This document shows positions 1 through 64,000 of a stretch of DNA of 64,000 nt, one piece after another. The position numbers and the translations under genes are program-made. Under the pieces are notes generated by a model. It searched no databases. It saw nothing but the letters and a program-made list of their open reading frames with translations, and had not been told where the DNA came from. Source of the DNA: Bauldia sp. (GTDB lineage: Bacteria; Pseudomonadota; Alphaproteobacteria; Rhizobiales; Kaistiaceae); the NCBI GenBank assembly GCA_020853895.1, contig JADYYB010000121.1, positions 470 through 64,469 of the forward strand, in the 5' to 3' direction. Numbering within the stretch: the first letter of the stretch is position 1; the number at the start of each line of letters is the position of its first letter.

Positions 1-593
1 TCCACCTGTTCTCCTCCAGAGCCGAAGACCGCCAGCACGTCCCGCATCTGCAACTGGCTGTTCGGATTGGTTGGGTTGAGTAGAACCGCCAGGGGCCTGT
101 CGCCCTCGCCCGGTACGGCCTCTATGAGGAGTCCGAGCCGCTTGGCTTCGAGGACGTTGCTGAGGATGTTGACCCCGGTTACGTTGGCGCCAGGTTGGTT
201 GAGACTCTCTACCAGCCCGAGTGAGACGGGATCTCCACCGGTATTGAATACGATTGGAATGATCGCGGTGGCTGTCTTGGCCGCCAATGCCGTCGCCGCA
301 CCGCCACTGCTGAAGATGACGTCCACGTCGCGCTCGACAAGTTCGGCGGCAAGACCGGCAAGGCGCGTGCTATCACCTTCCGCCCATCGATATTCCACGG
401 TCACGTTCTCGCCCTCGACATAGCCGGCCTGAAGCAACCCCTCGTGGAAGGCTGTGACCAAATGTTCGAATGGTCCAGCAGATTGACTGCTCAGGAATCC
501 GACGACAGGCGGGTCGGAAGCCTGCGCTGCCGCGTCTGCTGGACAGGCGCACGCCGCGGCGAGAAGAACGAAGCACCAGTCTTTGGCCGACAT
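1..593 (-). CDS. ABC transporter substrate-binding protein (ABC_sub_bind/PF04392-like), 3' end cut by window edge
   Basis: My own minus-strand translation from the ATG at 593-591 reads MSAKDWCFVLLAAACACPADAAAQASDPPVVGFLSSQS...EGENVTVEYRWAEGD...IPIVFNTGGDPV. This is a signal peptide followed by SBP-like motifs. The ORF is absent from the track because there is no stop inside the window. Confidence 0.55.
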   Translation of the reverse strand, partial: MSAKDWCFVLLAAACACPADAAAQASDPPVVGFLSSQSAGPFEHLVTAFHEGLLQAGYVEGENVTVEYRWAEGDSTRLAGLAAELVERDVDVIFSSGGAATALAAKTATAIIPIVFNTGGDPVSLGLVESLNQPGANVTGVNILSNVLEAKRLGLLIEAVPGEGDRPLAVLLNPTNPNSQLQMRDVLAVFGSGGEQV

Positions 594-1323
594 TTCACTC
601 GCCCCTCGTGCAAGCTGGGAGGGCTGGTCGAGAAGGGTACCGAGCAAGCAGGAGGGTGCCTACTGAGTGCTGAATAGTATGGCATAGTTCGAGCGGTCGT
701 CCGACTCGTTCGCTTCGATCGTAGCGAACTCGCCTTTCAGAAGTGCTGGAATTCAACGGTAGAGGCCAAGTAGCCCCGCCGATGACGACGCGGCAACCGC
801 GGTCGATGCGGTTCGTCTGGGGCTCGCTCAGCACCGCAGGTACCCGCCCGGCTGGGCGCTACGGAGCCCCCAGATCCAAGGTCGTGGGGCGACAGCGGCG
901 GCGCCCGCAGTTCGTTCAAGATCGGGTTCACGGCGGCCGACGCCGGCAGCGCAGAGTTCTTCTGCAGCGACGCCACGAAGGGGCCTCCGATGACCGACCC
1001 GGAAGGCAATGACTTTCACTTTCGACTGCCGCCACCACGACAGCGGCCGGTCTGCCACGGTCGCCGCTGGGACGGCGATCAAGACGCTGACCGAGTTCGG
1101 CGCGTCGATGCACAAGGTGAGGATGGTCGAAGAACGGGGATTTCGCCCCGTTCCTCCGGGTCACCATATCGCACGCCTGGACACGCCCACGCTGGCGCCC
1201 ACCGGGCTTAAGCGCCGCTGGCAGTTGCCTCCCACACAGTATCTAATTGGATGGCGCCACGAAGAAAGGCCGTATTCGGCCGTTCTCGGGAGTGTCACGG
1301 CGCGCTTCAAGGGAGGATTGAAG

Positions 1324-3255
1324 ATGAGCAGGAAGTGGAAATGGGCGGCGGCCATCGTGCCGTTGGCTTTGTCTGGAGGAATAGGCTCGGGAGTCGCGCA
1401 GGAGAGCGCGGCGCGGGGACCTACGGACTGCGTGGTGCAGCCTGGCGATGTCGTAGGCTGTCAGCCATCGGCGTTCGATCCGCCGCATCAGCAGATTCCG
1501 ACCCGGCGCATCAATGACAAGGGCGACCTCGATCCCAGTGCGACGGCCGAACAGGTGATGGCCGGCGCCCGTCTCGTCGAGGAACAACTGGGCCTCTTTC
1601 GGAACGTCGAGCATCTGCATTGGGTCCCCCTGGTGCCGTCCGTACTCGACCCGGCAACCGGCCAATATGCGGGCGGCGACATGGATGGAGAGGGCTCGGG
1701 ACGGGCCCTGACGATCATCGGGCAATGCCTCTTTGCGGGTCATTCAGTGCCCAGCGACGTCTCCCGCGACATTCAGATCTTCCGTCTCAGCGAAGACCCG
1801 ATCGCCAACCCCCCGGTGCAGGTCAGCTCGCTGCCGATGCCCCGGCCGGGCATGGACGACACGTTGATGTCGGGCAGCCTCTACACACGCGCGGATGGCA
1901 CGCAGACGATCACGCTCATCCGCGACAACAGCAACGACGACGGCGCGCTGTGGGCATACGAGGTGGACCCGGAGACCTGCCTCGTCACCAACGAGTCCGA
2001 GGAATATGATTTCGGCGGCGACTTCCACGAATTCGGAATGTGGATCGATCCGCAGAACGAGAAACGCGTGCTGATCGTTTCCGCGGCCGGAAGCGGCTCC
2101 GGTCGGCCCGACCCGCTGCGGCCGGGTCAACTGACGCCCGACATTCGGGTGATCGCCATCACCGACGCGACCACCGGCTACATCCTGCCCAAGCCGATTA
2201 CCCTGGCGCAGCATTCGCTCCAGGAAGTCGGCGGACCGGTGCGCGGGGAGCGTCCGGACGCCACCGGCCTCTTTGCCGACGGCCGATATCCCGACTACAC
2301 GCACCTGACGAACCTGCGGGGCACCGCCGGCGCCACCATGACCGCGCAGAACAACACCGTCCACCAGGCGACCTTCTCGGCCGACGGAGAGAGGATATAC
2401 GTCGCCGGCGGCGTGGCCGGGTTCTACGTGATCAACTCCGAAGCCATCGCCCATAACAGCGACGCGGACCTTGCCGCGGGAACCGCTGGCTGCAATTTCG
2501 AGTCGACCAATGTCTATGTCGATGGCGTCATCGGCGGAGATATCGACGGCGCCAGACTGGGAGAGGTCGTCAACGATTGCCTCCACATGGTGGTGAACGA
2601 TGATCCCGGCGTTCAGGAGCTGATCGCCCAGGGCAATTTCGGCGCCTATTTCGCGCTTCACGATCGCTCGCGTTTCGATCCCTTCCCGCCGATCCTTGCC
2701 TCGACGGGCATGCACAGCGCGATCGCGGTGCCCAATCGCCCGTCCCTCGATCAGCGGAACGACGCCGAACGGCCGGCCTATATCGTGCTGACGACCGAGC
2801 GCCCGGGCGCCGCCTGCCCGACGTCCTGGATGTACATTCTGAGCATCGAGATGGAGACATTCCCGACGGTGCTCAGCACATTCGGCGTGCCGCAGAACGA
2901 GGTCGCCACCTGTCTGGAGACGCCGATGCTGGAGCCCGACGGGGTGACGACCCGTCGTAATCTTGCCTGGCAGAACCACAATCCGACGGTGTTCGAGAAT
3001 CTGATCTTCGTGTCCTGGTACGGGCAAGGCGTGAGGGTGATCGACATCTCAAACCCGTTCGATCCGCGCGAGGTCGGGCACGCGGTGCCGGCCCCGGCGG
3101 GCGTCGCGAGATCCTATCCGGTGGTCCGTGATGGCCTCTTCTACTGGGTCGACAACGACACGGGCCTTCACGTGGCCCGCTACACCGGGCCGCGGGCCGA
3201 CGAACTCCCGCAGGACGGCAGAACCTACGAAGGCAACACCACGCCGCATTTCTAG
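1324..3255 (+). CDS. secreted beta-propeller protein, LVIVD-repeat-like
   Basis: Track ORF 1009..3255. The internal ATG at 1324 follows GGGAGGA and opens a signal peptide (MSRKWKWAAAIVPLALSGG). The C-terminal segment FENLIFVSWYGQGVRVIDISNPFDPREVGH resembles LVIVD repeats. Confidence 0.55.
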   Translation: MSRKWKWAAAIVPLALSGGIGSGVAQESAARGPTDCVVQPGDVVGCQPSAFDPPHQQIPTRRINDKGDLDPSATAEQVMAGARLVEEQLGLFRNVEHLHWVPLVPSVLDPATGQYAGGDMDGEGSGRALTIIGQCLFAGHSVPSDVSRDIQIFRLSEDPIANPPVQVSSLPMPRPGMDDTLMSGSLYTRADGTQTITLIRDNSNDDGALWAYEVDPETCLVTNESEEYDFGGDFHEFGMWIDPQNEKRVLIVSAAGSGSGRPDPLRPGQLTPDIRVIAITDATTGYILPKPITLAQHSLQEVGGPVRGERPDATGLFADGRYPDYTHLTNLRGTAGATMTAQNNTVHQATFSADGERIYVAGGVAGFYVINSEAIAHNSDADLAAGTAGCNFESTNVYVDGVIGGDIDGARLGEVVNDCLHMVVNDDPGVQELIAQGNFGAYFALHDRSRFDPFPPILASTGMHSAIAVPNRPSLDQRNDAERPAYIVLTTERPGAACPTSWMYILSIEMETFPTVLSTFGVPQNEVATCLETPMLEPDGVTTRRNLAWQNHNPTVFENLIFVSWYGQGVRVIDISNPFDPREVGHAVPAPAGVARSYPVVRDGLFYWVDNDTGLHVARYTGPRADELPQDGRTYEGNTTPHF

Positions 3256-3274
3256 GTCGCGGCCTATCCGATAA

Positions 3275-3298
3275 AGGGGGCCTCGCTCGAGGCCCCCT
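3275..3298 (+). terminator. GC-rich hairpin downstream of the LVIVD-like gene
   Basis: AGGGGGCCTC-gctc-GAGGCCCCCT lies 20 nt after the stop. There is no T-tract, as is common in GC-rich genomes. Confidence 0.4.
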
Positions 3299-4027
3299 GA
3301 TCGGAAGGCGGGTGGATATGCCCACAGTTCCGTCCGGGGAGCGGTGCCGGTGGCCGGCGGTTGAGCAGCAACCCCACCTCGAGTTGATGATCCACACCCC
3401 CATTTGCGGGAGCCTAGGCCTCTCAGACTGCGCGGGCCGCGGAGACGTCCTAGATCATCGACAATCTGCGAAGTGATCTCTGGTGGTTCGTTGAAGGAGG
3501 TTCAAGACGCAGCCCGAATATGAAGTCTCGGTCCGGAAGCATTGCGTCTCAAAACTCGCGGGAACGTCCGCATCTCGGCGGCTCCTGACATGAAGCCGCC
3601 GAGGTACTCCTTGGTCTCGTCTGGCAAGCAGCAGCACCGTTGGTACGGCCGGTCGACGGTGCGTTCGGGACCAGCGGCAGTCGCTAGAGCGCGGCTGAGC
3701 GTGACCCCTGAAATCCGTCAGCGGCGCTGAAGGCATTCGTGGGTCTGGCACGCGAATTCAGGGCGAGTCGGCAGGTGGGAAAGAATGCCAATCGTGGACG
3801 CTAGAGCTGCGATATTCGACGCGCTGAGAACAGCGGTGCCCTCCATCTGCCCTCCAGCCAAAAGCCTTTGTCTTTCCAATTTCTTACGAGAGATTCCCCA
3901 GCGAGCGATCAGGGAAATCGGACGAGCGATTCAGGGAAACAGCTCACGTTTTCAGGGAAGTCCTCCTTCTTGGAGGGAAGCGGTAGTGAGGCCGACGAGG
4001 AGCCCCGGCGGCCGTTGGTGCGGCACG

Positions 4028-4549
4028 CTATTTGCTGCTGATCGGGACCTTCTTGCTGAGCGTCTTCGGCGTTGCCGATTTCGGCATGGTCACGCGGAGA
4101 ACACCCTTGTCGAACCTGGCCGCGATCGCGGCGGAGTCGGCGTCCGGCGGCAGAACGAGGTCGCGGCGGAACGAGCCGAAGCGGCGCTCCGAGAGGTAGC
4201 GGCTGGCTTCCTTCTTCTCGGCTTCCTCCGTCTTCTCGCCGCGGATCGACAAGAGATCGCCGGAGACCGTCACTTCGATCTGCTCCGGATCGAGCCCAGG
4301 CAACTCCGCCGATACCTCATAGCCTTTGTCCGTTTCGGCGATGTCCACCGCCGGCATCGTCCGAAGGAAGGTGCCTTCGCCGAGAAGGCTCGGCGTCCAA
4401 TCCAGCCGCGGCCACGACCGGAAGCCGCGGCCGAAATCGGCGAAGAGCTCGTCGACGCGCCGGTGAAGCTCCGAGAGGGCCGGCCAGCCTGGGCCTTGGT
4501 CCGCCGGAGGGGTTTCGGATTTCTTGATAGCCACTGCTTTGTCAGCCAT
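4028..4549 (-). CDS. Hsp20/alpha-crystallin small heat-shock protein
   Basis: 173 aa. The alpha-crystallin domain reads AVDIAETDKGYEVSAELPGLDPEQIEVTVSGDLLSIRGEK...ERRFGSFRRDLVLP...GVLRVTMPK. Confidence 0.95.
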   Translation of the reverse strand: MADKAVAIKKSETPPADQGPGWPALSELHRRVDELFADFGRGFRSWPRLDWTPSLLGEGTFLRTMPAVDIAETDKGYEVSAELPGLDPEQIEVTVSGDLLSIRGEKTEEAEKKEASRYLSERRFGSFRRDLVLPPDADSAAIAARFDKGVLRVTMPKSATPKTLSKKVPISSK

Positions 4550-4631
4550 CTCTGACTCCTCTGTCGAAGAATGCGTAGGTCCGCATAGAGGGCCTGCAAC
4601 GACATGATGTCGGAGACCGCACGTGGCACCT

Positions 4632-4645
4632 TTGATTCAGCTCAA
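4632..4645. promoter_or_regulatory. FNR/FixK-type box TTGATTCAGCTCAA
   Basis: Perfect TTGA-N6-TCAA. The box centre is about 89 bp upstream of the hsp20 ATG (4549) and about 122 bp from the divergent hydrolase ATG (4761). Confidence 0.6.
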
Positions 4646-4760
4646 CGTGCAACCACAGGTCCCAAGCCGGGCCAGCTGCTCCCGGACTTCTCAACACAAG
4701 AAGGAGTCCGCCGACGGCGAATTGAGATGCATCAAAGCGGCCGCCCACGCCTCCGGATAC

Positions 4761-6506
4761 ATGCGACCGTTCACTGATCTCTCGATGGGAGACACGCGAA
4801 TGCTCGACGGACTGGAGACAACGACCAAGCGCGTCAGATTTGGTGACGAAGAGATAGACGTCACCTATCGCAGTTTCGCCAAGGGTGGCGGAATGGGAAT
4901 GCACTACGATCCGTATCAGCCGGGAGTCTCGGTCGCCAACGGCATTCGCTACGAGCGCGACGTCGCGGTGAAGATGCGTGACGGCGTGACCATCTACGTG
5001 GACGTCTACCGGCCGGACGGCCAGACCAACCTTCCCGCGGTCATATGCTGGAGTCCGTTCGGCAAGCGCCACTTCTACGCTGACCCCCCGGGGTTCTTGC
5101 CGCTCGGCGTGCCGCCCGGGACCGTCTCAAAGATGACGAAGTTCGAGGCGCCCGACCCCGGATGGTGGTGCCACCAAGGCTACGCCATCATCAATCCTGA
5201 TGCCCGCGGTTCCGGCTCTTCCGAAGGCGACCTCGCTACCTTTGGTACCCAGGAAGCGCAGGATGGCGCCGATCTCGTCGAGTGGGTCGGCACCCGCGAC
5301 TGGAGCAACGGCAAGGTCGGCATGGCCGGCAACTCGTGGCTGGCAATGACGCAATGGATCATCGCCGCCGAGAAGCCCCCTCACCTCGCCTGCATCGCGC
5401 CCTGGCAAGGCTGCGTCGACATCTATCGTGAGTTCGTCTGCATGGGTGGCGTGCCCGAGGTGGGCTTCAACGGCTGGCTGCTGGGCATGCTGAACGGACC
5501 CAATCGCGAGGAGGATTACGTCGCGATGGTCCGTAAGCATCCGACGATCAACGGCTATTGGAAAGACAAGATCGCCAGGCTCGCCGAGATCGAAATACCC
5601 GCCTATGTCACCGCGGGCTGGAGCCATTTCCACCTGCGCGGCTCCTTTGAGGGCTTCCGTCACATCTCGTCGCCGCGGAAATGGCTTCGCGTCAACCGCG
5701 ACTTCGAGTGGCCGGACATGTACACGCCGGCTAACATGGAGGATCTGAGGCTCTTCTTCGACCGGTATCTGAAGGACATCAACAACGGTTGGGAGATGAC
5801 GCCGCGCATCCGCATCGACGTCATGGATGCTGGAGAATGGGACTTCCAGCTGGCCCGTCCGGAGAAGGAGTTCCCGCTCGCCCGCACCGAGTACAGGAAG
5901 CTCTTTCTGGACGCGCCGAGCGGGACCCTTTCATACCAGTCGGTTGGAAAGGAGGGGCACGCCAGCTACGAGGCGGCGTCCGGACAGCTGTCTTTCGACA
6001 TCACCTTCGACAAGGACACCGAGATCACCGGCTATATGAAGCTGCGGCTCTGGGTGGAAGCCGAAGGCGCCGATGACATGGACATCTTCGTTGCGGTGCA
6101 GAAAGCCGACGAGGACGGTGAATACCTGCCGACCCTCGTGCTCGGCGAACCGCATCCGGGAGCTCCCGGCCTGCTTCGGGTTTCGCATCGCGAGCTGGAC
6201 AGCGAGAAGTCGACGGAGTTTCAGCCGGTCCACACACATCGTGCCGAGCAATTGCTGAAGCCCCACGAGATCGTTCCGGTCGACATCGAGATCTGGCCGA
6301 CCAGCAAGATATGGCACGCCGGCCAGAGACTGCGCCTCGTGATCTCCGGCCACTACGTGCGCAAGCCCGGCTGGTTCGAGCCGTTCCAGTGGGAGACGCG
6401 CAACGCCGGAAAGCACGTCATCCATACGGGCGGCAAGTACGATTCCCACCTTCTCGTGCCCGAGATTCCGCCAAGATACCGGGCCGGCGAGTACGTCTAT
6501 CGCTAG
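4761..6506 (+). CDS. CocE/NonD family hydrolase (S15 X-Pro dipeptidyl-peptidase-like)
   Basis: Track ORF 4623..6506. Family-typical segments are VYRPDG...PAVICWSPFGK, INPDARGSGSSEGD and GMAGNSWLAMTQW (nucleophile elbow GxSW). The start is set at ATG 4761; 4785 and 4800 are also possible. Confidence 0.85.
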   Translation: MRPFTDLSMGDTRMLDGLETTTKRVRFGDEEIDVTYRSFAKGGGMGMHYDPYQPGVSVANGIRYERDVAVKMRDGVTIYVDVYRPDGQTNLPAVICWSPFGKRHFYADPPGFLPLGVPPGTVSKMTKFEAPDPGWWCHQGYAIINPDARGSGSSEGDLATFGTQEAQDGADLVEWVGTRDWSNGKVGMAGNSWLAMTQWIIAAEKPPHLACIAPWQGCVDIYREFVCMGGVPEVGFNGWLLGMLNGPNREEDYVAMVRKHPTINGYWKDKIARLAEIEIPAYVTAGWSHFHLRGSFEGFRHISSPRKWLRVNRDFEWPDMYTPANMEDLRLFFDRYLKDINNGWEMTPRIRIDVMDAGEWDFQLARPEKEFPLARTEYRKLFLDAPSGTLSYQSVGKEGHASYEAASGQLSFDITFDKDTEITGYMKLRLWVEAEGADDMDIFVAVQKADEDGEYLPTLVLGEPHPGAPGLLRVSHRELDSEKSTEFQPVHTHRAEQLLKPHEIVPVDIEIWPTSKIWHAGQRLRLVISGHYVRKPGWFEPFQWETRNAGKHVIHTGGKYDSHLLVPEIPPRYRAGEYVYR

Positions 6507-6522
6507 ACAGTCCCGAAAGCGC

Positions 6523-6550
6523 GTCGTGGCCCGCTTCAGTGGGCCACGAC
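6523..6550 (+). terminator. hairpin after the hydrolase gene
   Basis: GTCGTGGCCC-gcttcagt-GGGCCACGAC, a perfect 10-bp stem, lies 17 nt after the stop at 6506. Confidence 0.45.
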
Positions 6551-6572
6551 CTGAGTACAAAGGACATCCGAC

Positions 6573-6821
6573 ATGACCGTCGAGCAGACCACGGCCGAGC
6601 GCGTCGTCGCGGAGATCGCGCGCATCTTCAAGAAGGACGCGAGCGAGATCACCAGACAGACGCGCTTTGCGGAGGACCTGGGAGCAAAGTCCGTCAACAT
6701 CGTTCAGCTGGTAGCGGTCCTCGAGAACAATTTCGGAATCGCCATCCCGTTCATGGAAGCCAAACGGCAGCTGACCGTGGGTGACGCGATCGACTTCGTC
6801 GTCCGGCTCCGCAAGGCCTAG
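6573..6821 (+). CDS. acyl carrier protein-like (atypical AKS instead of DSL/ADS attachment motif)
   Basis: 82 aa with a four-helix ACP pattern: FAEDLGAKSVNIVQLVAVLENNFGIAIP. The ATG is preceded by AAAGGA. Confidence 0.75.
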   Translation: MTVEQTTAERVVAEIARIFKKDASEITRQTRFAEDLGAKSVNIVQLVAVLENNFGIAIPFMEAKRQLTVGDAIDFVVRLRKA

Positions 6822-6826
6822 GAATC

Positions 6827-7798
6827 ATGAATCTGATGACTCGCCTTGCGGAGCGCGCCAAAGCCGCCCGGCCGCGTGTCGTCTTCCCCGAGGGAGAGGA
6901 CGACACCATCATCGAGGCGGCAAGGCAAATCGCAGCCGCGGGCATCGCGCGGCCTCTGCTGATCGGTAACGAAACGAAGATCGTCGCACGTGGTGGCTCT
7001 GCCATGGACATCGTGGATCCCGCGGTCTCGCCCAGATGCGGGGCCTACGCGGCCGCCTACGCCAGGCAAGAGGACTTCCCCGAGGACGCCGCAGCACACA
7101 TGCTGAGGCATCCGGTCAACTTCGCGGCCGCCATGGCCGGTGCAGGCGACGCCGACGCCATGGTCGCCGGCTTTGCCTACGGTACGGCGCAGGTGATCCT
7201 GTCGAGCCGGATGTTCATCGGAATGCGCGAAGGCGCCCAGACCGCCTCGAGCTTCTTCGTCATGGACGTTCCCGGTTGGAGTGGCGGCGAGGACGGGCTG
7301 GTCGTCTTCGCCGACTGCGCCGTGAACCCCAACCCTACTGCGGACGAGCTGGCCGACATCGCGATCGCCACGGCCACCAGCGTCAGGGAGCTCCTGGGCT
7401 GGGACCCGCGCGTCGCGATGCTCTCGTTCTCCACCCGAGGCAGCTCGACCCATCCCGATGTCGACAAGGTGCTGGAGGCGCTTCGGATTGTCCGCGAGCG
7501 GCAGCCGGACCTGTCCGTCGACGGCGAAATGCAGGCCGATACGGCGCTCGACGAGCACGTGGCGAAGAAGAAGATGGGAGAGGCCGGATCCGTGGCTGGC
7601 CGCGCAAACATCCTGATCTTCCCCGATCTGGACGCGGGCAACATCGGCTACAAGCTTGTCCAGCGGCTCGCCCGGGCTGCTGCCTTCGGTCCCTTGTTCC
7701 AAGGGTTCCGCCGGCCGGTAAGTGATCTGTCGAAGGGCGCCAGCATCGAGGACATCGTCGGCGCCACGACGCTGGCGGCCGCATGGGCCGCGGCCTGA
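6827..7798 (+). CDS. pta: phosphate acetyltransferase (short-form Pta/PTA_PTB family)
   Basis: 323 aa: RVVFPEGEDDTIIEAA...FADCAVNPNPTADELADIA...SFSTRGS...PDLDAGNIGYKL. The start lies 5 nt after the ACP stop. Confidence 0.9.
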   Translation: MNLMTRLAERAKAARPRVVFPEGEDDTIIEAARQIAAAGIARPLLIGNETKIVARGGSAMDIVDPAVSPRCGAYAAAYARQEDFPEDAAAHMLRHPVNFAAAMAGAGDADAMVAGFAYGTAQVILSSRMFIGMREGAQTASSFFVMDVPGWSGGEDGLVVFADCAVNPNPTADELADIAIATATSVRELLGWDPRVAMLSFSTRGSSTHPDVDKVLEALRIVRERQPDLSVDGEMQADTALDEHVAKKKMGEAGSVAGRANILIFPDLDAGNIGYKLVQRLARAAAFGPLFQGFRRPVSDLSKGASIEDIVGATTLAAAWAAA

Positions 7799-7837
7799 CC
7801 TCGAGTAACATCCTCGTCGGTCAGCGCTGCAGCTCCG

Positions 7838-8212
7838 TCAATCGAGCGCTGCAACGGCGATCGCGTAGTCACCGTCGAATGAGAGGCTGAGCCGGACCTC
7901 TCTCACACCCCGCTCGCGTGCGACTTCGGCAAAACGTCCCGTGAGCAGAACGCGAGGCTCGTCGTTGGCCCCCTCGAAGACCGCAATGTCCATCGGGGAC
8001 ATCCGGTCCTCCCAGCGGATGGCAAATGCCTTCAACACTGCTTCCTTCGCAGCAAATGCCATGGCCAGCCACGCGACGGGGTCCGGCTTCCTGCGTGACA
8101 GCTCCTGCTCGCCCTCGGTGAAGGTCTTGTCGACGAAAGCTTCCCCGCCCAGGTCGATCGCGTCCCGCATCCGCGCCAGCTGCACGAGATCGACGCCGAT
8201 ACCGGGAGTCAT
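7838..8212 (-). CDS. acpS: holo-[acyl-carrier-protein] synthase (4'-phosphopantetheinyl transferase)
   Basis: 124 aa: GIGVDLVQLARM...AFAAKEAVLKAF...LSLSFDGDYAIAVAAL, which aligns with E. coli AcpS. Its start overlaps the ackA stop (ATGA). Confidence 0.85.
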   Translation of the reverse strand: MTPGIGVDLVQLARMRDAIDLGGEAFVDKTFTEGEQELSRRKPDPVAWLAMAFAAKEAVLKAFAIRWEDRMSPMDIAVFEGANDEPRVLLTGRFAEVARERGVREVRLSLSFDGDYAIAVAALD

Positions 8213-9378
8213 GACCTGGATTTCATCGCGCCGGCGTTTCCGATCAACGCCATCGCCTCTCGGGCGATCTGCAGCTCTTCATTGGCCTTCACGATCAGGG
8301 TATCGATTCCCTTGCCGGTGCCAATGCTGCGGACTGGCTCCTCAGCGGTCCGTTCATTCCGTTCATCGTCGATGAGGAGACCAAGCTGCGGCAGGCTCCG
8401 AGAGATCTCGCGCCGTATCCAGCAGTCGTTTTCGCCGACCCCACCGGTGAAGACGAGTGCATCGGGGGGCCAGGCAAGTCCAGCGTAGCCGCCGATGTAC
8501 TTACATGCGCGGTGGACATACATCTCGCGCGCCAGTCTCGCGCTGCTGTCGCCTCCTTCGGCTCTCTTCGCCACGGTCAGCATGTCGGCTTCGCCTGCGA
8601 TGCCCTTCACGCCACTGTCGTAGTTCAGCAGGCGATCGATTTCCGCGACATCCACCCCGTCGCGCGACAGGATCAGGGCGATCGCGGGATCGATGTCGCC
8701 GGCTCGCGTCTGCATCATCACGCCTTCCAGAGGCGAGAGACCCATGGACGTGTCAACCGACCGGCCGCCCTGGACGGCCGTGATCGAGGCGCCCGCGCCA
8801 AGATGGGCGATGATGAGATTCAAGGTCGCGGGCGGCCGGCCCAGATAGCCCGCCACTGCGCCAAGCGCCCAGGCGCAGCTGGTCCCGTGGAACCCGTAGC
8901 GTCGAATGCCGTGCCGGCGCGAGAGAGACGGCGGCAAGGGATAGGTCGATGCCGCCTCCGGCATGGTCTGATGGAAGGCGGTATCGAAGACGGCCACTTG
9001 AGGCACGCCGGGCTTGAGGTGTTGGGCGGCCCTGATGCCCTTGAGATTTGGCGGGTTGTGCAGGGGCGCGAGGACGGAATTCGTCTCGATCGCCGCACAC
9101 ACGTGATCGTCGACGATCACCGTCCTGGAAAAGTCCGGCCCACCATGGACCACCCGATGACCTATCGCATCGATCGGGTCTCCTCCGAAGACCGGATCGG
9201 CGGCGATCGCCGCGAATGCCATCTCGAGTCCCTCGTCATGATCGCGCGCCCGAGGACCTCCCGCACCGGCGCCTCCGATATTCTCGATGTGCCCCTCGCT
9301 GAGGATTCGCTCGTCCCTCATGTCGAAGAGCTTGTACCTGATGGACGAGCTTCCGCTGTTGAGCACCAGGATGCGCAT
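8209..9378 (-). CDS. ackA: acetate kinase
   Basis: 389 aa: MRILVLNSGSSSIRYKLF...GHRVVHGG...FDTAFHQTMP...GFHGTS...HLGAGASI. Confidence 0.95.
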   Translation of the reverse strand: MRILVLNSGSSSIRYKLFDMRDERILSEGHIENIGGAGAGGPRARDHDEGLEMAFAAIAADPVFGGDPIDAIGHRVVHGGPDFSRTVIVDDHVCAAIETNSVLAPLHNPPNLKGIRAAQHLKPGVPQVAVFDTAFHQTMPEAASTYPLPPSLSRRHGIRRYGFHGTSCAWALGAVAGYLGRPPATLNLIIAHLGAGASITAVQGGRSVDTSMGLSPLEGVMMQTRAGDIDPAIALILSRDGVDVAEIDRLLNYDSGVKGIAGEADMLTVAKRAEGGDSSARLAREMYVHRACKYIGGYAGLAWPPDALVFTGGVGENDCWIRREISRSLPQLGLLIDDERNERTAEEPVRSIGTGKGIDTLIVKANEELQIAREAMALIGNAGAMKSRS

Positions 9379-9485
9379 TGGAGAACGGTCCCACCTTCAA
9401 GCGTGATCTCGAGGATATTTGCTCAACCGGAGCGTCGCGACCAGTTCGCAGCCTCGACCGGGATGCAGGCCGGGCTCCTGAAGCC

Positions 9486-10172
9486 CTACCAATTGTCCAC
9501 CACGGGACCGATGCTGAGGTTGTCGATCACGGCAACCACTCCCGGCGTGTTCTCGGCGATAACGCGGATGGCATCCCGTTCGGGTACGGTGTCGACGGTT
9601 CCCCAGAGGTCCACCACGCCCTTGTGGGCGGTGACGTTCAGCACCCCGATCCGCCACCATTGCTGGGCCTTCACACGCTCCAGGATAGCGTTGCGGATCG
9701 TGTCGTCGGAGAGAGTGATCTCCAGACCGGGCCGGGAGGTGGCGATCGCCTGGACCAGATTGGCCCTCGTTACGATGCCGGCCAGCTGGCCGTTGGCGAG
9801 GATCGGAACGCGCTTGATCCGGCGCCGCTCCATCATCTCGGCGATCTGGTGCAGCGGCGTGTCCGGCGTCGCGGTTGCGACATCCCTCGTCATTAAGTCC
9901 GCGATGCGATGCGAGTTCGCCTTGACGTAGTCCAGGGCACCGGCATCCCGGCCGGCCAGAACCCGGAGCCACCAGGGATTGCGACGCTCGGTGCCAATCT
10001 CTACGCGACGCAACAGATCAGCTTCGCTGACGATGCCGGCGAGTCTTCCCTGATGATCGACCACCGGCACCGCGCTGATCCTCTTCTCGAGAAGAAGCGC
10101 CGCGACATCCTTCACGGTTGCCGTTTCCTTCACCGTGATCACCGGCGAAATCATGACATCACGAGCCTTCAT
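9486..10172 (-). CDS. CBS-pair plus BON domain protein
   Basis: Track ORF 9486..10343. ATG 10172 follows GAGGG and gives MKARDVMISPVITV, a typical CBS start. There are two CBS repeats and then a BON-like C-terminus (VTAHKGVVDLWGTVDTVPERDAIRVIAENTPGV). Confidence 0.8.
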   Translation of the reverse strand: MKARDVMISPVITVKETATVKDVAALLLEKRISAVPVVDHQGRLAGIVSEADLLRRVEIGTERRNPWWLRVLAGRDAGALDYVKANSHRIADLMTRDVATATPDTPLHQIAEMMERRRIKRVPILANGQLAGIVTRANLVQAIATSRPGLEITLSDDTIRNAILERVKAQQWWRIGVLNVTAHKGVVDLWGTVDTVPERDAIRVIAENTPGVVAVIDNLSIGPVVDNW

Positions 10173-10302
10173 GGCGACCCTCGACGATATTTGCGTCATC
10201 GTGGAAATCGTGTCGGCCAATTCGCGCCATGGCTCCTTGATCTGACTCAAAAGGCTAGGATGGCGCTCCGCCGGCCGGCTCTTCCTCTGAGGCGGGAAGA
10301 GA

Positions 10303-10434
10303 CGCCGGCGCCGGACTGACGCCCGCTTTCGGAATTCGATCACGCCGCCGCGGAGGTCCCCTCGCGGGCGATGACAGGCTGGAGCGGCGCTGCCGGGTCT
10401 CCCGCACGGCCCGACTTCTGACCTATCTCAAGGC
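10303..10434 (+). repeat. direct repeat copy A (132 bp), ending in a degenerate FixK box CTGACCTATCTCAA (10418-10431)
   Basis: The first 90 nt are identical to 12450-12539. After that there is a 1-nt and a 9-nt insertion and 2 mismatches relative to copy B. Confidence 0.85.
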
Positions 10435-10757
10435 ATCATAGGTAGATTTTCCGTCGGTTGACTTTGCCTTCGTTGACGGAACCACGGCGCCTTGCGGCTA
10501 GTATCAGCAAGGCAACTTTTAGTCTGCTCCCACGATGCCAGCCAAGAATGGACTTGGGTGCAATCCTCGACGCAATCTTGACGACCGTCTCATCCGCCAG
10601 TCCAGGTGCAATGGTCGCCGGGTGCACGAGCGCGGCGAGAAGGAAGTCCATCAACAAGATCCGCATCATTAACGCTCGCATCTTCCAAGATGGAGTTCAA
10701 ACACGGCAGGGAACACTTCGCAGGCGGATTTGACTTTGCCCAATTGGGGATTTCTCG

Positions 10758-11693
10758 TCACACTCGGCCAGCAACGTATCGGCGGAGCGACGGCAGAGCC
10801 TCCTCCACACATGCGGCACCGGCGGCGAAAGCCTCCCCCGCCCGATGGAAATCGAGCGATGCGAAGTCAGGAAGGTGCGGGACAAGCGTGACATGTGCCG
10901 GTTCACCGGCAAGCCGCGAGCGTGTGATTCGATCCTGCATGATGCTTATTGAAAGCGTCAGCGCCTCGAAGTACCCGGGATGATCTGGGGTGGACTTGAA
11001 AAGCATCGGGGCAATCGCCGATGCTTGCTCTCGGATCGCGAAAGGAATTTGCTTCGCGACGCGATCCAGAAACGACCGCGATATGCCGCTCTGCGTTTCG
11101 GCTCCAAGCTCGTCGGACTCCGACCTGAACGGCCCCAGAAGATCGCTGTTGAGATTGACTGCGATCACGACCTCGGCGCCAAGCGCGCGGCAGACTGAGA
11201 CTGGCACCGGATTGACCAGGCCGCCATCAATTAACCAGCGCTCCTTGTGGCGAACCGGCGCAAATATACCAGGAAGCGAGATCGACGCTCGCACCGCGAG
11301 ATCGATCCGCCCGTCTTGCAGCCAGATCTCTCGTCCCGTGGTCAGGTCAGTGGCTATCGCTGCAAACGGCTTCGGACAGGTCTCGATGGCAGAGACGATC
11401 TTCAGCCGGCGCATCAGCGCGACGATGCGTTCGCCCTTGATCAAGCCGCCGCCAGTCAGGCGGACATCAAGAAGCCCTGCGATCTCGCGCCAAGTGAGAG
11501 CCGACGCATACTCCTTGAGATCCTCCAGCCGACCAGTGACATAGGCCGCGCCAACCAACGAACCCATGGAGCAGCCACAGACAATACCCGGCTCGATGCC
11601 AGCCTTTCGCAAGGCCTCTATGACGCCGACATGGGCCCAGCCACGGGCTGCGCCACTCCCTAGGGCGAGCCCAACACGAGGACGAGACACCAC
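10758..11693 (-). CDS. patatin-like phospholipase (RssA-like)
   Basis: 311 aa: GLALGSGAARGWAHVGV (oxyanion GGxR-like), GCSMGSLVGA (GxSxG) and LIDGGLVNPVP (catalytic DGG). Confidence 0.9.
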   Translation of the reverse strand: MVSRPRVGLALGSGAARGWAHVGVIEALRKAGIEPGIVCGCSMGSLVGAAYVTGRLEDLKEYASALTWREIAGLLDVRLTGGGLIKGERIVALMRRLKIVSAIETCPKPFAAIATDLTTGREIWLQDGRIDLAVRASISLPGIFAPVRHKERWLIDGGLVNPVPVSVCRALGAEVVIAVNLNSDLLGPFRSESDELGAETQSGISRSFLDRVAKQIPFAIREQASAIAPMLFKSTPDHPGYFEALTLSISIMQDRITRSRLAGEPAHVTLVPHLPDFASLDFHRAGEAFAAGAACVEEALPSLRRYVAGRV

Positions 11694-11764
11694 ATTCTCC
11701 CACCATCAACGATACTGTGCGTTTGCACTTTACGGGAACACTGACGTTCGCAGCACGTCTATGA

Positions 11765-12096
11765 TCATAAGCGCCTCATGATGAGAGATCCGAAGCTTGC
11801 CACCAGAACGGCCGCGGCGGCTGCGTCCTTCACCAGCTTGATCTTGGGCGAGACGGTCGGGTGCAACTCATCGGTCAAGTACTCGATGGCTGAATTGACT
11901 AGCTCGAACCCCAACACCGTGACGATCGAAGCTCCAATACACGCCGTCCAAAGGAGCCCGGGTCGCAGGTCGCTGTCACCAGGACCGCGACGAATCCGAC
12001 CATCGCCTGCGCACGAAAGCTTCTTTCACGGTCCCAGACCGCCTTCAGTCCGTGGATAGCAGAGCGGATCCGCGCATGAAATGGCCGGTTCTTCAA
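11765..12096 (-). pseudogene. dgkA: diacylglycerol kinase with a 1-nt frameshift near 11955-11968
   Basis: The N-terminal frame (track 11899..12096) reads MKNRPFHARIRSAIHGLKAVWDRERSFRAQAMVGFVAVLVTAT. My own translation of the adjacent frame continues LRPGLLWTACIGASIVTVLGFELVNSAIEYLTDELHPTVSPKIKLVKDAAAAAVLVASFGSLIMRRL*, which is the DgkA core motif E-x-x-NSAIE. The span is 332 nt, not a multiple of 3. Confidence 0.65.
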
Positions 12097-12449
12097 TAAG
12101 CCATCCTCCTCCTCGGCCGAAGCTGGACAAGCCAGTTTGCGGCTTGTCCGTCAATACGGAGAGACGGGGATTTATGGACGACTGCGGAAGCTTCCGGTTC
12201 TTCGCCTTGCCCTTGGCACCCCGATCCCGGAGCGTCAGCGAAAAGCGGCGCCGATTAGGCCCATGCTGTCAGGCAAGTTTCGCTATTGAGCGTGATTCAA
12301 CCGCAGCCCTAGACCACAACTATTAGAACGCACCTCTGAAGTGCGCAGTGGAAGCGTCCAAGGTATTGTCCAGCTCGGAGCGAAGAGAGCAGCGGTGGAG
12401 GCGGTCACGCGGCGCTGAGATCAGTCGCGGTGAGGAATCGCCCCGGCGT

Positions 12450-12571
12450 CGCCGGCGCCGGACTGACGCCCGCTTTCGGAATTCGATCACGCCGCCGCGG
12501 AGGTCCCCTCGCGGGCGATGACAGGCTGGAGCGGCGCTGCGGGTCTCCCGACTCTTGACCTATCTCAAGGC
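12450..12571 (+). repeat. direct repeat copy B (122 bp)
   Basis: See copy A. It contains the perfect FixK/FNR box at 12555-12568. Confidence 0.85.
12555..12568. promoter_or_regulatory. FNR/FixK-type box TTGACCTATCTCAA
   Basis: Perfect TTGA-N6-TCAA. The centre is 65 bp upstream of the DUF302 ATG (12627). Confidence 0.55.
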
Positions 12572-12626
12572 GCTGGCCCGTCCATACGCAGACTTTGCGA
12601 TGTTGCGGGCCTACCAGGCGAACCAG

Positions 12627-13013
12627 ATGACCTACCATTTCAGCAAGACCGTCGGGATTGGTTTCGACGAGGCGATCGACCGGATCACCGAGGCGCTGGC
12701 GAAGGAGGGATTCGGAATCCTCTCCGACATCGACGTTCAGGCCGCGATGAAGAAGAGGCTCGGGGTCGAGTTCAGAAAATACCGCATTCTTGGCGCCTGC
12801 CACCCGCCCTCGGCCTACCGGGCGCTTCAGGTGGAAGACAAGATCGGAACGATGCTTCCGTGCAACGTGATCGTCCAGGAGCGCGAGAGCGGCGTGGTGG
12901 AAGTCTCCGCTGTCGACCCCGTCGCGTCCATGCAGGCGATCGAGAATCCAGACCTCCTGGATATCGCTGGGGAAGTCCGGGCCCGACTGCAGGCGGTGAT
13001 GGTGGCGCTTTAG
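12627..13013 (+). CDS. DUF302 domain protein
   Basis: Track ORF 12555..13013; the internal ATG at 12627 gives MTYHFSKTV.... The family pattern is present: EGFGILSDIDVQAAMKKRLGVEFRKYRILGACHPPSAYRAL...MLPCNVIV. Confidence 0.85.
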   Translation: MTYHFSKTVGIGFDEAIDRITEALAKEGFGILSDIDVQAAMKKRLGVEFRKYRILGACHPPSAYRALQVEDKIGTMLPCNVIVQERESGVVEVSAVDPVASMQAIENPDLLDIAGEVRARLQAVMVAL

Positions 13014-13141
13014 GTGGCGGCGCCGACCTAGACAGTGCCCGACCGACATCGCTCAACACAGCTGGCGCCTGTCTCGAATGCGCGCTGGCGGTAACTACAT
13101 ATCGTGAAGAATCGTAGGCCCCGCCTGTTTGGAGCTCGAAG

Positions 13142-14281
13142 ATGGCATGGTCGTTTCCGATCCTGAGAGTCGCGGGCAGCGAAGTCCGCATCCATCTCAC
13201 CTTCCTGCTCCTCCTCGCATGGATCGGTCTGTCGCAGTATTTCGCCTACGGCACCGCGGCAGCAGTCGATTCAGTGCTGTTCTTGCTGGCCGTGTTCGCG
13301 TGCGTCGTGCTTCACGAATTCGGGCACGTGCTGACGGCCAGGCGCTACGGGATCACCACCCCCGACATCACTCTGCTGCCGATCGGCGGACTGGCGCGCC
13401 TGTCCCGGCTTCCCGACAAGCCGTCCGAGGAGATCGTGATCGCACTGGCGGGACCGGTGGTGAACCTCGCGATCCTGCTTGTCCTCCTCCTCTTCGGCGC
13501 ACAGCTGAGCACAGAGACCCTGACCGCGATCGAGAACCCAGCGCCGGGTTTCATCGACCGTCTGGCCGTCGTGAATATCTTCCTCGCGGTCTTCAATCTC
13601 ATTCCAGCCTTCCCGATGGACGGAGGCCGCGTTCTTCGCGCCGCGCTCAGCATTCCGCTCGGCCGTCAGCGGGCGACGCGCATAGCGGCAGGCATCGGAC
13701 AGGGATTCGCCTTCCTCCTCGGCTTTCTCGGCCTCATGAGCGGAAATGCGATCCTCGTCTTCATCGCGATCTTCGTCTATCTCGCCGCCGCGGCGGAGGC
13801 CGGGCAGGTGAGCCTCATGGAACTGGCCAACCGCCTTCCCGTCGAGCGAGCGATGGTCGTGCGCTTCGAAAGCCTCCCCACCGATGCCACCGTTCGGGTG
13901 GCGGCCGATGCCCTCCTCCGCAGCGCTCAGCGCGAGTTCCCGATTCTCGACGGCGCGGGGCGCCTTCGGGGGTTCCTGACGCGCGACGCCATGGTTCAGG
14001 CGATAGGGACGACCGGGCCGGACACGCCGGTCCTCTCAGCAATGCGTCCTGTCCCGAGCGTGCAGACCGGCGAAAGACTCTCGACCGCCTTGCGCCGGAT
14101 GGAAGCGGACCGGAGCCCGGTGGTCGCCGTCCTCGACGGCGATAGCCGCATGGTCGGGTACGTTTGTCATGAGAATATCGGCGAGATCCTGATGCTCAAC
14201 GAAGCCGAGAGCCAGTACGGCAACCGCCCGAAGACCCAACAAAGCGGAGGGGTGTCAGCGGGTTCCGGCCCTTCGCGCTGA
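13142..14281 (+). CDS. site-2 protease family (M50) metalloprotease with C-terminal CBS pair
   Basis: 379 aa with HEFGH zinc motif, multiple TM segments, NLIPAFPMDGGRV (LDG-type motif), then CBS-like repeats. Confidence 0.9.
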   Translation: MAWSFPILRVAGSEVRIHLTFLLLLAWIGLSQYFAYGTAAAVDSVLFLLAVFACVVLHEFGHVLTARRYGITTPDITLLPIGGLARLSRLPDKPSEEIVIALAGPVVNLAILLVLLLFGAQLSTETLTAIENPAPGFIDRLAVVNIFLAVFNLIPAFPMDGGRVLRAALSIPLGRQRATRIAAGIGQGFAFLLGFLGLMSGNAILVFIAIFVYLAAAAEAGQVSLMELANRLPVERAMVVRFESLPTDATVRVAADALLRSAQREFPILDGAGRLRGFLTRDAMVQAIGTTGPDTPVLSAMRPVPSVQTGERLSTALRRMEADRSPVVAVLDGDSRMVGYVCHENIGEILMLNEAESQYGNRPKTQQSGGVSAGSGPSR

Positions 14282-14565
14282 GGGCGTCCGCGCCAGTTGG
14301 CGGCCGGTCGGTTTCTCTGTGCCCTCCCCAAAACAGCAAGGTGAGCGAGCACGCCGTGGCTGAGTTCAGTACCAGACTGAACGTTGCAGGTGACCGACAG
14401 CCAGAGCCCGCATTGGGGGACGATGCCCTCACCGGCGTGCTCGCTCGGCCTTCCAAGTAGCCCTTCGCCCGCGTCCTGGCTTTGTCCGACGGCAAGGTTC
14501 GGAATCGATCCGTCCTGTTTTCCGACCGCGCCCACGGTTCCGAAGACACGGCTGTCCGGACCGTT

Positions 14566-15321
14566 CTATTCGCCGCACCCGCTTGTCGCCGCCACTCGGA
14601 CGGCTGTGCCCTCAGCAAAGCAGGTCGCTGCATATCGTTTCAGGTTGCCACGGCTGAGTTCGGCCAGACACGCCAGCTCCGTCCCTCGGAAATGGTCCGG
14701 GTTCGCCGCAAGAAATTCCGCGGCGTGGCGGTTGCGCGAGGCGGCAGTCTCGACACCAGCCCATTCCGGTCGCAGATGGCCGAGCGACTCGCCGAAATCC
14801 ACCACCCCGGTTCGTCTGGAAAAGAAGGCGCCGTAGCGCGCACTCGCGATCTCGTCGCGGACCCGGATCAGGTCGGCCACCGCGCCGCTATCGTGGGACG
14901 GAACGTAGCGCCGAAAGAAATTGGGCAAGATTCGAAATGTCCTGTGGCCCTTCACCAGGAGAAACCAGAAGAGCTCGCCGCCTCCCGTCCGTGCACTCAG
15001 GCTGCCGACCGTCCTGAACCACGCCTTCAACAGGGCCGGGTTACCCCATTGCGATGAATCGAGGATCGTGTCGCCGGAAAATATGTAGTCTATCTCCCTG
15101 TCACCGACGACGTGATGATTGAGGGACAGCGTCGAGAAACCGACGATATCCTGGCACGCTAAATCGCGCACCAGGACCACGATATCCTTGTCCGCGAGGT
15201 CAGCGTCGAAGCGCGACCGATCGGCCGCGTCATAGTACCGGTCGTACAGTCGAAACATCTCCGCCTTGTCTCTTTCATCAAGAGCGCGGACGCGCGTTGC
15301 TTCTGCCAATAGGTCGGTCAT
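14566..15321 (-). CDS. hypothetical protein, 252 aa (possibly GNAT-like fold), translationally coupled to ubiX
   Basis: C-terminal part of track ORF 14566..15999. ATG 15321 overlaps the ubiX stop (ATGA). The sequence begins MTDLLAEATRVRALDERDKAEMFRLYDRYYDAADRSRFDADLADKDIVVLVRD...IVGFSTL. I recognise no family with confidence. Confidence 0.6.
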   Translation of the reverse strand: MTDLLAEATRVRALDERDKAEMFRLYDRYYDAADRSRFDADLADKDIVVLVRDLACQDIVGFSTLSLNHHVVGDREIDYIFSGDTILDSSQWGNPALLKAWFRTVGSLSARTGGGELFWFLLVKGHRTFRILPNFFRRYVPSHDSGAVADLIRVRDEIASARYGAFFSRRTGVVDFGESLGHLRPEWAGVETAASRNRHAAEFLAANPDHFRGTELACLAELSRGNLKRYAATCFAEGTAVRVAATSGCGE

Positions 15322-15962
15322 TGCTCCGACTTGTTCGCGTTCGTAGTCGCCGTTTGCGTCGCAGTCATATGACCGAGAACCCAGCTCGAGCCATTTGTTC
15401 CTAGCCACTCCTTTCGGCCATCCAGCGTGAGGCCTAGAAGATCGACCAGCCGGTGCGCCATCTGGTCGATCATTTCCGCTATTGTCTTCGGCCCGAGATA
15501 GAATGTCGGCGCTATCGGTGCGACCACCGCACCGTATTCGGATACGGTCGTCATTGCCCGAAGATGGCCGAGATGTAGGGGGCTCTCGCGCACGGCCAGG
15601 ATGAGCCGGCGTCGTTCCTTCAGGTGCACGCCGGCGGCGCGGACCAGGAGATTGTCCCCGGTCCCCGCGGCGATCGAGGAAAGGCTGCGCATCGAGCACG
15701 GCGCCACGATCATTCCCAGTGTCCGGAACGAGCCGCTCGCCACGCTCGCGCCGACATCGTCGATGGCGTGGCGCTGCACCACCAGGCTGCTCAGCCGGGA
15801 CTGTGCGTCGCGTCCGACCTCGAGACCGAGCGTCCGTTCCCCGCCCGGCGTGACCACGAGGTGCACCTCGCTCTGTCCCGATCCGGCGAGGAGTTCCACC
15901 ACGCGGACTCCCAGCGCCGCGCCCGACGCGCCGCTGATCCCGACGACCACGCGCGGTCTCAA
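15318..15962 (-). CDS. ubiX: flavin prenyltransferase UbiX
   Basis: Track ORF 15318..16223. The in-frame TTG at 15962 overlaps the ubiD TGA. The sequence reads RVVVGISGASGAALGVRVVELL...MIVAPCSMRSLSSIAAG...DNLLVRAAGVHLKERRRLIL. Confidence 0.9.
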   Translation of the reverse strand: MRPRVVVGISGASGAALGVRVVELLAGSGQSEVHLVVTPGGERTLGLEVGRDAQSRLSSLVVQRHAIDDVGASVASGSFRTLGMIVAPCSMRSLSSIAAGTGDNLLVRAAGVHLKERRRLILAVRESPLHLGHLRAMTTVSEYGAVVAPIAPTFYLGPKTIAEMIDQMAHRLVDLLGLTLDGRKEWLGTNGSSWVLGHMTATQTATTNANKSEQ

Positions 15963-17482
15963 GCGGCCCCCCTTGCGGCGCTGGCCCGGGGATCGACACC
16001 CAAACGGTCCCAGATCTCGTCGATGCGCCCGACGATCGCGGGGTCCATGGCCAGGCGGCGACCCCACTTCCTCTCGGTCTCGGAGCCGATCTTGTTGGTG
16101 GCGTCGATCCCGAGCTTGCCGCCCAAGCCCAGCTTGGGCGATGCGAAGTCGAGATTGTCGATCGGCGTGCCGTCTATGACGACGAGGTCGCGCGACGGAT
16201 CGGAGCGTGTCGAGACGGCCCACGCCACATCTTCCCAGTCTCGCACATTGATGTCGTGATCAACGAGGATGAGAAACTTCGTATAGCTAAGCTGCGGCAG
16301 GATGGACCAGAGCCCCAGCATGACGCGGCGCGCCTGCCCCGGGTAGCGCTTGTCGATGGCGACGACCGCGATTCGATATGAGCATGCCTCGGGCGGAAAC
16401 CACAGGTCGGTTATCTCCGGGAAGCTCCGCCGTATGAGAGGCAGGAAGAGAATGTTGAGCGCTTCGCCGATGCGGGAGGGCTCGTCGGGTGGGCGGCCGG
16501 TGAACGTCGATAGGTAGACCGGCTTCTTTCGCATTGTCATCGCGGTGACTCGCGTCACGGGAAAAGACTCTACGTCACCATAGTAGCCCGTATGATCGCC
16601 ATAAGGCCCTTCCGGCGCGGTCTGAGTCGGCGAGACGAAGCCTTCGATGACGATCTCGGCGTCCGCTGGCACTCTCAGCGGAACGCTGACGCAAGAGGCA
16701 AGCCGGGGACGCTCGCCGCGCAGCAAGCCGGCGAAGCGGAGTTCGGAGAGCGTCTCGGGGAGCGGGAAGACCGCCGCCAGCATTGTCGCAGGGTCAGCGC
16801 CAATGACGACCGCCACCGGCATCTCCATGCCGCGGTCGCGCCACATCCGATGGTGGCCGGCGCCACCTCGGTGAGGAAGCCAACGGATGATCGCGGAGTC
16901 GCGGCCAAGGATCTGAATCCGATACACGCCCACGTTTTCCGGCGTCCCGGCCTCCGGGCCCCGCGTGATCACCAAAGGCCAGGTGATCAGGGGACCCGGC
17001 TCGCCGGGCCAGGAGACCTGGGCCGGCAGGCGGGTCAGGTCGACCGCCTCGCCGGAGAGGACTGTTCTTCGGTCGACGTCTCCGTTCACCTGCCGGGGAC
17101 GCATCGATAGCGCCGCACGCGCCAAAGGCAATTTTCGCAACACCTCGCCGAGACCGTCCGGCATTTCCGGCCGACTGAGCTCGGCCATCGCCTCGCCGAG
17201 CGCAGGCAAGGCGTCGGCCTCGACGCCGAGCCCCCAGGCAATCCGCTTCAGGGTTCCGAAGAGATTGACGAGCACCGGCATCTCGGAGCGGGCGCCGTCG
17301 GCCTTGACGGCATGCTCGAACAGCAACGCCCGCCCATTCCCGCGCAGAACGCGCCGATGAATCTCCGTCATCTCGTGAACGACCGATATCGGCTCGCTGA
17401 CGCGCACGAGCTCATCGGCCGCCTCGAGATGGGCGATGAAATCGCCCAGGCTTCGAAACGCGGGAAGCGTGCGACTCGGCAT
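15959..17482 (-). CDS. ubiD: UbiD-family (de)carboxylase, 4-hydroxy-3-polyprenylbenzoate decarboxylase-like
   Basis: Track ORF 15959..17656. ATG 17482 is preceded by GGAG; 17494 is also possible. The sequence reads FRSLGDFIAHLEAADELVRVSEPISVVHEMTEIHRRVL...GVYRIQILG...GDHTGYY. Confidence 0.9.
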   Translation of the reverse strand: MPSRTLPAFRSLGDFIAHLEAADELVRVSEPISVVHEMTEIHRRVLRGNGRALLFEHAVKADGARSEMPVLVNLFGTLKRIAWGLGVEADALPALGEAMAELSRPEMPDGLGEVLRKLPLARAALSMRPRQVNGDVDRRTVLSGEAVDLTRLPAQVSWPGEPGPLITWPLVITRGPEAGTPENVGVYRIQILGRDSAIIRWLPHRGGAGHHRMWRDRGMEMPVAVVIGADPATMLAAVFPLPETLSELRFAGLLRGERPRLASCVSVPLRVPADAEIVIEGFVSPTQTAPEGPYGDHTGYYGDVESFPVTRVTAMTMRKKPVYLSTFTGRPPDEPSRIGEALNILFLPLIRRSFPEITDLWFPPEACSYRIAVVAIDKRYPGQARRVMLGLWSILPQLSYTKFLILVDHDINVRDWEDVAWAVSTRSDPSRDLVVIDGTPIDNLDFASPKLGLGGKLGIDATNKIGSETERKWGRRLAMDPAIVGRIDEIWDRLGVDPRASAARGAA

Positions 17483-17534
17483 CGGCCACTCCATCGGACT
17501 GCGGTCCAGATTCCCAATCGGCCGGTCATCGTCG

Positions 17535-17548
17535 TTGCTCCCGGGCAA
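17535..17548. promoter_or_regulatory. FixK2-variant box TTGCTCCCGGGCAA (TTG[A/C]-N6-[T/G]CAA)
   Basis: Palindromic 14-mer in the ubiD/ubiT divergent intergenic region. The centre is 59 bp from the ubiD ATG and 103 bp from the ubiT ATG. Confidence 0.35.
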
Positions 17549-17644
17549 ACATCGGACGCCGGAGAAGCGATAGGCTGTCCGCGACGTCGGATGGACGGCG
17601 CCGCACGGACCGCGGAACTTGATGGACGAGCCCGAAGAGCAGCC

Positions 17645-18163
17645 ATGATCGGCCAATTGCCGCCCTATCTCTCGGCCGCCCTGCGGATGCTGCCGCTGTT
17701 CCCGCTACAGCTCCCGCTCACGCGGCTCTTCGAGTATGTAGTCTGGCGATATCCTCTGCTGTTCGATCGCCTCGGCGAGCACGCGGGCAAACGCTTCGGC
17801 GTGGAGCCGACCGACCTTCCCTTCGCCCTCCTGTTCGAGGCTTGTCACGCCTCCCCTCGCGTGACGATCCTCCGCCGTCTTCCCGCAACTCGGCTCGACG
17901 CCCACATTGCCGGGCCCCTCGCCGCGCTCATCGGCCTCGTCAATGGCTCCCATGACGGCGATGCGCTGTTCTTCTCACGCGACATCCGGGTCGAAGGAGA
18001 CATCTCGGCGATCGTGGCGCTCCGCAACGCCATCGAGGGCGCCGGCATCGACCTCGTGCGCGACGGTGCCGCTTGCCTTGGCCCGTTCGGCTTCTCCTTC
18101 GAGTGGGCTGCGGGGCTCGCCGCTACGCTCGCCGACCGGTTGACTGCCGGGGGAGGACGTTAA
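17645..18163 (+). CDS. ubiT: SCP2-domain ubiquinone anaerobic biosynthesis accessory factor UbiT (YhbT-like)
   Basis: 173 aa from ATG 17645 within track ORF 17312..18163. The size matches the 174-aa E. coli YhbT as I recall it. The assignment rests on position directly upstream of ubiU-ubiV; SCP2 identity was not checked motif by motif. Confidence 0.8.
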   Translation: MIGQLPPYLSAALRMLPLFPLQLPLTRLFEYVVWRYPLLFDRLGEHAGKRFGVEPTDLPFALLFEACHASPRVTILRRLPATRLDAHIAGPLAALIGLVNGSHDGDALFFSRDIRVEGDISAIVALRNAIEGAGIDLVRDGAACLGPFGFSFEWAAGLAATLADRLTAGGGR

Positions 18164-18164
18164 G

Positions 18165-19142
18165 GTGGAACTGGTTTGCCCGGCCGGCACGCCTGCCGCG
18201 TTCAGGACCGCAGTCGAGGCCGGAGCGGACGCCGTCTATTGCGGTTTTCGAGACGAGACCAACGCCCGCAACTTCCCCGGTCTGAACTTCAGCCGCGACG
18301 AGCTTGCCCACGCCGTCGCGTTTGCCCGCACCCGCCACGTGAAGACGTTGGTGGCGATCAACACCTTCCCCAGAGCGGGCAACCTCGGTCTCTGGAGGGC
18401 GGCGGTCGACGATGCCGTGCGGTGCGGGGCCGATGCGCTGATCCTCGCCGATATCGGTCTCCTCGACTACGCGGCGCGCGTTCACGCCGGCCAGCGTCTC
18501 CATCTCTCCGTGCAAGCCGCGGCGGCAAATCCCGAGGCGATCGCCTTCTATGTCGAGACCTTCGGCGTCAAACGCGTCGTGCTGCCTCGCGTCCTCAGCG
18601 TGGCTGAGATCGCGTCCGTCGCCTCCGCGGTGGCATGCGAGGTCGAGGCGTTCGTCTTTGGTGGCCTGTGCGTCATGGCGGAAGGAAGCTGTCTGCTCTC
18701 GTCATACGTGACCGGCTTGTCCCCGAACATGAACGGCGTCTGCTCTCCCGCCAGTCACGTCGCCTATCGGCAGGAGGGCGAGGAAACCGTCTCGCGGCTC
18801 GGACGCTTCACTATCAACCGGTTCGGCCCGCATGAGACCGCTGCCTATCCGACCATCTGCAAGGGCCGCTTCCGAAGCGCCGTCTCCAATGGCTATTTGT
18901 TCGAGGAGCCCTCGAGCCTCGACGCGGCTGAACTCGTTGCTGCCCTCCGCAGCGCAGGGGTCACTGCCCTGAAGATCGAAGGCCGCCAACGCGGCCGCGC
19001 CTATGTCAACCGCGTCGTCCGGGCTTTTCGCGAGGCGCTGTCTGTTCTCGACGACGGCCGCACGGTCGATCTGCAGTCGCTCAACACCTTGACCGAGGGA
19101 AACAAGTCGACGACAGGCGCCTACCACAAGACGTGGCGCTGA
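18165..19142 (+). CDS. ubiU: U32-family O2-independent ubiquinone hydroxylase subunit UbiU
   Basis: 325 aa. The GTG start follows GGGAGGA. U32 N-terminus MELVCPAGT...AGADAVYCG. The four-Cys pattern is present (GLCVMAEGSC...GVCSP...TICKG). Confidence 0.85.
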   Translation: MELVCPAGTPAAFRTAVEAGADAVYCGFRDETNARNFPGLNFSRDELAHAVAFARTRHVKTLVAINTFPRAGNLGLWRAAVDDAVRCGADALILADIGLLDYAARVHAGQRLHLSVQAAAANPEAIAFYVETFGVKRVVLPRVLSVAEIASVASAVACEVEAFVFGGLCVMAEGSCLLSSYVTGLSPNMNGVCSPASHVAYRQEGEETVSRLGRFTINRFGPHETAAYPTICKGRFRSAVSNGYLFEEPSSLDAAELVAALRSAGVTALKIEGRQRGRAYVNRVVRAFREALSVLDDGRTVDLQSLNTLTEGNKSTTGAYHKTWR

Positions 19143-19143
19143 G

Positions 19144-20097
19144 ATGAAACTGACACTCGGCCCGACACTCTTCAACTGGCCGCCCGCCAAATGGCAGGAC
19201 TTCTACTTCCGGATCGCCGACGAGGCGCCTGTCGACGCCGTGGCCATCGGCGAGGTCGTGTGCTCCAAGCGGATCCCGCTTCTGGCCGATCGAGTGCCGG
19301 CTGTGGTCGATCGCCTCGCGCGCGCCGGGAAAGAAGTCCTTCTCTCGTCCCTGGCACTCGTCACGCAGGCGCGTGAGCGAAAGTCGACGATCGATCTCGC
19401 CGAGTCTGAGCACATGATAGTGGAGGCGAACGACATGTCCTGTCTCGCTCGCCTTGCCGGACGACCGCATGTCATCGGCCCGTTCATCAATATCTACAAC
19501 GAGGCCACTGCGCAGTTCTTCTCGCGAAGGGGGGCAGCCCGGATCTGCCTGCCGCCCGAGTTGCCCATGCCGTCGATAGCGGCAATTGCCAAGGCCGTCC
19601 CCGACGTCGTCGTCGAGGTGCTCGCCTTCGGACGGATACCGCTCGCCATCTCCGCCCGATGCTATCACGCACGCCTCTACGGGCTGTCGAAGGACAATTG
19701 CCAATTCGTCTGCGTGAACGATGCCGACGGGGTCGTCGTCGACACACTGGACGGGGAAGGAATCCTGGCAATCAATGGTGTGCAGACCCTCTCTCACAGC
19801 GCCATCGATCTCATCGCCGATCTCGATGAGCTCACCTCGATCGGCGTGGGCGCCTGTCGCCTGTCGCCGCTCTCATGCGACATGGTGGCAGTCGCCGCGC
19901 TCTTCCGCGCCGTCCTCGACGGCCGCCTCGACGGGGAAGAAGCGCGCGGCCGCCTGATCTCGATCTACCCGCAGGTTCCCCACTCGAACGGCTTTCTCCA
20001 CGGCCGCGCCGGTGCCGACTGGATCGACCCGCTCAGTCCTCCGCGATCAGCTGCAGGCGCGGCAGATCGAGAAGGCGCACGCCCTTCGGCACGATAA
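19144..20097 (+). CDS. ubiV: U32-family O2-independent ubiquinone hydroxylase subunit UbiV
   Basis: 317 aa starting 1 nt after the ubiU stop. The Cys pattern EVVCSKR...ARCYHARLYGLSKDNCQFVC (C..C-x12-C-x3-C) matches the one reported for UbiV. Confidence 0.85.
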   Translation: MKLTLGPTLFNWPPAKWQDFYFRIADEAPVDAVAIGEVVCSKRIPLLADRVPAVVDRLARAGKEVLLSSLALVTQARERKSTIDLAESEHMIVEANDMSCLARLAGRPHVIGPFINIYNEATAQFFSRRGAARICLPPELPMPSIAAIAKAVPDVVVEVLAFGRIPLAISARCYHARLYGLSKDNCQFVCVNDADGVVVDTLDGEGILAINGVQTLSHSAIDLIADLDELTSIGVGACRLSPLSCDMVAVAALFRAVLDGRLDGEEARGRLISIYPQVPHSNGFLHGRAGADWIDPLSPPRSAAGAADREGARPSAR

Positions 20098-20782
20098 GGA
20101 TGAGGCTCTCCCGGGCAAGGCTGGTGAGCGCACGGCTGACGGTGGAAATGCTGAGGCCGAGGAAATCGCCGATGTCTTGCCTGCCCATTGGCAGCGGCAC
20201 GGTCACGGACATGCCACGCACGCGCGCCCAACGAAGTCGCTGCTGCAGCAGGAAGGCTGCGACCTTCGCCTTCGCTCCGCTATTGGCAACGAGGACCACT
20301 TGATCATGGGAGTGCTCGAGAGCCCGCGACGTCGATTCATACAGGCGGCGCATGAGGTGCGGTCTGGCATAAAGAAAGTCGGTGAAGAGCCGCCTCGGGA
20401 AGCGACAGGCCGTCGTCAGTTCGGCGGCGTCCGCGGAGAACCCGTATTGCTCGCTCAGAGGAAGACCGAGGAAGTCACCCGGCAGGGCGAACCCTATGAC
20501 CCGACGGCGTCCGTTCGGCAAAATCCGAAAGAGACGGACCAATCCGGAGGTGACGTTGTAGACGACATCGGCGTTCGCACCCTCCATGAACAACGTTGCC
20601 CGCGTCGGAAAAGTGCAGCATTGGCCAAGAGACTCGAACGCGCTCAGCTCGTCATTCTCCAGGTCGGAGCAGATGCTGACCGAACGGATCTGGCACTCGG
20701 CACAGTCGCTCAGCGCGCAGACGCTCGGAGGTCCGGACCTGCCGCGCACAAGACCGTCGATAGCTGCACGGCTGGCGATCAT
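20033..20782 (-). CDS. Crp/Fnr family regulator, FnrN/FnrL-type with N-terminal Cys cluster
   Basis: 249 aa with VCALSDCAECQIRSVSIC (C-x2-C-x7-C), a cNMP-like beta-roll, and the HTH RQDIGDFLGLSISTVSRAL. Confidence 0.9.
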   Translation of the reverse strand: MIASRAAIDGLVRGRSGPPSVCALSDCAECQIRSVSICSDLENDELSAFESLGQCCTFPTRATLFMEGANADVVYNVTSGLVRLFRILPNGRRRVIGFALPGDFLGLPLSEQYGFSADAAELTTACRFPRRLFTDFLYARPHLMRRLYESTSRALEHSHDQVVLVANSGAKAKVAAFLLQQRLRWARVRGMSVTVPLPMGRQDIGDFLGLSISTVSRALTSLARESLILIVPKGVRLLDLPRLQLIAED

Positions 20783-20865
20783 GATTCACCCTCGACGTTC
20801 GGCCGCCGATCCTCGTCCGTCATGGTCCCGTCTCCCTCCTGGCCCGAACCGATAGGAGCTCCGCG

Positions 20866-21270
20866 ATGTCCGCACTAGTTGATGCACCGGGAACAACCGA
20901 TCTCATCGCCCGACTGAGACGCCTCTTGTCCTCGGCAAACCTCGAGTGCACGTGCCGGACCACGCTCGGCCGGGCGCTTGATCGCTTCACCGTCCTCGAG
21001 AGGAGACGCCAGGTGCGGAGCGCGCTCAGGGACGCGCGCGCCAGGAGAGACGAGATCGTCGCCAAGCTTGCGTTCCTCACCGAGCTCAACGACATCACCG
21101 AGCACGAGCCGGATCAGACGGCCTTCGACGAGTTGGCGGTCCTGTTCGACGAAATATGCGACGCGGCCAGCGCCGCGGCCGCCGCGATCCGCTTCTCCAC
21201 GCCAATGCAGGCGACCGGGACCGACTCCCCTCCCCGTTGCGCGTCGACGTTGCCGCCTGGCCAAGCCTGA
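20866..21270 (+). CDS. hypothetical protein, 134 aa
   Basis: The ATG is preceded by AGGAG. There is a G/C-rich third-position pattern and a predicted helical, charged middle. It is divergent from the fnr-type gene. Confidence 0.45.
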   Translation: MSALVDAPGTTDLIARLRRLLSSANLECTCRTTLGRALDRFTVLERRRQVRSALRDARARRDEIVAKLAFLTELNDITEHEPDQTAFDELAVLFDEICDAASAAAAAIRFSTPMQATGTDSPPRCASTLPPGQA

Positions 21271-21303
21271 ACGACATCGCCCTCGCCACCGCACGAGCGT
21301 TTG

Positions 21304-21543
21304 TTACGTGGCACCCGACGTCTTCCCGCCGACTTTCGGCCCTGGCAGTCTCCCCTGGCGGATGAGTCGACGGAACATCGACCGGTTCCTGCAGAATGCG
21401 GGAGGCATTGCGTGGACAGGCGCGCTGGAAAGCCACTGTTCGCATCGATCGGACTCGAAACAACGCATGCACTGGTCAGCCGCCTGATGGAGTCCATTCA
21501 GACGGACCAACTGGATGGTCTCGATCCCTAACTGAGCGAGCAT
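21304..21543 (-). CDS. small Cys-containing protein, DUF6455-like
   Basis: C-terminal part of track ORF 21304..21786: MLAQLGIETIQLVRLNGLHQAADQCMRCFESDRCEQWLSS...PAFCRN. The start is uncertain; GTG 21597 is possible. Confidence 0.4.
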   Translation of the reverse strand: MLAQLGIETIQLVRLNGLHQAADQCMRCFESDRCEQWLSSAPVHAMPPAFCRNRSMFRRLIRQGRLPGPKVGGKTSGAT

Positions 21544-21814
21544 CCTGTTGAGTAGCCGCCATTGGCGCTCGACTCTCTGAAACTCCCACCATCTCACCGG
21601 CTTGCTCCTCCGACATAGTGAAGGCGCGTCACTGGATTTCGGCAAAAGTCCCCTCGCTCGCGAACGATTGGATGCAATCCAACCAGCCGTTCGGGCAAGA
21701 ACTACTGCATAGTACTCTCCCCTACATGAAACCCTCCTGCGCGAATTGACCCAGCCATATGCGCCGCAGGCAAGAATGGCCGACAAGATCGACGTCGACC
21801 TGTTGAATCGCTGT

Positions 21815-22597
21815 CTAGGAGAACAGCACGTCGAGAAGCATCATGACCGCCAGCCCGGTCATCAGCCCGATATTGGCGAGCCGTGCGCTCCCCTCCCGGT
21901 TCATTCCGGGGATGATCTCGCTGGCGACCACGAAGATCATCGCGCCCGCCGCGAAGCCAAGGCCCCATGGCAGGAGCATGGTGAACGTCGCGACGGCCGC
22001 CACGCCGAGAAGCCCGCCGATCGGCTCGACCAGGCCGGTGGCCGTGGCCACCAGGACGGACGGCCAACGACCGAAGCCGATCGCGAAGAGAGCGCTCGCG
22101 ACCGCCAGCCCCTCCGGCATGTTCTGGAGTCCGATCCCCACCGCGAGCGCGGTCGCGGTGCCCGCGTCTTCGCTGCCGAAGCCGATGCCGACGGCAAGTC
22201 CTTCCGGGAAGTTATGGAGGGTGATCGCCAGCACGAGCAGCCAGACGCGTTGCGCGGCAACGCTCCCTCGGAGCCGCGGAGCGAACGCGCCGAGGAGCCG
22301 GCCGGCGATGTCGATTGCACCCCCTCCGAGAAGGACCGCCAGGACCACGACGATCGCCGCCGCCAGGCGGCCGCCGAGGGAGACCTCCGCTACGCGGAGC
22401 GCCGGCATGATGAGGGAAAAGAACGACGCCGCCAGCATCACGCCGGCGGAGAAGCCGAGAGAGAGTTCACCGGCCGCCGCCGGCACCCGGCGGATCATGA
22501 GCAGGGGGATCGCCCCCGCAGCCGTCGCCAATCCCGCGAGGAGACTTGCCGCGGTGCCAGTCGCGATTGTCGTCCAGTCCATCGGGACGGTCGTCAC
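21815..22597 (-). CDS. ZIP family divalent-metal transporter (ZupT-like)
   Basis: 260 aa: GFSAGVMLAASFFSLIMPAL and LHNFPEGLAVGIGF, with 7-8 TM segments. The alternative ATG is at 22582. Confidence 0.9.
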   Translation of the reverse strand: MTTVPMDWTTIATGTAASLLAGLATAAGAIPLLMIRRVPAAAGELSLGFSAGVMLAASFFSLIMPALRVAEVSLGGRLAAAIVVVLAVLLGGGAIDIAGRLLGAFAPRLRGSVAAQRVWLLVLAITLHNFPEGLAVGIGFGSEDAGTATALAVGIGLQNMPEGLAVASALFAIGFGRWPSVLVATATGLVEPIGGLLGVAAVATFTMLLPWGLGFAAGAMIFVVASEIIPGMNREGSARLANIGLMTGLAVMMLLDVLFS

Positions 22598-22729
22598 ACG
22601 TCAAAACAGCCGGCTACACTAGCGAACCGCTGGTGCATGGACTTTGCTCTGGATCCAAATTGAATGCGGCCTGCATCTATTCCGCGCGTGGCTGTTTCCC
22701 AGACTGGGCTCCCTCGACCTTGCCGTTAA

Positions 22730-23980
22730 TCAGTCGAGGTCCGCGAAGGCGACGTAGTCGACGCGCGCTCCGGGAAAAAGCGGGGACAACCGTGGCCTCA
22801 GAAGGCAGAACCCATCTGCGGTCACTAGGGGACGTAGCCGCGAGGTCCCCGTGGGGCCGGCCGGCTCGACCTGCACCTGGCCGCGCCGGCCGTGTGTCGC
22901 GCGGACCGGCAGGAATTCCGTTCGTGTCGGCTCGCGAGGGTAGGTGAACCCGGCGACAGCCTCCTGCATCTTGAGTCCGGGAGGCCCTTCGCCCAGAAGC
23001 CGCGCCACCAGCGGGCGGCCGATGAGCAGAAATGCCGCCAGCGCGGCGACCGTGTTGCCGGGTAGCGCGAGAATTGCCGCATCGCCGATCCGGCCGTAGC
23101 CTATCCGCTTGCCCGGCTTCAACGCGACGCAGAGGCGATCGAGCGAACCGCCCGCGCGCGCGACGGCGGAGGCGACATGATCGGCATCGCCCACCGAGAT
23201 GCCGCCCGACGTCACGATCAGGTCGACCTCGCGGCTCAGCTCGGACAATGTGCCCGCCATGAGTCCGACCTCGTCGCGCACGACGCCGGAGTCGACCGTC
23301 TCGATCTCCGGCCCGGCCAGCCAGGCGAGCAGCATGGGACGGTTTGCGTCGAAGGCGGAGCCGGGGCGAGGCAAATCATCGGAACGGATCAGCTCGTTGC
23401 CGGTCGAAACCACTGCGACCCGAAGCCGGCGCTTGACGGGAACGGTCGCCACGCCCAGCGCCGCAAGGAGGGCTACATGGCGCGGGTCCAGCCTGGTTCC
23501 GGGGCTGAGCACCGTCTCGGATGCGGCCACATCCTCGCCTGCGCGCCGCATGTCGGAATTCGCTTCCGGTACTTGCAGGGCAACGAGCGAGTCGTCGCAA
23601 CGCTCAGCGTGCTCCTGGCGCAAGATCGCAACGGTTCCCGAGGGAATTGCCGCTCCCGTAAGGATGCGGATCGCCTCGCCCGACCCGAGCTTCCCTTCAT
23701 AGGGTTGGCCCGGAGACGACCTCCCGACGACTCGAAACCGGGCGGAAATGGCGGAGGCGGGGCCGAGGGCGTACCCGTCCATGGCCGAATTGTCGAAGCG
23801 AGGCAGGGCATGTCTCGAGACAATAGGCGAGCCCAGGATGCGCCCCCGGCACGCCGCCGTCGCCACCGGCTCGGTGCCCTCGATCGGCCGGGCGATGGCA
23901 GCGACACGGCGCGCCGCCACTTCGAGTGGCACCATGGTGACGTCGCCTTTCCGCTCTCGGGTCGGTTCTCTGAGCGACAT
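22730..23980 (-). CDS. moeA: molybdopterin molybdenumtransferase MoeA
   Basis: 416 aa: LPRFDNSAMDGYAL, IRILTGAAIP, VVSTGNEL, IVTSGGISVGDADH. The alternative start is ATG 23935. Confidence 0.9.
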   Translation of the reverse strand: MSLREPTRERKGDVTMVPLEVAARRVAAIARPIEGTEPVATAACRGRILGSPIVSRHALPRFDNSAMDGYALGPASAISARFRVVGRSSPGQPYEGKLGSGEAIRILTGAAIPSGTVAILRQEHAERCDDSLVALQVPEANSDMRRAGEDVAASETVLSPGTRLDPRHVALLAALGVATVPVKRRLRVAVVSTGNELIRSDDLPRPGSAFDANRPMLLAWLAGPEIETVDSGVVRDEVGLMAGTLSELSREVDLIVTSGGISVGDADHVASAVARAGGSLDRLCVALKPGKRIGYGRIGDAAILALPGNTVAALAAFLLIGRPLVARLLGEGPPGLKMQEAVAGFTYPREPTRTEFLPVRATHGRRGQVQVEPAGPTGTSRLRPLVTADGFCLLRPRLSPLFPGARVDYVAFADLD

Positions 23981-24057
23981 CCATATGGCTCCGGTTCAGG
24001 CGGTTCAGCCGGCGATTGCCCCACTGCCTTCTTAGGGTGCTCGACGTCAGGAGAAAC

Positions 24058-24071
24058 TTGATCTCGATCAA
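24058..24071. promoter_or_regulatory. FNR/FixK-type box TTGATCTCGATCAA
   Basis: Perfect palindrome. The centre is 70 bp upstream of the nnrU ATG (24135) and 84 bp from the moeA ATG (23980). Confidence 0.65.
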
Positions 24072-24134
24072 GGAACGCGTGCGAGGAATTGCCACGGGTT
24101 GCGATCGTCATCACAGGACACGGAAGATGCCGGC

Positions 24135-24839
24135 ATGAGCGTGACACCGTGGACTGAGTTCTTCCTCGCCCTGGCCGCCTTTGTGGCCGCGCATGTCGTG
24201 CTCCCCATGCCGACGCTGAGGGCGCGCCTGATTCGGCTCCTGGGTATTCGCGCCTACCTCCTGGTCTATTCGGCGCTCTCGATCGTGCTCCTGGTCTGGG
24301 TCATCGCTGCCGCTCGGCGGGCCCCCTATCTGGCGCTCTGGCCGCAACAGACCTGGCAGGTCGTGGTGCCGGCCGTGCTGGTTCCGGTCGCCGCCTGGCT
24401 CCTGATCGCCGGGCTGATCGAGCCCAATCCGCTGTCGATCTCCGTTCGGGGGGAATCGCGGGTTGTCGGGCCGCTCGCCCGGATCACGCGCCATCCGGTG
24501 CTCTGGGCGTTCCTGCTGTGGTCGGCAAGCCACATCGTCCCGAACGGCGACCTCGTGTCGCTGATCCTCTTCGGCGGCTTGAGCCTGCTCGCCCTTGCTG
24601 GCTTCCGCCTTGTCGATCGGCGCGCGCGGCGACGGCTCGGAGAGCAGTTGTGGGACGAGTTCGCCAGGACGACCTCGGTCATTCCCTTCGGCGCTGTGCT
24701 GGCCGGCCGTGGCCAGCTTTCGTGGGCGCCCCACCTGACCTGGTCGGCCATCGCCGCGCTGGCCGTGACAGCGATCTTCGCCATCTGGCTCCACCCCGTC
24801 CTGACCGGGACCGATCCCGTGGCGCTGCTTGGCCTCTGA
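24135..24839 (+). CDS. nnrU: NnrU family membrane protein
   Basis: ATG 24135 within track ORF 24099..24839. Polytopic membrane protein: MSVTPWTEFFLALAAFVAAHVVLP...RITRHPVLWAFLLWSASHIVPNGD. Confidence 0.7.
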   Translation: MSVTPWTEFFLALAAFVAAHVVLPMPTLRARLIRLLGIRAYLLVYSALSIVLLVWVIAAARRAPYLALWPQQTWQVVVPAVLVPVAAWLLIAGLIEPNPLSISVRGESRVVGPLARITRHPVLWAFLLWSASHIVPNGDLVSLILFGGLSLLALAGFRLVDRRARRRLGEQLWDEFARTTSVIPFGAVLAGRGQLSWAPHLTWSAIAALAVTAIFAIWLHPVLTGTDPVALLGL

Positions 24840-24867
24840 TGTGCCGCGCTCACCGAGGATGCGGGAA

Positions 24868-24881
24868 TTGACCGGGATCAA
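24868..24881. promoter_or_regulatory. FNR/FixK-type box TTGACCGGGATCAA
   Basis: Perfect TTGA-N6-TCAA. The centre is 62 bp upstream of ATG 24937. Confidence 0.65.
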
Positions 24882-24936
24882 AGTCTCTCCGCCGTGAAGC
24901 GTCCTATTGTTCTTCTCCAAATCGTACGGCCGGTTG

Positions 24937-26133
24937 ATGATCGATCCTGTCGACCTCATCACGTATTCCTCGGACGCGGCTCTCGTCATAAGCGCGAACC
25001 AGCGTGTCCTTGTCGCAAACAAGGCCGCCCGCGATCTCCTCGGACGTGAGGGCGCCGCGAAGCTCGACCTCGGTTGCAACGAGCTCCTTCGGGCGCGTCA
25101 GGTCGACGGCGGCGATATCTGCCGTCGTCAATGCAAGGCGATCACCGATCTTCGGCGCCTTCGTCCTTACGCCCACGACCGATGCTTGCTCCGGCGCGCA
25201 GACGGGACCCATTTCGAAGCGAGCCTTCGCACCATCGCGCTCCCGGACGAAAGCACAGCATCCGATCGCCCTGTGGCGATCGTGTTCATCACTCCCTTCG
25301 AACCGTCCCGCGGACCGACCGACGAGCCTCGACTCGAGATCCGCACGCTCGGCCGGTTCAGCCTGTCCTATCGAGAGAGCCGCATTCCCATCGACATGTG
25401 GGCCCGCAAACAGGCCGTCGAGCTCCTGAAGCTTCTCGTCGTTCAAGCCGGACGGCCGGTTCATCGCGAACGGCTAATCGAGCACTTCTGGCCCGAGACG
25501 CCGGAGGAGATCGCTTGGGCCCGCCTCAAGGTTACCGTGCACTCTCTCCGCCACGAGCTACGCGAGGCCGGCTGCCCGGAGAAGCTGATCGAGACCGCGG
25601 ACTGCTCGTATGTGCTTCGCACCGACAAGGTTTGGATCGATGCCCTGGCCTTCGATGAAATGGTTCGAAAGGCTCGCGCGTGTCAGCATGCCGGCAAGAT
25701 CGGCGAGGCGATACAGGCCTACGATGCGGCCAGGCAGCTCTATCGTGGCGACTTCATGGAGGCCGATCTCTACGCCGACTCCTATGCCGAGGAGCGCGAG
25801 CGTCTCTGCGAGCTCTATCTGGAGCTCCTGACCTCCCTCGCGGAGCTGCGCTTTCGGGCGGGGGACTTCGCCGCCGCCCTTCAGGATTGCCACGCCGCAC
25901 TTGCGCGGGAGCCCTGCCGCGAGAGCGTCCACCGGCTGCTGATACGCTCGTTGATCGGCCTCGATCGTCCCTGGAACGCGCTCGAGCAATTCGACCGCTT
26001 CCGCCGCGTGCTGAGGAATGAGCTCGGCGTGGACCCCAGTCCCGAGACCGAGGCCATCGTCGCCCCCCTCCTTCATTCCGCCCTCGCAAAAGCCGGGCAC
26101 CGCCCGCGACTAGCCCAAGGAGCCGTCACATGA
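24937..26133 (+). CDS. PAS-like sensor fused to SARP/BTAD (AfsR/DnrI-type) winged-helix transcriptional regulator
   Basis: Track ORF 24907 (TTG)..26133, with the first ATG at 24937. The N-terminus is PAS-like. This is followed by LEIRTLGRFSLSYRESRIPIDMWARKQAVELLKLLV...RERLIEHFWPE (OmpR/SARP wHTH) and a BTAD/TPR-like tail (AIQAYDAARQLYRGDFMEAD...). Confidence 0.8.
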   Translation: MIDPVDLITYSSDAALVISANQRVLVANKAARDLLGREGAAKLDLGCNELLRARQVDGGDICRRQCKAITDLRRLRPYAHDRCLLRRADGTHFEASLRTIALPDESTASDRPVAIVFITPFEPSRGPTDEPRLEIRTLGRFSLSYRESRIPIDMWARKQAVELLKLLVVQAGRPVHRERLIEHFWPETPEEIAWARLKVTVHSLRHELREAGCPEKLIETADCSYVLRTDKVWIDALAFDEMVRKARACQHAGKIGEAIQAYDAARQLYRGDFMEADLYADSYAEERERLCELYLELLTSLAELRFRAGDFAAALQDCHAALAREPCRESVHRLLIRSLIGLDRPWNALEQFDRFRRVLRNELGVDPSPETEAIVAPLLHSALAKAGHRPRLAQGAVT

Positions 26134-26381
26134 ACGGATACGTAGGCCCCGAGCCTTTGGTCTCTCAAACCGGACGTCGCGACGAGATGGCCAACGAGAG
26201 CCACGACCACGCAAGCCTGCGCGAGGACTCGTGTTCGTGCGGTCAGCAGTGCGGTTGCGGTGACGGTGGCGACTGCCATTGCGGCGACGACTGCGCGTGC
26301 GGCGCGGATCATCATCTTGCGGGCTCCCCTGAGGATGAACGCGCAATCGCCGTTCCACGTCCCACGGTGGGCGACGGGTGA
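26130..26381 (+). CDS. Cys/His-rich small protein (metallothionein-like motif)
   Basis: 83 aa. The ATG overlaps the regulator stop (ATGA) and the stop lies 4 nt before moaD. The motif CSCGQQCGCGDGGDCHCGDDCACGADHH has 8 Cys and 3 His within 28 residues. An alternative start is ATG 26187. Confidence 0.5.
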   Translation: MNGYVGPEPLVSQTGRRDEMANESHDHASLREDSCSCGQQCGCGDGGDCHCGDDCACGADHHLAGSPEDERAIAVPRPTVGDG

Positions 26382-26385
26382 CTAC

Positions 26386-26637
26386 ATGAAGCTCCGCTAT
26401 TTCGGTTGGGTGAGGGAGCGAATCGGTCGAGCCGAGGAGCAACTGGATCCGCCCCAAGGGGTCGACACGATAACCGAGCTGATTTCGTGGCTTCGTTTGC
26501 GCGGCCCTGAATATGAAGCGGCGTTGGATGACGCCATGGCAATCCGCGCCGCCATCAACAAGGTACATGTTGGCACCGATGCTGCGCTCGAGCGTGCGAC
26601 CGAGGTGGCGCTCTTTCCGCCGATGACTGGCGGCTAG
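26386..26637 (+). CDS. moaD: molybdopterin synthase sulfur-carrier subunit MoaD
   Basis: 83 aa: MKLRYFGWVRERIG...ALFPPMTGG, with a ubiquitin-like fold signature and a C-terminal GG. Confidence 0.85.
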   Translation: MKLRYFGWVRERIGRAEEQLDPPQGVDTITELISWLRLRGPEYEAALDDAMAIRAAINKVHVGTDAALERATEVALFPPMTGG

Positions 26638-26686
26638 CAAGATTTCTCGCCGCGTGATTGGAGCGGAGACAGAGCTCTTCCTCCAC

Positions 26687-27700
26687 CTATCCGCCGGTCA
26701 TGCTCATGTGACGGGAGATGGAAGGGGCGCGGCCGCGGTCGATGACAAACTCATGTCCCCGGGGTTTCAGGAAGATCGCCCGGTCGATTGCGGCGTGGAG
26801 GAGGTCGTCCTCCTTCGAGGCGCGGAGCGGCGCCCGCAGATCGACGGCGCTCTCCTGGCCGAGGCACATGAAGAGCGTGCCGGTGCAAGTGACCCGGACG
26901 CGATTGCAGCCTTCGCAGAAATTGTGCGTGAGGGGCGTGATGAAGCCGAGCCGACCGCCGGTCTCCTCGACGCGGACGTAGCGCGCAGGCCCGCCGGTAC
27001 GCAAGGGAAGGTCGGTCAAGGACCAGCGTCCGGCGAGCTGCTGCCGGACGAGAGATAGCGGCAGAAACTGGTCGGTGCGATCAGGCTCGATGTCGCCCAG
27101 CGGCATGGCCTCGATGAGCGTCAGCTCCATGCCGCGCCCGTGTGCCCATTCGATGAGCGAGGGGATCTCGTCCTCGTTCGTGCCCTTGAGGGCGACCGTG
27201 TTGATCTTGACGGCGAGCCCGGCCGACCGCGCCGCGTCGATGCCGGCGAGGACCTTGCCCAGGTCGCCCCCTCGAGTGGTGAGGCGGAATGCCACCGGGT
27301 CGAGCGTGTCCACCGACACGTTGATGCGACGGACGCCACAAGCCGCCAGCTCGGCGGCATATCTCGCAAGCTGCGTGCCGTTGGTCGTGAGCGTCAGCTC
27401 CTCGAGGCCGCCACCGTCGAGATGGCGGGAGAGCATCCGGAAGAGCTCCAGCACGTTACGTCGCACGAGCGGCTCGCCGCCGGTGATGCGGAGCTTGCGC
27501 ACGCCGCGCATGATGAATGCGTTGGCCAGGCGGTCCAGCTCCTCCAGGGTCAGAAGCTCCGCCTTGGGCAGGAAGGTCATGTGCTCCGACATGCAGTAGA
27601 CGCAGCGTAGGTCACAGCGGTCGGTGACCGAGATGCGAAGATAGGTGACGCTGCGACCAAAGCGGTCCACCAGCGGCGAAGAGCACCCTGTTCTGATCAT
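26687..27700 (-). CDS. moaA: GTP 3',8-cyclase MoaA (radical SAM)
   Basis: 337 aa: [17 protein letters not shown], with the C-terminal cluster [13 protein letters not shown] and terminal GG. Confidence 0.95.
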
Positions 27701-27743
27701 CCTGAATTATCAGCATACGTCTCGAGATGCTGATTGAGCTGCG

Positions 27744-28400
27744 TCAATCTCGATTCCTGGGGTCTGGCCAGGCGCCCATCTCCAGGGCCCCTGCCCTCAC
27801 CAACCCGCCGATGAAATCGGCCAGAGCGCCAACCTCGTCGCGCCTGAAGCTCGGAGTCCCGGGAAGCGGCGCACCGTCGGAAACCAGAGCCACCGTGTCG
27901 GCATCGCCGTTTGCGTGGAGTGGCGGCGGGTCTTCTCCCGAGCGAATCTCGATGCGCTTCATTGGAATGCTCTTGAACCCCTCCACCAGCACGAGATCGA
28001 CTGGGGAAAGCCGCCGGAGAATATCGGCAAGATCTGGCGGCTCAGTCGCGTCCTCTCTCCGTTCGTGCAGAATGGCCCAGCGGCTTCTGGAGAACATGAC
28101 GACATCCACCGCGCCCGCCTCGCGGTGCACGAAGGTATCCTTCCCAGGTTGATCAAGATCGATCGCGTGGTGGACATGCTTGACGGTCGAGACCGATATT
28201 CCGCGCGCCCGCAGCGCGGGGATCAGGCGCGAGATCAGCGTGGTCTTGCCGCTGTTCTTCCAGCCCGCGACGCCGAGCACCTGGGGAAGCGCGATCGGGT
28301 TTCCCGCTGGCTGTGCGCGAAAGGCAGAGCTGTGTTCGAGGTCCCGACCTGGTTCGGCGTCCTCGTGCTTCACCCGCAACGATGGCTTCAAGGCTTTCAT
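27744..28400 (-). CDS. mobB: molybdopterin-guanine dinucleotide biosynthesis adaptor MobB
   Basis: C-terminal part of track ORF 27744..29084. ATG 28400 overlaps the narK stop. It carries the P-loop GVAGWKNSGKTTL, plus VKHVHH and LVLVEGFK. The roughly 35-aa N-terminal extension is uncertain. Confidence 0.8.
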   Translation of the reverse strand: MKALKPSLRVKHEDAEPGRDLEHSSAFRAQPAGNPIALPQVLGVAGWKNSGKTTLISRLIPALRARGISVSTVKHVHHAIDLDQPGKDTFVHREAGAVDVVMFSRSRWAILHERREDATEPPDLADILRRLSPVDLVLVEGFKSIPMKRIEIRSGEDPPPLHANGDADTVALVSDGAPLPGTPSFRRDEVGALADFIGGLVRAGALEMGAWPDPRNRD

Positions 28401-29842
28401 GCTGCCTCCTTCTTGCGCGACGGGACTGGCGAGGCCGGCGGCGACGACGGCCCGGTCGGGGCGGTGCTCCGACGCTCGATATCGCGGAGGTGGCCGCCCC
28501 GGCGCGTGTAGGCAAGGAAGGTCAGCGCCGCGCAGCTCGCGTAGAAGACCATGAAGACCCAGAGCGCCGCATCGGCCCCGCCCGTCAGCTGAATCGAGCT
28601 GCCATAGGCCATGGGGATGAAGAACGCGCCGAAGGCGGCCACCGCTGACGTGAAGCCGATGATCGCGGCCGACTCCTTCTCCGCCTCCCGGGCCCGCTCT
28701 TCCGCCCGCGCGCTCGGCATGAGGCGATCCATCTCCTTCCGCATGATCGCCGGGATCATCTGGAAGGTCGAGGCGTTGCCGACGCCCGCGAGGAAGAAGA
28801 GGGACATGAAGATCGTGAAGAAGGCCCAGAAGCTGCCGAGGGCGAGCGAGAGGAGGACACCTCCGGTCGCCGGTATCATCAGCACGAACACCCAGAAGGT
28901 GACGCGCCCACCGCCATAGCGATCCGATATCCAGCCGGTCGCCGCCCGAGAGGCCGCGCCCACCAGCGGCCCGAGAAAGGCGTATTGGAGCGAGTCGACC
29001 GCCGGGAACTGGGTCTTCATGAGAAGCGGAAAGCCGGCCGAATACCCTATGAACGAACCGAACGTTCCGAGGTAGAGCCAGCACATGATCCAGTTATGCC
29101 GGCGACGAAAGATGACCGCCTGGTCGCGAAACGAGGCGCGCGCTGCAGCGATGTCGTCCATGCCGAGCCAGGCGGCGAGCGCAGCGGCGAGGATGAAGGG
29201 CACCCAGACATAGCCCGCGTTCTGCAGCCAGACATGCCCCTCGACCCCATTCTGGACGTGGATTTGCGGGTCTCCCCCGACGGCCGCGAAGACCCCGATG
29301 CCGATGATCAGCGGCACGGCGAACTGCATCACCGACACACCGAGATTGCCGAGCCCGGCGTTGATGGCGAGCGCGTTCCCCTTTTGCGATTTCGGGAAGA
29401 AGAAGGAGATATTGGCCATCGACGAGGCGAAGTTGCCGCCGCCCAGCCCGCAAAGGAGGGCGAGGATGAGAAACACCGAGTAGGGCGTCGCCGGATTCTG
29501 GACTGCGAGCCCGATGCCCACCGCCGGGATGAGCAGGGACAGAGTGGAGAGCGTGGTCCAGAGGCGTCCTCCGAAGATCGGCACCACGAACGAGTAGATC
29601 GCGCGCAGTACCGGACCGGAAAGACCTGGGAACGCTGCCAGCCAGAAGAGCTGGCCGGTGTCAAACGCAAACCCCACCAGCGGCAGCTTCGCCACCACGA
29701 CCGACCACACCATCCACACCGCGAAGGAGAGGAGGAGGTTGGGGACCGAGATCCAGAGGTTGCGTTGGGCGACCGCCCTTCCCCGTTCCTGCCAGAAGCG
29801 CGGCTCCTCGGGCCGCCAGTCGGTGATGATGCGAGTGCCCAT
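28397..29842 (-). CDS. narK: MFS nitrate/nitrite transporter, NarK2-type (antiporter-like)
   Basis: 481 aa: WRPEEPRFWQERGRAVAQRNLWISVPNLLLSFAVWMVWS, with 12 TM segments. Confidence 0.9.
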   Translation of the reverse strand: MGTRIITDWRPEEPRFWQERGRAVAQRNLWISVPNLLLSFAVWMVWSVVVAKLPLVGFAFDTGQLFWLAAFPGLSGPVLRAIYSFVVPIFGGRLWTTLSTLSLLIPAVGIGLAVQNPATPYSVFLILALLCGLGGGNFASSMANISFFFPKSQKGNALAINAGLGNLGVSVMQFAVPLIIGIGVFAAVGGDPQIHVQNGVEGHVWLQNAGYVWVPFILAAALAAWLGMDDIAAARASFRDQAVIFRRRHNWIMCWLYLGTFGSFIGYSAGFPLLMKTQFPAVDSLQYAFLGPLVGAASRAATGWISDRYGGGRVTFWVFVLMIPATGGVLLSLALGSFWAFFTIFMSLFFLAGVGNASTFQMIPAIMRKEMDRLMPSARAEERAREAEKESAAIIGFTSAVAAFGAFFIPMAYGSSIQLTGGADAALWVFMVFYASCAALTFLAYTRRGGHLRDIERRSTAPTGPSSPPASPVPSRKKEAA

Positions 29843-29878
29843 GGGTGCTCCTTGATCCGTTCGCGTCGTGCGTCCTTC

Positions 29879-31240
29879 TCAGTCGGCCATGCGGACGACG
29901 GCACTGGCCGGGGCGTCTCCCGTTTGCTGGGGGCGCGGATAGGGTTGCTCGGGGAGGTCGCTGAGCTCGGTCTCGGCGGCCAGTTGCGGATGGCGGCGGA
30001 CTTCGGTCCGGCGGATGGCGACGTGCATCCAGACCGTGGAGACGCCGACGAGGGCGAACAGCAGCATGAAGCAGCTGCTCCAGACGCCGGTGAGATCGTT
30101 GAAGATGCCGAAGACGATGGGCAGCACGAAGCCGCCCAGCCCGCCGATCATGCCGACAAGGCCACCGACCGAGCCGACGTGGTAGGGATAGTAGACGGGA
30201 ATGTGCTTGTAGACCGCGGCCTTGCCCAGCGACATCACGAAGCCGAGGATGATGGTGAGGAGCGTGAAGAGCGGCACGTTGAGGCCGAAGGCGAAGGTGA
30301 TCGGCCCGTTGATGCCGGTGACGACGTATTGGGTCTCCGGATAACTCAGGATGAAGAGCGCGATCAGCGAAACGATGAAGGTGAGATACATCACGAACCG
30401 CGCGCCCCAGCGATCCGACATCCATCCCCCCAGGGCGCGGAATACCGAGCCGGGAAGGGCGTAGGCGGCCGCTAGCGCGCCGGCGGTCTTGAGGTCGAGC
30501 CCATAGGCGCCGACATAGTACCGCGGCAGCCAGCTCGCGAGCGCCACGAACGCCCCGAAGACGAAGAAATAGTAGGTGGCGAAACGCCAGACCTGGACCT
30601 TCTTGAGCGGCTCGAGCTGCATGGCGGCAGAGACCTTCACGCCGCCCCGCTCCCTCTCCGCCTGCGCCGGATCGTCCCGCATCAAGGCAAAGGCGGCGAC
30701 CGCCATGCCGGCAAGGATGAGGGCGTAGATCTGGGCGGTCCGCTCCCATCCGAACGCCACGACCAGGAACGGCGCCCCGAACGTGGTGACCGCCGAGCCC
30801 ATGTTTCCCATCCCGAAGATGCCGAGCGCGGTGCCCTGCGCCTTGGTGGGAAACCAGTGCGAGACGTAGGTCACTCCGACGATGAAGCTGCCGCCGGCGA
30901 GGCCCACGCCGAGCGCGGCGACGAGAAGCCAGCCGTAGCTGTCGGCCCAGGACAGAAGGAAGGTCGCCACGGCGCTGGCCAGCATGACCAGGGTCATGAC
31001 CAGCCGCCCGCCATACTGCTCGGTCCAGATCCCCAGCATCACGCGGCTGATCGAACCGCTGAGCACCGGCGTCGCGACGAGAAGACCGAACTGGGTCTCG
31101 GAGAGTCCCAGCTCCTGTTTGATCCTCACCCCGATGATCGAGAAGATCGTCCACACCGCGAAGCAGGTGGTGAACGCCACCGTGCTGACGCCGAGAGCGC
31201 GAAACTGCTGTCCACGGGTTGTACGCGGAAGCCGATCCAT
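29879..31240 (-). CDS. narK: MFS nitrate transporter, NarK1-type
   Basis: 453 aa: FRALGVSTVAFTTCFAVWTIFSIIGVRIKQELGLSETQFGLLVATPVLSGS, with 12 TM segments. Confidence 0.9.
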   Translation of the reverse strand: MDRLPRTTRGQQFRALGVSTVAFTTCFAVWTIFSIIGVRIKQELGLSETQFGLLVATPVLSGSISRVMLGIWTEQYGGRLVMTLVMLASAVATFLLSWADSYGWLLVAALGVGLAGGSFIVGVTYVSHWFPTKAQGTALGIFGMGNMGSAVTTFGAPFLVVAFGWERTAQIYALILAGMAVAAFALMRDDPAQAERERGGVKVSAAMQLEPLKKVQVWRFATYYFFVFGAFVALASWLPRYYVGAYGLDLKTAGALAAAYALPGSVFRALGGWMSDRWGARFVMYLTFIVSLIALFILSYPETQYVVTGINGPITFAFGLNVPLFTLLTIILGFVMSLGKAAVYKHIPVYYPYHVGSVGGLVGMIGGLGGFVLPIVFGIFNDLTGVWSSCFMLLFALVGVSTVWMHVAIRRTEVRRHPQLAAETELSDLPEQPYPRPQQTGDAPASAVVRMAD

Positions 31241-31261
31241 ATGATCACCCTTCCCGTACCC

Positions 31262-32764
31262 TCACGGCGTTGCCGCAAGCGCCCCGTTGAGCGTTCCCCT
31301 CGGCAGTATCTCGGCCCGCAGGTAGGCGACGAGCGCCCAGATCTCCTCGGGCGTGAGATAGCTGAACGAAGGCATCAGCGGAGCGTCGCCATTGGGGATG
31401 CCGGCTGCGATGCGGTAGTAGAGCTGCACCGGATCGGTGCCGGCCTTGACCTCGCCGGCGGCAAGATTGGCCGGAGGAAGGGGATGGCCGGGGAAGTCCT
31501 CGATGAACGCGGCCGCGTCGCCGTCGCCCGCTCCCCTCGCCCCGTGGCAGGAGGCGCAATTGTCGGCGTAGAGCTGCCGCCCCTGTCCCCGGAGCTCCTG
31601 GGTGAACGGCGGTTGAGGCGTGACCGCCACCGCCGGCCCTGGCTCAGGCCGCTCGACCCAGAGGCGATCGAGGACGGTGACCAGGCTCGCCACCTGCTCC
31701 TCCGTGAGCGCCGCGAAGCCGGGCATGCCCGAACTCGGCAGCCCTTCGACGATCACGTGGCGGAGATCGGCGTCCGACGCTATGCCGCTCTGGGTGGAGA
31801 CGAAGCGGTAGAGGCCGGCCGTGAGGTCGCGCGGAAGCGTGCCGAAAGTCGGCGAGTCCTTGCCCAGCCCGTTGCCGTCGCCCGAGACGCCGTGGCAGCG
31901 GGCGCATTGGCTGACATAGAGCGGGTAGCCGTTCTGCACCCCGCGGTCGGCGACCGTGTCGGCGGCGGCGACCTCCACGGCGGGAGTCGTCAGATCTAGA
32001 CCGCCGAGGGTGGGGGGCCGAATGAGGAAGGCGGCGGCGACGAGGATCAGCACCATGGAGGCCGCGAAATAGGTGAGGAACGACTTGTCGGTGCGGAGCG
32101 CGAATTCCCACTTCCGGCGGAACTTGTTCGCCGCGGTCCGCATCGATTGGTAGGGCCTCACCGCGATGTTGATCGGGTACGTCCAGACGTGGATGAGCTT
32201 GGTGAAGGGGAAGTACGCCGCAAACAGGAAGCCCAGAAGGACGTGGATCTGGGTGAAGAGCCCTGCCCCCGCCATGAGCTCGGGCTCCGGCCGGAAGCGC
32301 CAGAGGCTCGCGAACCAGGCAGCGCCTGGGAAAGCCGCGCCCCAGATCCGGTCGATCACCGACTGGTAGAGGCCGAGGGCGATGATGGCGATGATGAAGA
32401 GATGAACGACATAGTCGTCGAGCTGGCTCAGCGCCCGCACCTCGGGAACGGTCAGCCGGCGCACGAGCGCGACGAACGAGCCGACGATCGCCATCGCCCC
32501 ACCGACGAGACCGATCCAGAAGAAAGCGCCCACCGCCACTTGCGATCCGACAAGGCCGCCGAAGAAGCCGGAGAGATGGCCAATGAAGAGGAGGATGATG
32601 CCCCAGTGCAGGAGCAGCGAGGCGAAGCCGAGGACGCCCCGGTTGAACATGCCGCTGGCGCGCGTGGTCAGCCCGAAGGGCCTGTAGATCATCCTGATGA
32701 ACGGGACGACGAAGAACAGCGTCAGGGCGACATAGGGGAAGACCGCCCAGAGCAGTGTGCTCAT
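31262..32764 (-). CDS. narI: respiratory nitrate reductase gamma subunit NarI fused to an extra TM helix and a C-terminal dihaem cytochrome c domain
   Basis: 500 aa. The NarI core (about residues 1-205) has both haem-b His pairs (HWGIILLFIGH; IHVLLGFLFAAYFPFTKLIH). An extra TM spans about residues 229-248. This is followed by CARCH (287-291) and CASCH (403-407), with Met candidates in GMPGF and LMPSF. Confidence 0.9.
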   Translation of the reverse strand: MSTLLWAVFPYVALTLFFVVPFIRMIYRPFGLTTRASGMFNRGVLGFASLLLHWGIILLFIGHLSGFFGGLVGSQVAVGAFFWIGLVGGAMAIVGSFVALVRRLTVPEVRALSQLDDYVVHLFIIAIIALGLYQSVIDRIWGAAFPGAAWFASLWRFRPEPELMAGAGLFTQIHVLLGFLFAAYFPFTKLIHVWTYPINIAVRPYQSMRTAANKFRRKWEFALRTDKSFLTYFAASMVLILVAAAFLIRPPTLGGLDLTTPAVEVAAADTVADRGVQNGYPLYVSQCARCHGVSGDGNGLGKDSPTFGTLPRDLTAGLYRFVSTQSGIASDADLRHVIVEGLPSSGMPGFAALTEEQVASLVTVLDRLWVERPEPGPAVAVTPQPPFTQELRGQGRQLYADNCASCHGARGAGDGDAAAFIEDFPGHPLPPANLAAGEVKAGTDPVQLYYRIAAGIPNGDAPLMPSFSYLTPEEIWALVAYLRAEILPRGTLNGALAATP

Positions 32765-32767
32765 CTC

Positions 32768-33481
32768 TCAACCTCCTGCGGCAACAGCGTCGCCAGGACG
32801 CTCGGCCGCGCTTTCCGTCTTGCGATACGAGATCACGGTTGCCGGCGGCCGCCCCGCCCGCTTGGGCGGCTCCCAGGCCGGCCCGTCGCCGTGCAGCGCG
32901 CGGTCCGCCTCGACCGCGCCCTCGAGCGCGGCGACGAGGAGCGCGTAGGGCGACTCGCGCTGCGCGAGGGCCGCGCGCATCGGCGCGAGGCCCGGCCGGA
33001 AATAGGTGTCCACGAAACGGCGGCGGAGCCCGATCCTGTCGCGCTCCGGATGTCCGAGGCTGATGGCGAGGAACTCGGCCATCGCGGGGAGGAAGTCCGC
33101 GAGCTCGTTCCTCCCCAGCTCGAACCCGAAGTGCCGGTACGCCGCCGCCACCTCGATCATGTAGCCGTTGCGTCCCGACAGCCCGGCGCCGAGACAAGTC
33201 TCCGGCTCGTCGAAGATGTAGGCGCCGAGATAGAGCGGACACGGCGGGGCGAGCTCGAGGACCGCCAGATACTCGTCCGGATCGGCGGCCCGCCGCTCGC
33301 CCAGGAAAGCAAGGATCGGCGCCGCGAACGCCGCCGGCGCCCCCCGCAGCGTTGCGAGCCCTTCGGCGATCCGATCGCCGTCGCGCTCCTCCGGATAGAG
33401 GAAGAGCTCGGCCACCGTCTCATAGACGGCGGCCAGCTGATCCGGCCCGATCGCGTGGAGCGGGGTGGTCACCGTCTCCAT
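32768..33481 (-). CDS. narJ: nitrate reductase molybdenum cofactor assembly chaperone NarJ
   Basis: ATG 33481 lies 1 nt after the narH stop. The sequence reads AVYETVAELFLYPEE...YLAVLELAPPCPLYLGAYIF. Confidence 0.9.
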   Translation of the reverse strand: METVTTPLHAIGPDQLAAVYETVAELFLYPEERDGDRIAEGLATLRGAPAAFAAPILAFLGERRAADPDEYLAVLELAPPCPLYLGAYIFDEPETCLGAGLSGRNGYMIEVAAAYRHFGFELGRNELADFLPAMAEFLAISLGHPERDRIGLRRRFVDTYFRPGLAPMRAALAQRESPYALLVAALEGAVEADRALHGDGPAWEPPKRAGRPPATVISYRKTESAAERPGDAVAAGG

Positions 33482-33482
33482 G

Positions 33483-35024
33483 TCAGCTCTCCACGCCCAC
33501 ACCCTGACCGTGGAACGACTGCCGCCGGCGCGGGCTCTTGCCTGGCGCCAGCTCGTTGAAACCGGCGAAGCCGCGCTCGATGTAGGGCGCGCTGGTCGTC
33601 GTCTCGGTGTGCGTGGTCGCGATGACGAACCGCTCGTGGTAGTGCGCGAGCGCCAGCAGGCGGTGCATGTCCCGGGCGTCCTGCTCGGTGAGACCCACCC
33701 GGCTCAGGACCGACACGTCGGCCTTGCCTTCCACCCGCTCGCTGCGCCGGTAGGCGCGCACCGCGAGCTGGCGGTTCAGCGCCTTCTCGACCTCCGCGTG
33801 GTTGCCGGCGGAGAGCATGCTGGCGAGATACTCGATCGGGATGCGGAACTCCTCGAGGCTGGGGAGGACGCCCTCACCCACCATGTCGTATCCCTCACGC
33901 CCCGAGCTGGCGTTGGCGACCGGGCTTTCCGGCGGGATGTAGAAGAGGCTCGGCAGCGTCCTGAATTCGGGATGGAGGGGCAGCGCGATCTCCCACTCCT
34001 TGACCATCTTGTAGACGGGCGAGCGGCGGCAGGCGTCGAGCCAGGCTTCGGTGACGCCGGCTTCGCGCGCCGCCTCGATCACGTCGGGGTCGTTCGGGTC
34101 GAGGATCAGCTCGCGATGCCGCGCCACCAGCTCCCTGGTATTGGCATTGGCGACCTCCGCCACGCGATCCATGTCGTAGAGGATCGGGCCCAGATAGCGG
34201 ATGCGGCCGGGACAAGCCTGGAAGCAGGCCGGGGCCTGCCCGGTCTCGATGCGGGGGTAGCAGAGAATGCACTTCTCGGACTTGCCGGTACGCCAGTTGT
34301 AGTAGGTCTTCTTGTAAGGGCAGCCCGACACGCAGAGGCGCCAGCCGCGGCAACGCTCCTGGTCGATGAGGACGATGCCGTCCTCCTCCCGCTTGTAGGC
34401 GGCGCCGGACGGGCACGACCCGACACATGCCGGGTTGAGGCAGTGATTGCAGATCCGCGGCAGGTACATCATGAACGCGTCGCGGAAGCTCAGATAGGTC
34501 TTCCGCGCCGCCGGGGTCATGGCGGCGAAATTTACGTCGTGCTTCCCGGTGCCGTCCTCGTGCGTGCCGGCGCCGTTGTCCTCCCAGTTCACGCCGTAGG
34601 TGATCTCGATGTCTTCTTCGCCGCTGATCTGCGATTTCGGCCGCGCGACCGGCTGGGAGAAGCGCGTCGGCTCGGTCGAATGGAGGTCCTCATAGGTGAA
34701 GGTGAACGGACCTTTCCCATAGTACTCTTCCATCTGCGGCATGACCGGGTTGTAGAAGAGATTGATCATCTGCCAGAACCGCGACGCCTGGTTCAGCTTG
34801 GGCTGGTCGCGACCCGGGTTCTGCACCCACCCTCCCCGGTACTTGTTCTGATCCTCCCAATTCTTGGGATAGCCGATCCCTGGTTTGGTCTCGACATTGT
34901 TCCAGAACATGTATTCCGCGCCTTCGCGGTTGGTCCACACGTTCTTGCAGGCGATCGTGCAGGTGTTGCACCCCAGACATTTGTCGAGGTTGAAGACCAT
35001 CGCCATCTGCTGTTTGACTCTCAT
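33483..35024 (-). CDS. narH: respiratory nitrate reductase beta subunit NarH
   Basis: 513 aa: MRVKQQMAMVFNLDKCLGCNTCTIACKNVWT..., with four Fe-S Cys groups. Confidence 0.97.
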   Translation of the reverse strand: MRVKQQMAMVFNLDKCLGCNTCTIACKNVWTNREGAEYMFWNNVETKPGIGYPKNWEDQNKYRGGWVQNPGRDQPKLNQASRFWQMINLFYNPVMPQMEEYYGKGPFTFTYEDLHSTEPTRFSQPVARPKSQISGEEDIEITYGVNWEDNGAGTHEDGTGKHDVNFAAMTPAARKTYLSFRDAFMMYLPRICNHCLNPACVGSCPSGAAYKREEDGIVLIDQERCRGWRLCVSGCPYKKTYYNWRTGKSEKCILCYPRIETGQAPACFQACPGRIRYLGPILYDMDRVAEVANANTRELVARHRELILDPNDPDVIEAAREAGVTEAWLDACRRSPVYKMVKEWEIALPLHPEFRTLPSLFYIPPESPVANASSGREGYDMVGEGVLPSLEEFRIPIEYLASMLSAGNHAEVEKALNRQLAVRAYRRSERVEGKADVSVLSRVGLTEQDARDMHRLLALAHYHERFVIATTHTETTTSAPYIERGFAGFNELAPGKSPRRRQSFHGQGVGVES

Positions 35025-35027
35025 AGC

Positions 35028-38000
35028 TCAGCCTCCAATCCCCAGTTCGCGTTCCTGGTAGATGACCTTCCGTCCATCCCTCTCGGGCGGCTTCTTGCGG
35101 ATAAGCACCGCGCAGTCGCGCTCGGAGGGGCTGGTGCCCTGATAGTTGAGCCAGTAGGTCCAGTTGGCGTAGCCGCCGACCATCGTGGCTGGGTTCATCA
35201 TGATGCGGGTCGGCGCGTTGTTGTTTCCGCCGCGGAGGTCCGTCATTCCCCGCTCGCGCGCAAGCGAGGAGAACGGAACGCCGATATGTCGCTCAGACGA
35301 GTGGTAGAAGATCGCCATGTCACGCGGGACGGTATTGCTGACTACGGCCCGTACTACGCTGATGCCGTTCTCGTTGAAGACCTCGACCCAGTCGTTGTCT
35401 CGAACATCTATCTGGCGGGCGTCATCATCGTTGATCCAGATCACTTGTCCGCCGCGGGACAGGTTGAGCATCTGCCAAGTGTCCCAGAACATCGAGTGGA
35501 TCGACCACTTGCCGTGCGGGGTGATGTAGCGGAAGAGCTTGGCGCCCTTCATTTGCAGATCCTTCGAGGACACGTCGCCGATCTTCACCATGTCCACCGG
35601 AGGCTTGTAGGTCGGGAGATCCTCGCCTAGTTCGCGGAACATGCGATGGTCGTAGTAGATCTCCTGCCGGCCGGTGAGCGTGTGCCACGGCTTCAGCGTC
35701 TCGATGTTGAGGGTCCACGGGCAGTAGGTCCGCCCGGCGCTTTCGATCGCCGACCAGTGCGGCGAGGTGATCGAACGGCGCGGCTGCGAGATGAGATCGG
35801 TGAAATGGTGGCGCACCTCGCGCTCAGGCTCGACCAGGTGGGCGAGCTTGAGCCCGGTCTGCTTCTCGAGGCCTTCGAAGAGCTTGTGCGAGATCTCGCC
35901 GTCGCTCTCCGGCGAGATGCGAAGGATGATCTCCGCCACCTGCCGCGCGTCGTCCATCGCCGGCCGGCCGTCCTTCTCGCCGACCAGGTAGCTCTCCTTG
36001 AGCTCCTCGTAGGCCTCCGAGATGTCCCCCCTGATGCCCTTGGCGCCGTAGCCGCCGGGCTGGGCGATCTTCGGGCCCAGCGAGGAGTACATGTCGAAGA
36101 TCTTCGAGTAGTCGCGCTTGACGATACTGATATTGGGGAAGGTCTTGCCGGGGATCGGATCGGTCCCCTCCTCCTTCCAGTCGTGGAGCTCGCCGAAGGG
36201 CTGGGCCATCTCGTCCGGCGTGTCGGTCGAGAGCGCCGTCATCACGAGGTCTTCGATCGGCTCGGGCAGATAGTACTTAGCCAGCTCGCTGACCTTGGCC
36301 GCGATCAGCCTGAAGATCTCCCAGTCGTGCTTGGCCTCCCATGCCGGATCGTGCGCCGGCGTGAAGGGATGGAAGAACGAGTGCAGGTCGGTGCAGGTGA
36401 GGTCGTACTTCTCGTACCAGTGCGCCGTGGGAAGAACGATGTCCGAATAGTTGGCGGACGAGTCCATCCGGAGGTTGAGGTTGTAGATGAGGTCGAGCTT
36501 TCCAAGCGGCGCCTGCTCGTGCCACTCGATCTCCTTGACCAGATCCTCGGCGCGATCCTCGCCGAGCACATTGTTATGCGTGCCCAGCATATGTTTGAGG
36601 TTGTACTCGTGGCCGCGCATGCTGGTGCCGATGAGATTGCCGCGGTAGATCCACATCACCTTCGGATGGTTCTCGGGCGCATCAACGTCCTTGAGCGCGA
36701 AGTCGAGCTTGCCTGCCTTGAACTGGCCGGCGACCCACTTCCTGACCTGCTCGTCGGTCTTGCACCCGGCGGCACGGGCCTCCTTGAGGACGTTGATCGG
36801 GTTCTTCTTGTCGAACTGCGGGAAGAAGGGCAGCCACCCATTCCGCAGGGCGAGCATGTTCATGTCCGCCGAGTGCTTGGCTTTCTTGGGGAATATCTCC
36901 GCCCGTGGCGCCCATAGCGGGTCGAGCGGCATCCCGTCGTACCGCCACTGGTCGGTGTGGAAGTAGAAGTAGGAGGTCGAGTTCATCTGCCGGCCGACAT
37001 TGCCCCAGTCGGCCGCGCCGCCGAGATTGCCGATCGCCGCAAAGGTGCGGATCTTCTCGGTGCCCACATAGTGGGCGAAGCCGCCCCCGTTCACGCCTTG
37101 GCAGCCGGTGAGGATGCCCATCACCGCCTCGGCGCGGTAGGTCAGCGTTCCGCCGTGGTACCAGTGGAGGATGCCCGAGCCGGTGATGAAGAGGCACTTG
37201 CCCTTGGTCTTCTCCGCCGTGTCGGCCCACTCCCGCGCCACGCGGATCGCCATGTTGCGGTCGACGCCCGTCTCCTGTTCCTGCCAGGCGGGCGTATAGG
37301 GCTGCGAGGCGTCGTCGTAGTTCTTGGGATATTGGCCCGAGAAGCCGCGGTTGATCCCGAACTGGGCCAGCAGCAGATCGTACGCCGTCGTCACATGGAC
37401 CGGCCCCGACTTCGTCTCGATGACCCGGGTCGGCACGCCGCGGAGGCTGGGCCGCGCCAGCGCTCCCTTTCCTTCCGTGGTGCCCAGCTCGGTGTTGAAG
37501 GTGTGGGTGAAGTCCGCGAACTCCACCTGGACCTCCTCGTACTTGCCGTCGGCGAGCGTGAGGAGCGGGTCGAACGGCTTGCCGCTGACCGCGTCTTCCT
37601 GTTTGAGGTTCCAGCGTCCGGTCTTCTTCTTCTCCCAGCGGAAGCCCAGCGATCCGCCGGGGAGCCGGAGCTCACCGCTCTTGTCGAAGAGCGGCATCTT
37701 CCACTCGGCATTCTCCTCGCCGGCATATTGATTGAGGTCGCTCGCCCGCAGGAACCGCCCGCCGAGATAGCGGTCGCCCTTCTGCTCGAGCATGACCAGG
37801 AAAGGAAGGTTGGTGTACTTGCCGATATATTCGTGGAAGTAGGGAGCACGCCGGTTGATGTGGAATTCCTGCAGGATCACATGGATGCACGCCATCAGGA
37901 AGGCGGCGTCCGTACCCGGCCGGACCGGCACCCAGAGATCGGCGAACTTGGTCACGTCCGAGTAGTCGGGCGACAGGTTCACCAACTTGCCGCCGTTGTA

Positions 38001-38798
38001 CTTGAACTCCGACGCGAAGTGCGCATCCGCGGTGCGGGTCATCGGCAGGTTGGAGCCCATCACGATCCAGTAGGCGCTCTGGTACCAGTCGGCCGACTCG
38101 TGAACGTCGGTCTGGTCTCCCCAGATCATCGGCATGATGTGCGGGAGGTCGTGATACCATTCGTAGAAGCTCAGCATCGTCCCGCCGAGCAGGTTGCTGA
38201 GCCGGTGGCCGGACAGGAAGCTCACCATGCTCATCGCCGGGATCGGCGAGAACGAGGCGAGGTGGTCGGGCCCATACTCCTTGATGGTGTGGATCTTGGC
38301 GGCGGCGATGATCTCGGTGACCTCCTCCCAGGTCGACCGGCGCCAGCCTGCCTTGCCGCGCGCGTTCCGGTAGGCCTTCGAGCGCTGAGGATCGTTTACG
38401 ATCGCAGCCCACGCCTCGACCGGTCCCTTCCCCGCCTCGCGCTCCGCCCGGTAGAAGTCGAGAAGGACGCCGCGCACGTAGGGGTATTTCGGGCGGACCG
38501 GGCTGTAGGGATACCAGGACGAAGATATGCCACGCTGGCAGCCGCGCGGTTCGTAGTTCGGGGTGTGGTCGTTGATCTGCGGCCAGTCGGTCTTCTGCAG
38601 CTCCCAGGTGATCATGCCGTCCTTGACGAACACCTCCCAGGAGCACGAGCCCGAGCAGTTGACGCTATGGCTGGTGCGCACCGAGCGGTCGTAGGACCAC
38701 CGGCGCCGGTAGAACTCCTCCCAGCCACGCGGCTCGTCGAGGACCCTGAACCACCGCGAGCCCTTCCCGTTGCTGCCATTCCCGTTGCGGTTGCTCAT
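35028..38798 (-). CDS. narG: respiratory nitrate reductase alpha subunit NarG
   Basis: 1256 aa. The FS0 motif HSVNCSGSCSW is present and NarG-type sequence continues throughout. Confidence 0.97.
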   Translation of the reverse strand: MSNRNGNGSNGKGSRWFRVLDEPRGWEEFYRRRWSYDRSVRTSHSVNCSGSCSWEVFVKDGMITWELQKTDWPQINDHTPNYEPRGCQRGISSSWYPYSPVRPKYPYVRGVLLDFYRAEREAGKGPVEAWAAIVNDPQRSKAYRNARGKAGWRRSTWEEVTEIIAAAKIHTIKEYGPDHLASFSPIPAMSMVSFLSGHRLSNLLGGTMLSFYEWYHDLPHIMPMIWGDQTDVHESADWYQSAYWIVMGSNLPMTRTADAHFASEFKYNGGKLVNLSPDYSDVTKFADLWVPVRPGTDAAFLMACIHVILQEFHINRRAPYFHEYIGKYTNLPFLVMLEQKGDRYLGGRFLRASDLNQYAGEENAEWKMPLFDKSGELRLPGGSLGFRWEKKKTGRWNLKQEDAVSGKPFDPLLTLADGKYEEVQVEFADFTHTFNTELGTTEGKGALARPSLRGVPTRVIETKSGPVHVTTAYDLLLAQFGINRGFSGQYPKNYDDASQPYTPAWQEQETGVDRNMAIRVAREWADTAEKTKGKCLFITGSGILHWYHGGTLTYRAEAVMGILTGCQGVNGGGFAHYVGTEKIRTFAAIGNLGGAADWGNVGRQMNSTSYFYFHTDQWRYDGMPLDPLWAPRAEIFPKKAKHSADMNMLALRNGWLPFFPQFDKKNPINVLKEARAAGCKTDEQVRKWVAGQFKAGKLDFALKDVDAPENHPKVMWIYRGNLIGTSMRGHEYNLKHMLGTHNNVLGEDRAEDLVKEIEWHEQAPLGKLDLIYNLNLRMDSSANYSDIVLPTAHWYEKYDLTCTDLHSFFHPFTPAHDPAWEAKHDWEIFRLIAAKVSELAKYYLPEPIEDLVMTALSTDTPDEMAQPFGELHDWKEEGTDPIPGKTFPNISIVKRDYSKIFDMYSSLGPKIAQPGGYGAKGIRGDISEAYEELKESYLVGEKDGRPAMDDARQVAEIILRISPESDGEISHKLFEGLEKQTGLKLAHLVEPEREVRHHFTDLISQPRRSITSPHWSAIESAGRTYCPWTLNIETLKPWHTLTGRQEIYYDHRMFRELGEDLPTYKPPVDMVKIGDVSSKDLQMKGAKLFRYITPHGKWSIHSMFWDTWQMLNLSRGGQVIWINDDDARQIDVRDNDWVEVFNENGISVVRAVVSNTVPRDMAIFYHSSERHIGVPFSSLARERGMTDLRGGNNNAPTRIMMNPATMVGGYANWTYWLNYQGTSPSERDCAVLIRKKPPERDGRKVIYQERELGIGG

Positions 38799-39691
38799 GA
38801 CGTGCTGTCCTCGCTGAGGGTGGCCGGCGCGCCCTGCTCGAGGAGGGCGCGGCGGAAGGCGTCGACGAATGGCCGGAAGTCGCGGACCGTGCCGTAGATG
38901 GCGACCACCGCGTTGCGGGTGCGGTCGTAGACGAGGTTGACCGCCGCGGTGCGCCCGATCGGGTGCTTGCTGGCGGCGCCGCCATGATCGGCCCAGTCGT
39001 CACGGAGCGCCTGGAGGGAGGCGTAGTAGAGGTCGGTCCTCGGGTGGACCTGCCACCAGATGCGAATCTCCCACTCGGGGATGCGCACGCTCGTCTCAAC
39101 GCTGTCGGCGGCCGAGTCGTGAGGGTCGATATCCCACTGGAACACCGGGAGCTCGCCCTCGTATGAACTGCCCGAGGCCATCGGCCCGTCGAATGGCTGC
39201 GGCGGCTCCATGCCGGGATGGCCCTCCGGCCGGTGACCGGCGTCGGTGACGTCGTTCCGGAGGACGTCCGGCTCGCCGACCATGCCCTCCTCGAGGAGCT
39301 CGGCCTGGAGCGGGTTCATCACCTCCGAGCCGGTCATCGCGCGGTCGATCTCGGCGTCCGAGTCGGCCTCGGCGAGGATCGGGCTCCGCGCCTTCTCCGC
39401 GCCATTATGCGGCGTCTTCCGAAGCACCATCTCCGCCTCCGCGAAGGGGAGCACCGTCACGATCCGGACCGGCCGGATCTCCGCTTCGGTGAGCGCGGCG
39501 CGAATGCCCTGCTCCATCTCCGCCACCTTCTTGTTGTTGGTGGAGTTGGGAGCGAAGCGGACCAGCACGCCCGACTCGTCGGTGACGATTTCCTTCACGA
39601 AACCCGCGGTCACGATGTCGCGGGAAAAGCCCGGATAGGGAACAGTCCGCAGCAACTCCCGAATTCGGTCCATAGAAACCACGCCTGTCAC
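38795..39691 (-). CDS. hypothetical protein: DUF59/MIP18-like N-terminal domain plus unknown C-terminal domain, translationally coupled to narG
   Basis: 298 aa. Its stop overlaps the narG ATG (ATGA). The N-terminus MDRIRELLRTVPYPGFSRDIVTAGFVKEIV...VLVRF resembles the Mrp/ApbC N-terminal (DUF59) domain. I do not recognise the acidic linker or the C-terminal 120 aa. The start is GTG 39691 or ATG 39673. Confidence 0.7.
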   Translation of the reverse strand: MTGVVSMDRIRELLRTVPYPGFSRDIVTAGFVKEIVTDESGVLVRFAPNSTNNKKVAEMEQGIRAALTEAEIRPVRIVTVLPFAEAEMVLRKTPHNGAEKARSPILAEADSDAEIDRAMTGSEVMNPLQAELLEEGMVGEPDVLRNDVTDAGHRPEGHPGMEPPQPFDGPMASGSSYEGELPVFQWDIDPHDSAADSVETSVRIPEWEIRIWWQVHPRTDLYYASLQALRDDWADHGGAASKHPIGRTAAVNLVYDRTRNAVVAIYGTVRDFRPFVDAFRRALLEQGAPATLSEDSTS

Positions 39692-39713
39692 GAGACCCTC
39701 TTCCAGTGTGCGT

Positions 39714-39920
39714 TCATTTCCTTGCCGCTATTACCGGAACCCCGCTTACTTCCTGCAGGAAGCTCGTGAGTTCCTCGAAATCGACGAAGTAAGCCTGCCG
39801 ATCGCCCTGCACATGTTTCACTTTCCCCCGCCATAGAAGCGTGCCTTGTGACCCCTTCTCCAGCCAGATATGCGCGACGAAAGTCGGACGTTCCGCTTCC
39901 TTTTCTTGAGGTCGATTCAT
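39714..39920 (-). CDS. small hypothetical protein, 68 aa
   Basis: ATG 39920 is preceded by GAGGTGG. The sequence is MNRPQEKEAERPTFVAHIWLEKGSQGTLLWRGKVKHVQGDRQAYFVDFEELTSFLQEVSG. It is the first ORF downstream of the FNR box at 40044. Confidence 0.5.
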   Translation of the reverse strand: MNRPQEKEAERPTFVAHIWLEKGSQGTLLWRGKVKHVQGDRQAYFVDFEELTSFLQEVSGVPVIAARK

Positions 39921-40043
39921 CGGCCAGACCACCTCTTGCCCCGTAGACTAGGAGGCCCGGTAACAGTCCGGTAACAGCCGGGTCGGTTAAGACGCCCACT
40001 GCCGCGATGGCGGGTCGACAGGCCGGTCCCCGGCACCCGGTCT

Positions 40044-40057
40044 TTGACGTGGATCAA
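40044..40057. promoter_or_regulatory. FNR/FixK-type box TTGACGTGGATCAA in the nar / nnrS-hemN divergent region
   Basis: Perfect TTGA-N6-TCAA. It lies about 124 bp from ATG 39920 (minus strand) and about 135 bp from GTG 40185 (plus strand). Confidence 0.7.
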
Positions 40058-40184
40058 GCCCGCCGGCCTGCAGAGTCCCTAAGAAGAGATTTCTGCATCG
40101 CGACCTGGCGGCGAGCTGGGCTACGAACCTGAGGTTCACGCCCGGCCGACTGCGTGCTGGTAGGTGCCACTGGAGAAGGAGCGC

Positions 40185-41381
40185 GTGCCGGCCCGTTCAA
40201 TCCCGATGCCGCGTGATCGGCAAAGCCTCGCCCACGTTCCGATCCTGACCTACGGCTTTCGCCCTTTCTTCCTCGGCGGCGCCGTTTGGGTCGTGCTCGC
40301 GATGGTGCTGTGGATCGGAGCGCTTGCCGGCGCATGGACCATCGCTCCCGGCTACGGCCTGATAGCGTGGCACGCGCACGAATTCCTGTTCGGCTATGTC
40401 GGCGCGATCGCGACCGGGTTCCTCCTTACGGCCATCCCCAACTGGACCGGGCGCTTGCCGGTCCGCGGCGGCCCCTTGCTGGCGCTCTTCGTGCTGTGGG
40501 CGATCGGGCGCGTGGCGCTCCTGGCCAGTCCGCTGATCGGCGTGCTGCCGGCGGTCGGCGTCGAGAGCCTCTTCCTGCCGGTCTTCGCGTTGGTCGTGAC
40601 GCGGGAGGTCGTCGCCGGCCGGAACTGGCGCAACCTCAAGACGGCGCTGCTGGTGGCGCTTCTGGCCCTCGGCAATATCGCCTTTCACGCCGAGGTCGTT
40701 CTGCGTGGCGAGGCGAGCTACTCGCTTCGGGCGGGCGCCACGGTGATCCTGATGCTGATCATGCTCGTCGGCGGCCGCATCGTGCCGAGCTTCACGCGCA
40801 ACTGGCTCGCACGGAGAGGTGCAACGACGCTGCCAGCCCCCTTCGGCCCGTTCGACATCTTCTCTATGGTCGCTGCCGCCCTCGCGCTCGTCCTCTGGAC
40901 TGCAATTCCGGATCGCTGGCCAACGGCCGTCGGTCTATTCGTGGCCGGCCTCGCGCAGCTGCGTCGATGGTCGAGATGGACCGGTCCTCCGACCTGGCCG
41001 GAGCCCCTCGTATTCGTCCTGCACGTGGCCTACCTGTTCGTGCCCCTCGGCTTCTTTGCCGTTGCGGCGTCGATCCTCTGGCCGTCCGCACTGCCCTTCT
41101 CCGCCGCCTTCCACGTCTGGACCGTCGGCGCGATGACGCTGATGACCCTCGCGGTCATGACCCGTGCCTCGCGCGGACACACCGGGCGGGCCTTGACGGC
41201 CGGGCCGGCCACACAAGCCATCTACCTCGCCGTGATCCTGGCCGTCGCGACCCGCCTGGCCGTCGCTCTCGCGCCCCAGCTGACCGGCAGTCTGCTGACC
41301 ATCTCCGGGTCCCTCTGGATCCTCGCCTTCGCGGGCTTCGTGGTCTTCTACGGACCGATGTTGTCGAGGCATGCGAGGTGA
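40185..41381 (+). CDS. nnrS: NnrS family haem/copper membrane protein
   Basis: Track ORF 40164..41381. GTG 40185 follows AAGGAG; ATG 40206 is also possible. The sequence reads GFRPFFLGGAVWVVLAMVLW...AWHAHEFLFGYVGAIATGFLLTAIPNWTG. Confidence 0.9.
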   Translation: MPARSIPMPRDRQSLAHVPILTYGFRPFFLGGAVWVVLAMVLWIGALAGAWTIAPGYGLIAWHAHEFLFGYVGAIATGFLLTAIPNWTGRLPVRGGPLLALFVLWAIGRVALLASPLIGVLPAVGVESLFLPVFALVVTREVVAGRNWRNLKTALLVALLALGNIAFHAEVVLRGEASYSLRAGATVILMLIMLVGGRIVPSFTRNWLARRGATTLPAPFGPFDIFSMVAAALALVLWTAIPDRWPTAVGLFVAGLAQLRRWSRWTGPPTWPEPLVFVLHVAYLFVPLGFFAVAASILWPSALPFSAAFHVWTVGAMTLMTLAVMTRASRGHTGRALTAGPATQAIYLAVILAVATRLAVALAPQLTGSLLTISGSLWILAFAGFVVFYGPMLSRHAR

Positions 41382-42766
41382 ACGCGCCGGCCGCCAAGAC
41401 TCCGGTCCGCGATGCCGATCTGACGGCTTTGGTGCTTCGCCACGATCGGCGCCTGCCGCGGTACACGAGCTACCCGACCGCCCCGCAATTCACTGCCGAT
41501 ATCGGTCGTCAGCATTACCGGTCCTGGCTCCGGTCCCTTCCTCGCGGCGCCGCGCTCTCCCTCTACATCCATATCCCTTTCTGCCACGAGCTCTGCCTCT
41601 ACTGCGGCTGCCACACCACCGCCGTGCGCCGGTACTCGCCGGTCGCAGCCTATGTCGAAACGCTCAAGAAGGAGATCGAGATCGTCGCGAGGCTCCTGGG
41701 GGAAGGAAGGCCCGTCTCGCATATCCACTGGGGCGGCGGCACGCCGACCATTCTCGCCCCGCTGCATCTCCGGGACATATCCCGCACGATCGCGCGCTAC
41801 TTCCACATCAAGACGGACGCCGAGATCGCGATCGAGATCGATCCGCGCTCGCTGACTCCGGCGCATGTCGAGGCCCTTGCAGCGATCGGCGTGAATCGCG
41901 CCAGCCTCGGCGTTCAGGATCTCGATCAGAAGGTCCAGCAGGCGATCGGGCGCATCCAGACATTCGAGCAGACGGCGGAAGCCGCCGACCGCCTCCGCCG
42001 GGCGGGAATAGGCGGCATGAACATAGATCTCATGTACGGCCTCCCTTACCAGACCGTCGACTCGGTCGCTCGCTCGACGGCGACCGCTTTGGACCTGGGA
42101 CCCGATCGGATCGCGGTTTTCGGTTATGCTCATGTTCCGTGGATGAAGCGGCATCAGGCGCTGCTCCCTGAAGCCTCCCTCCCCGGCACGGTGGAGCGGT
42201 TCCATCAGATGCAGGCCGCGAGCGAGACGATCAAGGCGGCCGGCTACGACGCGATCGGCCTCGACCATTTCGCGAAGCCGACCGATCCCCTTGCCCTGGC
42301 GCTGGCGGAGCGTCGGCTGCACCGGAACTTCCAAGGCTACACGACGGACGAGGCGCCGGCGATCGTTGCGTTCGGTGCCTCGTCCATCGGCCGTCTGCCG
42401 CAAGGCTACATCCAGAACGCCTCCCGCACGGTCGACTACAACGCCGCGATTTCGGCCGGGAAGCCGGCCATCGTGCGGGGGGTCGCGCTCTCGCCAGACG
42501 ACCGCTTCCGCGCGTCGGTGATCGAGCAACTGATGTGCTTCCTCACCGTCGACCTCCAGAGCGTTGCGCCGGAGCACGGCGCCGACGTGGATGAACTGCA
42601 GGCCGAACTGGCGGCCATCGACTGCCTAGCCGATGAGGGAATCGTGACGCGGCGCGGCAGCCAGATCACCGTTCCCGAACACGCCCGGCCCTTTCTCCGC
42701 AGCGTGTGCGCCGTCTTCGACCGATATCTGTCGCGAGAGGGAGCACGCTACAGTCGCGCGGTCTAA
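41378..42766 (+). CDS. hemN: oxygen-independent coproporphyrinogen III oxidase HemN (radical SAM)
   Basis: GTG 41378 overlaps the nnrS TGA (GTGA), in frame with track ORF 40286..42766. The sequence reads PRYTSYPTAPQF...LYIHIPFCHELCLYCGCH...HWGGGTPT. Confidence 0.95.
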   Translation: MNAPAAKTPVRDADLTALVLRHDRRLPRYTSYPTAPQFTADIGRQHYRSWLRSLPRGAALSLYIHIPFCHELCLYCGCHTTAVRRYSPVAAYVETLKKEIEIVARLLGEGRPVSHIHWGGGTPTILAPLHLRDISRTIARYFHIKTDAEIAIEIDPRSLTPAHVEALAAIGVNRASLGVQDLDQKVQQAIGRIQTFEQTAEAADRLRRAGIGGMNIDLMYGLPYQTVDSVARSTATALDLGPDRIAVFGYAHVPWMKRHQALLPEASLPGTVERFHQMQAASETIKAAGYDAIGLDHFAKPTDPLALALAERRLHRNFQGYTTDEAPAIVAFGASSIGRLPQGYIQNASRTVDYNAAISAGKPAIVRGVALSPDDRFRASVIEQLMCFLTVDLQSVAPEHGADVDELQAELAAIDCLADEGIVTRRGSQITVPEHARPFLRSVCAVFDRYLSREGARYSRAV

Positions 42767-42837
42767 TGCCCGTCTGCGCTGGATGATCGGCAGTGTCCCG
42801 ATGCGGTCATGCGCCAAGCGCCGCGCCCCGTGCTTAT

Positions 42838-43053
42838 CTAGCGTCGGCCGAGCAGGCGCCGGAACAGCATTTCGAGGCCGAGAAATACGGGGACAAAGGC
42901 AAATCCGGCAGGAACAAGAAGGAGCATCCCGACATCGGAGGTCCAGTCGACCAGTGGCCCTACGCTGCGCGCGGTGACGGCAAAGATGCAGAAGGTCGCA
43001 ATGGCAGCGTAGTTGCTGGATCGACGGGCACGTTTGTCATCCGTGGGTCCCAT
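42838..43053 (-). CDS. possible small two-TM membrane protein
   Basis: 71 aa with an ATG start and a weak RBS. Two hydrophobic stretches. It lies downstream of hemerythrin on the same strand. Confidence 0.3.
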   Translation of the reverse strand: MGPTDDKRARRSSNYAAIATFCIFAVTARSVGPLVDWTSDVGMLLLVPAGFAFVPVFLGLEMLFRRLLGRR

Positions 43054-43255
43054 TGCGTTCTCGGGATTCTCAGCCCTGGTCGCTCCGTGAGGCCGCTTCC
43101 GCGTGCGTGAAGCTCATCCTCCTCACCGCCACTGAACGGACGCCCGGCGAAAGACGCCCGAAGCTGCCAATCGAGCCGGTCACTTGGGTTCGTCGACGGC
43201 TGGCTCGATCTCGGTTTCACGAATCACGAAGGGGCGCACAGCCGTCACACGGGCT

Positions 43256-43663
43256 TCAATGGTGTGGGTGTGCTCCGAGCCTCCCATGGAGACGCGCATC
43301 GTGGGTCTTCGAGTGCTCCGTGAACCAATGGTCAAGTTCACGTGCCAGTCGCCCCGAACTGCCGGCCGGGTCGGCCTCATAGCCGTCCATGATGTCGCGG
43401 ATCTCGTCCAGCAGCCGCTCGTGATCGTGCTTGTGCTCGGCGTACTCATCATAGTCGTGTTCGCGCATGAACCGCTCCTCCAGGGCGAAGTGGGAGGAGA
43501 TTGCCCGAAAGATATCGCCGAGAATCGCTTCGATCGGTCGCGCGCCCCCGCCCAGCTTCAGTTCGTCGTCAAGCCGGTTGATGAGGTCCATCATCTCCCG
43601 GTGCTCATGATCGACGGCATCGTTGCCGATCCGATAGTGCTCTTTCCATTCCATGAGAGCCAT
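43256..43663 (-). CDS. bacteriohemerythrin (hemerythrin-like metal-binding protein)
   Basis: 135 aa: MEWKEHYRIGNDAVDHEHREMMDLIN...HFALEERFM...EHKHDHERLL...HWFTEHSKTHD, carrying the H/HxxxE/HxxxH/HxxxxD ligand pattern. AGGAG lies 8 nt upstream. Confidence 0.9.
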   Translation of the reverse strand: MALMEWKEHYRIGNDAVDHEHREMMDLINRLDDELKLGGGARPIEAILGDIFRAISSHFALEERFMREHDYDEYAEHKHDHERLLDEIRDIMDGYEADPAGSSGRLARELDHWFTEHSKTHDARLHGRLGAHPHH

Positions 43664-43674
43664 CTTCTCTGCTC

Positions 43675-44217
43675 CTAGTTCGCCTGGATCGCCCCCACCC
43701 CCTCGTCGCCGTCGGAGGAGAAAACGAAGCCCCCCGCGCCTGTCTTGAAATCGATGACCGCATGTTGTGCCGGCGCCAGCACGACGTGCCGGCTCGCCGT
43801 GTAGTCGAAGCCTTCGGTGGCCGGGTTGTCTCGCATCCGCACTGCGATGTCATGTTCGCCCGCCATCAGCCGGAACTGCTCGTGGATGCGCGACGGGCCG
43901 TCACCGGCAACGCCTGAAGGCGGCAGCTCGCCTTCGAAGAGCCGAGCGCCGTCCACGCTGAGCTCGACGAATACAGGTGGACGCCTCCGCGGGCAGATCT
44001 CGGTGCGGCGCATGTTGGGCGGGAGGTCCGCGATCTCCTCCTCCGTGAGGGGACGGCAAGCCGCCCGTCTGTCGGCACCATGGCTGAACGACATCGTCAA
44101 GACCGCGGTATCGGCAGGGAGTGCCCGGAAGATCGGCTGGTTCGAGATCAGACTCGCGACGCTGATGACGAAAAAGAGAATGCCAAACTGGGCAAGGAGC
44201 CGGGCGCCGAGGATCAT
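43675..44217 (-). CDS. N-terminally membrane-anchored hypothetical protein, 180 aa
   Basis: Its ATG overlaps the upstream TAA (TAATG). It has a single TM (LLAQFGILFFVISVASLI) followed by a soluble domain of unknown family. Confidence 0.65.
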   Translation of the reverse strand: MILGARLLAQFGILFFVISVASLISNQPIFRALPADTAVLTMSFSHGADRRAACRPLTEEEIADLPPNMRRTEICPRRRPPVFVELSVDGARLFEGELPPSGVAGDGPSRIHEQFRLMAGEHDIAVRMRDNPATEGFDYTASRHVVLAPAQHAVIDFKTGAGGFVFSSDGDEGVGAIQAN

Positions 44218-45788
44218 TATCCTGCAACCCCCGTCTCAACCACGTCCGCCAGCTCCTTGGAGCGCAGTGACTGCCGTTCTGCGGAGGGTAGTCGCGAGAC
44301 GATCTCGGCAAACCGGGCAAGCTCTGTCTCTGCGCGGACAACCTCGAGCGGAGAGGCCCATATCTCTGTCAGCCTGTCCCGCGGCACGCGAGCCCTGAGA
44401 TAGGGGTCGCGCTCGCCGGCGAAACGCTCCTTGGTCCAACGAATCCCGAGCCGGTTGTAGCAGGCGTTCTCGGCACATCCCATCACGGCGACGCCATCCG
44501 CCAGGTCCTTGCTGAGGATGTAGTCGATCAGGGAAGGCGGAGACATAGCCACGCACGGCATCACGACCGCGTCCCGCTTCCGGTGCGCGGCCGCGCCATG
44601 GTCGCAGGCCAGGATCAATACGCGCGACTTGCCGGTGAGGTTTGCAGCGACCTTAAGCGTCTGCTCCCGCAATGCGCGGAGAGGAAGATCGGGCAGGTCG
44701 ATGCCGGTCCGCAGTTCCTCGGTGCGCCTGAAGGGGGTCGAGGATGGACAGGCGCCCATGCATACCCCGCACGAAACGCAAAGGTCCGGATTGACCGCCG
44801 CCTGGTGAGGAAAAGGCAGCGCGTCGGTCCGCGGAACGAGTTGGATTGCCTCGTAGGGGCAGTCCTCCACGCACCGGTTGCAGCCATTGCAGTGGGCCAG
44901 ATCGACCTCCGCCGCTTTCGGCCGGCGGAAGGGCGGCAACCACGGCAGGGCCGCCACCATGACGAAGACGGCCGCGAGAGTGGCCAGGATCGCCAGGCCC
45001 GGGACGGAATCGGGAAGCCCGTACAGCGGCAGAAACCACCAGTCCAGGCCTACCTCGGTCGGTATCGTCGCCAGATTTGCCGGACCCTGGCTGAGCGCAG
45101 GCCTTATTATCGCGACCGCTAGGATGGCAGCCAGGATAAGCCCGGCGAGCAGGCGCGGCGGGTTCACCCTGGGCCGCGAGACGCGCCTGATGTGAATCCA
45201 CATCGCCGCAAGCAGCATCAGCGGCACCGCGATATGCAGGAAAACGAGAAGCGTGAAGAAGCGGCTGCTCAGGCTTTGCGGCGTCAGGAAGTTCCGCTCG
45301 ATCGGCTCCCCGAAGATCGGCAGGACATCGAGCAGGCGCGCCGACACGACCGCCACATGCTGGGCCAGCTGGTCCCACACCAGCCAGTACCCGGTGATGC
45401 CGGCCACGTAGATGAACGCGACCAGAGGAACCCCGCTCATCCACGAGAACCATCGCGTCCCGCGGTAGCGATCGAGCGAGAATTCCCGAAGCACGTGGAG
45501 ACCGACCACCAACAGCATCACCTCGGACGCGTAGCGGTGGAAGCTCCGCGTGACCCCGGCGTGGAACCATGCGTTGCGTGTGATCCACTCGACCGATTGA
45601 TACGCCGCCTCGATGCCGGTGTCGAAGAACGCGAACAGGTAGACCCCGCTCACCGTCACGATCCAGAAGAAGAAGAACCCGAGCGCGCCAAGCTGTGAGA
45701 ACGGGTTGAGTGCAGGCGAGAAAAGCCGATCACAGCCCCGCTCGAGGTACATAAAGCCCTGGCGAAGAACGCGCTTGATCCGACTCAA
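44217..45788 (-). CDS. tri-domain redox fusion: dihaem cytochrome b (bc1/b6 N-terminal type) + 2x[4Fe-4S] ferredoxin + MvhD/FlpD-like domain
   Basis: 523 aa. There are two His pairs, each 14 residues apart (HRYASEVMLLVVGLH; LHIAVPLMLLAAMWIH), in cytochrome-b-like helices. CNGCNRCVEDCP and CVSCGVCMGACP follow. The C-terminal segment CVAMSPPSLIDYILSKDLADGVAVMGCAENACYNRLG is typical of the MvhD domain. The start is TTG 45788 or ATG 45752. Confidence 0.85.
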   Translation of the reverse strand: MSRIKRVLRQGFMYLERGCDRLFSPALNPFSQLGALGFFFFWIVTVSGVYLFAFFDTGIEAAYQSVEWITRNAWFHAGVTRSFHRYASEVMLLVVGLHVLREFSLDRYRGTRWFSWMSGVPLVAFIYVAGITGYWLVWDQLAQHVAVVSARLLDVLPIFGEPIERNFLTPQSLSSRFFTLLVFLHIAVPLMLLAAMWIHIRRVSRPRVNPPRLLAGLILAAILAVAIIRPALSQGPANLATIPTEVGLDWWFLPLYGLPDSVPGLAILATLAAVFVMVAALPWLPPFRRPKAAEVDLAHCNGCNRCVEDCPYEAIQLVPRTDALPFPHQAAVNPDLCVSCGVCMGACPSSTPFRRTEELRTGIDLPDLPLRALREQTLKVAANLTGKSRVLILACDHGAAAHRKRDAVVMPCVAMSPPSLIDYILSKDLADGVAVMGCAENACYNRLGIRWTKERFAGERDPYLRARVPRDRLTEIWASPLEVVRAETELARFAEIVSRLPSAERQSLRSKELADVVETGVAG

Positions 45789-45836
45789 CTGCGTGCCACG
45801 TCGCGCTGGCGAGCTGAGATCGACGGACGGCGCATT

Positions 45837-46667
45837 TCAGAGACCCGCGTGCTTCTGCTCGAGCCGGCGATTGTTGCGCCACACCCGAAGGAGCAGGATG
45901 CCCATGATGATCAGGGAGATCGCCCCGATCACGATCCCGAATCCGAGGCTGTAGTCGATACGGTATGCGCCGGTCGTCGCATCGTAGACGGTACAGAGGA
46001 ACTTGACGCGTTCGAGCAATCCGTCCAGCGAGAGGGACCGCAAGCTCGATCCCAGGACCAGTTCCTTGAGGGGCTCCACGAAGACCTGCATGGGAAACTG
46101 ATCGCCGTAGACGTGGCGGTAGACACGACCGTCCGCATCCAGAATCGTCGTCCGCGTCAGATGGTCGAACCCGCCGGCGGTCGGAGCGTAGGAGAAGCCC
46201 ACCTCATCCAGGAAGGCTTCCATCTCCGCGGCCTCTCCGCCGGCCACTGTCCAGGCCGGCTCCCGCGCGATCCCCTGGACGCGTGCGAAGTCGGCAAGCC
46301 TCGCAGGGGTGTCGTTGCGGACGTCGAAGCCGATCGTCAGCACGTTGAACGCGTTGCTGCCCACCGCAGCGCGAGCACTGTCGACGGCGCGTCTCAACGT
46401 CTGCGTGGTCGCCGGACAGATCGTGTTGCAACTGGTGTAGACTAGGCTGATGACCAGCGGCCTTCCGCGATAGTCGGCAAGCGTGAGCGTCTCGCCATCC
46501 GATCGGAAGAACGTCCCGTCCACCACTCGGCCGATGATGGCCTCGCTCCTCGCGAGCGCGGCATCGCGGTCGATACGCGGCAGCTCCTCATGGCCCGCTG
46601 CTGCCGTCGAAAGGACAAGCCCTCCGATCACGACCCCAAGCCGGAAGCGATGATACCTTGTCCGCAT
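45837..46667 (-). CDS. SCO1/SenC copper chaperone with C-terminal TM segment
   Basis: 276 aa with an N-terminal anchor, the thioredoxin-like motif LVYTSCNTICPATT (CxxxC), and a C-terminal hydrophobic helix. Confidence 0.85.
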   Translation of the reverse strand: MRTRYHRFRLGVVIGGLVLSTAAAGHEELPRIDRDAALARSEAIIGRVVDGTFFRSDGETLTLADYRGRPLVISLVYTSCNTICPATTQTLRRAVDSARAAVGSNAFNVLTIGFDVRNDTPARLADFARVQGIAREPAWTVAGGEAAEMEAFLDEVGFSYAPTAGGFDHLTRTTILDADGRVYRHVYGDQFPMQVFVEPLKELVLGSSLRSLSLDGLLERVKFLCTVYDATTGAYRIDYSLGFGIVIGAISLIIMGILLLRVWRNNRRLEQKHAGL

Positions 46668-46706
46668 ACACCCGCTCCACCAGACCAGCGACTGTCGCTG
46701 GACTCC

Positions 46707-48431
46707 TTACCTGAAGAGCCAAACCTCCGATAGATACTTCCAATTTATGAAGTAGTAGAGCAGGAACGCTATGAAGAATACCGCCACCAAGGTGATCGTG
46801 CCGGGCAGCTTGACCGTATTGTAACTTCCATATTGACCCACCACTTTTGCGGCGGAGTGAAGTGGGAATGTCAGTGGGACCGCCTCCCTGTCGAGGCGCT
46901 TTCCGAACAGAACCGTTCCGACGGTGATGGCGATGTAGAGCAGCCCACCGATGGCGGCCAAGATGGCGGAAAGACCGTTGAGCGCCATCATGAGGAAGGC
47001 GCCGGGCGCGATTTCAAAGCCGAGATTGGCGTCGGCGAAGGTTATGTCCCAATGGCGGCGCGGCACGCCCAGGGTGCCAGCGCCCATCATGAACAGGGAT
47101 ATCCCCGCAGCGCCTATACCAAAAATGTAAGGCTGGTACTTGGCCAGCTTCGGCCAGATGATGTCCCGCTGGAAGATCAGCGGAAGCACATAATAAGTGA
47201 TGGCCATGAAGGCGAGGGTCGTTCCGGCCACGACAGTGCCGTGGAAATGGCCCGGAGCGTAGAGCGTATTGTGCATCAGCACGTTGAGCTGCTCCGTTCC
47301 CAGCACGACTCCCGAGATGCCCCCGATGAAGCCGAACAACACCAGCGAAAGGAACATGCCCGAGAAGGCCGGGTTACCCCAGGGAGCCTTGCGCAGCCAT
47401 TCGAACACCCCCTTGGTGAACCCGTTGCGACGCTGAGCCGCCTCGATGGCGCCCGGCACTGTGAGTCCGTGGATCATCGAGGCGAGGACGGCGAGATACA
47501 TGAGGTAGCTCGCGTTGACGATCTTCCAAGCGGAGCTGAGGCCGGGTTCGGCGAGCAGATGATGGGCGGAAGCGAGCTGCAGGAAGAGGATGTAGAGGAA
47601 GAACGCGGTTCGGCTGACCTTCTCCGACAGGGGCTTCGCCCCCACCGTGAGCGCGGCGATCAAATACCAGACGCTGACATGAGCCGCGACGTTGACCTGC
47701 TGGGACGAGTGTCCCATCCCCCACCAGACGACCTTGTACATCAGGGGATCGATGTAGGGGATGAGACCGAGCGACCAGAGAAAAGTCGGAACGAGGATGA
47801 TGGCTCCCGAAGCCAGCGTGAATACCGCGATGATTGCCGCTGTAAGCGCGCCAAAGGTAACGAGTGGAATCGATCCCTGATAGGTGCGCTCCTCACGGGC
47901 AATCACCAGCGTTGCGAAGAACACCCCCAACGCCAGCAGCGCTCCAACCGCGAAGAGGATAAGTCCCAGATAGAAGTGAGGGGCGGCTTCCATCGGCGGA
48001 TAGGAGGTGAACATCACGCTCGAATTGCCTTGCAGCACCGCTACATTGGCAGTGATTGCGCCCAGTACCATGAGCACGAAGGCCAGCCAGGCTATGCGCG
48101 GCGCAGCGAGACGCGAACTGAGGATCACGGCGGACGCGAAGTAGAGCACCGCCACTTCGAAGAAGATGATCCAGAACAGGAGAACGTTGGCGCCGTGGCC
48201 GGTCAGGAGCAGATAGAACCAATCCGCTGGCAGCAGATGCACGGCCGGCCAGCGGGTCAGCGCCACGAGAAGGCCCATGAGCCCACCCCAGGCCAGAAAG
48301 ATCACCGCAACGACCGCATTCGCCTTGATCAATTGCTGCGCTGCAGCCTCGACCCGGAATCCCGTGTAGCCGCAAATCCTCGAGACGACGTCCCGGCGGG
48401 CGCCACTAATCGGAATGTCGGCAGCGGTCAT
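46707..48431 (-). CDS. haem-copper oxidase superfamily subunit I, B-family(ba3)-like, lacking the cross-linked Tyr
   Basis: ATG 48431 overlaps the subunit II stop (ATGA). All six His ligands are present (TGHG; GMGH; SAHH; PGHFH). By eye it aligns along its length with T. thermophilus ba3 subunit I, as recalled from memory. Helix VI reads GHSSQQVN in place of GHPIVY. Confidence 0.9.
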   Translation of the reverse strand: MTAADIPISGARRDVVSRICGYTGFRVEAAAQQLIKANAVVAVIFLAWGGLMGLLVALTRWPAVHLLPADWFYLLLTGHGANVLLFWIIFFEVAVLYFASAVILSSRLAAPRIAWLAFVLMVLGAITANVAVLQGNSSVMFTSYPPMEAAPHFYLGLILFAVGALLALGVFFATLVIAREERTYQGSIPLVTFGALTAAIIAVFTLASGAIILVPTFLWSLGLIPYIDPLMYKVVWWGMGHSSQQVNVAAHVSVWYLIAALTVGAKPLSEKVSRTAFFLYILFLQLASAHHLLAEPGLSSAWKIVNASYLMYLAVLASMIHGLTVPGAIEAAQRRNGFTKGVFEWLRKAPWGNPAFSGMFLSLVLFGFIGGISGVVLGTEQLNVLMHNTLYAPGHFHGTVVAGTTLAFMAITYYVLPLIFQRDIIWPKLAKYQPYIFGIGAAGISLFMMGAGTLGVPRRHWDITFADANLGFEIAPGAFLMMALNGLSAILAAIGGLLYIAITVGTVLFGKRLDREAVPLTFPLHSAAKVVGQYGSYNTVKLPGTITLVAVFFIAFLLYYFINWKYLSEVWLFR

Positions 48432-48982
48432 GGCTGAGCTCCGCCCTCGCTCGCGAGTACGATGATCCGGCCGAGCATCTGATGATGGCCGATCCCGCAA
48501 TACTCATTGCAGACGATCCCGTACTCGCCCGCTTCGGTCGGGGTCACTGTGATCACGTGCTCGTATCCCGGGTGGACTTGGATGTTGATGTTGGTCGGCA
48601 GCAACGAGAACCCGTGCTGCCAATCGGCGGACGACAGATGGATTCGGTAGCTCTCGCCCTCGCGAAGCTGCAGGATCGGCCACCATTCCCAGAGCCGCGC
48701 GAGCATATAGGCATCGCCGCCGACCGGGGGCTGCACGACCGGCACGCCCGCCTCCTCGCCAACCTGATACTGCCCTGCGAAGTCGTAGACCTTCTGCTCG
48801 TACTCGCCAGGGGTTACGCGATAAGTTTCATTGGAGAGGTTCTGGCCGCCGAAGAAGTGCCACGCCACCATGAAGAAGAACATGAACAAACCCCAAAGGA
48901 ACGCGATCGCGATCCAAATGAGTTCGACACGTTCGATCGGCTCGTTCCACCAGACTCGCTTCTCGGGTGAAGCAATAGTCAC
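48428..48982 (-). CDS. haem-copper oxidase subunit II with intact CuA site
   Basis: 184 aa. The GTG start follows AGGGAGG. One TM segment. The cupredoxin motif H-X34-C-X-E-X-C-X3-H-X2-M is present (DWQH...CNEYCGIGHHQM). Confidence 0.9.
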   Translation of the reverse strand: MTIASPEKRVWWNEPIERVELIWIAIAFLWGLFMFFFMVAWHFFGGQNLSNETYRVTPGEYEQKVYDFAGQYQVGEEAGVPVVQPPVGGDAYMLARLWEWWPILQLREGESYRIHLSSADWQHGFSLLPTNINIQVHPGYEHVITVTPTEAGEYGIVCNEYCGIGHHQMLGRIIVLASEGGAQP

Positions 48983-49005
48983 GAGCGGCCTCCCTTACCG
49001 GAATG

Positions 49006-49170
49006 TCAGCCCAGGGGAATGGACACGATCTCCATCACGCCCCAGATGATGTAGAGGACGGTGGGGATCGTGATGCCCAGCGTGAGAAGCAGGAAGGGGT
49101 TGTCCAGGATCCGCTGCATCGTCGGGATCCGATCCTCCTCTGCTCGCGTCGAATCAGGCCGGTCCGTCAT
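49006..49170 (-). CDS. 54-aa single-TM peptide (subunit IIa-like position)
   Basis: ATG 49170 is preceded by GGAGG. The sequence is MTDRPDSTRAEEDRIPTMQRILDNPFLLLTLGITIPTVLYIIWGVMEIVSIPLG. The longer track ORF starts at a TTG with no RBS. Confidence 0.45.
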   Translation of the reverse strand: MTDRPDSTRAEEDRIPTMQRILDNPFLLLTLGITIPTVLYIIWGVMEIVSIPLG

Positions 49171-49434
49171 TCCCGCACCTCCATGGCCGCCCTCCCAGGG
49201 GCCTTGATTCCATTTTATGGCACCACAGGTTTTTGAGGCCCGCAACCAAAAAATGGGACGGGCGCAGTGAAACTACGACTTGACAGGCCACGATTTTGAC
49301 CAAGGCATCCCTGACGCATGGCCTCATCGGAACGTCCTAGTATAAGCTTATGATGATTGAACCTGGCTTCTCGCCAAGTGGGTGGGCTGCGGGAACACTG
49401 GCGAGGCGTGGGCGTATTGTATGGAGGAACTCCC

Positions 49435-49884
49435 ATGAACCATCGAAATCTTGCCACTGTCGTCGCGTTCGTGTTGCTCCTGGGCTTCTCGTCTTCCCAG
49501 GGCGAGGCACAGGAGGCCGACCCCGCGCTGAGGAGTGCCATAGCGGCGGCCGATCCCGGCGCAGGTCAGAGCGTTTCGACGCGCTGTTCCGCGTGTCACA
49601 CCTTTGACGAGAACGGGCAGAATAGAGTCGGTCCCAATCTGTACGGGGTCGTTGGACGGGGGATCGGGGGGAAAGAGGGCTTCAACTACTCGCCACCCTT
49701 TCAGCAGCTCATGGCCGCCGGCGACACCTGGACCTTCGAGAGGCTTGATGGCTTCCTCGCCGATCCCCGGGGCACGATCCCAGGCACCCGCATGGCTGTT
49801 CCTGGAATCACCGATGAAGCGGATCGTCACAACTTGGTCGCCTATCTGCGAACCCTGTCTGCCTCCCCAGTCCTGCTCGAATAG
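49435..49884 (+). CDS. class I c-type cytochrome (c2/c550-like), periplasmic
   Basis: ATG 49435 follows GGAGG. It has a signal peptide, then CSACH, GPNLYGVVGR and a distal Met in GTRMAV. It is divergent from the oxidase operon. Confidence 0.85.
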   Translation: MNHRNLATVVAFVLLLGFSSSQGEAQEADPALRSAIAAADPGAGQSVSTRCSACHTFDENGQNRVGPNLYGVVGRGIGGKEGFNYSPPFQQLMAAGDTWTFERLDGFLADPRGTIPGTRMAVPGITDEADRHNLVAYLRTLSASPVLLE

Positions 49885-50651
49885 CCAGCCTCCGGCTTGA
49901 ATTGCCGGAGCGGCACGGCACGGTGGCCTCTCCGGAATTGAGGGGTCGGCGGATTGACGATCAGGCGCTGCGTTTGGGAGAGGGGACCGCCGGGCAAGGG
50001 GAGAGTTGCCCGGCGGTCAAACGAAGGATCTTCCTTGTCCGTGCGGAGTCCTTCGCGGTTCTGACGACGCCGTGGCAACAGCCAGCGGCGCTTTCGGCTC
50101 GGCAGGTCAATCAGGGTCCGAACGGGCTGAACCGTCGCTTCGAGAGAGCATAGGCTGCTTCCCCCAAATCTCGGTTCAGTCTCTTTCGATCTTGAATCGA
50201 TGCCAGGTCGTCGGGCTCTGGCCACCCTCCCCAAGAAGGGCGCTCCCACTCATCCTGGTCAGGGCATGCTTGCACGGTGCCACCGCGCGACGTGGGCTTC
50301 CCCGAAGGCCATCTCGCAGGTACTGAACGACTCTCTTTCTGGGGCATGGCAGGCCCTAGACTGGGCAGGATGGCCGTCCGCGCATTGATCCCGGTCAATC
50401 CTGAGATCACGTCGCGAAAGAGGTCAGCCCACCGAGAGGCCTCGTCGGTACGGCTGGGCGGGCTCGAGGACTCTCCCGCCCGCTCATGCCCAGCGCCGAG
50501 TGTCGTCGATCGCTCCTACCGGCGCGAAGAAGATCCTGGGCCGCATCCCGACCGTCCAGACTTTGGCAGATCAAGGGCGCCACCTCGACGAGGACCTGGC
50601 GCCGGCACGGCGGGCACGAAGCGATGATCCGCGCCCCACGGAGGGGCCGGG

Positions 50652-51059
50652 TTACTGCAGTACGCGGAAGGCGATGCCGATTGCCAACGCCGCGGCGGCG
50701 AGACAGGTGGGAACGACCAGAACCAGGACCAACGCGGCGCCGCCGGGGATAGGTCCCGTAGCGGTGGCCATTTGTCCCTTCAGGAACTGCCCGAAACCCC
50801 CGCCCGCCCGGCGGAGAAGCATGAAGGCCACCAGCGCAAGGGTGACGACGAAGCCGGTCGCGGCAGCGCCGGTGAAGGCCCAGCCGAGAGCGGCGAACAT
50901 GATCGCATAGATGAGGATCGACCATGCCATGACCCCCGCCGGGAAGTCGGTCGCGACTGGCTTGCCGAGTTCGCGCAGCCAGGGCGAGGTCGTGTGCTTG
51001 ACCGGCGGGATATAAGGAGGAGCATGAACCGTTTTGGTTCGGGCATAGGCGACTTCCAT
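50652..51059 (-). CDS. hypothetical polytopic membrane protein, 135 aa
   Basis: ATG 51059 is preceded by GGAGGGG. It has 3-4 hydrophobic helices. An FNR box is centred 66 bp upstream. Confidence 0.55.
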   Translation of the reverse strand: MEVAYARTKTVHAPPYIPPVKHTTSPWLRELGKPVATDFPAGVMAWSILIYAIMFAALGWAFTGAAATGFVVTLALVAFMLLRRAGGGFGQFLKGQMATATGPIPGGAALVLVLVVPTCLAAAALAIGIAFRVLQ

Positions 51060-51118
51060 GTTATTCCCCTCCGACCAACTCCCATTTATTAAGTCTGCCT
51101 GCCGCCGTACTTAAGCTC

Positions 51119-51132
51119 TTGAGCTAGATCAA
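51119..51132. promoter_or_regulatory. FNR/FixK-type box TTGAGCTAGATCAA
   Basis: Perfect TTGA-N6-TCAA in an AT-richer intergenic patch. The centre is 66 bp from ATG 51059. Confidence 0.65.
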
Positions 51133-51383
51133 AACACGACAAGGCACCTCGCCTGCGTCCTACAATAACTTTAGGCGAGCCGACTTCAGCGACATGACAA
51201 CTCCAAGGGACCCTCGCTGTCTGCTTTTGTGGACGCTGTTGGGAACCGCAGAGCAGCGAGGAGTCCCTTGGATAGTGCGTGATCGGGCAAATCAATTGAG
51301 CCGAGAGGACCCTTGTCGATTTCTGCTCGTGCTCAACGGCTCCTGCCCTCGCACGCAGCATTCTTCATAAGGCAATCCGCCGC

Positions 51384-52349
51384 TCAGTCTTTGCTCCAGA
51401 TCAAAGACTGGGTATCCCTCGTCGGACTCGCCGGTCGCGAGAAGCGGCATGTCTCGCGGAGACCGCGCTCGCTCGAGGCGCCTGCGCCCGCCCCCAGCAG
51501 TCGCTCGCCGCGCTGCGCGGCAAGTCTTCGCAGCGTCACCTTTGCCGCGGACCTGCCAAAGAAATGATAGCCCGAGCCGCCCTCGGCGAGGACGTCGAGG
51601 AAGGCATCCGGATCGGTGATGCGCACGCCGCCGAGGATATGACAGCCGCGCTTGAAGAACGCATCCGGGATCATGGTGACGGTTGGGCCAACCACCACGA
51701 TCCGCGCCGAGGGCTTCGCCAGCGCGATCAGTCCTTCGAGCGTATCGTTGACGAGCGTGGTGCCCGTGACGATCAGGACGTCCGCCAGAGGCACCACTTC
51801 GGGAGCGCGCTCGGCCTCCCGGAAATGAGGCATCTCATGCGGTTTCAGGGCGGCGGGATCCTTTTCCAGCACGAAGTGCCTGGCGCCGATCCTGCGCAGC
51901 TCGCGCATGAAGGGCACGAAAGCTCCGACGACAACAACCGTGTCGGCCGGCCGCACCCCAGCCGCCTCGAAGGCATCGAGGCCCTCGACGGAGTCGAAGC
52001 CCCTTCCCCCTCCCCGCCGCTCCGCGACGAGCTGCGCAAGGGCGTTCAGCGTCGCGATGCCGACCGCCCGGCGGACGCCCGTCTGACCGGCTGCTTCGTC
52101 GAGAAGACCGTCGGCGCGGCGCCCGACCAGCTTGCCTGGAAACGGCATCGCCATCGCCGAGGACGGGCAGCACACCGCCTCGGGGATTTCCTTGATCGGT
52201 GTGGCGCAGCTTCCGGCGTGCCCGGTCGAGAGTTTCACGCCGGTGAAGAAGAGGCCGATCACGGCCCGCTCGACTGCGATCTCGTCAAGCGCGGGTCCCA
52301 GCTCATCGCGGACGATCCCGGCTGTCGTCTCGAGAATAGTGTCTGTCAC
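51384..52349 (-). CDS. DUF4213/DUF364 (putative heavy-metal chelation, Rossmann-like) protein
   Basis: 321 aa with a GTG start: VIGLFFTGVKLSTGHAGSCATP...VVVVGAFVPFMRELR...DVLIVTGTTLVNDTLEGLI...IVVVGPTVTM. Confidence 0.7.
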   Translation of the reverse strand: MTDTILETTAGIVRDELGPALDEIAVERAVIGLFFTGVKLSTGHAGSCATPIKEIPEAVCCPSSAMAMPFPGKLVGRRADGLLDEAAGQTGVRRAVGIATLNALAQLVAERRGGGRGFDSVEGLDAFEAAGVRPADTVVVVGAFVPFMRELRRIGARHFVLEKDPAALKPHEMPHFREAERAPEVVPLADVLIVTGTTLVNDTLEGLIALAKPSARIVVVGPTVTMIPDAFFKRGCHILGGVRITDPDAFLDVLAEGGSGYHFFGRSAAKVTLRRLAAQRGERLLGAGAGASSERGLRETCRFSRPASPTRDTQSLIWSKD

Positions 52350-52484
52350 AAGCGCACCGCCTTTCCATATCGTTGGGCGGGCTCATCAACTTCGCCCTCG
52401 CCCTTCCACCCTTCGGCGGCCAATGACGGCAGCTGCGACTCAGGGGGCTGGAGTAGCCCCGTGCTCGTGCGTCAATCCGCCCGC

Positions 52485-52538
52485 CCGATATATCTACACA
52501 AATATATCGGCGCTGGATATGTCTATTGAAACATATCG
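52485..52538. promoter_or_regulatory. two tandem AT-rich palindromes (Mo-box/ModE-operator-like)
   Basis: IR1 at 52485-52510 is CCGATATAT-ctacacaa-ATATATCGG. IR2 at 52515-52538 is GGATATGT-ctattgaa-ACATATCG. Both have 8-nt spacers. They lie 14-67 bp upstream of ATG 52552. Confidence 0.6.
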
Positions 52539-52551
52539 TGGAGGAAAGAGA

Positions 52552-52797
52552 ATGACCGAGGTCGTGTCAAAGCCCGTTGTTCTGACCAAGATGTGCGAGC
52601 TGCATGGTATCGACATGCCGAAGGAAGGAGAGTTGGCAGAGCGCTTCAGCCGAGCATTCCCATCCGCCAACTACGACCAAAATGCCGGAGAGTGGCGCAT
52701 GGTCTGGAAGAAAGGCGCATACGCCGAATCCAAGGCGCGTCTCGAGGCCTTCTTCGCCGACAACGGGGTTGAGATCCGTCAAGTCGACAGATGCTAG
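52552..52797 (+). CDS. hypothetical protein, 81 aa
   Basis: ATG 52552 is preceded by GGAGGAAAG. Its stop overlaps the permease start. The sequence begins MTEVVSKPVVLTKMCELHGIDMPKEGELAERF.... I recognise no family. Confidence 0.5.
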   Translation: MTEVVSKPVVLTKMCELHGIDMPKEGELAERFSRAFPSANYDQNAGEWRMVWKKGAYAESKARLEAFFADNGVEIRQVDRC

Positions 52798-53852
52798 AGA
52801 ACCCCGCCGCTGTCCGCCTTCCGATCCGAGGCGGCAGCTCTGCCCGCACTCGTGACCGGGCGGTGCTGGCTGCGCTGGTGTTGCTGTTGGGGGCGCTGGC
52901 GGTCTTGTCGATAGGAATGGGCCGCGTACCCATTCCGCCGGAACGCATCGTCGCCATCCTCGGCTCCAGATTGTTGCCCATCGAGCCGTTCTGGACATCC
53001 GGCGAGGCGCTCATCGTCCAGAATGTGAGGCTGCCGCGCATCCTGGCGGCGATCATGGTCGGGGCAGCGCTCGCCGCCGCGGGTGCCGCCTACCAGAACC
53101 TCTTCCGCAATCCGATCGTGTCGCCCGACATACTGGGCGTGTCGGCAGGAGCCGGCTTCGGCGCGTCGCTCGCGGTGATGCTCAATCTGGGCGTCGTCGG
53201 CGTCCAGCTATCGGCGTTCGGCACCGGGCTCCTGGCGGTTGTGCTGTGCTACCTGATCGGCCAGGCCATCAATCGGCATTCGCTGATCGTTCTCGTGCTG
53301 GTGGGCGTTGTCATCGGCGCCTTCTTTCAGGCCATGATCTCGGTGCTGAAGATCGTTGCCGACCCGGTGGACGTCCTGCCCGTCATCACTTTCTGGCTGC
53401 TGGGCGGTCTGAACAAGACCACGCCGGATGACCTGCCTGTGGTTGCGGCGATCATCGGAGCGGGTCTGGCGCTGCTCCATGCGCTGCGCTGGCAGGTGAA
53501 TGTCATGAGCGTGGGCGAGGAGGAAGCCCGCAATCTCGGTATCAATGTCCGGCTGATCAGCTCCTTGCTCGTGCTCGCCGCCACGCTGATGACGGCCGCG
53601 GCGGTCTCGATCGCCGGTATCGTCGGCTGGGTCGGGCTGGTGGTCCCGCATATGGCGCGCATGCTGGTGGGGCCGAGCTTCGAGCGGATGTTCCCTGTCG
53701 CAATCGTCGTTGGCGCGCTGTTCGTGCTGCTGGTGGACGACTTCGCCCGCGCCGCGAGTTCGATGGAATTGCCGCTCGGCATCGTCACCAGCGTGATCGG
53801 CGCGCCGCTGTTCATCGCCTTGCTGATGCGCGCCCGGACAGCGTGGGCGTGA
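52791..53852 (+). CDS. FecCD-family (type II, BtuC/MolB-like) ABC importer permease
   Basis: 353 aa: RLPRILAAIMVGAALAAAGAAYQNLFRNPIVSPDILGVSAGAGFG...TTPDDL...SIAGIVGWVGLVVPHMAR. Confidence 0.9.
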   Translation: MLENPAAVRLPIRGGSSARTRDRAVLAALVLLLGALAVLSIGMGRVPIPPERIVAILGSRLLPIEPFWTSGEALIVQNVRLPRILAAIMVGAALAAAGAAYQNLFRNPIVSPDILGVSAGAGFGASLAVMLNLGVVGVQLSAFGTGLLAVVLCYLIGQAINRHSLIVLVLVGVVIGAFFQAMISVLKIVADPVDVLPVITFWLLGGLNKTTPDDLPVVAAIIGAGLALLHALRWQVNVMSVGEEEARNLGINVRLISSLLVLAATLMTAAAVSIAGIVGWVGLVVPHMARMLVGPSFERMFPVAIVVGALFVLLVDDFARAASSMELPLGIVTSVIGAPLFIALLMRARTAWA

Positions 53853-54652
53853 TGCTCAGGGTCGAGGGCCTCACCTTCTCTTTCCCGCGCGGCGGACGCA
53901 GCCTCGCGGACATCAGCCTCACGCTGTCCCGCGGCGACGTGACCTGCATCCTCGGCCCCAACGGCGCGGGCAAGACCACGCTGATCCGCTGCCTTCTGGG
54001 GGCCTTGTCACCGGCCTCAGGCACCGTCACGGTGGACGACATTCCGGCCCACGGCCTCAAGGCGCGGCAATTCGCTGCCAAGGTCGCTCACGTGCCCCAG
54101 TCCACCCATTCGGTGTTCGGCCACTTGGTCCGCGACATCGTGTTGATGGGCCGGTCGGCCCATCTGTCGATGATCGAGGCGCCCGCCGCCCGCGACCACG
54201 AGATCGCCGAGGCCGCCCTCGAACGAGTGGGCATAGCCGATCTTGCCGACCGTCCGTTCGCCACCGTCAGCGGCGGCGAGCGCCAGCTCTGCCTGCTGGC
54301 GCGCGCGCTTGCCCAGGAAGCGCCGATCCTCATCATGGACGAGCCGGCCGCGAGCCTCGATTTCGGCAACCAGATCAGAGTCCTCGGCATCGTCACGTCG
54401 CTGGCGCGCAGCGGCTACGCGATCCTCATGACCACGCACCATCCCGACCATGCCCTTCTGGTCGGCACCCAGGTCCTCTGCCTGCGCGAAGGACGCATCG
54501 TCGGCGCCGGCGCGCCACGCGCGCTTCTGTCGTCCACTTTCCTCTCGGAACTCTACGACGCGCCGATACGGATGCTCGAAGAGGACGGCGTACAGGCATG
54601 CGTGCCGATCCTGCCCCAAGACCTCACGGAGGAGATTCTGCAAAATGCGTAA
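53852..54652 (+). CDS. ABC transporter ATP-binding protein (BtuD/MolC-like)
   Basis: ATG 53852 overlaps the permease TGA. It has Walker A GPNGAGKTT, signature SGGERQ and Walker B ILIMDEP. Confidence 0.9.
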   Translation: MLRVEGLTFSFPRGGRSLADISLTLSRGDVTCILGPNGAGKTTLIRCLLGALSPASGTVTVDDIPAHGLKARQFAAKVAHVPQSTHSVFGHLVRDIVLMGRSAHLSMIEAPAARDHEIAEAALERVGIADLADRPFATVSGGERQLCLLARALAQEAPILIMDEPAASLDFGNQIRVLGIVTSLARSGYAILMTTHHPDHALLVGTQVLCLREGRIVGAGAPRALLSSTFLSELYDAPIRMLEEDGVQACVPILPQDLTEEILQNA

Positions 54653-55661
54653 GCTCGCACTTGGCGTGATGACGACCCTGGCGATGGGCCTTCTCGCCGC
54701 CCAGGCCTCTGCTCGCGACATCGTCGACATGACCGGCCGCACCGTAACGGTGCCCGATACGATCGATCGCGTCGTCACAATCGGCTCGGTCCCGGTGATC
54801 AACAGTTTCGTCTTCGCCGTCGGCAAGGCGGAGACGTTGGCCATGGGCCTGCCGGCGCGCTTCAACCCGCAGCGCTGGGCATGGCAGTTCGTATTTGCTC
54901 CGCAGCTGGAGGGCGGTCCCGACCTTCAGGACTCGAATTACGGGCCGGACATCGAGAAGATCGTCGACATCGCGCCCGACGTCGTCCTGAGCTTCGAACA
55001 GACGACGGCCGACATGCTCGCCACGGTCGGCATTCCCACCGTGCTCCTGCGGATCCAGGCGCCCGAGGACGTAAAGGATGGCGTCAGGCTCGTCGGCGAG
55101 CTGCTCGGCAATCCGGATATCGGCGAGGAATATGCGCGGTATTTCGATGCCACGCTGGCGCGCATCGCCGCCAAGGTCGACGCCATCCCGCAGGAGCAGA
55201 GGCCGACGGTGCTCTACCTCAACCCGGTCAATGTCACCCAGCCTCACCTGGTTGCCGAGTGGTGGATAAGGGCCGGTGGCGGTCGCAGCGTCACCGACAA
55301 CGGCCGCTCCGAGGAAGTGCTCACCCTCTCGACCGAGACCGTGATCGGCGCCAACCCGGACGTCATCATCGTGCTCGACCCGAGCCATGTCGAAACGCTG
55401 AGGGCGGACGCCAACCTGTCCCAGCTCGATGCGGTGAAGACCGGCCGCATCCTGGTCGCACCGATCGGAGCGCACACATGGGGCAACCGCACGGTCGAAC
55501 AGATCCTCACCGTGCTGTGGGCCGCGAGCGCCTTGCATCCTGACCAGTTCCCGCATTCCGAGCTCGTCGCAGAGGTCACGAATTTCTATCAGACCTTCTT
55601 CGCGACCGAGCTGAGCGACCAGCAGGTCGAGGCTATCCTGTCGAGCACGGCGGCGTCCTGA
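54645..55661 (+). CDS. periplasmic substrate-binding protein, class III (BtuF/MolA-like)
   Basis: ATG 54645 is within track ORF 54450..55661. The signal peptide is MRKLALGVMTTLAMGLLAAQASA. This is followed by DMTGRTVTVPDTIDRVVT...PDVVL...NPDVIIV. Confidence 0.85.
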   Translation: MRKLALGVMTTLAMGLLAAQASARDIVDMTGRTVTVPDTIDRVVTIGSVPVINSFVFAVGKAETLAMGLPARFNPQRWAWQFVFAPQLEGGPDLQDSNYGPDIEKIVDIAPDVVLSFEQTTADMLATVGIPTVLLRIQAPEDVKDGVRLVGELLGNPDIGEEYARYFDATLARIAAKVDAIPQEQRPTVLYLNPVNVTQPHLVAEWWIRAGGGRSVTDNGRSEEVLTLSTETVIGANPDVIIVLDPSHVETLRADANLSQLDAVKTGRILVAPIGAHTWGNRTVEQILTVLWAASALHPDQFPHSELVAEVTNFYQTFFATELSDQQVEAILSSTAAS

Positions 55662-55722
55662 CACCAACGCCCTTTGGCAAAGCCGGCGCTCAGCTGCTCT
55701 CCTCGCCGTCCTGCGAGTGGAG

Positions 55723-56124
55723 TCAATCCTGGGTGGGATCTGTGTCGGCCAGCAACCGTCGCAGGGCACTCATCTCGGGTGCGTTCTCGACGCGGACCAT
55801 CATCCGCCGATATGTGGCTAGTATTTGTTCGCCGACCTTGCTGACCTCGGCGCCTCCCCGTTCGGTGCCACCACGGGCGGCCGTGACGACAGGCTGAGCG
55901 AAACACTGGTTCATGGTGGCGACGAGCGTCCACGCGCGCTTGTAGCTCATGCCCATCCGTCGGGCCGCCGCCGCGATCGAGCCGGTCTCGCGGATCAGCT
56001 CGAGCAATTCGGCCTTGCCGGGGCCCATGGCGATTTCGTTGCCGACCAGCAGCCGAAGGCGAGGTCGAAGCTGGACGCCATTGGCAGGCCGCGGCTTTCC
56101 GGCGCTACGTTTCCTTGGTGGCAT
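55723..56124 (-). CDS. ModE N-terminal-domain-only (winged-helix) molybdate-responsive-type regulator
   Basis: 133 aa: IAMGPGKAELLELIRETGSIAAAARRMGMSYKRAWTLVATMNQCF...ARGGTERGGAEVSKVGEQIL. This aligns with E. coli ModE residues about 20-100. There are no Mop/molbindin repeats. Confidence 0.8.
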   Translation of the reverse strand: MPPRKRSAGKPRPANGVQLRPRLRLLVGNEIAMGPGKAELLELIRETGSIAAAARRMGMSYKRAWTLVATMNQCFAQPVVTAARGGTERGGAEVSKVGEQILATYRRMMVRVENAPEMSALRRLLADTDPTQD

Positions 56125-56148
56125 TTCCCCGGAGACACTCTGGTTAGA

Positions 56149-58563
56149 TCAACGGGCCGTTATCCGCGCGGTGCTGCCGTCCTGGCGTCCGGACGGTCCG
56201 ATCCTCGATACTTCGCAGAGATAGGACCGCATCGAATTGGAGCCCGACAATGAGTCGATGATCGCTCCATCGATTGCATTATTATAGGACAAATCGGATC
56301 GTCCCCAAACGTCCGTTGGATCCCACCAGCCATATTGGGCGCAAACGACGTCCTCCCGAAGTGCCACCGTCAGCTCGGCACGGGCAGTGAAACGGCCGTC
56401 GGGAGTGACGATGTCGACAAGGTCGTGGTTGTCGATCTCTCGCGCGGCCGCGACCTTCGGGTGGATCTGGACCACCGGGAACGGCATCGCTTCGACAATC
56501 GATGATTCCTGCCGCTGCTGGCTATGGCAGAATTGCGGCCACTTAGCGCAGGTGAGTCGCAGTGGATAGAGGGCGAGGTCACGTCGGCTTTCAGGGCTCA
56601 TCCTCGGCGGTTCGTATGTCGGGAGCCGGTCTTCACCGACTGCTCCGAGTGTGGCGGCGATGATCTCGACTCGGCCGCTCGACGTGGCGAAGCCGCGTTC
56701 GCGGCTTCTGCCCGTGCCCGACTTGAGCCTCACCCTGACACCCTGGGGATTGGCGCGCAGCGTCTCCAGGGAAATCCCGGTGGGCTCCAGTTGATGCCTC
56801 AGGCCTTCGTCCGGATCACCGCCGAAGAAGCGATCGCCTAGCCCCAGCCTGACGGCCAGCTGGAAGACGATGTCCGTGTCGGAACGACTCTCGCCCCGCG
56901 GCGGAAGTACCGCTGGCCGCAGTTGGACCCACTCTTCCGCCTCCTCACTGATCACAAAACCCGCCTGCAAACCAGAACGTTCCCACGCCGAGGCGACCGG
57001 CAGAATAAGGTCGGCCTCGCGGCTGGACGGCGTCAGGAACAGTTCCGTCATCAAGTAGAAGTCGAGCGACCGTAGAGCCTCCGCGGCGTACTCGGTACGC
57101 GGCTTCGTGAGCGCGAAATTGCCGCCGAACGACACCAGTGCCCGTATCGGATAGGGATCGCCAGTGGCAATTGTCCGGAAGAGGTCCTTTGTCGTGACCC
57201 ATCCGCGGCGGGGTGGCCCTAAGGGACGTTGATCGCCGCCGAGCGTCCGAGCTCGGGTCTTCTCGTCTACCCATTCGAACGCAGAGACGTCCCGAACGGG
57301 AGGTTTGTTGAACCAGACGTTGCCACCCTCAGCATCGAGACTGCCGGTAAGCGCATACAGGACATTGATGCAGCGGGTGGTCTGCGAGGCGTTCGAGTGT
57401 TGAGCCGTACCGGTCCACGTAAAGAAGGACACCGGCCCGCATTTGCCCAGCCATTCGGCGAGTTGCTCGATGTCTTCGATGCGGAGTCCGGTGATTTCCG
57501 CGACACGATCGGGCGGATAGTGCGAGCAGCGTTCGCGGAGTCCGTCGAGGACCGGCCGACAAGACACCGTCGTCCCTCGGCACGCCACCCCGCGGACGCC
57601 AGACAGGGACGCGGTGGCCGAGATCGGCGCGCCCCTAGGACACGGTACGGCAACGCCGAGCGCCTCGTCCCAGATCGTCGGAACGCCGGCGCCCTCCGCG
57701 CCCAGCAGGTCAATGTCCGTCAGAAAGGTCCCATCGTCGTCTCGCACGAGAAACGCGGCGTCGGTGTAGTTTCGCAGAAACGTCTGATCGGCACCGCCGC
57801 GCTCCAGCATGAGATGGGCAAGCCCCAGCGCCAGGGCACCGTCCGTGCCGGGCCTGAGCCCGAGCCACAGATCCGCACTGCGAGCCAGGCCCTGCCGGCG
57901 CGGATCGATGACCACGAGTCTGGCGCCTCGCTTCTTCGCTTCGCGGATCGGCGCCACTTGCGATAGCCAAGTCGCGGTCGGGTTGAAGCCCCACAGGAGA
58001 ATAAGGCCCGTATGCGAATAGTCGGGCATGCCGATGCCGGCACCCCAGGTGAGCATTGGCGTGAAGTCCTTGTGCCAATTACAGTTCTCCGTCGCGAATA
58101 CGAGGTTCGGGCTGCCGAAGGCGTGAACCAACCGATGGATCCACCCGAAGCTGTCGGCGATTGCGGTGCCGCTTGGTGTAGTGACGGCGAAAGCGACAGC
58201 CTCGGCACCGCTTTCAGCCGCGATCAATCCAAGCCTTCTCGCCGCCAAGTCCAAGGCTTCGCTCCAGCCGATCGGCTGAAACCCGGGGTCATCGCTGCCC
58301 TTCGGGTTGGTCCGAACCAATGGCGCAGTCAGTCGATCCGGGTGATGGACGAACTCGGGAGCGGTCTTGGCCTTGATGCAAATCGAGCTGCCCGTCGGAT
58401 GACTTGGGTCGGGCTCGACTCGCAAGAGCCGACCGCCTTCTACTGTGGCGAGACATCCACAGCGCGAGATGCACAGAGCGCAATAGGTGGGGATCTGGAC
58501 TTGAGCCAACGTTAAGCGCCTGGAAACCGCTTCAGGTGTGGCCGCAGTGAGGCGGCGCCGCAT
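56149..58563 (-). CDS. molybdopterin-dependent oxidoreductase (DMSO reductase superfamily), cytoplasmic, substrate unknown
   Basis: 804 aa. The N-terminal 4Fe-4S motif is YCALCISRCGC...SSICIKAK. MopB-type sequence continues throughout. No hydrophobic signal follows the RRR. Confidence 0.85.
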   Translation of the reverse strand: MRRRLTAATPEAVSRRLTLAQVQIPTYCALCISRCGCLATVEGGRLLRVEPDPSHPTGSSICIKAKTAPEFVHHPDRLTAPLVRTNPKGSDDPGFQPIGWSEALDLAARRLGLIAAESGAEAVAFAVTTPSGTAIADSFGWIHRLVHAFGSPNLVFATENCNWHKDFTPMLTWGAGIGMPDYSHTGLILLWGFNPTATWLSQVAPIREAKKRGARLVVIDPRRQGLARSADLWLGLRPGTDGALALGLAHLMLERGGADQTFLRNYTDAAFLVRDDDGTFLTDIDLLGAEGAGVPTIWDEALGVAVPCPRGAPISATASLSGVRGVACRGTTVSCRPVLDGLRERCSHYPPDRVAEITGLRIEDIEQLAEWLGKCGPVSFFTWTGTAQHSNASQTTRCINVLYALTGSLDAEGGNVWFNKPPVRDVSAFEWVDEKTRARTLGGDQRPLGPPRRGWVTTKDLFRTIATGDPYPIRALVSFGGNFALTKPRTEYAAEALRSLDFYLMTELFLTPSSREADLILPVASAWERSGLQAGFVISEEAEEWVQLRPAVLPPRGESRSDTDIVFQLAVRLGLGDRFFGGDPDEGLRHQLEPTGISLETLRANPQGVRVRLKSGTGRSRERGFATSSGRVEIIAATLGAVGEDRLPTYEPPRMSPESRRDLALYPLRLTCAKWPQFCHSQQRQESSIVEAMPFPVVQIHPKVAAAREIDNHDLVDIVTPDGRFTARAELTVALREDVVCAQYGWWDPTDVWGRSDLSYNNAIDGAIIDSLSGSNSMRSYLCEVSRIGPSGRQDGSTARITAR

Positions 58564-58735
58564 GTAACAAAGCTTCTAAGATCGGCTCTATCGCCTCATT
58601 GATACAGCGCAAGGAATAGGAATCACCGTTCCTCCATCCTTTTAAATGTTGTGATTTCACATGTCGTTCGCCGGCTCGGACTCGAAAATGCGACGTCATC
58701 CTTACCTGCCGTGGTCACTGGCTCTCGGCGGCTCT

Positions 58736-59158
58736 ATGCGTCTGCAGGGACTCCTTTGGCAGGCGCTCGCGTGGCTTGCGCTTGGTATCGGGGCCCTTGG
58801 ATTGGCCCTGCCACTCCTCCCGACGACGCCCTTCATGCTAGTTGCCGCCGCCGCCTTCGGGCGAAGCAGCCCCCGCCTGCGTGCGCGGATACTCGCAAAT
58901 CGTCGATTGGGACCCGTGATCGCGGCGTGGGAGGCACAACGCGCTATCCCTCGGCGCGGGAAACGCATGGCTTACGGAGGAATGGCCGCGTGCCTCGCCT
59001 TGTCCGTAGCTCTCGGCGCGCCTGCGCTCGCCGTCGTCCTGCAAGCGATACTACTGACTTTCGTGGCCCTTTTCATCGCGAGTCGGCCCGACACGCCCCC
59101 TGACCGGTCGGACGATCCCTCGGGGCCCGGCCGGAATACTAGACGTTCCGGTGCTTGA
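58736..59158 (+). CDS. DUF454 (YbaN-like) inner-membrane protein
   Basis: Internal ATG 58736 of track ORF 58661..59158. MRLQGLLWQALAWLALGIGALGLALPLLPTTPFMLVAAAAFGRSSPRL aligns with E. coli YbaN. Confidence 0.75.
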   Translation: MRLQGLLWQALAWLALGIGALGLALPLLPTTPFMLVAAAAFGRSSPRLRARILANRRLGPVIAAWEAQRAIPRRGKRMAYGGMAACLALSVALGAPALAVVLQAILLTFVALFIASRPDTPPDRSDDPSGPGRNTRRSGA

Positions 59159-59170
59159 CTGGAGTTCGCA

Positions 59171-60244
59171 ATGCAGCCGAGTACTTTGATCGATCGGCGG
59201 CAGCTGATCGTCAGCCCGGAAATCATCCGCATCGTTAAGCACGCGGGCGTAGCGATGCCGGCCCCAGAGGACGCTGAGGCCTTCGGCCCTTTCTTCGACC
59301 GCTTCGGCGACGCCAGAGTCGTCCTTCTCGACGAGGCCACTCACGGCACGGCCGAGTTCTATCGCGCCCGCGCGGCCACAACCCGGCGGCTGATCGAGAA
59401 GCATGGGTTCACCATCGTGGCACTCGCCCTGGCTCGCCGACGGTACGGGTGTCTCACACCGTGGCAGGATGATCCAACGCGCTACGGCTACGAGGCCACG
59501 TTCGGCGGCGAGGACTGTGAAAAGGAAGCCGTCGAGCAGCTCGTCGCGCTTCTCGCCCGCCGGATCGAGTATATGCGCCGAGACGGCGACGACTTCCTGG
59601 ATGCAGAGCAGAACGCAAGGGTAGTCCGCTCAGCGGAGGAATATTACCGGATCATGTATCGTGGCTCGCGTGAGTTGGGGAATGTGCGCGACCGGCACAT
59701 GTTCGAAACGCTCCGAGCCGCTCTCGCTCGGCGTGGCACTACTGCGAAGGCGGTAGTCTGGGCGCACAACTCGCATGTCGGCAACGCCGCTGCGACCGCA
59801 ATGGGCTGGGCGGGCGAATTCAACATAGGAGAGCTCTGCCGCACGGCCTTGGCCGAGAAATCGGTCTCCATCGGTTTCGGCACCGACCGCGGGACGGTCG
59901 CAGCAGCCCCGGACTGGGGTCATCCGGTCGAGTTCAAGTCAGTGCTCCCTGCCCGGCACGATGGCTACGAACATCTCTTCAGGAAGACAGGGCTTGCGCG
60001 ATCGTTGACCGATTGGCGAGGGCATGACCGGCCGGACCTCATCGACGCGTTGACCGGTCCGCTCCTCGAGCGGGCCATCGGGGTGGTCTATCGGCCCGAT
60101 ACGGAATTCCTCAGCCACTATTTCGAGGCGGCGCTGGCCGAACAATTCGATGCCTTCGTTTGGTTCGAAGAGACCCATGCGGTGAAGCCCCTCCCCGGCC
60201 CCCTCGAGCCCGGAATGCCGGACATCTATCCCTCGGGAGTCTAG
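59171..60244 (+). CDS. erythromycin esterase family protein with apparent internal in-frame deletion
   Basis: 357 aa: VVLLDEATHGTAEFYRARAATTRRLIEKHGFTIVA | LALARRRYGCLTPW...AEQNARVVRSAEEYYR...VVWAHNSHVGNA. The segment normally found between these blocks (EADWPDA...FPxWMWRN...GFYGLDLYS) is missing. Confidence 0.7.
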   Translation: MQPSTLIDRRQLIVSPEIIRIVKHAGVAMPAPEDAEAFGPFFDRFGDARVVLLDEATHGTAEFYRARAATTRRLIEKHGFTIVALALARRRYGCLTPWQDDPTRYGYEATFGGEDCEKEAVEQLVALLARRIEYMRRDGDDFLDAEQNARVVRSAEEYYRIMYRGSRELGNVRDRHMFETLRAALARRGTTAKAVVWAHNSHVGNAAATAMGWAGEFNIGELCRTALAEKSVSIGFGTDRGTVAAAPDWGHPVEFKSVLPARHDGYEHLFRKTGLARSLTDWRGHDRPDLIDALTGPLLERAIGVVYRPDTEFLSHYFEAALAEQFDAFVWFEETHAVKPLPGPLEPGMPDIYPSGV

Positions 60245-60248
60245 CGCC

Positions 60249-61610
60249 ATGACCCTGCCAGAGGTTCGTGAGATCGTCGTGCAGCCAGAAGGCTTGCCAG
60301 GCATTCTTAGGATACCTGATAACCCAATGGGCCTCGTCGTGTTTGCCCATGGTAGCGGGAGCGGGCGACTGAGCCCCCGCAACAATCGCGTCGCGGAGGC
60401 CTTGCACGATGCCGGGTTGGCCACGCTCCTCCTTGATCTTCTTCATCCGGACGAGGAACGCGACCGGCAGAATGTTTTCAACATCGGACTTCTCGCCGCG
60501 CGCCTCGCGGCAGCCTCCCAATGGGCGCGTGCGCAGCCATGGCTGCGCGATCTGCCAATAGGCTATTTCGGCGCGAGCACCGGCGCCGGGGCTGCGCTCG
60601 TGGCAGCGGCGCGCGACCACACTATCGCGGCAGTCGTGTCGCGCGGCGGCCGGCCCGACCTCGCCAACGATGCGCTTTCCGACGTGGCGGCGCCCACCCT
60701 TCTGATCGTCGGGTCGCGCGATTCCGATGTTCTGGAATTGAACCGTGGCGCGCTGCTCGAGCTCCCGTCGGTCAAGGAGCTGCTCGTCGTTCCCGGGGCA
60801 GGACATCTCTTCGAAGAACCGGGAGCGTTGGACGAAGTCATTCGCCATGCGACACGCTGGTTCAGCCGGCATCTTGGCGAGGAGCGGCTATCGGGCGTGC
60901 AGGAATTGCCCTTCGCGGACCGACGCGCTGCCGGACGGCGCCTTGCCGGGCGGCTGAAGCACCTCGCAGGAAGCCGGCCGCTGATCCTAGCGCTCCCGCG
61001 CGGAGGTGTGCCGGTGGCCTTCGAGGTCGCAACTGCGCTCCGCGCTCCGCTGGATCTGGTGATGGTGCGGAAGCTCGGCGCCCCCGGTAACCCCGAACTC
61101 GGTCTCGGAGCAGTTGTCGACGGGAGCGCGCCAGAGATCGTGCTCAACGAGGACGTGATGGCACGGATTCGGCCTCCCGCCGACTATATCGAGCGTGTCA
61201 CGGCGCAGGAGCTCCGCGAGATCGAGCGTCGGCGGGCGGCATATCTGCCGGGCAAGCCGCCTCCGGTGGTGGAGGGACGGACAGTCATCGTGGTCGACGA
61301 CGGCGTGGCGACGGGAGGCACGATGACAGCGGCGCTCCGAGCGCTTTCGCGTCATCGCCCCGCGCAACTGATCGTCGCTGTTCCGGTGGCATCCGCGGAC
61401 ACGGTGGCTCAACTCGAGCAAGAAGCTGGCGAAGTCATCACCATAGCGGCGCCGGAGAACTTCGTCGCAGTCGGTCTCTATTATCGAGATTTCAGGCCGG
61501 TGGAGGACGATGAAGTGATCAGCCTCCTGCATCAGGCCAACAGGCCCTCTAATGCGGGCCAGCCGACAGCCCTGACCCGCTACTCAGACCGGACTGGGCG
61601 GCAGGGGTAG
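60249..61610 (+). CDS. dienelactone-hydrolase-like alpha/beta hydrolase fused to a phosphoribosyltransferase domain
   Basis: 453 aa. The N-terminal half reads VVFAHGSGSGRLSPRN...GYFGASTGAGAAL...GAGHLFEEPG. The C-terminal half reads LILALPRGGVPVAFEVA...TVIVVDDGVATGGTM (PRPP loop). Confidence 0.85.
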   Translation: MTLPEVREIVVQPEGLPGILRIPDNPMGLVVFAHGSGSGRLSPRNNRVAEALHDAGLATLLLDLLHPDEERDRQNVFNIGLLAARLAAASQWARAQPWLRDLPIGYFGASTGAGAALVAAARDHTIAAVVSRGGRPDLANDALSDVAAPTLLIVGSRDSDVLELNRGALLELPSVKELLVVPGAGHLFEEPGALDEVIRHATRWFSRHLGEERLSGVQELPFADRRAAGRRLAGRLKHLAGSRPLILALPRGGVPVAFEVATALRAPLDLVMVRKLGAPGNPELGLGAVVDGSAPEIVLNEDVMARIRPPADYIERVTAQELREIERRRAAYLPGKPPPVVEGRTVIVVDDGVATGGTMTAALRALSRHRPAQLIVAVPVASADTVAQLEQEAGEVITIAAPENFVAVGLYYRDFRPVEDDEVISLLHQANRPSNAGQPTALTRYSDRTGRQG

Positions 61611-61795
61611 CACGTTCGCGCAACGTGAAAGCCGAGCGGTCATCCACGTGCCCGGCACAGCGGCGCCTGGTGCAAGCAGCGCTGAATCCGATGGATGAAC
61701 CGAAGGCAAGGGAAGCGGTGTTGGAGTCGACCATTGCGCCCTATAATGGTCCAGGTCGATCACCGCGGACGAAAAACGCGGGTTTGTTTTTAGCC

Positions 61796-61816
61796 GAGCC
61801 CGCACGGGGCGGGCTC
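61796..61816 (-). terminator. GC hairpin downstream of the second Fnr-type gene
   Basis: GAGCCCGC-acggg-GCGGGCTC lies 57 nt past the stop at 61873. It is flanked by an A/T-rich run (AAAAACGCGGGTTTGTTTTT). Confidence 0.4.
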
Positions 61817-61872
61817 ATGAATCAATGGCTGCAACATCGACCCACTCGGCCTCGACATCAGCCTCCCCTGAC

Positions 61873-62646
61873 TCAGGCGGACAACCTTCCCTCCAATGTC
61901 GGCTCAGCCGCGGGTTCGTCGGCAAAGCGCCAGGAGGCCAGGAGGCGCTCCGGCCGGCTAATGTGGAGAACGCCGCGTCCGAGCTCCATTGTGCCGTTCC
62001 GGCGGAACCGATGCATCAGCCGGCTCACATGGACCGGGGTCAGCCCGACGAGGTCAGCTATGTCGTCACGACGAAGAGGAAACGGGTACGCGCCTGGGGC
62101 AAGCCGCCATCGCCCAAGCCGCTTGAGGGTCGATACGACCAGATAGGCTATGCGGGCCGGGCCGGAGCCCCGTCCCAACAACGACAAAAGGGCGGCGAGC
62201 TGGGCCGCCTCCCTCCACGCGCCTGCCCTCAGGCCGGGGACCAGGAACCGCGTGCCGCCAGACAGCGAAAGCTCCCGCCGCGGGATCGCAAACAGCGTCA
62301 ACCGGGTCAGCGCCTTGATTTGCATCCCTGGCAGCGGCCGTTCGTGAAATATGTGGGTATGGAACTCGCCCGGCAAAATCATGCGGATCGGATGGGGTCT
62401 CGTCGGTGTTGGCAGTATCAGGGCGGCCCATCCTTCGCAGATGAGGAACAGGTCGCTCGGATCAACGGCGGCGCAGTCCAGCGTTGCGCCCACCGGAAGG
62501 TGGCGCAAGACGCCGTCGACATAGTCGTCGACGCATGCACCGCCGCCTTGACGCCAAGGGACGTCGCTCGTGCACACGGGGGAGGACACCGCGGGGCAGC
62601 TCTCGCAGCGGGACCGATCAGTCACGGCAGCGACACCGGTTGCCAT
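61873..62646 (-). CDS. Crp/Fnr family regulator, second copy, N-terminal C-x2-C-x7-C
   Basis: 257 aa with CESCPAVSSPVC, a cNMP-like barrel and the HTH RDDIADLVGLTPVHVSRLMHRF. Confidence 0.8.
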   Translation of the reverse strand: MATGVAAVTDRSRCESCPAVSSPVCTSDVPWRQGGGACVDDYVDGVLRHLPVGATLDCAAVDPSDLFLICEGWAALILPTPTRPHPIRMILPGEFHTHIFHERPLPGMQIKALTRLTLFAIPRRELSLSGGTRFLVPGLRAGAWREAAQLAALLSLLGRGSGPARIAYLVVSTLKRLGRWRLAPGAYPFPLRRDDIADLVGLTPVHVSRLMHRFRRNGTMELGRGVLHISRPERLLASWRFADEPAAEPTLEGRLSA

Positions 62647-62942
62647 TCGACACCAACCCTCACATGGCTAAGGCCATGGTGACGACACTAACAAGTTCGG
62701 TTTGGCCCAGTCAGCTACCGCGTAGTCCTCGCAGCCCCTTCGAAGTCGTCGTGGACGTCCCGGTGCCCTGTGCGATCGTAACGGTCAATCTGGCCATTCC
62801 GAACGCAATCAATATCTTGAGACCGCATGTTCAGGAGGCCGTCCAGCCAGAGCATTGGTTGTTGGCCAACCGTCTGGTCCCCGCAACATTTCGTTACAGC
62901 GATAAATTGCGTCAGACCGGCCGTCGTCACAGCGCTCGCTGG

Positions 62943-63377
62943 TCACCGTGCGCGCGTTATCGCGACTTCCAGATCCGACATTGGCGTGAGTTCTGCGGCC
63001 CCTGCGGGATAGCCGTTGAACGACAAGACGAAGGCGAGGATGTCGAGATATTCTTGGTCCGACAGGCTCCCTCCGGCGCCGAGGGGCATGGTCGTCCTGA
63101 TCCGCTCGAACCTCTCGCCGATCGTCTTGCCGACCCATTGCAGCGTGAAGGAGAAGTCGGTCAGTGCCGGAGCTTCCGGATCGGTAGAGACGAGATCCGG
63201 CCCATGACAGGCCGCACAAGCCGCAGCGTAGGACGCTTGCCCGCGCTCGGCCTGTGCGGCCTGGAAGACACCGTCCCACGCCGTCCGCTGTTGGGCGTGG
63301 ATCGGCCCGCCCCATAGGACGGCGAAGCCCAACACACCACTAGCTGCCGCGACCGCCCATTTTCGTGCAGAGCACAA
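62943..63377 (-). CDS. monohaem c-type cytochrome, periplasmic
   Basis: 144 aa. The TTG start lies 2 nt after the upstream stop. It has a signal peptide, then CAACH and a distal Met candidate in RTTMPLG. Confidence 0.8.
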   Translation of the reverse strand: MCSARKWAVAAASGVLGFAVLWGGPIHAQQRTAWDGVFQAAQAERGQASYAAACAACHGPDLVSTDPEAPALTDFSFTLQWVGKTIGERFERIRTTMPLGAGGSLSDQEYLDILAFVLSFNGYPAGAAELTPMSDLEVAITRAR

Positions 63378-63379
63378 CG

Positions 63380-64000
63380 TCAGGTCCTCCAGTAGCGTTC
63401 ATAGGGATCTCTCTCGGGCAGGACCCGGGCGGCGATTGTCACGCGCTTATCCTCGTCTATTTCGATCGTCTGAGATGGCGCCTCGATATTGTCGCCCAGC
63501 ACCGCTAGGCGGAAGGTTCCGCGCGGCACCCTCATGAACGCTTTGCCCTCGCGGTCGGTCACGCTCCGATAGGGACCTGATCGAACAACGATATCAGCGA
63601 CCGGCGCGTTCTTGTCCTTGTCGACGACCTCGATCGTCAAGAGACACTCGGGGGGCTTGGTGACGACACAGGAGAAGGATGCCCCTGCCTGCCTCCCGTG
63701 ATGTGCCCGGCCAAAGCCGGCTCCTATCCGAGCCGACCAGCGACGCAGCCCCTCGCCCGCCGGTGCCAGCACATCGATCATCGTCCAATGGAGGCATTCC
63801 GTGCCGCTCCAGGGCACAATGCCGAGTTCGCCGCATCCGACCACCGCGCCTTCCGCGTCGACGATCTCAATCGGCTCGTCGGCCAAGTCGCATCCAGCGC
63901 TGCACTTCGCGCCCACCTTGACGCCGAACCATCCCCGGCTGCTCACGGGCGACGGGTTGTCCCACACAGCCAGGCTGAGAACGTGCTCCTTCGTCTCAAA
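63380..64000 (-). CDS. hypothetical protein, 5' end probably beyond the window
   Basis: Track ORF 63380..63967 starts at a GTG, but the frame stays open to position 64000 (FETKEHVLSLAVWDNP...). The C-terminal part resembles a carboxypeptidase-regulatory-like beta-sandwich (LTIEVVDKDKNAPVADIVVRSGPYRSVTDREGKAFMRVPRGTFRL). Confidence 0.45.
   Translation of the reverse strand, partial: FETKEHVLSLAVWDNPSPVSSRGWFGVKVGAKCSAGCDLADEPIEIVDAEGAVVGCGELGIVPWSGTECLHWTMIDVLAPAGEGLRRWSARIGAGFGRAHHGRQAGASFSCVVTKPPECLLTIEVVDKDKNAPVADIVVRSGPYRSVTDREGKAFMRVPRGTFRLAVLGDNIEAPSQTIEIDEDKRVTIAARVLPERDPYERYWRT

Follow-up and report, generated by a model that had tools for sequence, protein, structure and literature searches.

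Closest described systems

In the textbook NarGHI nitrate reductase, electrons are exchanged with the quinone pool only. Nitrite oxidoreductases (NXRs) of the Nitrobacter/Nitrococcus type have a separate cytochrome c and carry nxrX between nxrA and nxrB. Nitrite oxidation by a holoenzyme of the clade considered here is said to be known only for Thiocapsa strains, in work attributed to Schott et al. 2010 and Hemp et al. 2016. The NXR of Thiocapsa KS1, a phototrophic, nitrite-oxidising gammaproteobacterium, is treated in the literature as a separate origin of nitrite oxidation. Its membrane subunit (CRI68045.1/WP_093186280.1) was deposited as [quoted passage not shown], and the words "modular protein" imply that the depositors recognised a composite protein.

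In Thermus, NarC binds NarI and is required for nitrite/NO growth under complex III repression, and it has been proposed to branch electrons to Nir and Nor in place of complex III; in narC mutants, NarG is soluble and immature (PMC7694296).

One gene encodes NarI, a sixth helix, and a dihaem cytochrome c

The 64-kb stretch of Bauldia sp. DNA analysed here (the window) contains one ATG-start ORF of 500 aa, narI::cytc, whose product is identical to MCC6983144.1 of the metagenome-assembled genome Bauldia sp. The ORF bears out the single 500-aa product of the initial annotation, which left the strand unstated; the gene lies on the minus strand, and reading the same interval on the plus strand yields no ORF. 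It comprises the following parts.

31262..32764, minus strand: narI::cytc, 500 aa
32081..32764, minus strand: NarI domain and cytoplasmic tail, residues 1-228, five transmembrane (TM) helices (Pfam, hydropathy, alignment, fold match)
32021..32089, minus strand: predicted sixth TM helix (TM6), residues ~226-248, clade-specific (hydropathy peak, 2.44; AlphaFold2 helix, 226-247)
31940..32020, minus strand: predicted periplasmic linker, residues 249-275, variable in length and sequence (pLDDT <50 at 261-273)
31649..31939, minus strand: cytochrome c domain 1, residues ~276-372, with C287ARCH291 (31892-31906) and Met347 (Pfam, alignment, fold match)
31301..31612, minus strand: cytochrome c domain 2, residues ~385-488, with C403ASCH407 (31544-31558) and Met464 (Pfam, alignment, fold match)

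The gene is genuine and intact and is no assembly artefact. That a frameshift or missed stop has merged narI with a separate downstream cytochrome gene is practically inconceivable, since an identical intact ORF occurs on a 4-kb contig of a separate Logan assembly of run SRR11294028, orthologues are encoded as single ORFs in about 75 species genomes from at least eight phyla (isolate genomes included), the NarI-TM6-dihaem cytochrome architecture is common to more than 120 protein clusters, and the reading frame runs on through TM6 and the linker, both of which are conserved across the aligned homologues. The break that the initial annotation had named as a point on which its reading could fail was thus not found.

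By its sequence, the N-terminal domain is a divergent NarI. Pfam Nitrate_red_gam (PF02665) covers residues 3 to 210 (157.9 bits; cut-off, 22.9), and the score for the NCBIfam equivalog TIGR00351 (95.4 bits) is below the cut-off of 105.55. Hydropathy gives helices at residues 5-23, 43-61, 76-94, 119-137, and ~170-190, followed by a loop (190-228) with eight Lys or Arg residues; as expected of NarI, the five helices are predicted, from hydropathy and charge bias and in line with the AlphaFold2 helices, to have the N terminus outside and the C terminus inside, and the domain is encoded after narG, narH, and narJ. His53, His63, His174, and His192 align to E. coli NarI His56, His66, His187, and His205, with H53/H192 as the putative ligands of the proximal haem b and H63/H174 as those of the distal one. 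None of the four varies among 78 homologues, down to 51% identity, in agreement with the complete NarI and two conserved haem-b His pairs noted initially. E. coli NarGHI (PDB 1Q16) shares the NarI fold (TM score, 0.75 to 0.81) and these four residues, and E. coli NarG matches the window NarG over its full length (1152 bits). However, the NarI domains are at most 26% identical in the structural alignment, E. coli NarI lacks TM6 and the c haems, and the periplasmic TM2-TM3 loop is shorter in the window protein. Nor is the E. coli QD-site Lys86 kept: the residue aligned with it is A77, a position with Trp as the clade consensus, and several canonical NarIs also lack the Lys.

By sequence and fold match, the C-terminal region is a class-I dihaem cytochrome of the electron-transfer type, in which each of the two CxxCH motifs has its own distal Met. 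Cytochrome_CBB3 (PF13442) and Cytochrom_C (PF00034) each match two stretches (E values, 2e-21 and 6e-21). Both CxxCH motifs (CARCH and CASCH) had been reported with plausible Met ligands; the motifs and Met347 and Met464 are kept without exception in 78 sequences, the most distant at 51% identity. Kustc0457 of Kuenenia stuttgartiensis (PDB 6H5L, chain B) is the best match to the whole dihaem region both in sequence (phmmer E value, 1e-30) and in structure (TM score, 0.87; rmsd, 2.2 A; 34% identity). However, Kustc0457 is a soluble stand-alone partner of the HAO-like Kustc0458, belongs to a different complex, and has no link to NarI.

The extra helix between these parts (~229-248 in the initial annotation) was recovered by hydropathy (230-248) and as a confident helix (226-247) in the AlphaFold2 model of the fused protein (pTM, 0.87), and it is absent from the nearest outgroup NarIs (213 to 225 aa). 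Lys and Arg residues in the loops number 15 on the predicted inside and five on the outside, and covalent haem c attachment takes place on the periplasmic side only. TM6 would return the chain to the periplasm and place both c haems there, a topology that these observations largely establish and that had been argued from the cytoplasmic C terminus of NarI.

The locus resembles a denitrification island

The gene is the last of a five-gene module, orfX-narG-narH-narJ-narI::cytc, that is conserved in about 75 species.

38795..39691, minus strand: orfX, 298 aa, with a DUF59/FeS_assembly_P-like N terminus, overlapping the narG start by 4 nt
35028..38798, minus strand: narG, 1256 aa, cytoplasm-facing type (profile and sequence matches)
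33483..35024, minus strand: narH (TIGR01660, 674 bits; cut-off, 524)
32768..33502, minus strand: narJ-like chaperone (TIGR00684 E value, 4e-13, below cut-off; conserved module position; stop 3 nt before the narI start)
29879..31240, minus strand: NarK-family MFS transporter, NarK1-like, 21 nt downstream of narI::cytc
28397..29842, minus strand: NarK/NarU-type nitrate/nitrite transporter (TIGR00886, 325 bits; cut-off, 311.7)
40044..40057, no strand assigned: FNR/NnrR-type box TTGACGTGGATCAA between the divergent genes orfX and nnrS

The 64-kb window holds 14 FNR-type boxes, against 0.64 expected. Genes for NnrS, NnrU, and hemerythrin lie nearby, UbiU and UbiV equivalogs (O2-independent ubiquinone synthesis) are ~12 kb away, and a divergent haem-copper oxidase with SCO1 is encoded 14 kb away. 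No nirS, nirK, or nosZ that could provide a periplasmic sink is visible within the window. Sister loci carry HemN, hemerythrin, and PAS- or GAF-BTAD regulators. These surroundings are of a denitrification type, rich in FNR boxes, and by their gene content point to anaerobic nitrate respiration.

The BTAD regulator adjacent to the module shows no significant similarity to Thermus DnrS; it has a homologue in the regulator that flanks the module in Trueperaceae. The window has no gene between narG and narH, the place of nxrX in NXRs of the Nitrobacter/Nitrococcus type.

The fusion belongs to a widespread clade that includes Thiocapsa KS1 NxrC

In a neighbor-joining tree, the fused proteins form a monophyletic clade that includes KS1 NxrC and has the window protein inside it. 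Identity drops sharply outside this clade, to at most 37% for canonical NarIs, and NarG identity across the module is 64% to 80%. It is almost certain that the ORF encodes the membrane subunit of this distinct, horizontally mobile clade of the cytoplasm-facing NarGHI type ("Thiocapsa KS1 NxrC" clade). The module is widespread in Chromatiaceae and Rhodovulum, and the NarK1/NarK2 genes follow it in non-phototrophs but not in Chromatiaceae. A nested subclade (loci L077, L078, L081, and P0124) has lost the cytochrome while keeping TM6, narGHJ, and narK, and no cytochrome domain was found elsewhere in these four loci. Since narGHJ are kept, the enzyme can apparently work without c haems, and these natural variants suggest, as far as sequence can tell, a working quinol site in the core.

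The KS1 locus shares with the window both the NarI-TM6-two CxxCH architecture and the whole module, with identities of 54% for the fused subunit, 79% for NarG (NxrA, CRI68048.1), 76% for NarH, and 46% for orfX. Downstream, however, KS1 has a TehA/SLAC1 channel and a NasA-like enzyme in place of the NarK1/NarK2 pair, and the physiological direction of the two enzymes may differ. In the full texts covered by our literature search, a set without Hemp et al. 2016, a NarI-cytochrome c fusion is nowhere explicitly described. The window fusion is a new member of an already deposited family and is neither unique nor undescribed, although the family is under-described. The initial view of it as foreign to the standard NarGHI description holds with respect to E. 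coli NarI but has to be tempered, as the family is widespread and a "modular" NxrC had already been deposited. Other C-terminal NarI fusions (to SLAC1/TehA, cytochrome b5, or Rieske domains) likewise have NarI at the N terminus followed by an added domain; they differ in partner and belong to canonical NarI lineages with ~26% to 30% identity to the query domain.

Thermus thermophilus NarCGHJI likewise has a periplasmic dihaem c-type cytochrome physically joined to NarI in a cytoplasm-facing Nar. As the initial annotation stated, NarC is encoded separately: the narC gene, with its own signal peptide and C-terminal anchor, lies upstream of narG, where the window has orfX, which encodes no cytochrome. 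The window cytochrome is C-terminal to NarI and anchored by TM6, so that the anchor topology is opposite to that of NarC. NarI and NarH are 35% and 48% identical, respectively, between the two systems. The fused domain is not a Thermus-type NarC: BLASTP aligns only 19 to 21 residues around the CxxCH motifs, and tblastn (E value, <=1e-3) gave no Thermus match, although Thermus megaplasmids are part of the collection and 14 Thermus plasmids carry narH. On sequence grounds, the two cytochromes are best described as convergent recruitment and not as a fusion of the narC gene.

Direction of electron flow

The two b haems, together with two His/Met class-I c haems on a flexible tether, would form a four-haem chain between the periplasmic cytochrome c pool and NarH/NarG, an arrangement that the domains, haem ligands, and topology largely demonstrate. 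Our main reading is that Bauldia uses this KS1-type fused subunit as the four-haem wire of a respiratory nitrate reductase with a c-haem branch, and we put its chances at about even. The enzyme would be induced by low O2 or NO and would work as a respiratory nitrate reductase, oxidising ubiquinol on the periplasmic side of NarI. Electrons could take either of two routes. The inward one would run through the proximal haem b and then the FeS chain and end at nitrate; the outward one would start at the distal haem b and lead through the c haems to periplasmic acceptors (nitrite, NO, or N2O reductases, or oxidases). The c-haem branch would then be a built-in bc1 bypass, like the one suggested for Thermus NarC. 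This wire would be intrinsically reversible and in the phototroph KS1 presumably runs from nitrite to the cytochrome c/HiPIP pool. The nitrate-respiring direction is favoured here by NarK1/NarK2 downstream, by NnrS, NnrU, and hemerythrin, and by the FNR-type boxes, and the quinol-linked core is favoured by the nearby UbiU/UbiV and by the cytochrome-less variants. However, KS1, the nearest characterised relative, runs the enzyme in the opposite direction, and, with Lys86 not conserved, the quinol site is a putative one. Coupling of the Nar membrane anchor to periplasmic c-type carriers, as first proposed, is a natural inference from the architecture; since electrons may also flow from nitrite to cytochrome c, a "quinol-oxidising subunit" of a nitrate reductase is only one possible reading.

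That opposite flow is the substance of the first alternative, in which the Bauldia enzyme works mainly in reverse, as a nitrite:cytochrome c oxidoreductase like that of Thiocapsa KS1. Nitrite would be oxidised in the cytoplasm and electrons would pass through the FeS centres, b haems, and c haems, aided by the membrane potential, to periplasmic cytochrome c and then to an oxidase (in phototrophs, the reaction centre). The high identity to the KS1 subunits fits this alternative, as do the distribution of the module in Chromatiaceae and Rhodovulum, phototrophs not known for nitrate respiration, and the haem-copper oxidase with SCO1. An Opitutaceae homologue has likewise been read by others as belonging to a possible nitrite oxidiser (PMC12361377). 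Judged from standard potentials, nitrite (+430 mV) cannot reduce quinone, so an NXR needs a cytochrome c outlet; such an outlet is essential for nitrite oxidation and only optional for nitrate reduction. However, UbiU/UbiV, NnrS, NnrU, hemerythrin, and the FNR-type boxes point to anoxia and NO, the placing of NarK1/NarK2 after the operon in non-phototrophs and not in Chromatiaceae suggests a different physiological use, and cytochrome-less natural variants persist. We consider this reversal somewhat unlikely in Bauldia.

Alternatively, periplasmic cytochrome c reduced by bc1 could feed the b haems and hence NarGH, making nitrate reduction bc1 dependent, with a higher energy yield per electron than when quinol is oxidised directly. 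In principle the wire is reversible and would allow this. Domains of the His/Met class-I type typically pair with soluble cytochrome c, and the window protein lacks the QD-site Lys86. However, by our estimate the drive from cytochrome c (~+250 mV) to nitrate (+430 mV) about equals the cost of moving electrons inward against the membrane potential, so that the reaction would lie near equilibrium. The cytochrome-less variants that keep the rest of the module, and UbiU/UbiV, which suggest quinol use, also speak against such an inlet, which we regard as decidedly improbable.

A purely structural role, in which the cytochrome serves NarGH assembly, maturation, or membrane attachment and takes no part in catalytic electron flow, would be in line with the phenotype of the Thermus narC mutants (PMC7694296), but the strict invariance of the CxxCH motifs and Met ligands argues for redox-active haems, the cytochrome-less variants imply that the domain is dispensable for assembly, and such a role is very improbable.

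Implications for the family

With the attached periplasmic dihaem cytochrome, NarGHI would gain a second port, one that opens to the cytochrome c pool. In nitrate respirers, it would permit a bc1-independent electron supply to the later steps of denitrification; in nitrite oxidisers, it would be a structural answer to how electrons from a cytoplasm-facing NXR reach cytochrome c with the aid of the membrane potential. The fused subunit is also a cheap genomic marker of a distinct, mobile enzyme clade. A bolder proposal, which we think unlikely, is that, in non-phototrophic heterotrophs of at least eight phyla (Hyphomicrobiales, Planctomycetota of oxygen-minimum zones, Verrucomicrobiota, Gemmatimonadota, Deinococcota, Acidobacteriota, and others), the KS1-type module acts as a truly reversible nitrite:cytochrome c/nitrate oxidoreductase; these organisms would then form an unrecognised guild. 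If so, its members could oxidise nitrite given an oxidant for cytochrome c, or run cytochrome c-fed nitrate reduction with higher coupling, and in both cases the guild would be diagnosed by its fused four-haem subunit. How metagenomic inventories of the nitrogen cycle are to be read depends in part on the direction in which the enzyme runs in nature, for example in oxygen-minimum zones, groundwater, or soils.

Architecture of the fused subunit

Region 31262-32764 is a single 500-codon ORF with an ATG start on the minus strand, here called narI::cytc; the plus-strand reading is meaningless and contains no ORF. Pfam assigned residues 3 to 210 to Nitrate_red_gam (157.9 bits), and Cytochrome_CBB3, and likewise Cytochrom_C, matched two stretches of the protein. 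Hydropathy places the five NarI helices at residues 5 to 23, 43 to 61, 76 to 94, 119 to 137, and about 170 to 190, followed by a loop (190 to 228) with 8 Lys/Arg residues and a sixth transmembrane helix (TM6; 230 to 248), which is the most hydrophobic of the protein and precedes an acidic segment. The haem c motifs are C287ARCH and C403ASCH. By alignment, His53, His63, His174, and His192 correspond to E. coli NarI His56, His66, His187, and His205; in E. coli, the proximal haem is liganded by His56/His205 and the distal one by His66/His187 (PDB 1Q16). The lysine of the E. coli quinol-oxidation site is not conserved, and several canonical NarIs also lack it.

E. coli NarI has a periplasmic N terminus and a cytoplasmic C terminus (PDB 1Q16). 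The predicted cytoplasmic loops of narI::cytc carry 15 Lys/Arg residues versus 5 in the periplasmic ones, a bias that matches this topology and thus places everything past TM6 in the periplasm, the sole compartment of haem c attachment. An AlphaFold2 model (78 sequences; pLDDT, 86.6; pTM, 0.87) has TM6 as a helix at residues 226 to 247 and a disordered linker at residues 261 to 273. In Foldseek searches, the membrane half of the model resembled E. coli NarI (TM scores, 0.75 to 0.81), and no PDB chain spanned both the membrane and the cytochrome halves.

Conservation of the fusion

An assembly artefact can be dismissed almost outright. The identical ORF lies intact between narJ and narK in a separate Logan assembly (run SRR11294028), and no stop or frameshift separates narI from the cytochrome. 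The three-domain architecture is common to >120 clusters (90% identity clustering) that are 51% to 87% identical to narI::cytc, about 75 species proved to encode the fusion as one ORF when a single genome was scanned for each species, and all 18 fused loci with a translated ORF encode exactly two CxxCH motifs in products of 474 to 511 amino acids. A Bauldia sp. MAG protein, MCC6983144.1, matches narI::cytc at 100% identity.

The four haem b His ligands, both CxxCH motifs, Met347, and Met464 are invariant across the 78 sequences, whereas the linker that follows TM6 differs among homologues in both length and sequence, the pattern of a four-haem protein that is functional and flexibly tethered. 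The initial annotation, which had described NarI with both His pairs, an additional helix, and two periplasmic CxxCH motifs each with a plausible Met ligand, was thus correct in all details, with the strand left unstated. A 614-amino-acid homologue from a Desulfobacterales MAG (P0082) has a third CxxCH domain (CFNCH) at the C terminus of the fusion.

Operon and module

narI::cytc stands fifth in a compact minus-strand operon for a cytoplasm-facing molybdenum enzyme. The assignments listed here come from profile searches.

Genes of the operon and its downstream region
38795-39691, minus strand: orfX, first gene, 298 amino acids
35028-38798, minus strand: narG
33483-35024, minus strand: narH
32768-33502, minus strand: narJ
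31262-32764, minus strand: narI::cytc
29879-31240 and 28397-29842, minus strand: two NarK-family transporters
26687-27700: moaA, downstream of the NarK pair

This five-gene module is kept in nearly every homologous locus with enough flank, and NarG is 64% to 80% identical across Alpha- and Gammaproteobacteria, Deinococcota, Gemmatimonadota, Planctomycetota, Verrucomicrobiota, and Acidobacteriota. orfX shares 4 nt with the start of narG and encodes an acidic, soluble protein with a weak DUF59/FeS_assembly_P-like N terminus and no NCBIfam match. It is the first module gene in nearly all loci with the fusion, whereas narC occupies this position in Thermus; its product is probably a clade-specific maturation factor. 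The GC3 of the nar module (26687-39691) is 0.86 to 0.89, versus 0.72 to 0.87 (mostly 0.73 to 0.85) for the other genes in the window, which fits high expression or recent acquisition.

Relationships of the fused clade

A search of 1.84 billion representatives with only the NarI domain as the query showed that relatives sharing 52% identity or more were fused proteins or fragments; next below came canonical NarIs of about 225 amino acids, at most 37% identical. Plasmid-borne NarH proteins of E. coli, Paracoccus, Ralstonia, and Thermus were all at most 53% identical to the NarH in the window. In a distance tree, the fused proteins were monophyletic with a long stem, and their nearest outgroups (213 to 225 amino acids) lack TM6. 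Alphaproteobacterial Rhodovulum clustered with gammaproteobacterial Chromatiaceae, indicating horizontal transfer, and transposases lie on either side of the module in one locus. Canonical NarI is also found fused C-terminally to an SLAC1/TehA anion channel, cytochrome b5, or Rieske [2Fe-2S] domain (P0150, P0172, P0208, P0215, and P0239).

In T. thermophilus, the separate NarC to which the fusion had been compared is encoded upstream of narG in the NAR1 operon (L082); it has a signal peptide and two CxxCH motifs and is anchored at its C terminus. A fused NarC was rejected as the cytochrome source, as BLASTP matched only 19 to 21 residues around the haem motifs. A tblastn search of plasmids with the cytochrome domain gave no Thermus match, although narH is present on 14 Thermus plasmids. 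The nearest solved relative of the cytochrome half is Kustc0457 (phmmer E value, 1e-30; Foldseek TM score, 0.87; rmsd, 2.2 A; 34% identity), the dihaem electron-transfer partner in PDB 6H5L. With NarC ruled out and Kustc0457 nearest, the likeness to Thermus NarCGHI is convergent and involves a different cytochrome.

The fused clade includes Thiocapsa sp. KS1 (L026). Exact-sequence look-up identified the KS1 NarG as CRI68048.1/WP_093186287.1, "Nitrite oxidoreductase, alpha subunit," the accessions given in the literature for KS1 NxrA, and the fused subunit as CRI68045.1, [quoted passage not shown] Identities between the window and KS1 are 79% (NarG), 76% (NarH), 54% (fused subunit), and 46% (orfX). 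The CRI68045.1 deposit means that the family was already in databases and that the KS1 depositors had flagged its composite nature; RefSeq and most MAG annotations label it simply "respiratory nitrate reductase subunit gamma." A full-text literature search, with Hemp et al. 2016 outside its reach, found no explicit description of a NarI-cytochrome c fusion. narI::cytc is therefore an addition to a known but poorly described family, the best-known member of which acts as a nitrite oxidoreductase. The initial interpretation was right on architecture, topology, and the Thermus comparison; its departure from standard NarGHI is instead a widespread, deposited family.

The window encodes a second molybdopterin oxidoreductase at 56149-58563 on the minus strand (804 amino acids, including an Fe4S4 domain); its best matches are weak, Fdh-alpha/NasC-like, and all below cut-offs. 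KS1 has a similar 776-amino-acid enzyme (L026 12883-15213) just downstream of its NXR operon.

Surrounding genes and regulation

Other features of the window
15959-17656, minus strand: UbiD, adjoining UbiU/UbiV
18165-19142, plus strand: UbiU (490 bits; equivalog cut-off, 440)
19144-20097, plus strand: UbiV (366 bits; equivalog cut-off, 275)
24907-26133, plus strand: wHTH and BTAD regulator with a Cys-rich N-terminal region
43256-43663, minus strand: hemerythrin
43675-44217, minus strand: 180-amino-acid ORF
44217-45788, minus strand: unusual 523-amino-acid protein joining a b6/ExtP-like cytochrome b to two [4Fe-4S] motifs and an FlpD-like domain
45837-46667, minus strand: SCO1/SenC, adjoining the oxidase
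46707-48500, minus strand: very divergent haem-copper oxidase subunit I, 597 amino acids

The window has 14 FNR/Dnr/NnrR-type boxes (TTGATN4ATCAA, with 0 or 1 mismatch) versus 0.64 expected, and a count of 14 was reached in 0 of 100 shuffles; examples are 24058-24071, 24868-24881, 28149-28162, 40044-40057 (in the divergent orfX/nnrS region), 45775-45788, and 51119-51132. Many precede nnrU (where one is perfect), the BTAD regulator gene, nnrS/orfX, and the oxidase-like cluster (45775 and 50385). By these motifs, the window is a dense low-O2/NO regulon.

The BTAD regulator accompanies the module in Bauldia. Sister loci encode HemN, hemerythrin, and the same regulator type (L083 14224-16425; L084 251-1414) with GAF (Trueperaceae) or PAS domains. 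The Bauldia regulator shares 34% identity with its Trueperaceae counterpart; comparison with Thermus DnrS gave no significant similarity. The oxidase subunit matches Pfam COX1 (E value, 6e-64), but its CtaD score is only 61 bits, the cut-off being 670; its cluster, with the hemerythrin and 180-amino-acid ORFs, could be a non-canonical NO reductase cluster.

Direction of electron flow

One polypeptide thus carries two b haems across the membrane and two tethered periplasmic His/Met c haems. Electrons would move between the c haems and both the distal haem b and soluble periplasmic carriers, which would open a second port for the enzyme in addition to quinone. The direction of flow depends on the host. 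Nitrite (+430 mV) cannot reduce quinone; in KS1, standard potentials put quinone out of its reach, so that a cytochrome c outlet would be required, and the membrane potential would aid outward electron movement, as in the classical Nitrobacter model.

In the window, the NarK1/NarK2 pair directly 3' of narI::cytc, the NnrS, NnrU, and hemerythrin genes near the nar operon, UbiU/UbiV/UbiD (O2-independent ubiquinone synthesis) about 12 kb away, and the FNR/NnrR-type boxes argue for anaerobic nitrate respiration. On the reading that we favor, at about an even chance, the enzyme is a nitrate reductase that oxidises ubiquinol and would branch electrons through its c haems to periplasmic acceptors, bypassing bc1, a role also proposed for NarC in Thermus (PMC7694296). 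Within the window, no nir, nor, or nos that could serve as a periplasmic sink was identifiable, bar the divergent haem-copper oxidase. A small subclade nested inside the fused clade (loci L077, L078 [1953-2720], and L081 and protein P0124) has subunits of 254 to 255 amino acids ending right after TM6, keeps narGHJ and narK, and has no cytochrome domain anywhere in its loci; it lost the cytochrome secondarily. Its retention of the module suggests that the core enzyme can work without c haems, which would imply a functional quinol site.

Reversal of the Bauldia enzyme into a nitrite:cytochrome c oxidoreductase, the activity of its KS1 relative, is possible but rather unlikely given the nitrate-respiratory surroundings. 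Periplasmic carriers might also feed the c haems, making cytochrome c the donor for nitrate reduction; we consider this improbable beside the quinol site that the cytochrome-less subclade would imply. A mainly structural cytochrome domain is very unlikely beside the invariant haem ligands and the loss of the domain in that subclade. The fused subunit is a marker of a distinct, mobile Nar/NXR clade in which the direction of electron flow in non-phototrophs is testable.

What the first reader, a model, noticed from the sequence alone, without database searches (positions are those of the whole stretch)
43256..49245. Haem-copper oxidase operon with SenC, a cytochrome b/ferredoxin/MvhD fusion, an anchored unknown protein and hemerythrin: candidate sNOR-like NO reductase or new respiratory module
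**Operon structure.** Seven tightly packed minus-strand genes make up the operon. Junctions include ATGA at 48431/48428, TAATG at 44217, and an 11-nt gap containing AGGAG before hemerythrin.

**Gene order.**
- a 54-aa single-TM peptide
- CuA subunit II, with the H-X34-C-X-E-X-C-X3-H-X2-M motif intact
- subunit I, with all six His ligands
- SCO1/SenC
- a 523-aa tri-domain redox fusion
- a 180-aa anchored protein of unknown family
- a bacteriohemerythrin

**Comparison with known clusters.** The order subunit II - subunit I - senC - orf recalls the norSY-senC-orf1 (sNOR) clusters reported from ammonia oxidisers. The hemerythrin and the anchored protein are additions to that arrangement.

**Context.** The neighbours are NO- and denitrification-related (nnrS, hemN, nnrU, narGHJI). 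No nirK, nirS or norCB is present in this window. To my knowledge no enzyme of this class has been characterised biochemically.
Basis: partly seen in the sequence, partly recalled or inferred. Interest (0 to 1): 0.8.

Follow-up and report, generated by a model that had tools for sequence, protein, structure and literature searches.

The report
eNOR-type nitric oxide reductase operon

Summary
All seven minus-strand genes are real and tightly packed.

**Family.** Subunit I keeps the six histidine ligands. The cross-link tyrosine of oxygen reductases is replaced by glutamine (GH-SS-Q-Q-VN). That is the published diagnostic of eNOR; sNOR has asparagine there. In a tree it groups with tyrosine-less relatives from Thermus, Thermomicrobium and a haloarchaeon, outside canonical ba3 oxidases.

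**Synteny.** Of 80 species-representative Alpha- and Gammaproteobacterial loci, 67 hold enough downstream DNA. All 67 have SenC, the cytochrome b/2[4Fe-4S]/MvhD fusion and the 180-aa protein in the same order. 65 also have hemerythrin. These genes are core to this operon type, not additions. 60 of 67 carry a haem O synthase gene that this window lacks.

**New detail.** In a more distant relative (its own nearest named hits are Deltaproteobacteria) the 180-aa protein is fused to the C terminus of the cytochrome b/Fe-S protein. The two therefore likely form one membrane-spanning unit.

**Prior description.** A 2026 preprint on Ferrigenium already lists most of this operon.

**Verdict.** New member of a known kind. 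The accessory module's function is open.

The parts
49006..49167 (-). 53-aa single-helix peptide. Probable small third subunit, in the position of subunit IIa of ba3 oxidases.
   Evidence: ORF. A GGAGG lies 8 nt before the ATG. One hydrophobic helix. Present directly upstream of subunit II in 78 of 78 informative loci, with conserved P41, Q44, D48, FLLL, G57, P61, Y65, WG, E72 and P77. A similar small gene precedes subunit II in the Thermus and Thermomicrobium plasmid loci. The subunit IIa analogy is an inference from position and size.
48428..48982 (-). eNOR subunit II: one N-terminal membrane helix plus a cupredoxin domain with a CuA site.
   Evidence: Weak COX2/Cupredoxin and CoxB/NosZ C-terminal hits. 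CuA ligands H123, C158, E160, C162, H166 and M169 are at least 95% conserved in 81 sequences.
46707..48431 (-). eNOR subunit I (catalytic haem-copper-type subunit, tyrosine-less).
   Evidence: PF00115 at 6e-64. The best solved relative is T. thermophilus ba3 at E 5e-42, where ba3 H233...Y237 aligns to H241...Q245. All 83 homologous loci read GH-x-x-Q-Q-[IVM]-N. It shares 47-48% identity with the Thermus and Thermomicrobium proteins that carry GHGAQQVN. It sits in the Gln-type clade and outside the B family.
45837..46667 (-). SCO1/SenC copper chaperone, presumably for CuA assembly, with an extra C-terminal membrane helix.
   Evidence: PF02630 at 2e-13. C80-x3-C84 and H169 are conserved. A C-terminal helix lies at 241-259 and C225/T226 are conserved. 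Colinear in 67 of 67 loci.
44217..45788 (-). Six-helix di-haem cytochrome b (bc1/b6-type) fused to a cytoplasmic 2x[4Fe-4S] ferredoxin domain and an MvhD/FlpD-like domain.
   Evidence: Pfam and NCBIfam hits. Best solved relatives are cytochrome b6 (6e-17) and bc1 cytochrome b. Residues 219-295 weakly match b6f subunit IV at 3e-4. Conserved residues are H84/H98 and H185/H199 (13-residue spacing), eight Cys in two CxxCxxCxxxCP motifs, and C395, C412, C438 and C442. D249-W250 are conserved at the PEWY position. Hydrophobic helices. Colinear in 67 of 67 loci.
43675..44217 (-). 180-aa protein: N-terminal membrane helix plus a beta-sandwich domain. Partner of the cytochrome b/Fe-S protein.
   Evidence: No Pfam, NCBIfam or PDB sequence match. 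980 homologues, all unnamed. AlphaFold2 model with pLDDT 89.6: helix 2-25 followed by eight strands. Foldseek gives only generic beta-sandwich hits with TM at most 0.37. Invariant residues include H46, C54, M69, C75, R50, R55, R70, R77 and R79. The start overlaps the fusion gene's stop (TAATG). It is fused to the C terminus of the cyt b/Fe-S protein in L091 (36% identity, E 3e-22).
43256..43663 (-). Cytoplasmic bacteriohemerythrin (di-iron O2/NO-binding protein).
   Evidence: NF033749 at 9e-28, above its cut-off. Best solved relative is Methylococcus-type bacteriohemerythrin 4xpw. All seven ligands (H21, H58, E62, H77, H81, H117, D122) are at least 95% conserved. No hydrophobic segment. Colinear in 65 of 67 loci.
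49357..49884 (+). Divergently transcribed monohaem cytochrome c with a signal-like N terminus. Candidate electron donor to CuA; membership of the system is inferred only.
   Evidence: PF00034 at 2e-9. Cytochrome c genes lie directly beside the operon in about 14 related loci, upstream or downstream.

Best explanation
**What it is.** The locus is an operon for an eNOR-family nitric oxide reductase of the type common in Alpha- and Gammaproteobacteria.

**Catalytic core (family assignment shown; activity inferred from the characterised Rhodothermus enzyme).**
- The 53-aa peptide, CuA subunit II and the tyrosine-less subunit I form the enzyme.
- Periplasmic cytochrome c gives electrons to CuA.
- Electrons then pass to the low-spin haem and on to the high-spin haem/non-haem metal site.
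- There 2 NO + 2 e- + 2 H+ give N2O + H2O.
- Protons probably come from the cytoplasm through a K-channel-like path (S318, H321, Y256). If so, the step would be electrogenic.

**Assembly (inferred from the family).** SenC loads copper into CuA.

**Accessory unit.**
- The cytochrome b/2[4Fe-4S]/MvhD protein and the 180-aa anchored protein form one membrane-spanning unit. This is inferred from translational coupling here and from their fusion into one polypeptide in a more distant relative (L091).
- The unit has Fe-S clusters in the cytoplasm, two b haems in the membrane, and a beta-sandwich domain in the periplasm. The domain's invariant His/Cys/Met/Cys may bind a cofactor.
- My best guess (about 35%, inference only): this is an eNOR-dedicated electron-transfer module. 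It would oxidise quinol at a bc-like Qo site, or take cytoplasmic reductant, and pass electrons to the periplasmic face of the enzyme, either for turnover or to keep its copper/thiol centres reduced.

**Hemerythrin (inference only).** It is the cytoplasmic O2/NO-binding partner of the MvhD end.
For: **Family.**
- Gln replaces the cross-link Tyr. This is the stated diagnostic of eNOR (PMC8756737).
- S309-equivalent S318 and Y248-equivalent Y256 are conserved, as reported for eNOR but not sNOR.
- 47-48% identity to Gln-type proteins of Thermus and Thermomicrobium, against 26-34% to the canonical B-family plasmid hits.
- The Thermus protein has the His/Lys low-spin ligand variant that Murali et al. 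ascribe to some eNORs.
- In the NJ tree the B family is a separate clade at 100% support. The Gln-type sequences are monophyletic at 60%. The window sits in an Alpha/Gamma clade at 92%.
- Published distribution of eNOR covers haloarchaea, Chloroflexi, Thermus and Alpha/Beta/Gamma/Deltaproteobacteria. This matches the hits.

**Operon architecture.**
- eNOR II, eNOR I, haem O synthase, sco1, a protein of unknown function and a cyt b + [Fe-S] protein are described for Ferrigenium.
- The same order occurs in Bradyrhizobium, Nordella and 67 other loci.

**Function.** R. marinus eNOR reduces NO and not O2.

**Context.**
- nnrS, hemN, nnrU and nar genes lie in the window.
- nirS and/or nosR lie within 10 kb in 14 related loci each.
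- 54 of 81 related loci carry a TTG-N8-CAA (CRP/FNR-type) box upstream, mostly TTGAC-N4-GTCAA.

**Accessory unit.**
- Conserved haem, Fe-S and Cys ligands.
- Six helices place the Fe-S part in the cytoplasm.
- A Rosetta-stone fusion exists in L091.
- The 180-aa protein gives a confident model.
Against: **Limits on the family assignment.**
- No curated eNOR reference (R. marinus, Magnetospirillum) and no sNOR reference could be fetched. Membership therefore rests on the diagnostic residue, named relatives and operon architecture.
- Support for monophyly of the Gln-type clade is only about 60% in a simple NJ tree.

**Features of this window that do not fit neatly.**
- It lacks the haem O synthase gene found in 60 of 67 relatives.
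- It has no CRP/FNR box in its own promoter region.

**Limits on the accessory-unit proposal.**
- eNORs of Thermus, Thermomicrobium and haloarchaea lack the module entirely. It is therefore not needed for catalysis as such.
- The periplasmic domain has no recognisable cofactor motif and no informative structural neighbour.
- The direction of electron flow is unknown.
- The role of hemerythrin is untested, and it is absent from L091 and from 2 of 67 loci.
Confidence: 0.75

Rival explanations
1. The accessory genes are a maturation or maintenance system rather than a catalytic electron input. In this reading the cyt b/Fe-S protein carries low-potential electrons from the cytoplasm across the membrane. 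The periplasmic His/Cys/Met/Cys domain uses them to keep SenC and CuA cysteines or copper reduced under NO and O2 stress. This would be analogous to NosR for NosZ, or to TlpA/DsbD for Sco and CoxB (analogies from general knowledge).
For: The genes follow the cofactor and assembly genes (haem O synthase, SenC) in every locus. eNORs in other phyla work without them. The invariant Cys pair plus His resembles Sco-type copper ligands. Cytoplasmic 2x[4Fe-4S] plus a periplasmic domain is the NosR layout, and nosR itself lies beside the operon in 14 loci.
Against: The cytochrome b part is bc1/b6-type with a conserved D-W at the Qo-loop position, which points to quinol chemistry. No thioredoxin fold or CxxC motif is present. 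Nothing was tested experimentally.
Confidence: 0.3
2. The accessory unit is a quinol:hemerythrin redox loop. Quinol is oxidised at the periplasmic side, electrons cross to the cytoplasmic Fe-S/MvhD domain, and they reduce the di-iron hemerythrin. Hemerythrin then scavenges or senses cytoplasmic O2 or NO. This would parallel the di-iron NorA/YtfE proteins encoded beside other NO reductases (from general knowledge).
For: Hemerythrin is the only cytoplasmic soluble protein of the operon. It has all seven di-iron ligands and is colinear in 65 of 67 loci. The Thermus eNOR is followed by an Rrf2 regulator and a DUF542 (ScdA-like) gene. MvhD domains act as docking electron connectors (family knowledge).
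Against: Hemerythrin is missing from L091 and from two loci that keep the rest. This reading gives the periplasmic domain no role and does not explain the strict linkage to eNOR and SenC.
Confidence: 0.12
3. The enzyme is a high-affinity O2-reducing oxidase of the B (ba3) type, expressed at low oxygen.
For: The closest solved structure is ba3 oxidase. All six His, CuA and parts of the K channel are retained. The same argument has been made for sNOR in Nitrosomonas. Database annotation calls it a cytochrome c oxidase.
Against: The cross-link tyrosine is absent in all 83 homologues. The protein falls outside the B clade. Purified eNOR had no O2 reductase activity. Neighbours are denitrification genes.
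Confidence: 0.07
4. It is an sNOR-like enzyme related to norSY-senC-orf1 of ammonia oxidisers.
For: The subunit II, subunit I, senC gene order is shared.
Against: Gln, not Asn, sits at the Tyr position. The S309 equivalent is present, whereas sNOR lacks it. None of the 24 near-full-length proteins inspected among the 150 nearest 50%-cluster representatives has Asn there.
Confidence: 0.03

Closest known systems
eNOR of Rhodothermus marinus DSM 4252 (Murali et al. 2024, PMC11214002); also the 'cytochrome a1-like' protein of Magnetospirillum magnetotacticum
   Same: A B-family-derived haem-copper enzyme with a CuA subunit II. The cross-link Tyr is lost and, per PMC8756737, replaced by Gln. It has a K-channel-like path and belongs to denitrification.
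   Different: The sequences could not be compared directly here. Many eNOR operons carry a haem A synthase (CtaA), and this clade does not have one in the operon. The SenC, cyt b/Fe-S/MvhD, anchored protein and hemerythrin genes are not part of the published description of the enzyme.
eNOR operon of Ferrigenium straubiae KS (bioRxiv 10.64898/2026.01.22.701106)
   Same: The order is eNOR II, eNOR I, haem O synthase, sco1, a protein of unknown function, plus a cytochrome b + [Fe-S] protein. All are expressed under denitrifying conditions.
   Different: The window lacks the haem O synthase gene and the second, FAD/NADH-containing cytochrome b protein. The preprint calls the cyt b genes 'rather unusual', whereas here they are universal in 67 of 67 loci. 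It does not mention hemerythrin or the fusion with the anchored protein.
sNOR (norSY-senC-orf1) of ammonia-oxidising bacteria
   Same: A CuA subunit, a tyrosine-less subunit I derived from the B family, and senC directly downstream.
   Different: sNOR has Asn at the Tyr position and lacks the S309 equivalent. This enzyme has Gln and keeps the serine. sNOR has not been characterised biochemically.
Thermus thermophilus ba3 cytochrome c oxidase (B family; 1ehk, 1xme)
   Same: The best solved relative (E 5e-42). It shares the six His ligands, CuA subunit II and a small single-helix third subunit.
   Different: ba3 has the H233-Y237 cross-link and the GHPIVYFW motif and reduces O2. The window reads GHSSQQVN, and canonical B-family proteins in the plasmid search were only 26-34% identical to it.
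Cytochrome b of bc1/b6f complexes, and di-haem b plus cytoplasmic Fe-S modules (NarI/NarH, DsrMK, HdrDE) and NosR
   Same: Two bis-His b haems on helices B and D. A D-W motif at the PEWY position. A single-helix-anchored periplasmic partner in the place of the Rieske protein. A cytoplasmic Fe-S extension as in DsrK, HdrD and NosR.
   Different: No Rieske CxH...CxxH motif and no cytochrome c1. The Fe-S and MvhD domains are fused to cytochrome b. This architecture has no characterised member that I could find.

Membership tests
eNOR (haem-copper NO reductase, B-family-derived) | Subunit I of the haem-copper superfamily with the six canonical His ligands | tested here: met
   PF00115 at 6e-64. 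H79, H241, H290, H291, H395 and H397 are invariant and align with the ba3 ligands.
eNOR (haem-copper NO reductase, B-family-derived) | Cross-link tyrosine (His+4 on helix VI) replaced by glutamine | tested here: met
   ba3 H233-PIV-Y237 aligns with H241-SSQ-Q245. All 83 homologous loci read GH-x-x-Q-Q. The diagnostic is stated in PMC8756737.
eNOR (haem-copper NO reductase, B-family-derived) | CuA-binding cupredoxin subunit II | tested here: met
   H123, C158, E160, C162, H166 and M169 are conserved. CoxB/NosZ C-terminal hits.
eNOR (haem-copper NO reductase, B-family-derived) | Phylogenetic placement with known eNORs, apart from the B family | tested here: inconclusive
   It lies outside the B clade (100% support) and groups with Gln-type Thermus, Thermomicrobium and haloarchaeal proteins (60% support). 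No curated reference (R. marinus) or curated eNOR HMM was available.
eNOR (haem-copper NO reductase, B-family-derived) | K-channel-like conserved polar residues, including the S309 equivalent | tested here: met
   S318 (= S309) and Y256 (= Y248) are invariant, and H321 sits at the T312 position.
eNOR (haem-copper NO reductase, B-family-derived) | Haem A(s) in both haem sites; NO reduction without O2 reduction | not testable with these tools
   This needs purified protein. A haem O synthase gene is in the operon of 60 of 67 relatives but not in this window.
sNOR | Asparagine at the cross-link Tyr position | tested here: not met
   Gln245 occupies that position. Table A4 of PMC8756737.
sNOR | Loss of the S309-equivalent serine of the K channel | tested here: not met
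   S318 is present and invariant.
B-family (ba3) oxygen reductase | His-Tyr cross-link motif GHP[ILV]VYFW and placement in the B clade | tested here: not met
   The motif is absent. The B clade excludes the window at 100% bootstrap.
cNOR / qNOR | Glu at His+4 ligating FeB, and a cytochrome c or quinol-binding partner instead of CuA | tested here: not met
   Gln sits at His+4 and a CuA subunit is present. No cNOR or qNOR appears among the solved-structure hits at E no greater than 0.001.
bc1/b6f-type cytochrome b (for the 523-aa fusion) | Two His pairs with 13-residue spacing on helices B and D | tested here: met
   H84/H98 and H185/H199 are at least 95% conserved. Cytochrome b6 at 6e-17.
bc1/b6f-type cytochrome b (for the 523-aa fusion) | Qo-site PEWY loop and a Rieske iron-sulfur partner | tested here: inconclusive
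   Only D249-W250 of 'LDWWFLP' is conserved, and the match to subunit IV is weak at 3e-4. The anchored partner lacks the Rieske Cys/His motifs.
MvhD/FlpD domain | Pfam FlpD match above the gathering score, and conserved Cys ligands | tested here: met
   PF02662 scores 27.6 bits against a cut-off of 22.3. C395, C412 and C438 are at least 95% conserved and C442 at least 80%.
Bacteriohemerythrin | Seven di-iron ligands (5 His, Glu, Asp) in a four-helix protein | tested here: met
   H21, H58, E62, H77, H81, H117 and D122 are conserved. NF033749 scores 97 bits against a cut-off of 84.
SCO1/SenC | CxxxC plus a distal His copper site | tested here: met
   C80, C84 and H169 are conserved. PF02630 scores 50.7 bits against a cut-off of 22.8.

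The most novel reading that the evidence does not exclude
The cytochrome b/2[4Fe-4S]/MvhD protein and its anchored periplasmic beta-sandwich partner, with hemerythrin at the cytoplasmic end, could form a previously uncharacterised bc-like complex dedicated to eNOR. It would oxidise quinol at a Qo-type site and send one electron to the periplasmic domain and on to CuA and NO. The other electron would cross the two b haems into cytoplasmic Fe-S clusters. The very exergonic NO reduction would thus be coupled to the generation of low-potential cytoplasmic reductant, or to a redox loop. This would be a new way of conserving energy in denitrification.
Probability: 0.2. Interest if true: 0.8.

Novelty: new member of a known kind. 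Interest (0 to 1): 0.45.

Why it matters
**Misannotation.** eNOR genes are routinely annotated as cytochrome c oxidases. PGAP calls this subunit I 'cbb3-type' and subunit II 'hypothetical'. Organisms that carry them are therefore scored as lacking an NO reductase. The genome scan shows the family in at least 590 species-level genomes. These include Bradyrhizobium, Hyphomicrobiales, Rhodobacterales, Woeseiaceae and Steroidobacteraceae, which matter for soil and sediment N2O budgets.

**The accessory genes.** Four accessory genes travel with the enzyme in this clade (65-67 of 67 loci), and the anchored protein is fused to the cytochrome b/Fe-S protein in one relative. This defines a concrete and testable unit. 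Its function bears on two open questions: how eNOR is supplied with electrons, and whether NO reduction can conserve energy.

Tried and rejected
**References I could not obtain.**
- No Rhodothermus, Magnetospirillum or Nitrosomonas reference sequence could be fetched.
- The second protein search (P0121) returned only unnamed or 'Deltaproteobacteria' MAG proteins.
- Plasmid hits from Deinococcus, Methylobacterium, Geobacillus and Brevibacillus, checked as possible sNORs, all turned out to be true B-family oxidases with GHP[IL]VYFW.
- The supplementary data of Murali et al. are not held, so their active-site alignment could not be read.

**Literature.** A search for 'ba3-a1', 'mcaI' and 'cytochrome a1-like hemoprotein' gave only unrelated papers.

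**The 180-aa protein.**
- Pfam at E = 10, NCBIfam and a profile search of PDB sequences gave nothing.
- Foldseek gave only generic beta-sandwich hits.
- DOMON, PCuAC, Rieske and cupredoxin assignments were considered and could not be supported.

**Other searches.**
- A full-length homologue of the fusion occurs in only one plasmid record, and there it lies inside an eNOR operon. Occurrence outside eNOR contexts remains untested.
- Rfam found no RNA family anywhere in the window.
- The first bootstrap tree, using Biopython distances, timed out. It was replaced with a numpy Kimura-distance NJ tree.
- Small ORFs between hemerythrin and hemN (42838-43220) and the 135-aa ORF at 50652-51059 have no counterpart in related loci.

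Full report
**1.

Seven minus-strand ORFs lie at 43256-49167.
- Junctions are an ATGA overlap between subunits II and I, a TAATG overlap between the fusion and the 180-aa gene, and gaps of 11, 23, 39 and 48 nt elsewhere.
- The terminator scan found only two weak sites. Both lie inside the subunit I coding region, and the count is below the shuffle expectation.

Domain searches confirm the assignments.
- Subunit I is COX1 at 6e-64.
- Subunit II gives weak COX2/cupredoxin hits.
- SenC is SCO1/SenC.
- The 523-aa protein has Cytochrome_B, two 4Fe-4S motifs and FlpD (MvhD).
- The last gene is a bacteriohemerythrin scoring above the NCBIfam cut-off.
- The peptide and the 180-aa protein match no family, even at E = 10.

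The CuA motif and the six histidines of subunit I are intact and conserved. The neighbours are nnrS, hemN, nnrU, moaA/mobB/moeA, an MFS (narK-like) gene and narGHJI.

**2. The enzyme is an eNOR, not an sNOR**

The closest solved structures are B-family ba3 oxidases (E about 5e-42).
- In that alignment the copper ligand H233 and the cross-linked Y237 of ba3 pair with H241 and Q245 of the window protein. The motif reads GH-SS-Q-Q-VN.
- Published work gives the residue at this position as the family diagnostic. It is Tyr in oxygen reductases, Glu in cNOR/qNOR, Asn in sNOR and CuANOR, and Gln in eNOR (Table A4 and text of PMC8756737).
- Murali et al. add that the S309-equivalent serine of the K channel is kept in eNOR and bNOR but missing in sNOR. 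The window has S318 at that position, invariant among relatives.

I searched 1.84 billion 50%-cluster representatives and inspected the 24 near-full-length hits among the best 150.
- The nearest full-length clusters share GH-x-x-Q-Q-[VI]-N. These are P0121 at 55% and a Natrarchaeobius haloarchaeal protein at 39%. A truncated representative, P0123, also carries the motif.
- The next group keeps the tyrosine (GH-x-x-Q-Y-[VI]-N). It includes Hodarchaeales and Thermoproteota proteins. It probably corresponds to the 'K family' of oxygen reductases said to cluster with eNOR.
- True B-family proteins (GHP[LIV]VYFW) appear only at 27-35% identity.
- None of these 24 has Asn at the Tyr position.

Named relatives came from the plasmid collection.
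- Thermus thermophilus plasmids carry a 48%-identical protein reading GHGAQQVN, beside nirS and a multicopper (nirK-like) gene.
- The Thermomicrobium roseum megaplasmid carries a 47%-identical one, followed by a haem O synthase gene.
- The Thermus protein has Lys instead of the second His of the helix X H-x-H motif. This is the His/Lys low-spin haem ligation that Murali et al. describe for some eNORs.
- A Thermus sequence is also part of the published eNOR tree, which places eNOR in haloarchaea, Chloroflexi and Alpha-, Beta-, Gamma- and Deltaproteobacteria.

A bootstrapped neighbour-joining tree of 40 sequences gave the following.
- Canonical B oxidases form a separate clade with 100% support.
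- All Gln-type sequences form one clade with 60% support.
- The window sits inside an Alpha/Gammaproteobacterial subclade with 92% support.

The sNOR label is not met either.

R. marinus eNOR has been purified. It reduces NO (kcat 0.68 per s at 25 C), does not reduce O2, and contains haem A(s). The class has therefore been characterised. Another paper notes that the alphaproteobacterial 'ba3-a1' subtype was renamed eNOR.

**3. The whole operon is a widespread conserved type**

The genome scan found at least 590 species-level genomes encoding a relative. The best 80 loci (69-80% identity) are from two groups.
- Alphaproteobacteria: Bradyrhizobium, Xanthobacteraceae, Hyphomicrobium, Aurantimonas, Rhodobacterales, Sphingomonadaceae, Acetobacteraceae.
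- Gammaproteobacteria: Steroidobacteraceae, Woeseiaceae, Nevskiaceae.

I ran tblastn of each window protein against these loci.
- The peptide and subunit II lie upstream in 78 of 78 informative loci.
- Of the 67 loci with at least 6.1 kb downstream, all 67 have SenC, the fusion and the 180-aa gene in the same order.
- 65 of the 67 also have hemerythrin.
- 60 of the 67 carry a UbiA-family haem O synthase gene between subunit I and SenC. The window and seven of the 67 lack it. Three shorter loci (L066, L067, L072) lack it too.

Gene calls with Pfam labels in Bradyrhizobium arachidis and Nordella show the same picture. There the operon lies beside nosR-apbE-nirS and narGHJI respectively.
- Within 10 kb, 14 loci have a nirS homologue (at least 40% identity) and 14 have nosR.
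- 54 of 81 loci carry a TTG-N8-CAA box, mostly TTGAC-N4-GTCAA, 60-220 nt upstream of the peptide gene. This is the CRP/FNR (FNR/Dnr/NnrR) type of site.
- The window has no such box in its own 190-nt promoter region. It does have perfect boxes upstream of nnrS and nnrU.

A May 2026 preprint describes the Ferrigenium straubiae eNOR operon. It lists eNOR II, eNOR I, haem O synthase, sco1 and a 'scaffold protein of unknown function', and calls this 'a very common observation'. It adds two 'rather unusual' cytochrome b + [Fe-S] genes, all expressed under denitrifying conditions. The architecture is thus partly described already. Hemerythrin is not mentioned there.

**4. The accessory proteins**

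*The 523-aa fusion.*
- It has four conserved histidines in two pairs with 13-residue spacing (H84/H98, H185/H199), which is the bc1/b6 pattern for two b haems.
- It has two CxxCxxCxxxCP motifs and four conserved cysteines in the MvhD-like part.
- Six hydrophobic helices put both termini, and therefore the Fe-S domains, in the cytoplasm. This assumes the orientation of cytochrome b.
- Cytochrome b6 is the best solved relative (6e-17).
- Residues 219-295 weakly resemble b6f subunit IV (3e-4).
- A conserved D249-W250 sits where the Qo-site PEWY loop would be.

*The 180-aa protein.*
- It has 980 unnamed homologues.
- Its AlphaFold2 model is confident (pLDDT 89.6). It shows one N-terminal membrane helix followed by an eight-stranded beta-sandwich.
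- Foldseek returns only generic sandwich domains.
- The most conserved part is a long loop carrying invariant H46, C54, M69 and C75 and several arginines.

*The fusion event.* In a more distant relative (L091) the two proteins are one 715-aa polypeptide. L091 is a metagenome contig whose subunit I, P0121, has Deltaproteobacteria MAG proteins as its nearest named relatives.
- Residues 48-535 match the fusion (E 1e-90).
- Residues 558-689 match the 180-aa protein (36% identity, E 3e-22), with H, C, M and C retained.
- Together with the TAATG overlap here, this argues that they form one unit.
- The extra helix follows a cytoplasmic domain, so the sandwich domain should be periplasmic.

*Hemerythrin and SenC.*
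- Hemerythrin has all seven di-iron ligands and no membrane segment, so it is cytoplasmic.
- SenC has the CxxxC/His site and an unusual C-terminal helix.

Thermus, Thermomicrobium and haloarchaeal eNOR loci have none of these four genes. They are accessory to catalysis and specific to the proteobacterial lineage.

**5. Mechanism**

*Shown.* Family features, gene order, conservation, ligand sets, and the fusion event.

*Inferred from the characterised family.* NO reduction at the haem/non-haem metal site, with electrons arriving from cytochrome c through CuA. A cytochrome c gene is divergently placed at 49357-49884. Proton uptake would run through a K-like channel.

*Inferred only.* The role of the accessory unit.
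- Its anatomy is cytoplasmic Fe-S, two transmembrane haems, a Qo-like loop and a periplasmic domain. This is the anatomy of a transmembrane electron conduit.
- I rate an eNOR-dedicated electron-supply role, from quinol or cytoplasmic reductant to the periplasmic face, as most likely at about 35%.
- A NosR/TlpA-like maintenance role comes close behind at about 30%.
- A quinol:hemerythrin redox loop is third at about 12%.
- The preprint's idea of quinol:NAD+ reverse electron flow applies to a paralogue with FAD and NADH domains, which this window lacks.

**6. Verdict**

The finding is real.
- The enzyme is a new member of a known, characterised family.
- The operon is of a type already sketched in the literature.
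- This analysis adds three things: the near-universal linkage of the four accessory genes in Alpha- and Gammaproteobacteria, the Rosetta-stone fusion of the anchored protein with the cytochrome b/Fe-S protein, and the conserved ligand sets.
- The function of the accessory module remains a genuine open question of moderate interest.

Noticed in passing
window 31262-32764 (-): The nitrate reductase gamma subunit NarI (PF02665, aa 3-210) is fused to two cytochrome c domains (aa about 300-483), giving a 500-aa protein. In the related Nordella locus NarI is an ordinary 239-aa protein. This suggests a direct link between Nar and periplasmic c-type cytochromes.
   Followed up: partly
window 50385-50398, within 49885-50650: A perfect CRP/FNR-type box (TTGATCCCGGTCAA) sits in a stretch of about 760 nt with no convincing ORF and no Rfam match. 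The stretch lies between the cytochrome c gene and a 135-aa membrane ORF. What it controls is unknown.
   Followed up: partly
window 40044, 24058 and 24868: Perfect TTGAY-N4-RTCAA boxes lie upstream of nnrS (40164), nnrU (24099) and a BTAD/winged-helix regulator gene (24907). The eNOR operon's own promoter region (49168-49356) has none, although 54 of 81 related loci do.
   Followed up: partly
window 46668-46706: Only 39 nt separate subunit I from SenC. 60 of 67 related loci have a UbiA-family haem O synthase gene at this point. The nearest relatives (Nordella, L005) have it, so its absence here looks like an independent loss. No UbiA homologue is found elsewhere in the window.
   Followed up: partly
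L091 5844-7337: In the more distant relative L091, a second, weakly COX1-like 497-aa gene lies directly upstream of the peptide gene of the eNOR operon. nirS and nap genes are next to it.
   Followed up: no
L084 10724-11394 (Thermus thermophilus plasmid): The Thermus eNOR genes are followed by an Rrf2-family regulator and a DUF542 (ScdA N-terminal-like) gene. The locus lies beside nirS and a multicopper oxidase. Subunit I there has Lys in place of the second helix X histidine.
   Followed up: partly
window 45837-46667 (-): SenC carries a C-terminal membrane helix (aa 241-259) and a conserved C225-T226 in addition to the usual CxxxC/His site.
   Followed up: no
window 51384-55661: A DUF364/DUF4213 'putative heavy-metal chelation' gene is followed on the other strand by FecCD-type permease and ABC ATPase genes. 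A molybdopterin oxidoreductase gene lies at 56149-58563.
   Followed up: no
L094 (Defluviimonas plasmid NZ_CP156080.1): The complete eight-gene operon is plasmid-borne in Defluviimonas. [quoted passage not shown]
   Followed up: yes

Follow-up and report, generated by a model that had tools for sequence, protein, structure and literature searches.

A cytochrome b joined to iron-sulfur and MvhD-like domains beside an eNOR-type oxidase in Bauldia sp.

The joining of a cytochrome b to 4Fe-4S and MvhD domains in one protein is not new. It was described in 2014 by Kao and Hunte (Genome Biol Evol, PMC4122944) as the 'PDWF-FeS' clade, i.e., whole cytochromes b without a Rieske protein, whose Qo motif has Asp at position 2; the paper links the clade neither to eNOR operons nor to the two small proteins discussed below (p180 and a bacteriohemerythrin), and gives it no function. 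A 2026 preprint (bioRxiv 10.64898/2026.01.22.701106) reports cytochrome b/[Fe-S] genes in the eNOR operon of Ferrigenium straubiae, detects their products in the proteome and proposes a supercomplex with eNOR. By its description, that operon (eNOR II, eNOR I, haem o synthase, sco1, then the cytochrome b and [Fe-S] genes) is of the same type as the one analysed here. Fusions of cytochrome b, Fe-S and FAD/NADH domains are reported from Ferrigenium and Alicycliphilus (PMC4122944; bioRxiv 10.64898/2026.01.22.701106). As for eNOR itself, published work treats it as a two-subunit enzyme; the purified enzyme of R. marinus reduces NO with TMPD/ascorbate, and enzymes of this type are reported to rank with the most common NO reductases found in nature and to be a source of N2O (PMC11214002).

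The window studied here, a stretch of 64,000 nucleotides from Bauldia sp., carries a gene whose product has this same architecture. Going by its sequence it is of the 'PDWF-FeS' type, the comparison being with the published description of the clade and not with its member sequences, and its own motif is LDWW (family consensus LDWF) where that of the clade is PDWF.

The fused gene and its parts

44217 to 45788, minus strand: the fusion (the target) of cytochrome b, two [4Fe-4S] motifs and an MvhD-like domain, 523 aa, TTG start at 45788, TAA stop at 44217-44219
45177 to 45728, minus strand: cytochrome b6-like four-helix bundle, helices A-D, residues 21-204 (Pfam Cytochrome_B, cytochrome b6 profile)
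44919 to 45176, minus strand: subunit-IV-like part, i.e., helix E, ef loop with LDWW and helix F, residues 205-290 (phmmer against PetD, Foldseek)
44736 to 44912, minus strand: ferredoxin-like domain with two [4Fe-4S] motifs, residues 293-351 (Pfam Fer4, Fer4_7 and related models)
44289 to 44636, minus strand: MvhD/FlpD-like alpha/beta domain with C395, C412, C438 and C443, residues 385-500 (Pfam FlpD, MvhD profile, Foldseek)

The target gene is real, and its product joins a membrane-bound cytochrome b to three predicted iron-sulfur sites on the cytoplasmic side. Its 523 codons are open throughout on the minus strand (45788 to 44217), an earlier note on this DNA being silent on the strand, and translation must start at the TTG at 45788 and not at the internal Met13, because close homologues all keep L8, R9, F12 and E16. 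Long spurious ORFs are common on both strands of this window (64.5% GC), and the earlier note had allowed for two genes separated by an undetected frameshift or stop. The probability of an artefact, be it two genes run together by a sequencing frameshift or a frame left open by chance at high GC, is nevertheless negligible. GC by codon position (GC3 0.81, GC2 0.47) is as expected for real genes of this window, matches to Pfam, PDB and known folds span the full length, and a homology search returned more than 3600 full-length homologues with identical domain order and length (507 representative clusters at 50% identity, E<1e-30); a scan traced the family to no fewer than 515 species genomes, besides metagenomic proteins in the thousands. 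Moreover, H84, H98, H185, H199, the eight Fer4 Cys, C395, C412 and C438 are invariant in 24 sequences reaching down to 26% identity, and C443 is kept in at least 90% of these, so that all four haem His and all twelve cluster Cys (11 of them invariant) are conserved. With ligands conserved this far and so many full-length homologues, a frameshift or two-gene origin is ruled out.

A domain scan agreed with the three-part reading of the earlier note, placing Pfam Cytochrome_B (residues 21-200, E 3.5e-21), two copies of Fer4 (residues 293-350) and FlpD (PF02662, residues 406-500) on the protein, the last with 27.6 bits where its gathering score is 22.3. The His pairs that it had noticed are both spaced by 14 residues, H84 and H98 in HRYASEVMLLVVGLH and H185 and H199 in LHIAVPLMLLAAMWIH, with H84/H185 as ligands of the periplasmic-side haem and H98/H199 of the cytoplasmic-side haem. 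Such pairs, 13-14 residues apart on helices B and D, are the mark of cytochrome b in bc-type complexes (Pfam PF00033/PF13631). Among solved structures the family profile matches cytochrome b6 (6rqf_I, E 9e-24), aligning RS.HRY and GxtGYxLxWDq, and the conserved Qo-pocket motif GYWLVWDQ aligns on GYSLPWDQ. An N-terminal cytochrome b, as the note had it, is right for the b6-like helices A-D and incomplete beyond them, since subunit-IV-like helices E and F with a PEWY-type motif are also present: phmmer aligns 'gldwwflply' on 'lpewylypvf' of PetD (2zt9_B, E 5e-5), LDWW being a variant with Leu for Pro and Trp/Phe for Tyr, in which D249 is invariant and W250 conserved. Foldseek aligns the AF2 model of the target, of moderate quality (pLDDT 72), with bc1 cytochrome b along some 290 columns. 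Six transmembrane helices are predicted, with the N-terminus inside by the positive-inside rule (K+R 13 on predicted inner loops, 4 on outer loops); this predicted orientation agrees with that of b6/subunit IV and, as the earlier note had supposed, puts the Fe-S/MvhD half in the cytoplasm. Neither a Rieske domain nor a cytochrome c1 was found in the operon or among the recurrent neighbour families of 80 related loci, so with no Rieske domain alongside, the target is not a bc1 or b6f complex; it is a Rieske-less cytochrome b with a whole Qo module, the quinol pocket of which faces the periplasm. The best NCBIfam match, ExtP (the cytochrome b of selenite/tellurite operons), reached 104 bits against a cut-off of 290, and the target is not a member of that family.

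In the cytoplasmic half, CNGCNRCVEDCP (residues 300-311) and CVSCGVCMGACP (residues 337-348) each have the form CxxCxxCxxxCP (C300/303/306/310-P311 and C337/340/343/347-P348). NCBIfam aligns residues 290-504 to residues 569-775 of HdrA2, and the family profile matches the C-terminal ferredoxin domain of HdrA (5odc_A, E 3e-11). For the MvhD-like region, which includes GVAVMGCAENACYNRLG (residues 432-448), a single-sequence search against solved structures gave no match and family profiles alone matched: the C-terminal profile finds MvhD (9sw2_D, E 5e-9; 5odc_D, E 1.3e-8), aligning C412, C438 and C443 on MvhD Cys, with C395 outside the aligned stretch. Foldseek comparison of the AF2 model to MvhD chains gave TM 0.68-0.70, and the four-Cys site presumably holds a [2Fe-2S] cluster. 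MvhD-like as this domain is, the protein is not a hydrogenase subunit, despite the NCBI name 'hydrogenase iron-sulfur subunit', and no Hdr, HdrA-type flavoprotein or [NiFe]-hydrogenase partner is encoded in the window operon or in the 80 related loci.

The surrounding gene cluster

49357 to 49884, plus strand: class I cytochrome c (CSACH), divergent, candidate conventional donor to CuA (Pfam Cytochrom_C, E 1.7e-9)
49006 to 49170, minus strand: conserved 54-aa single-TM ORF at the operon head, candidate small subunit (tblastx/tblastn)
48428 to 48982, minus strand: subunit II cupredoxin with CuA motif CNEYCGIGHHQM, 184 aa (translation; weak Pfam COX2/Cupredoxin_1; NCBIfam CoxB, 1.3e-11)
46707 to 48431, minus strand: haem-copper oxidoreductase subunit I, eNOR-type by sequence (Pfam COX1, E 6e-64)
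45837 to 46667, minus strand: SCO1/SenC copper chaperone, 276 aa (Pfam SCO1-SenC, E 2.4e-13)
43675 to 44217, minus strand: p180, 180 aa, one N-terminal TM helix and a periplasmic beta-sandwich (AF2, pLDDT 90)
43256 to 43663, minus strand: bacteriohemerythrin-type di-iron protein, 135 aa, without signal peptide, the operon's last gene (Pfam Hemerythrin, E 7e-11)

As the earlier note had proposed, the target lies inside an HCO/NOR-type operon, with subunits I and II and Sco adjoining. From the Gln in place of Tyr, the CuA-bearing subunit II and the Sco gene, the oxidase can be typed specifically as eNOR-type. The best solved relatives of subunit I are B-family ba3 oxidases, which have H-x3-Y where this protein has H-x3-Q, so that Gln takes the position of the cross-link Tyr237, the published diagnostic of eNOR (PMC8756737 Table A4). 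The stretch GHSSQQ[IV]N is present in subunit I of 66 of 67 related loci, and HH and H..H.H are conserved as well, the three CuB/FeB His and the two haem His being kept. The probable ATG of subunit I at 48431 overlaps the stop of subunit II (ATGA), the maximal ORF reaching up to 48500. An sNOR cluster (norSY-senC-orf1), which the gene order alone would suggest, is ruled out by Gln, and not Asn, at that position; an Asn does occur in subunit I, two residues beyond the Gln.

Conservation of the cluster was surveyed in the 80 closest related loci, a set biased to Alphaproteobacteria. In essentially every locus with enough flank, subunit II is followed in turn by subunit I, (haem O synthase/UbiA), Sco, target, p180 and bacteriohemerythrin, and the same order holds in fused gammaproteobacterial forms and in cultured Defluviimonas. 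Bradyrhizobium, Chelativorans and Magnetospirillum are further cultured hosts. Co-occurrence with HCO genes, which the earlier note had proposed to survey, is there, subunit I being present in 70 of the 80 loci, next to Sco (79, directly upstream of the target), p180 (77) and hemerythrin (70, directly downstream, as also in the gammaproteobacterial fused-form loci). Proteins of this type are almost always found in this one kind of NO-reductase gene cluster. The small TM ORF heads the conserved cluster and immediately precedes subunit II in 58 of 61 loci (tblastx/tblastn); in Defluviimonas its counterpart is, by annotation, a hypothetical protein of 60 aa. The window lacks haem O synthase, which 53 of 66 related loci have, and a homologue of the cytochrome c lies near the cluster in 18 of the 80. 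More distant loci depart from this arrangement: hemerythrin is replaced by a second COX1 and CtaA in one (L088) and by CtaA in another (L086), nothing takes its place in a Nitrospinota locus (L084), where the homologue stands alone and far from any oxidase, and a NuoF-like Complex1_51K gene sits between two target paralogues in a fourth (L089). Among the 80 close loci such CtaA and NuoF-like partners occur seldom or not at all (CtaA is adjacent in 3), and the window has none.

The start of p180 overlaps the stop of the target (TAATG), and the two are co-transcribed and translationally coupled. In many lineages p180 is even fused to the C-terminus of target homologues, and this membrane-anchored protein is an obligate partner of the target. 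It belongs to no Pfam or NCBIfam family, Foldseek gave generic beta-sandwich matches only (TM 0.3-0.4), and no recognisable redox cofactor site was found in it, its invariant residues being one His and two Cys (His46, Cys54 and Cys75). The hemerythrin matches bacteriohemerythrin 4xpw_A (E 3e-10), is of the O2-binding bacteriohemerythrin type and is the sole soluble cytoplasmic protein of the operon.

The setting is one of denitrification, with NnrS, HemN, NarGHJI and FNR-type boxes in the window, and NirS, NosR-like and Crp/FNR genes in related loci. Inspection by eye of the divergent promoter (49170-49357) gave poor matches only to an FNR/NnrR box. Taken whole, though, the window is strongly enriched in boxes of the FNR type.

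Possible electron routes

The target is most likely not a core catalytic subunit of eNOR: it appears dispensable for catalysis, given that the purified R. marinus enzyme works with TMPD/ascorbate and that a cytochrome c gene adjoins the operon. The likeliest of the roles considered, which we suggest tentatively and with somewhat less than even confidence, is that of a quinol-linked wire across the membrane to a partner in the cytoplasm, in this operon probably the hemerythrin. Quinol would be oxidised at the periplasm-facing pocket, with release of protons outside, and electrons would pass through haem bp, haem bn, both [4Fe-4S] clusters and the [2Fe-2S] cluster and end on a soluble acceptor in the cytoplasm. 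In Bauldia this would most likely be the co-transcribed bacteriohemerythrin, whose di-iron site would be kept reduced to bind or consume O2 or NO, and in other lineages an NADH-binding flavoprotein; in its geometry this would be a redox loop of the NarI/NarH kind at work for the machinery that deals with NO. The earlier note had suggested a wire from the quinone pool to Fe-S clusters in the cytoplasm, which fits the anatomy of the protein, in which GYWLVWDQ and LDWW are conserved. The Complex1_51K gene in L089 and the FAD/NADH fusions indicate that soluble redox partners exchange electrons with the cytoplasmic end. Against such an inward wire, a bc-type Qo site, which is not built like those of the NarI type, would oxidise quinol with difficulty if no high-potential acceptor takes the first electron, p180, an obligate partner on the periplasmic side, is left without a role, and the AF2 model is of moderate quality. 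Against hemerythrin as the acceptor, it is replaced in distant loci (L084, L086, L088) and the link to the oxidase is more constant, which points to eNOR or its biogenesis as the possible primary partner.

Constancy of the eNOR operon as genomic partner across classes is among the arguments for bifurcation of the Qo type in a supercomplex with eNOR, which is essentially the reading of the earlier note together with the speculation of the 2026 preprint. Here the first electron would go to a high-potential acceptor in the periplasm, the CuA domain of eNOR, possibly via p180, in replacement of Rieske and c1, and the second, low-potential one would go from bp to bn and the Fe-S clusters, and on to ferredoxin, NAD+ or a flavoprotein, NO reduction thereby paying for reverse electron flow. 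The Qo architecture is retained whole and invariant down to the ef-loop motif, some lineages have NADH-linked partners, a wire of MvhD/HdrA-like make is typical of bifurcating systems, and p180, obligate and often fused, has a Rieske-like topology of one TM helix and a periplasmic beta-sandwich. Nonetheless, its fold matches are generic, it lacks a recognisable cofactor site and its two Cys may simply form a disulfide. In addition, a cytochrome c donor is encoded nearby, the hosts of the 80 loci are mostly heterotrophic alphaproteobacteria with no obvious need for reverse electron flow, and the low-potential electron would have to climb the membrane potential before reducing a carrier at about -320 mV. 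This makes such bifurcation an unlikely route, and the labels 'low-potential' and 'bifurcating' used in the earlier note are not borne out by this analysis. The membrane potential would instead favour electrons flowing outward, from NAD(P)H-flavoprotein, ferredoxin or reduced hemerythrin into the [2Fe-2S] end and out via haem bp, as in transmembrane metalloreductases of the FRE/STEAP/cytochrome b561 type. They could then feed eNOR independently of bc1 and cytochrome c, reduce Cu(II) or thiols on p180 and Sco, or alternatively serve the O2-dependent synthesis of haem A for eNOR assembly. The position of the gene after assembly genes (haem O synthase, Sco) and not among the structural ones speaks for an outward wire or a biogenesis factor, as do the putative Sco-like ligand set of p180 (two Cys and one His, all invariant), the CtaA (haem A synthase) gene directly following the target or its partner in L086 and L088, and the FAD/NADH-domain fusions, which mirror NAD(P)H-driven dihaem reductases. 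Both haem sites of eNOR hold a modified haem a, CtaA depends on O2 (PMC11214002), and an O2-binding hemerythrin is co-encoded. However, a simple outward wire needs no strongly conserved quinol pocket, the adjacency to CtaA is confined to those 3 of the 80 close loci and is not seen in the window, and the Nitrospinota homologue has no oxidase near it, so that an outward or biogenesis role is possible and on the doubtful side.

The boldest version of bifurcation is a long shot, namely that the target and p180 together are a Rieske-less Qo module docked on eNOR, splitting the electrons of quinol between the very high-potential NO/N2O couple (via CuA) and the cytoplasmic chain of Fe-S and [2Fe-2S] clusters. 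If true, NO reduction would directly yield an intracellular low-potential reductant (reduced hemerythrin, ferredoxin or NADH), and quinone-based electron bifurcation would have a new outlet pair. Whichever way the electrons run, this is a bc-type Qo site wired to the cytoplasm without a Rieske protein, and thus a test case both for how a Qo site controls semiquinone chemistry and for how NO reduction is tied to metabolism, be it through energy conservation, NO/O2 scavenging or enzyme biogenesis.

Comparison with known systems

In both Alpha- and Gammaproteobacteria, the genes of the target, p180 and bacteriohemerythrin accompany those of eNOR. In gene order the cluster resembles norSY-senC-orf1 of ammonia oxidisers (CuA subunit, HCO subunit I, SenC and an extra ORF), and differs from it at the Tyr position, where sNOR has Asn and the window enzyme Gln. 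The target itself has its best relatives in both sequence and fold in the b6f core (cytochrome b6 and PetD) and in bc1 cytochrome b, with which it shares the four-helix dihaem bundle, the 14/14 spacing of His, RS.HRY, G.tGY.L.WDQ and helices E and F with a PEWY-type ef loop. In contrast to these, it has neither a Rieske protein nor cytochrome f/c1 nor the haem cn cysteine, and it stops after helix F, without helices G/H or a recognisable Qi/Qn site, carrying an Fe-S domain on the n-side instead.

That domain is like MvhD together with the C-terminal ferredoxin of HdrA, i.e., like the Fer4x2 and MvhD end of HdrA2, a three-cluster electron relay, except that the first Cys pair of MvhD is a single Cys in the target. 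Unlike in Mvh-Hdr complexes and HdrA2 fusions, it is attached to a membrane cytochrome, and the HdrA flavin domain, HdrBC, hydrogenase and any methanogen-type partner nearby are missing. In the pairing of a quinol site and two stacked b haems with cytoplasmic Fe-S clusters, its functional analogues are NarI-NarH, HdrE-HdrD and QmoC/QmoB, of which QmoB carries an MvhD-like domain; the cytochrome b fold of the NarI type is, however, unrelated to the bc-type fold of the target, and those loops have a known catalytic subunit.

A dihaem cytochrome b joined to three Fe-S sites

The 523-aa protein encoded at 44217-45788 is a dihaem cytochrome b that carries a quinone pocket and continues into three Fe-S sites in the cytoplasm, and what the earlier note had observed of it is confirmed. 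Its gene lies on the minus strand, which that note did not give, and runs uninterrupted through 523 codons as a single ORF, with codon-position GC of 0.65/0.47/0.81, the pattern of a real gene in this window of 64.5% GC. Since residues 8-16 are invariant among homologues, the start is placed at the TTG at 45788. The two His pairs spaced by 14 residues are present (H84...H98 and H185...H199), as are the three stretches quoted before, CNGCNRCVEDCP at residues 300-311, CVSCGVCMGACP at 337-348 and GVAVMGCAENACYNRLG at 432-448, and the proposed Pfam scan matches Cytochrome_B (residues 21-200, E 3.5e-21), two Fer4 motifs (residues 293-350) and FlpD (residues 406-500, 27.6 bits, above the gathering score of 22.3).

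A word-indexed search finds at least 3600 homologues, the best 120 of which are all 512-555 aa long with an identical Pfam set, whilst HMMER, run exhaustively on representatives clustered at 50% identity, gives 3459 matches, of which 507 have an E-value under 1e-30. In 24 sequences, the most distant of them at 26% identity, no change is seen at the four haem His, at the eight ferredoxin Cys or at C395, C412 and C438, and C443 is kept in at least 90%. Because full-length homologues share length, Pfam set and these invariant ligands, an origin from two genes or a frameshift is excluded. Their public names are uninformative or misleading (e.g., 'cytochrome b N-terminal domain-containing protein', 'hydrogenase iron-sulfur subunit', 'ferredoxin/coenzyme F420-reducing hydrogenase delta subunit').

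The family profile matches cytochrome b6 (E 9e-24) in an alignment where the RS.HRY and G.tGY.L.WDQ motifs coincide, and homology to b6f subunit IV (PetD; E 5e-5) covers residues 205-300, 'LDWWFLPLY' aligning with 'PEWYLYPVF' of PetD; Asp249 is invariant in the 24 sequences. The AF2 model (pLDDT 72, pTM 0.66, helices A-F) can be superposed on the cytochrome b of bc1 across about 290 columns, and the membrane part of the chain ends after helix F. From these matches to cytochrome b6, PetD and bc1 cytochrome b, the protein is seen to have a complete Qo-type pocket, the quinol pocket of bc-type cytochrome b. Hydropathy and the positive-inside rule (13 K+R in the inside loops, 4 in the outside ones) predict six TM helices with both termini cytoplasmic, an orientation equal to that of b6/subunit IV, and the topology check proposed earlier accordingly puts the Fe-S/MvhD half in the cytoplasm.

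This C-terminal half aligns with the Fer4x2 and MvhD end of HdrA2. The family profile matches the HdrA C-terminal ferredoxin domain (E 3e-11), the C-terminal profile of the family matches MvhD (E 5e-9), the fold match to MvhD has a TM of 0.68-0.70, and C412, C438 and C443 coincide with MvhD cysteines; the four-Cys site at this end is presumably a [2Fe-2S] cluster. Electrons would be predicted to pass from the Qo-like site to the periplasmic-side haem bp (H84/H185), the cytoplasmic-side haem bn (H98/H199), the two [4Fe-4S] clusters and the four-Cys site.

The operon, its oxidase and the p180 partner

Genes of the operon (window coordinates, strand, product)
49170-49006, minus, small conserved single-TM ORF, 54 aa
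48982-48428, minus, subunit II, with CuA motif CNEYCGIGHHQM
48431-46707, minus, haem-copper oxidoreductase (HCO) subunit I, ATGA overlap with subunit II
46667-45837, minus, SCO1/SenC
45788-44217, minus, the cytochrome b/Fe-S protein
44217-43675, minus, p180
43663-43256, minus, bacteriohemerythrin

Subunit I is closest to the B-family ba3 oxidases, and where ba3 has the cross-linked Tyr in the alignment, it has a Gln. The residue there is Gln in eNOR, Asn in sNOR/CuANOR and Asp in gNOR (PMC8756737 Table A4), classes of nitric oxide reductase; because of this published diagnostic the oxidase is taken as eNOR-type. Its identification as an sNOR was rejected, the residue being Gln rather than Asn. 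The motif GHSSQQ[IV]N occurs in subunit I of 66 out of 67 related loci; in it two Gln follow the CuB His, and the Asn stands two residues past the Tyr position. The 54-aa ORF, usually unannotated or 'hypothetical', could represent a third, small subunit comparable to subunit IIa of the ba3 oxidases.

The 180-aa p180 begins on the stop codon of the cytochrome b/Fe-S gene (TAATG) and is translationally coupled to it. Many homologues of the larger protein reach 685-710 aa through an additional C-terminal stretch homologous to p180; the fusion is seen in thousands of them, and a search with the fused form alone gives 5608 matches. These data show p180 to be an obligate partner. It matches no Pfam family and is annotated 'hypothetical'; its AF2 model (pLDDT 90) has a single TM helix and a beta-sandwich of eight strands, for which Foldseek returns generic beta-sandwiches and no specific fold match. 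Its His46, Cys54 and Cys75 are invariant, a Nitrospinota homologue included. As one helix links the beta-sandwich domain to the cytoplasmic MvhD-like domain, it must lie in the periplasm.

Around the operon, a class I cytochrome c gene (49357-49884) is divergent from it, the NnrS and HemN genes converge on it, and a NarGHJI cluster adjoins it. An 826-aa ORF listed at 40286-42766 (plus) is not one gene: it covers NnrS (40164-41381, in a different frame) and then HemN (about 41430-42766). FNR/Crp-type boxes (TTGAT-N4-ATCAA, at most one mismatch) are enriched in the window, 14 against 0.64 expected, for example at 24058-24071, 40044-40057, 50385-50398 and 51119-51132, with one palindrome between the nar operon and nnrS; none falls convincingly in the divergent eNOR/cytochrome c promoter. 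The narGHJ cluster ends in an unusual 500-aa fusion (31262-32764, minus) of NarI (residues 3-210) to a C-terminal extension of two cytochrome c domains, and immediately upstream of narG, overlapping its start, lies a 298-aa FeS_assembly_P-domain protein (38795-39691, minus). Further on, a DUF364/DUF4213 'heavy-metal chelation' protein (51384-52349, minus) adjoins a FecCD-type ABC transporter (52791-55661, plus), and another molybdopterin oxidoreductase is encoded at 56149-58563.

Related loci

In a sample of one genome per species, at least 515 genomes have a relative of the cytochrome b/Fe-S protein. Its co-occurrence with HCO genes, which the earlier note had left to be surveyed, is seen in the 80 closest loci (Alphaproteobacteria and some Gammaproteobacteria; tblastn with window proteins), where it travels with subunit I (70/80), subunit II (61/80), Sco (79/80), p180 (77/80) and hemerythrin (70/80), the small single-TM ORF standing directly upstream of subunit II in 58 of 61. 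Genes missing from these counts mostly reflect contig ends, gene order and strand are always constant, and gammaproteobacterial fused forms lie in the same cluster. These counts show the protein to be genetically tied to eNOR. In 53 of 66 loci a haem O synthase (UbiA/CyoE) gene separates subunit I from Sco; there is none in the window's operon or in its whole 64 kb. Other recurrent neighbours are NirS, a NosR/NirI-like protein, Crp/FNR regulators, cytochrome c, ApbE and NnrS. Cultured carriers include Chelativorans, Bradyrhizobium, Magnetospirillum and Defluviimonas sp. SAOS-178_SWC; in the last the cluster is on a plasmid, and its subunit I bears the wrong name 'cbb3-type'.

More distant relatives have other company. 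A 696-aa fused homologue in a Nitrospinota MAG (L084, 3290-5380) has mreC on one side and a DNA glycosylase gene on the other; no gene for an oxidase, Sco or hemerythrin occurs within 8 kb of it, which shows that the family's tie to eNOR is not strict. One fusion adjoins Crp and the haem A synthase CtaA, and in one cluster the place of hemerythrin is taken by a second COX1, CtaA and DUF2249. In another locus (L089, 4617-10121), two paralogous cytochrome b-Fer4-FlpD-p180 fusions flank a NuoF-like gene (Complex1_51K/NADH_4Fe-4S) inside an HCO cluster, an arrangement which gives a hint that NADH can be linked to the MvhD-like end; the opposite strand there has a separate Rieske/cytochrome b pair. 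CtaA is rare among the close loci (3/80), none of the 80 has a NuoF-like subunit, and the window has neither.

Possible electron routes and known systems

Our best guess, a tentative one with less than even confidence, is that quinol would be oxidised at the periplasmic face and its electrons passed to a cytoplasmic acceptor, for which bacteriohemerythrin is the candidate here, being the operon's only soluble cytoplasmic product; the whole would be a NarI/NarH-like redox loop in support of NO/O2 handling. Electrons could instead flow outward, the protein feeding eNOR or aiding its metallation or haem-a biogenesis, which we consider unlikely, and a Rieske-less bifurcating Qo site, with eNOR as its high-potential outlet, seems rather improbable. 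The link to eNOR is constant, whereas the cytoplasmic partners are variable (hemerythrin, NuoF-like, FAD/NADH fusions, CtaA neighbours), and it is this opposition that keeps the three readings in play; none of the three accounts for p180.

The domain reading of the earlier interpretation stands, and that interpretation is supported in part; the architecture is already in the literature. The 'PDWF-FeS' clade of Kao & Hunte 2014 (PMC4122944) has members in Magnetospirillum magneticum and Turneriella parva whose cytochrome b bears a 4Fe-4S and an MvhD domain in a cluster without a Rieske protein; the paper also reported an Alicycliphilus cytochrome b fused to a ferredoxin and a flavin oxidoreductase (PMC4122944). 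M. magnetotacticum has eNOR, and the eNOR purified from R. marinus reduces NO when artificial donors are supplied (PMC11214002); the main text of that paper, the main one on eNOR, makes no mention of cytochrome b/Fe-S genes. A 2026 preprint describes, in Ferrigenium straubiae, an eNOR operon that also contains haem o synthase, sco1 and a pair of cytochrome b/[Fe-S] genes, of which one has FAD/NADH domains, and speculates on a supercomplex coupling NO reduction to NAD+ reduction (bioRxiv 10.64898/2026.01.22.701106). From Kao & Hunte 2014 and this preprint, therefore, both the architecture and its eNOR neighbourhood were known. The protein studied here adds no new architecture to a kind already known and uncharacterised, and it is a well-delimited unknown of wide distribution that accompanies an enzyme of environmental importance.
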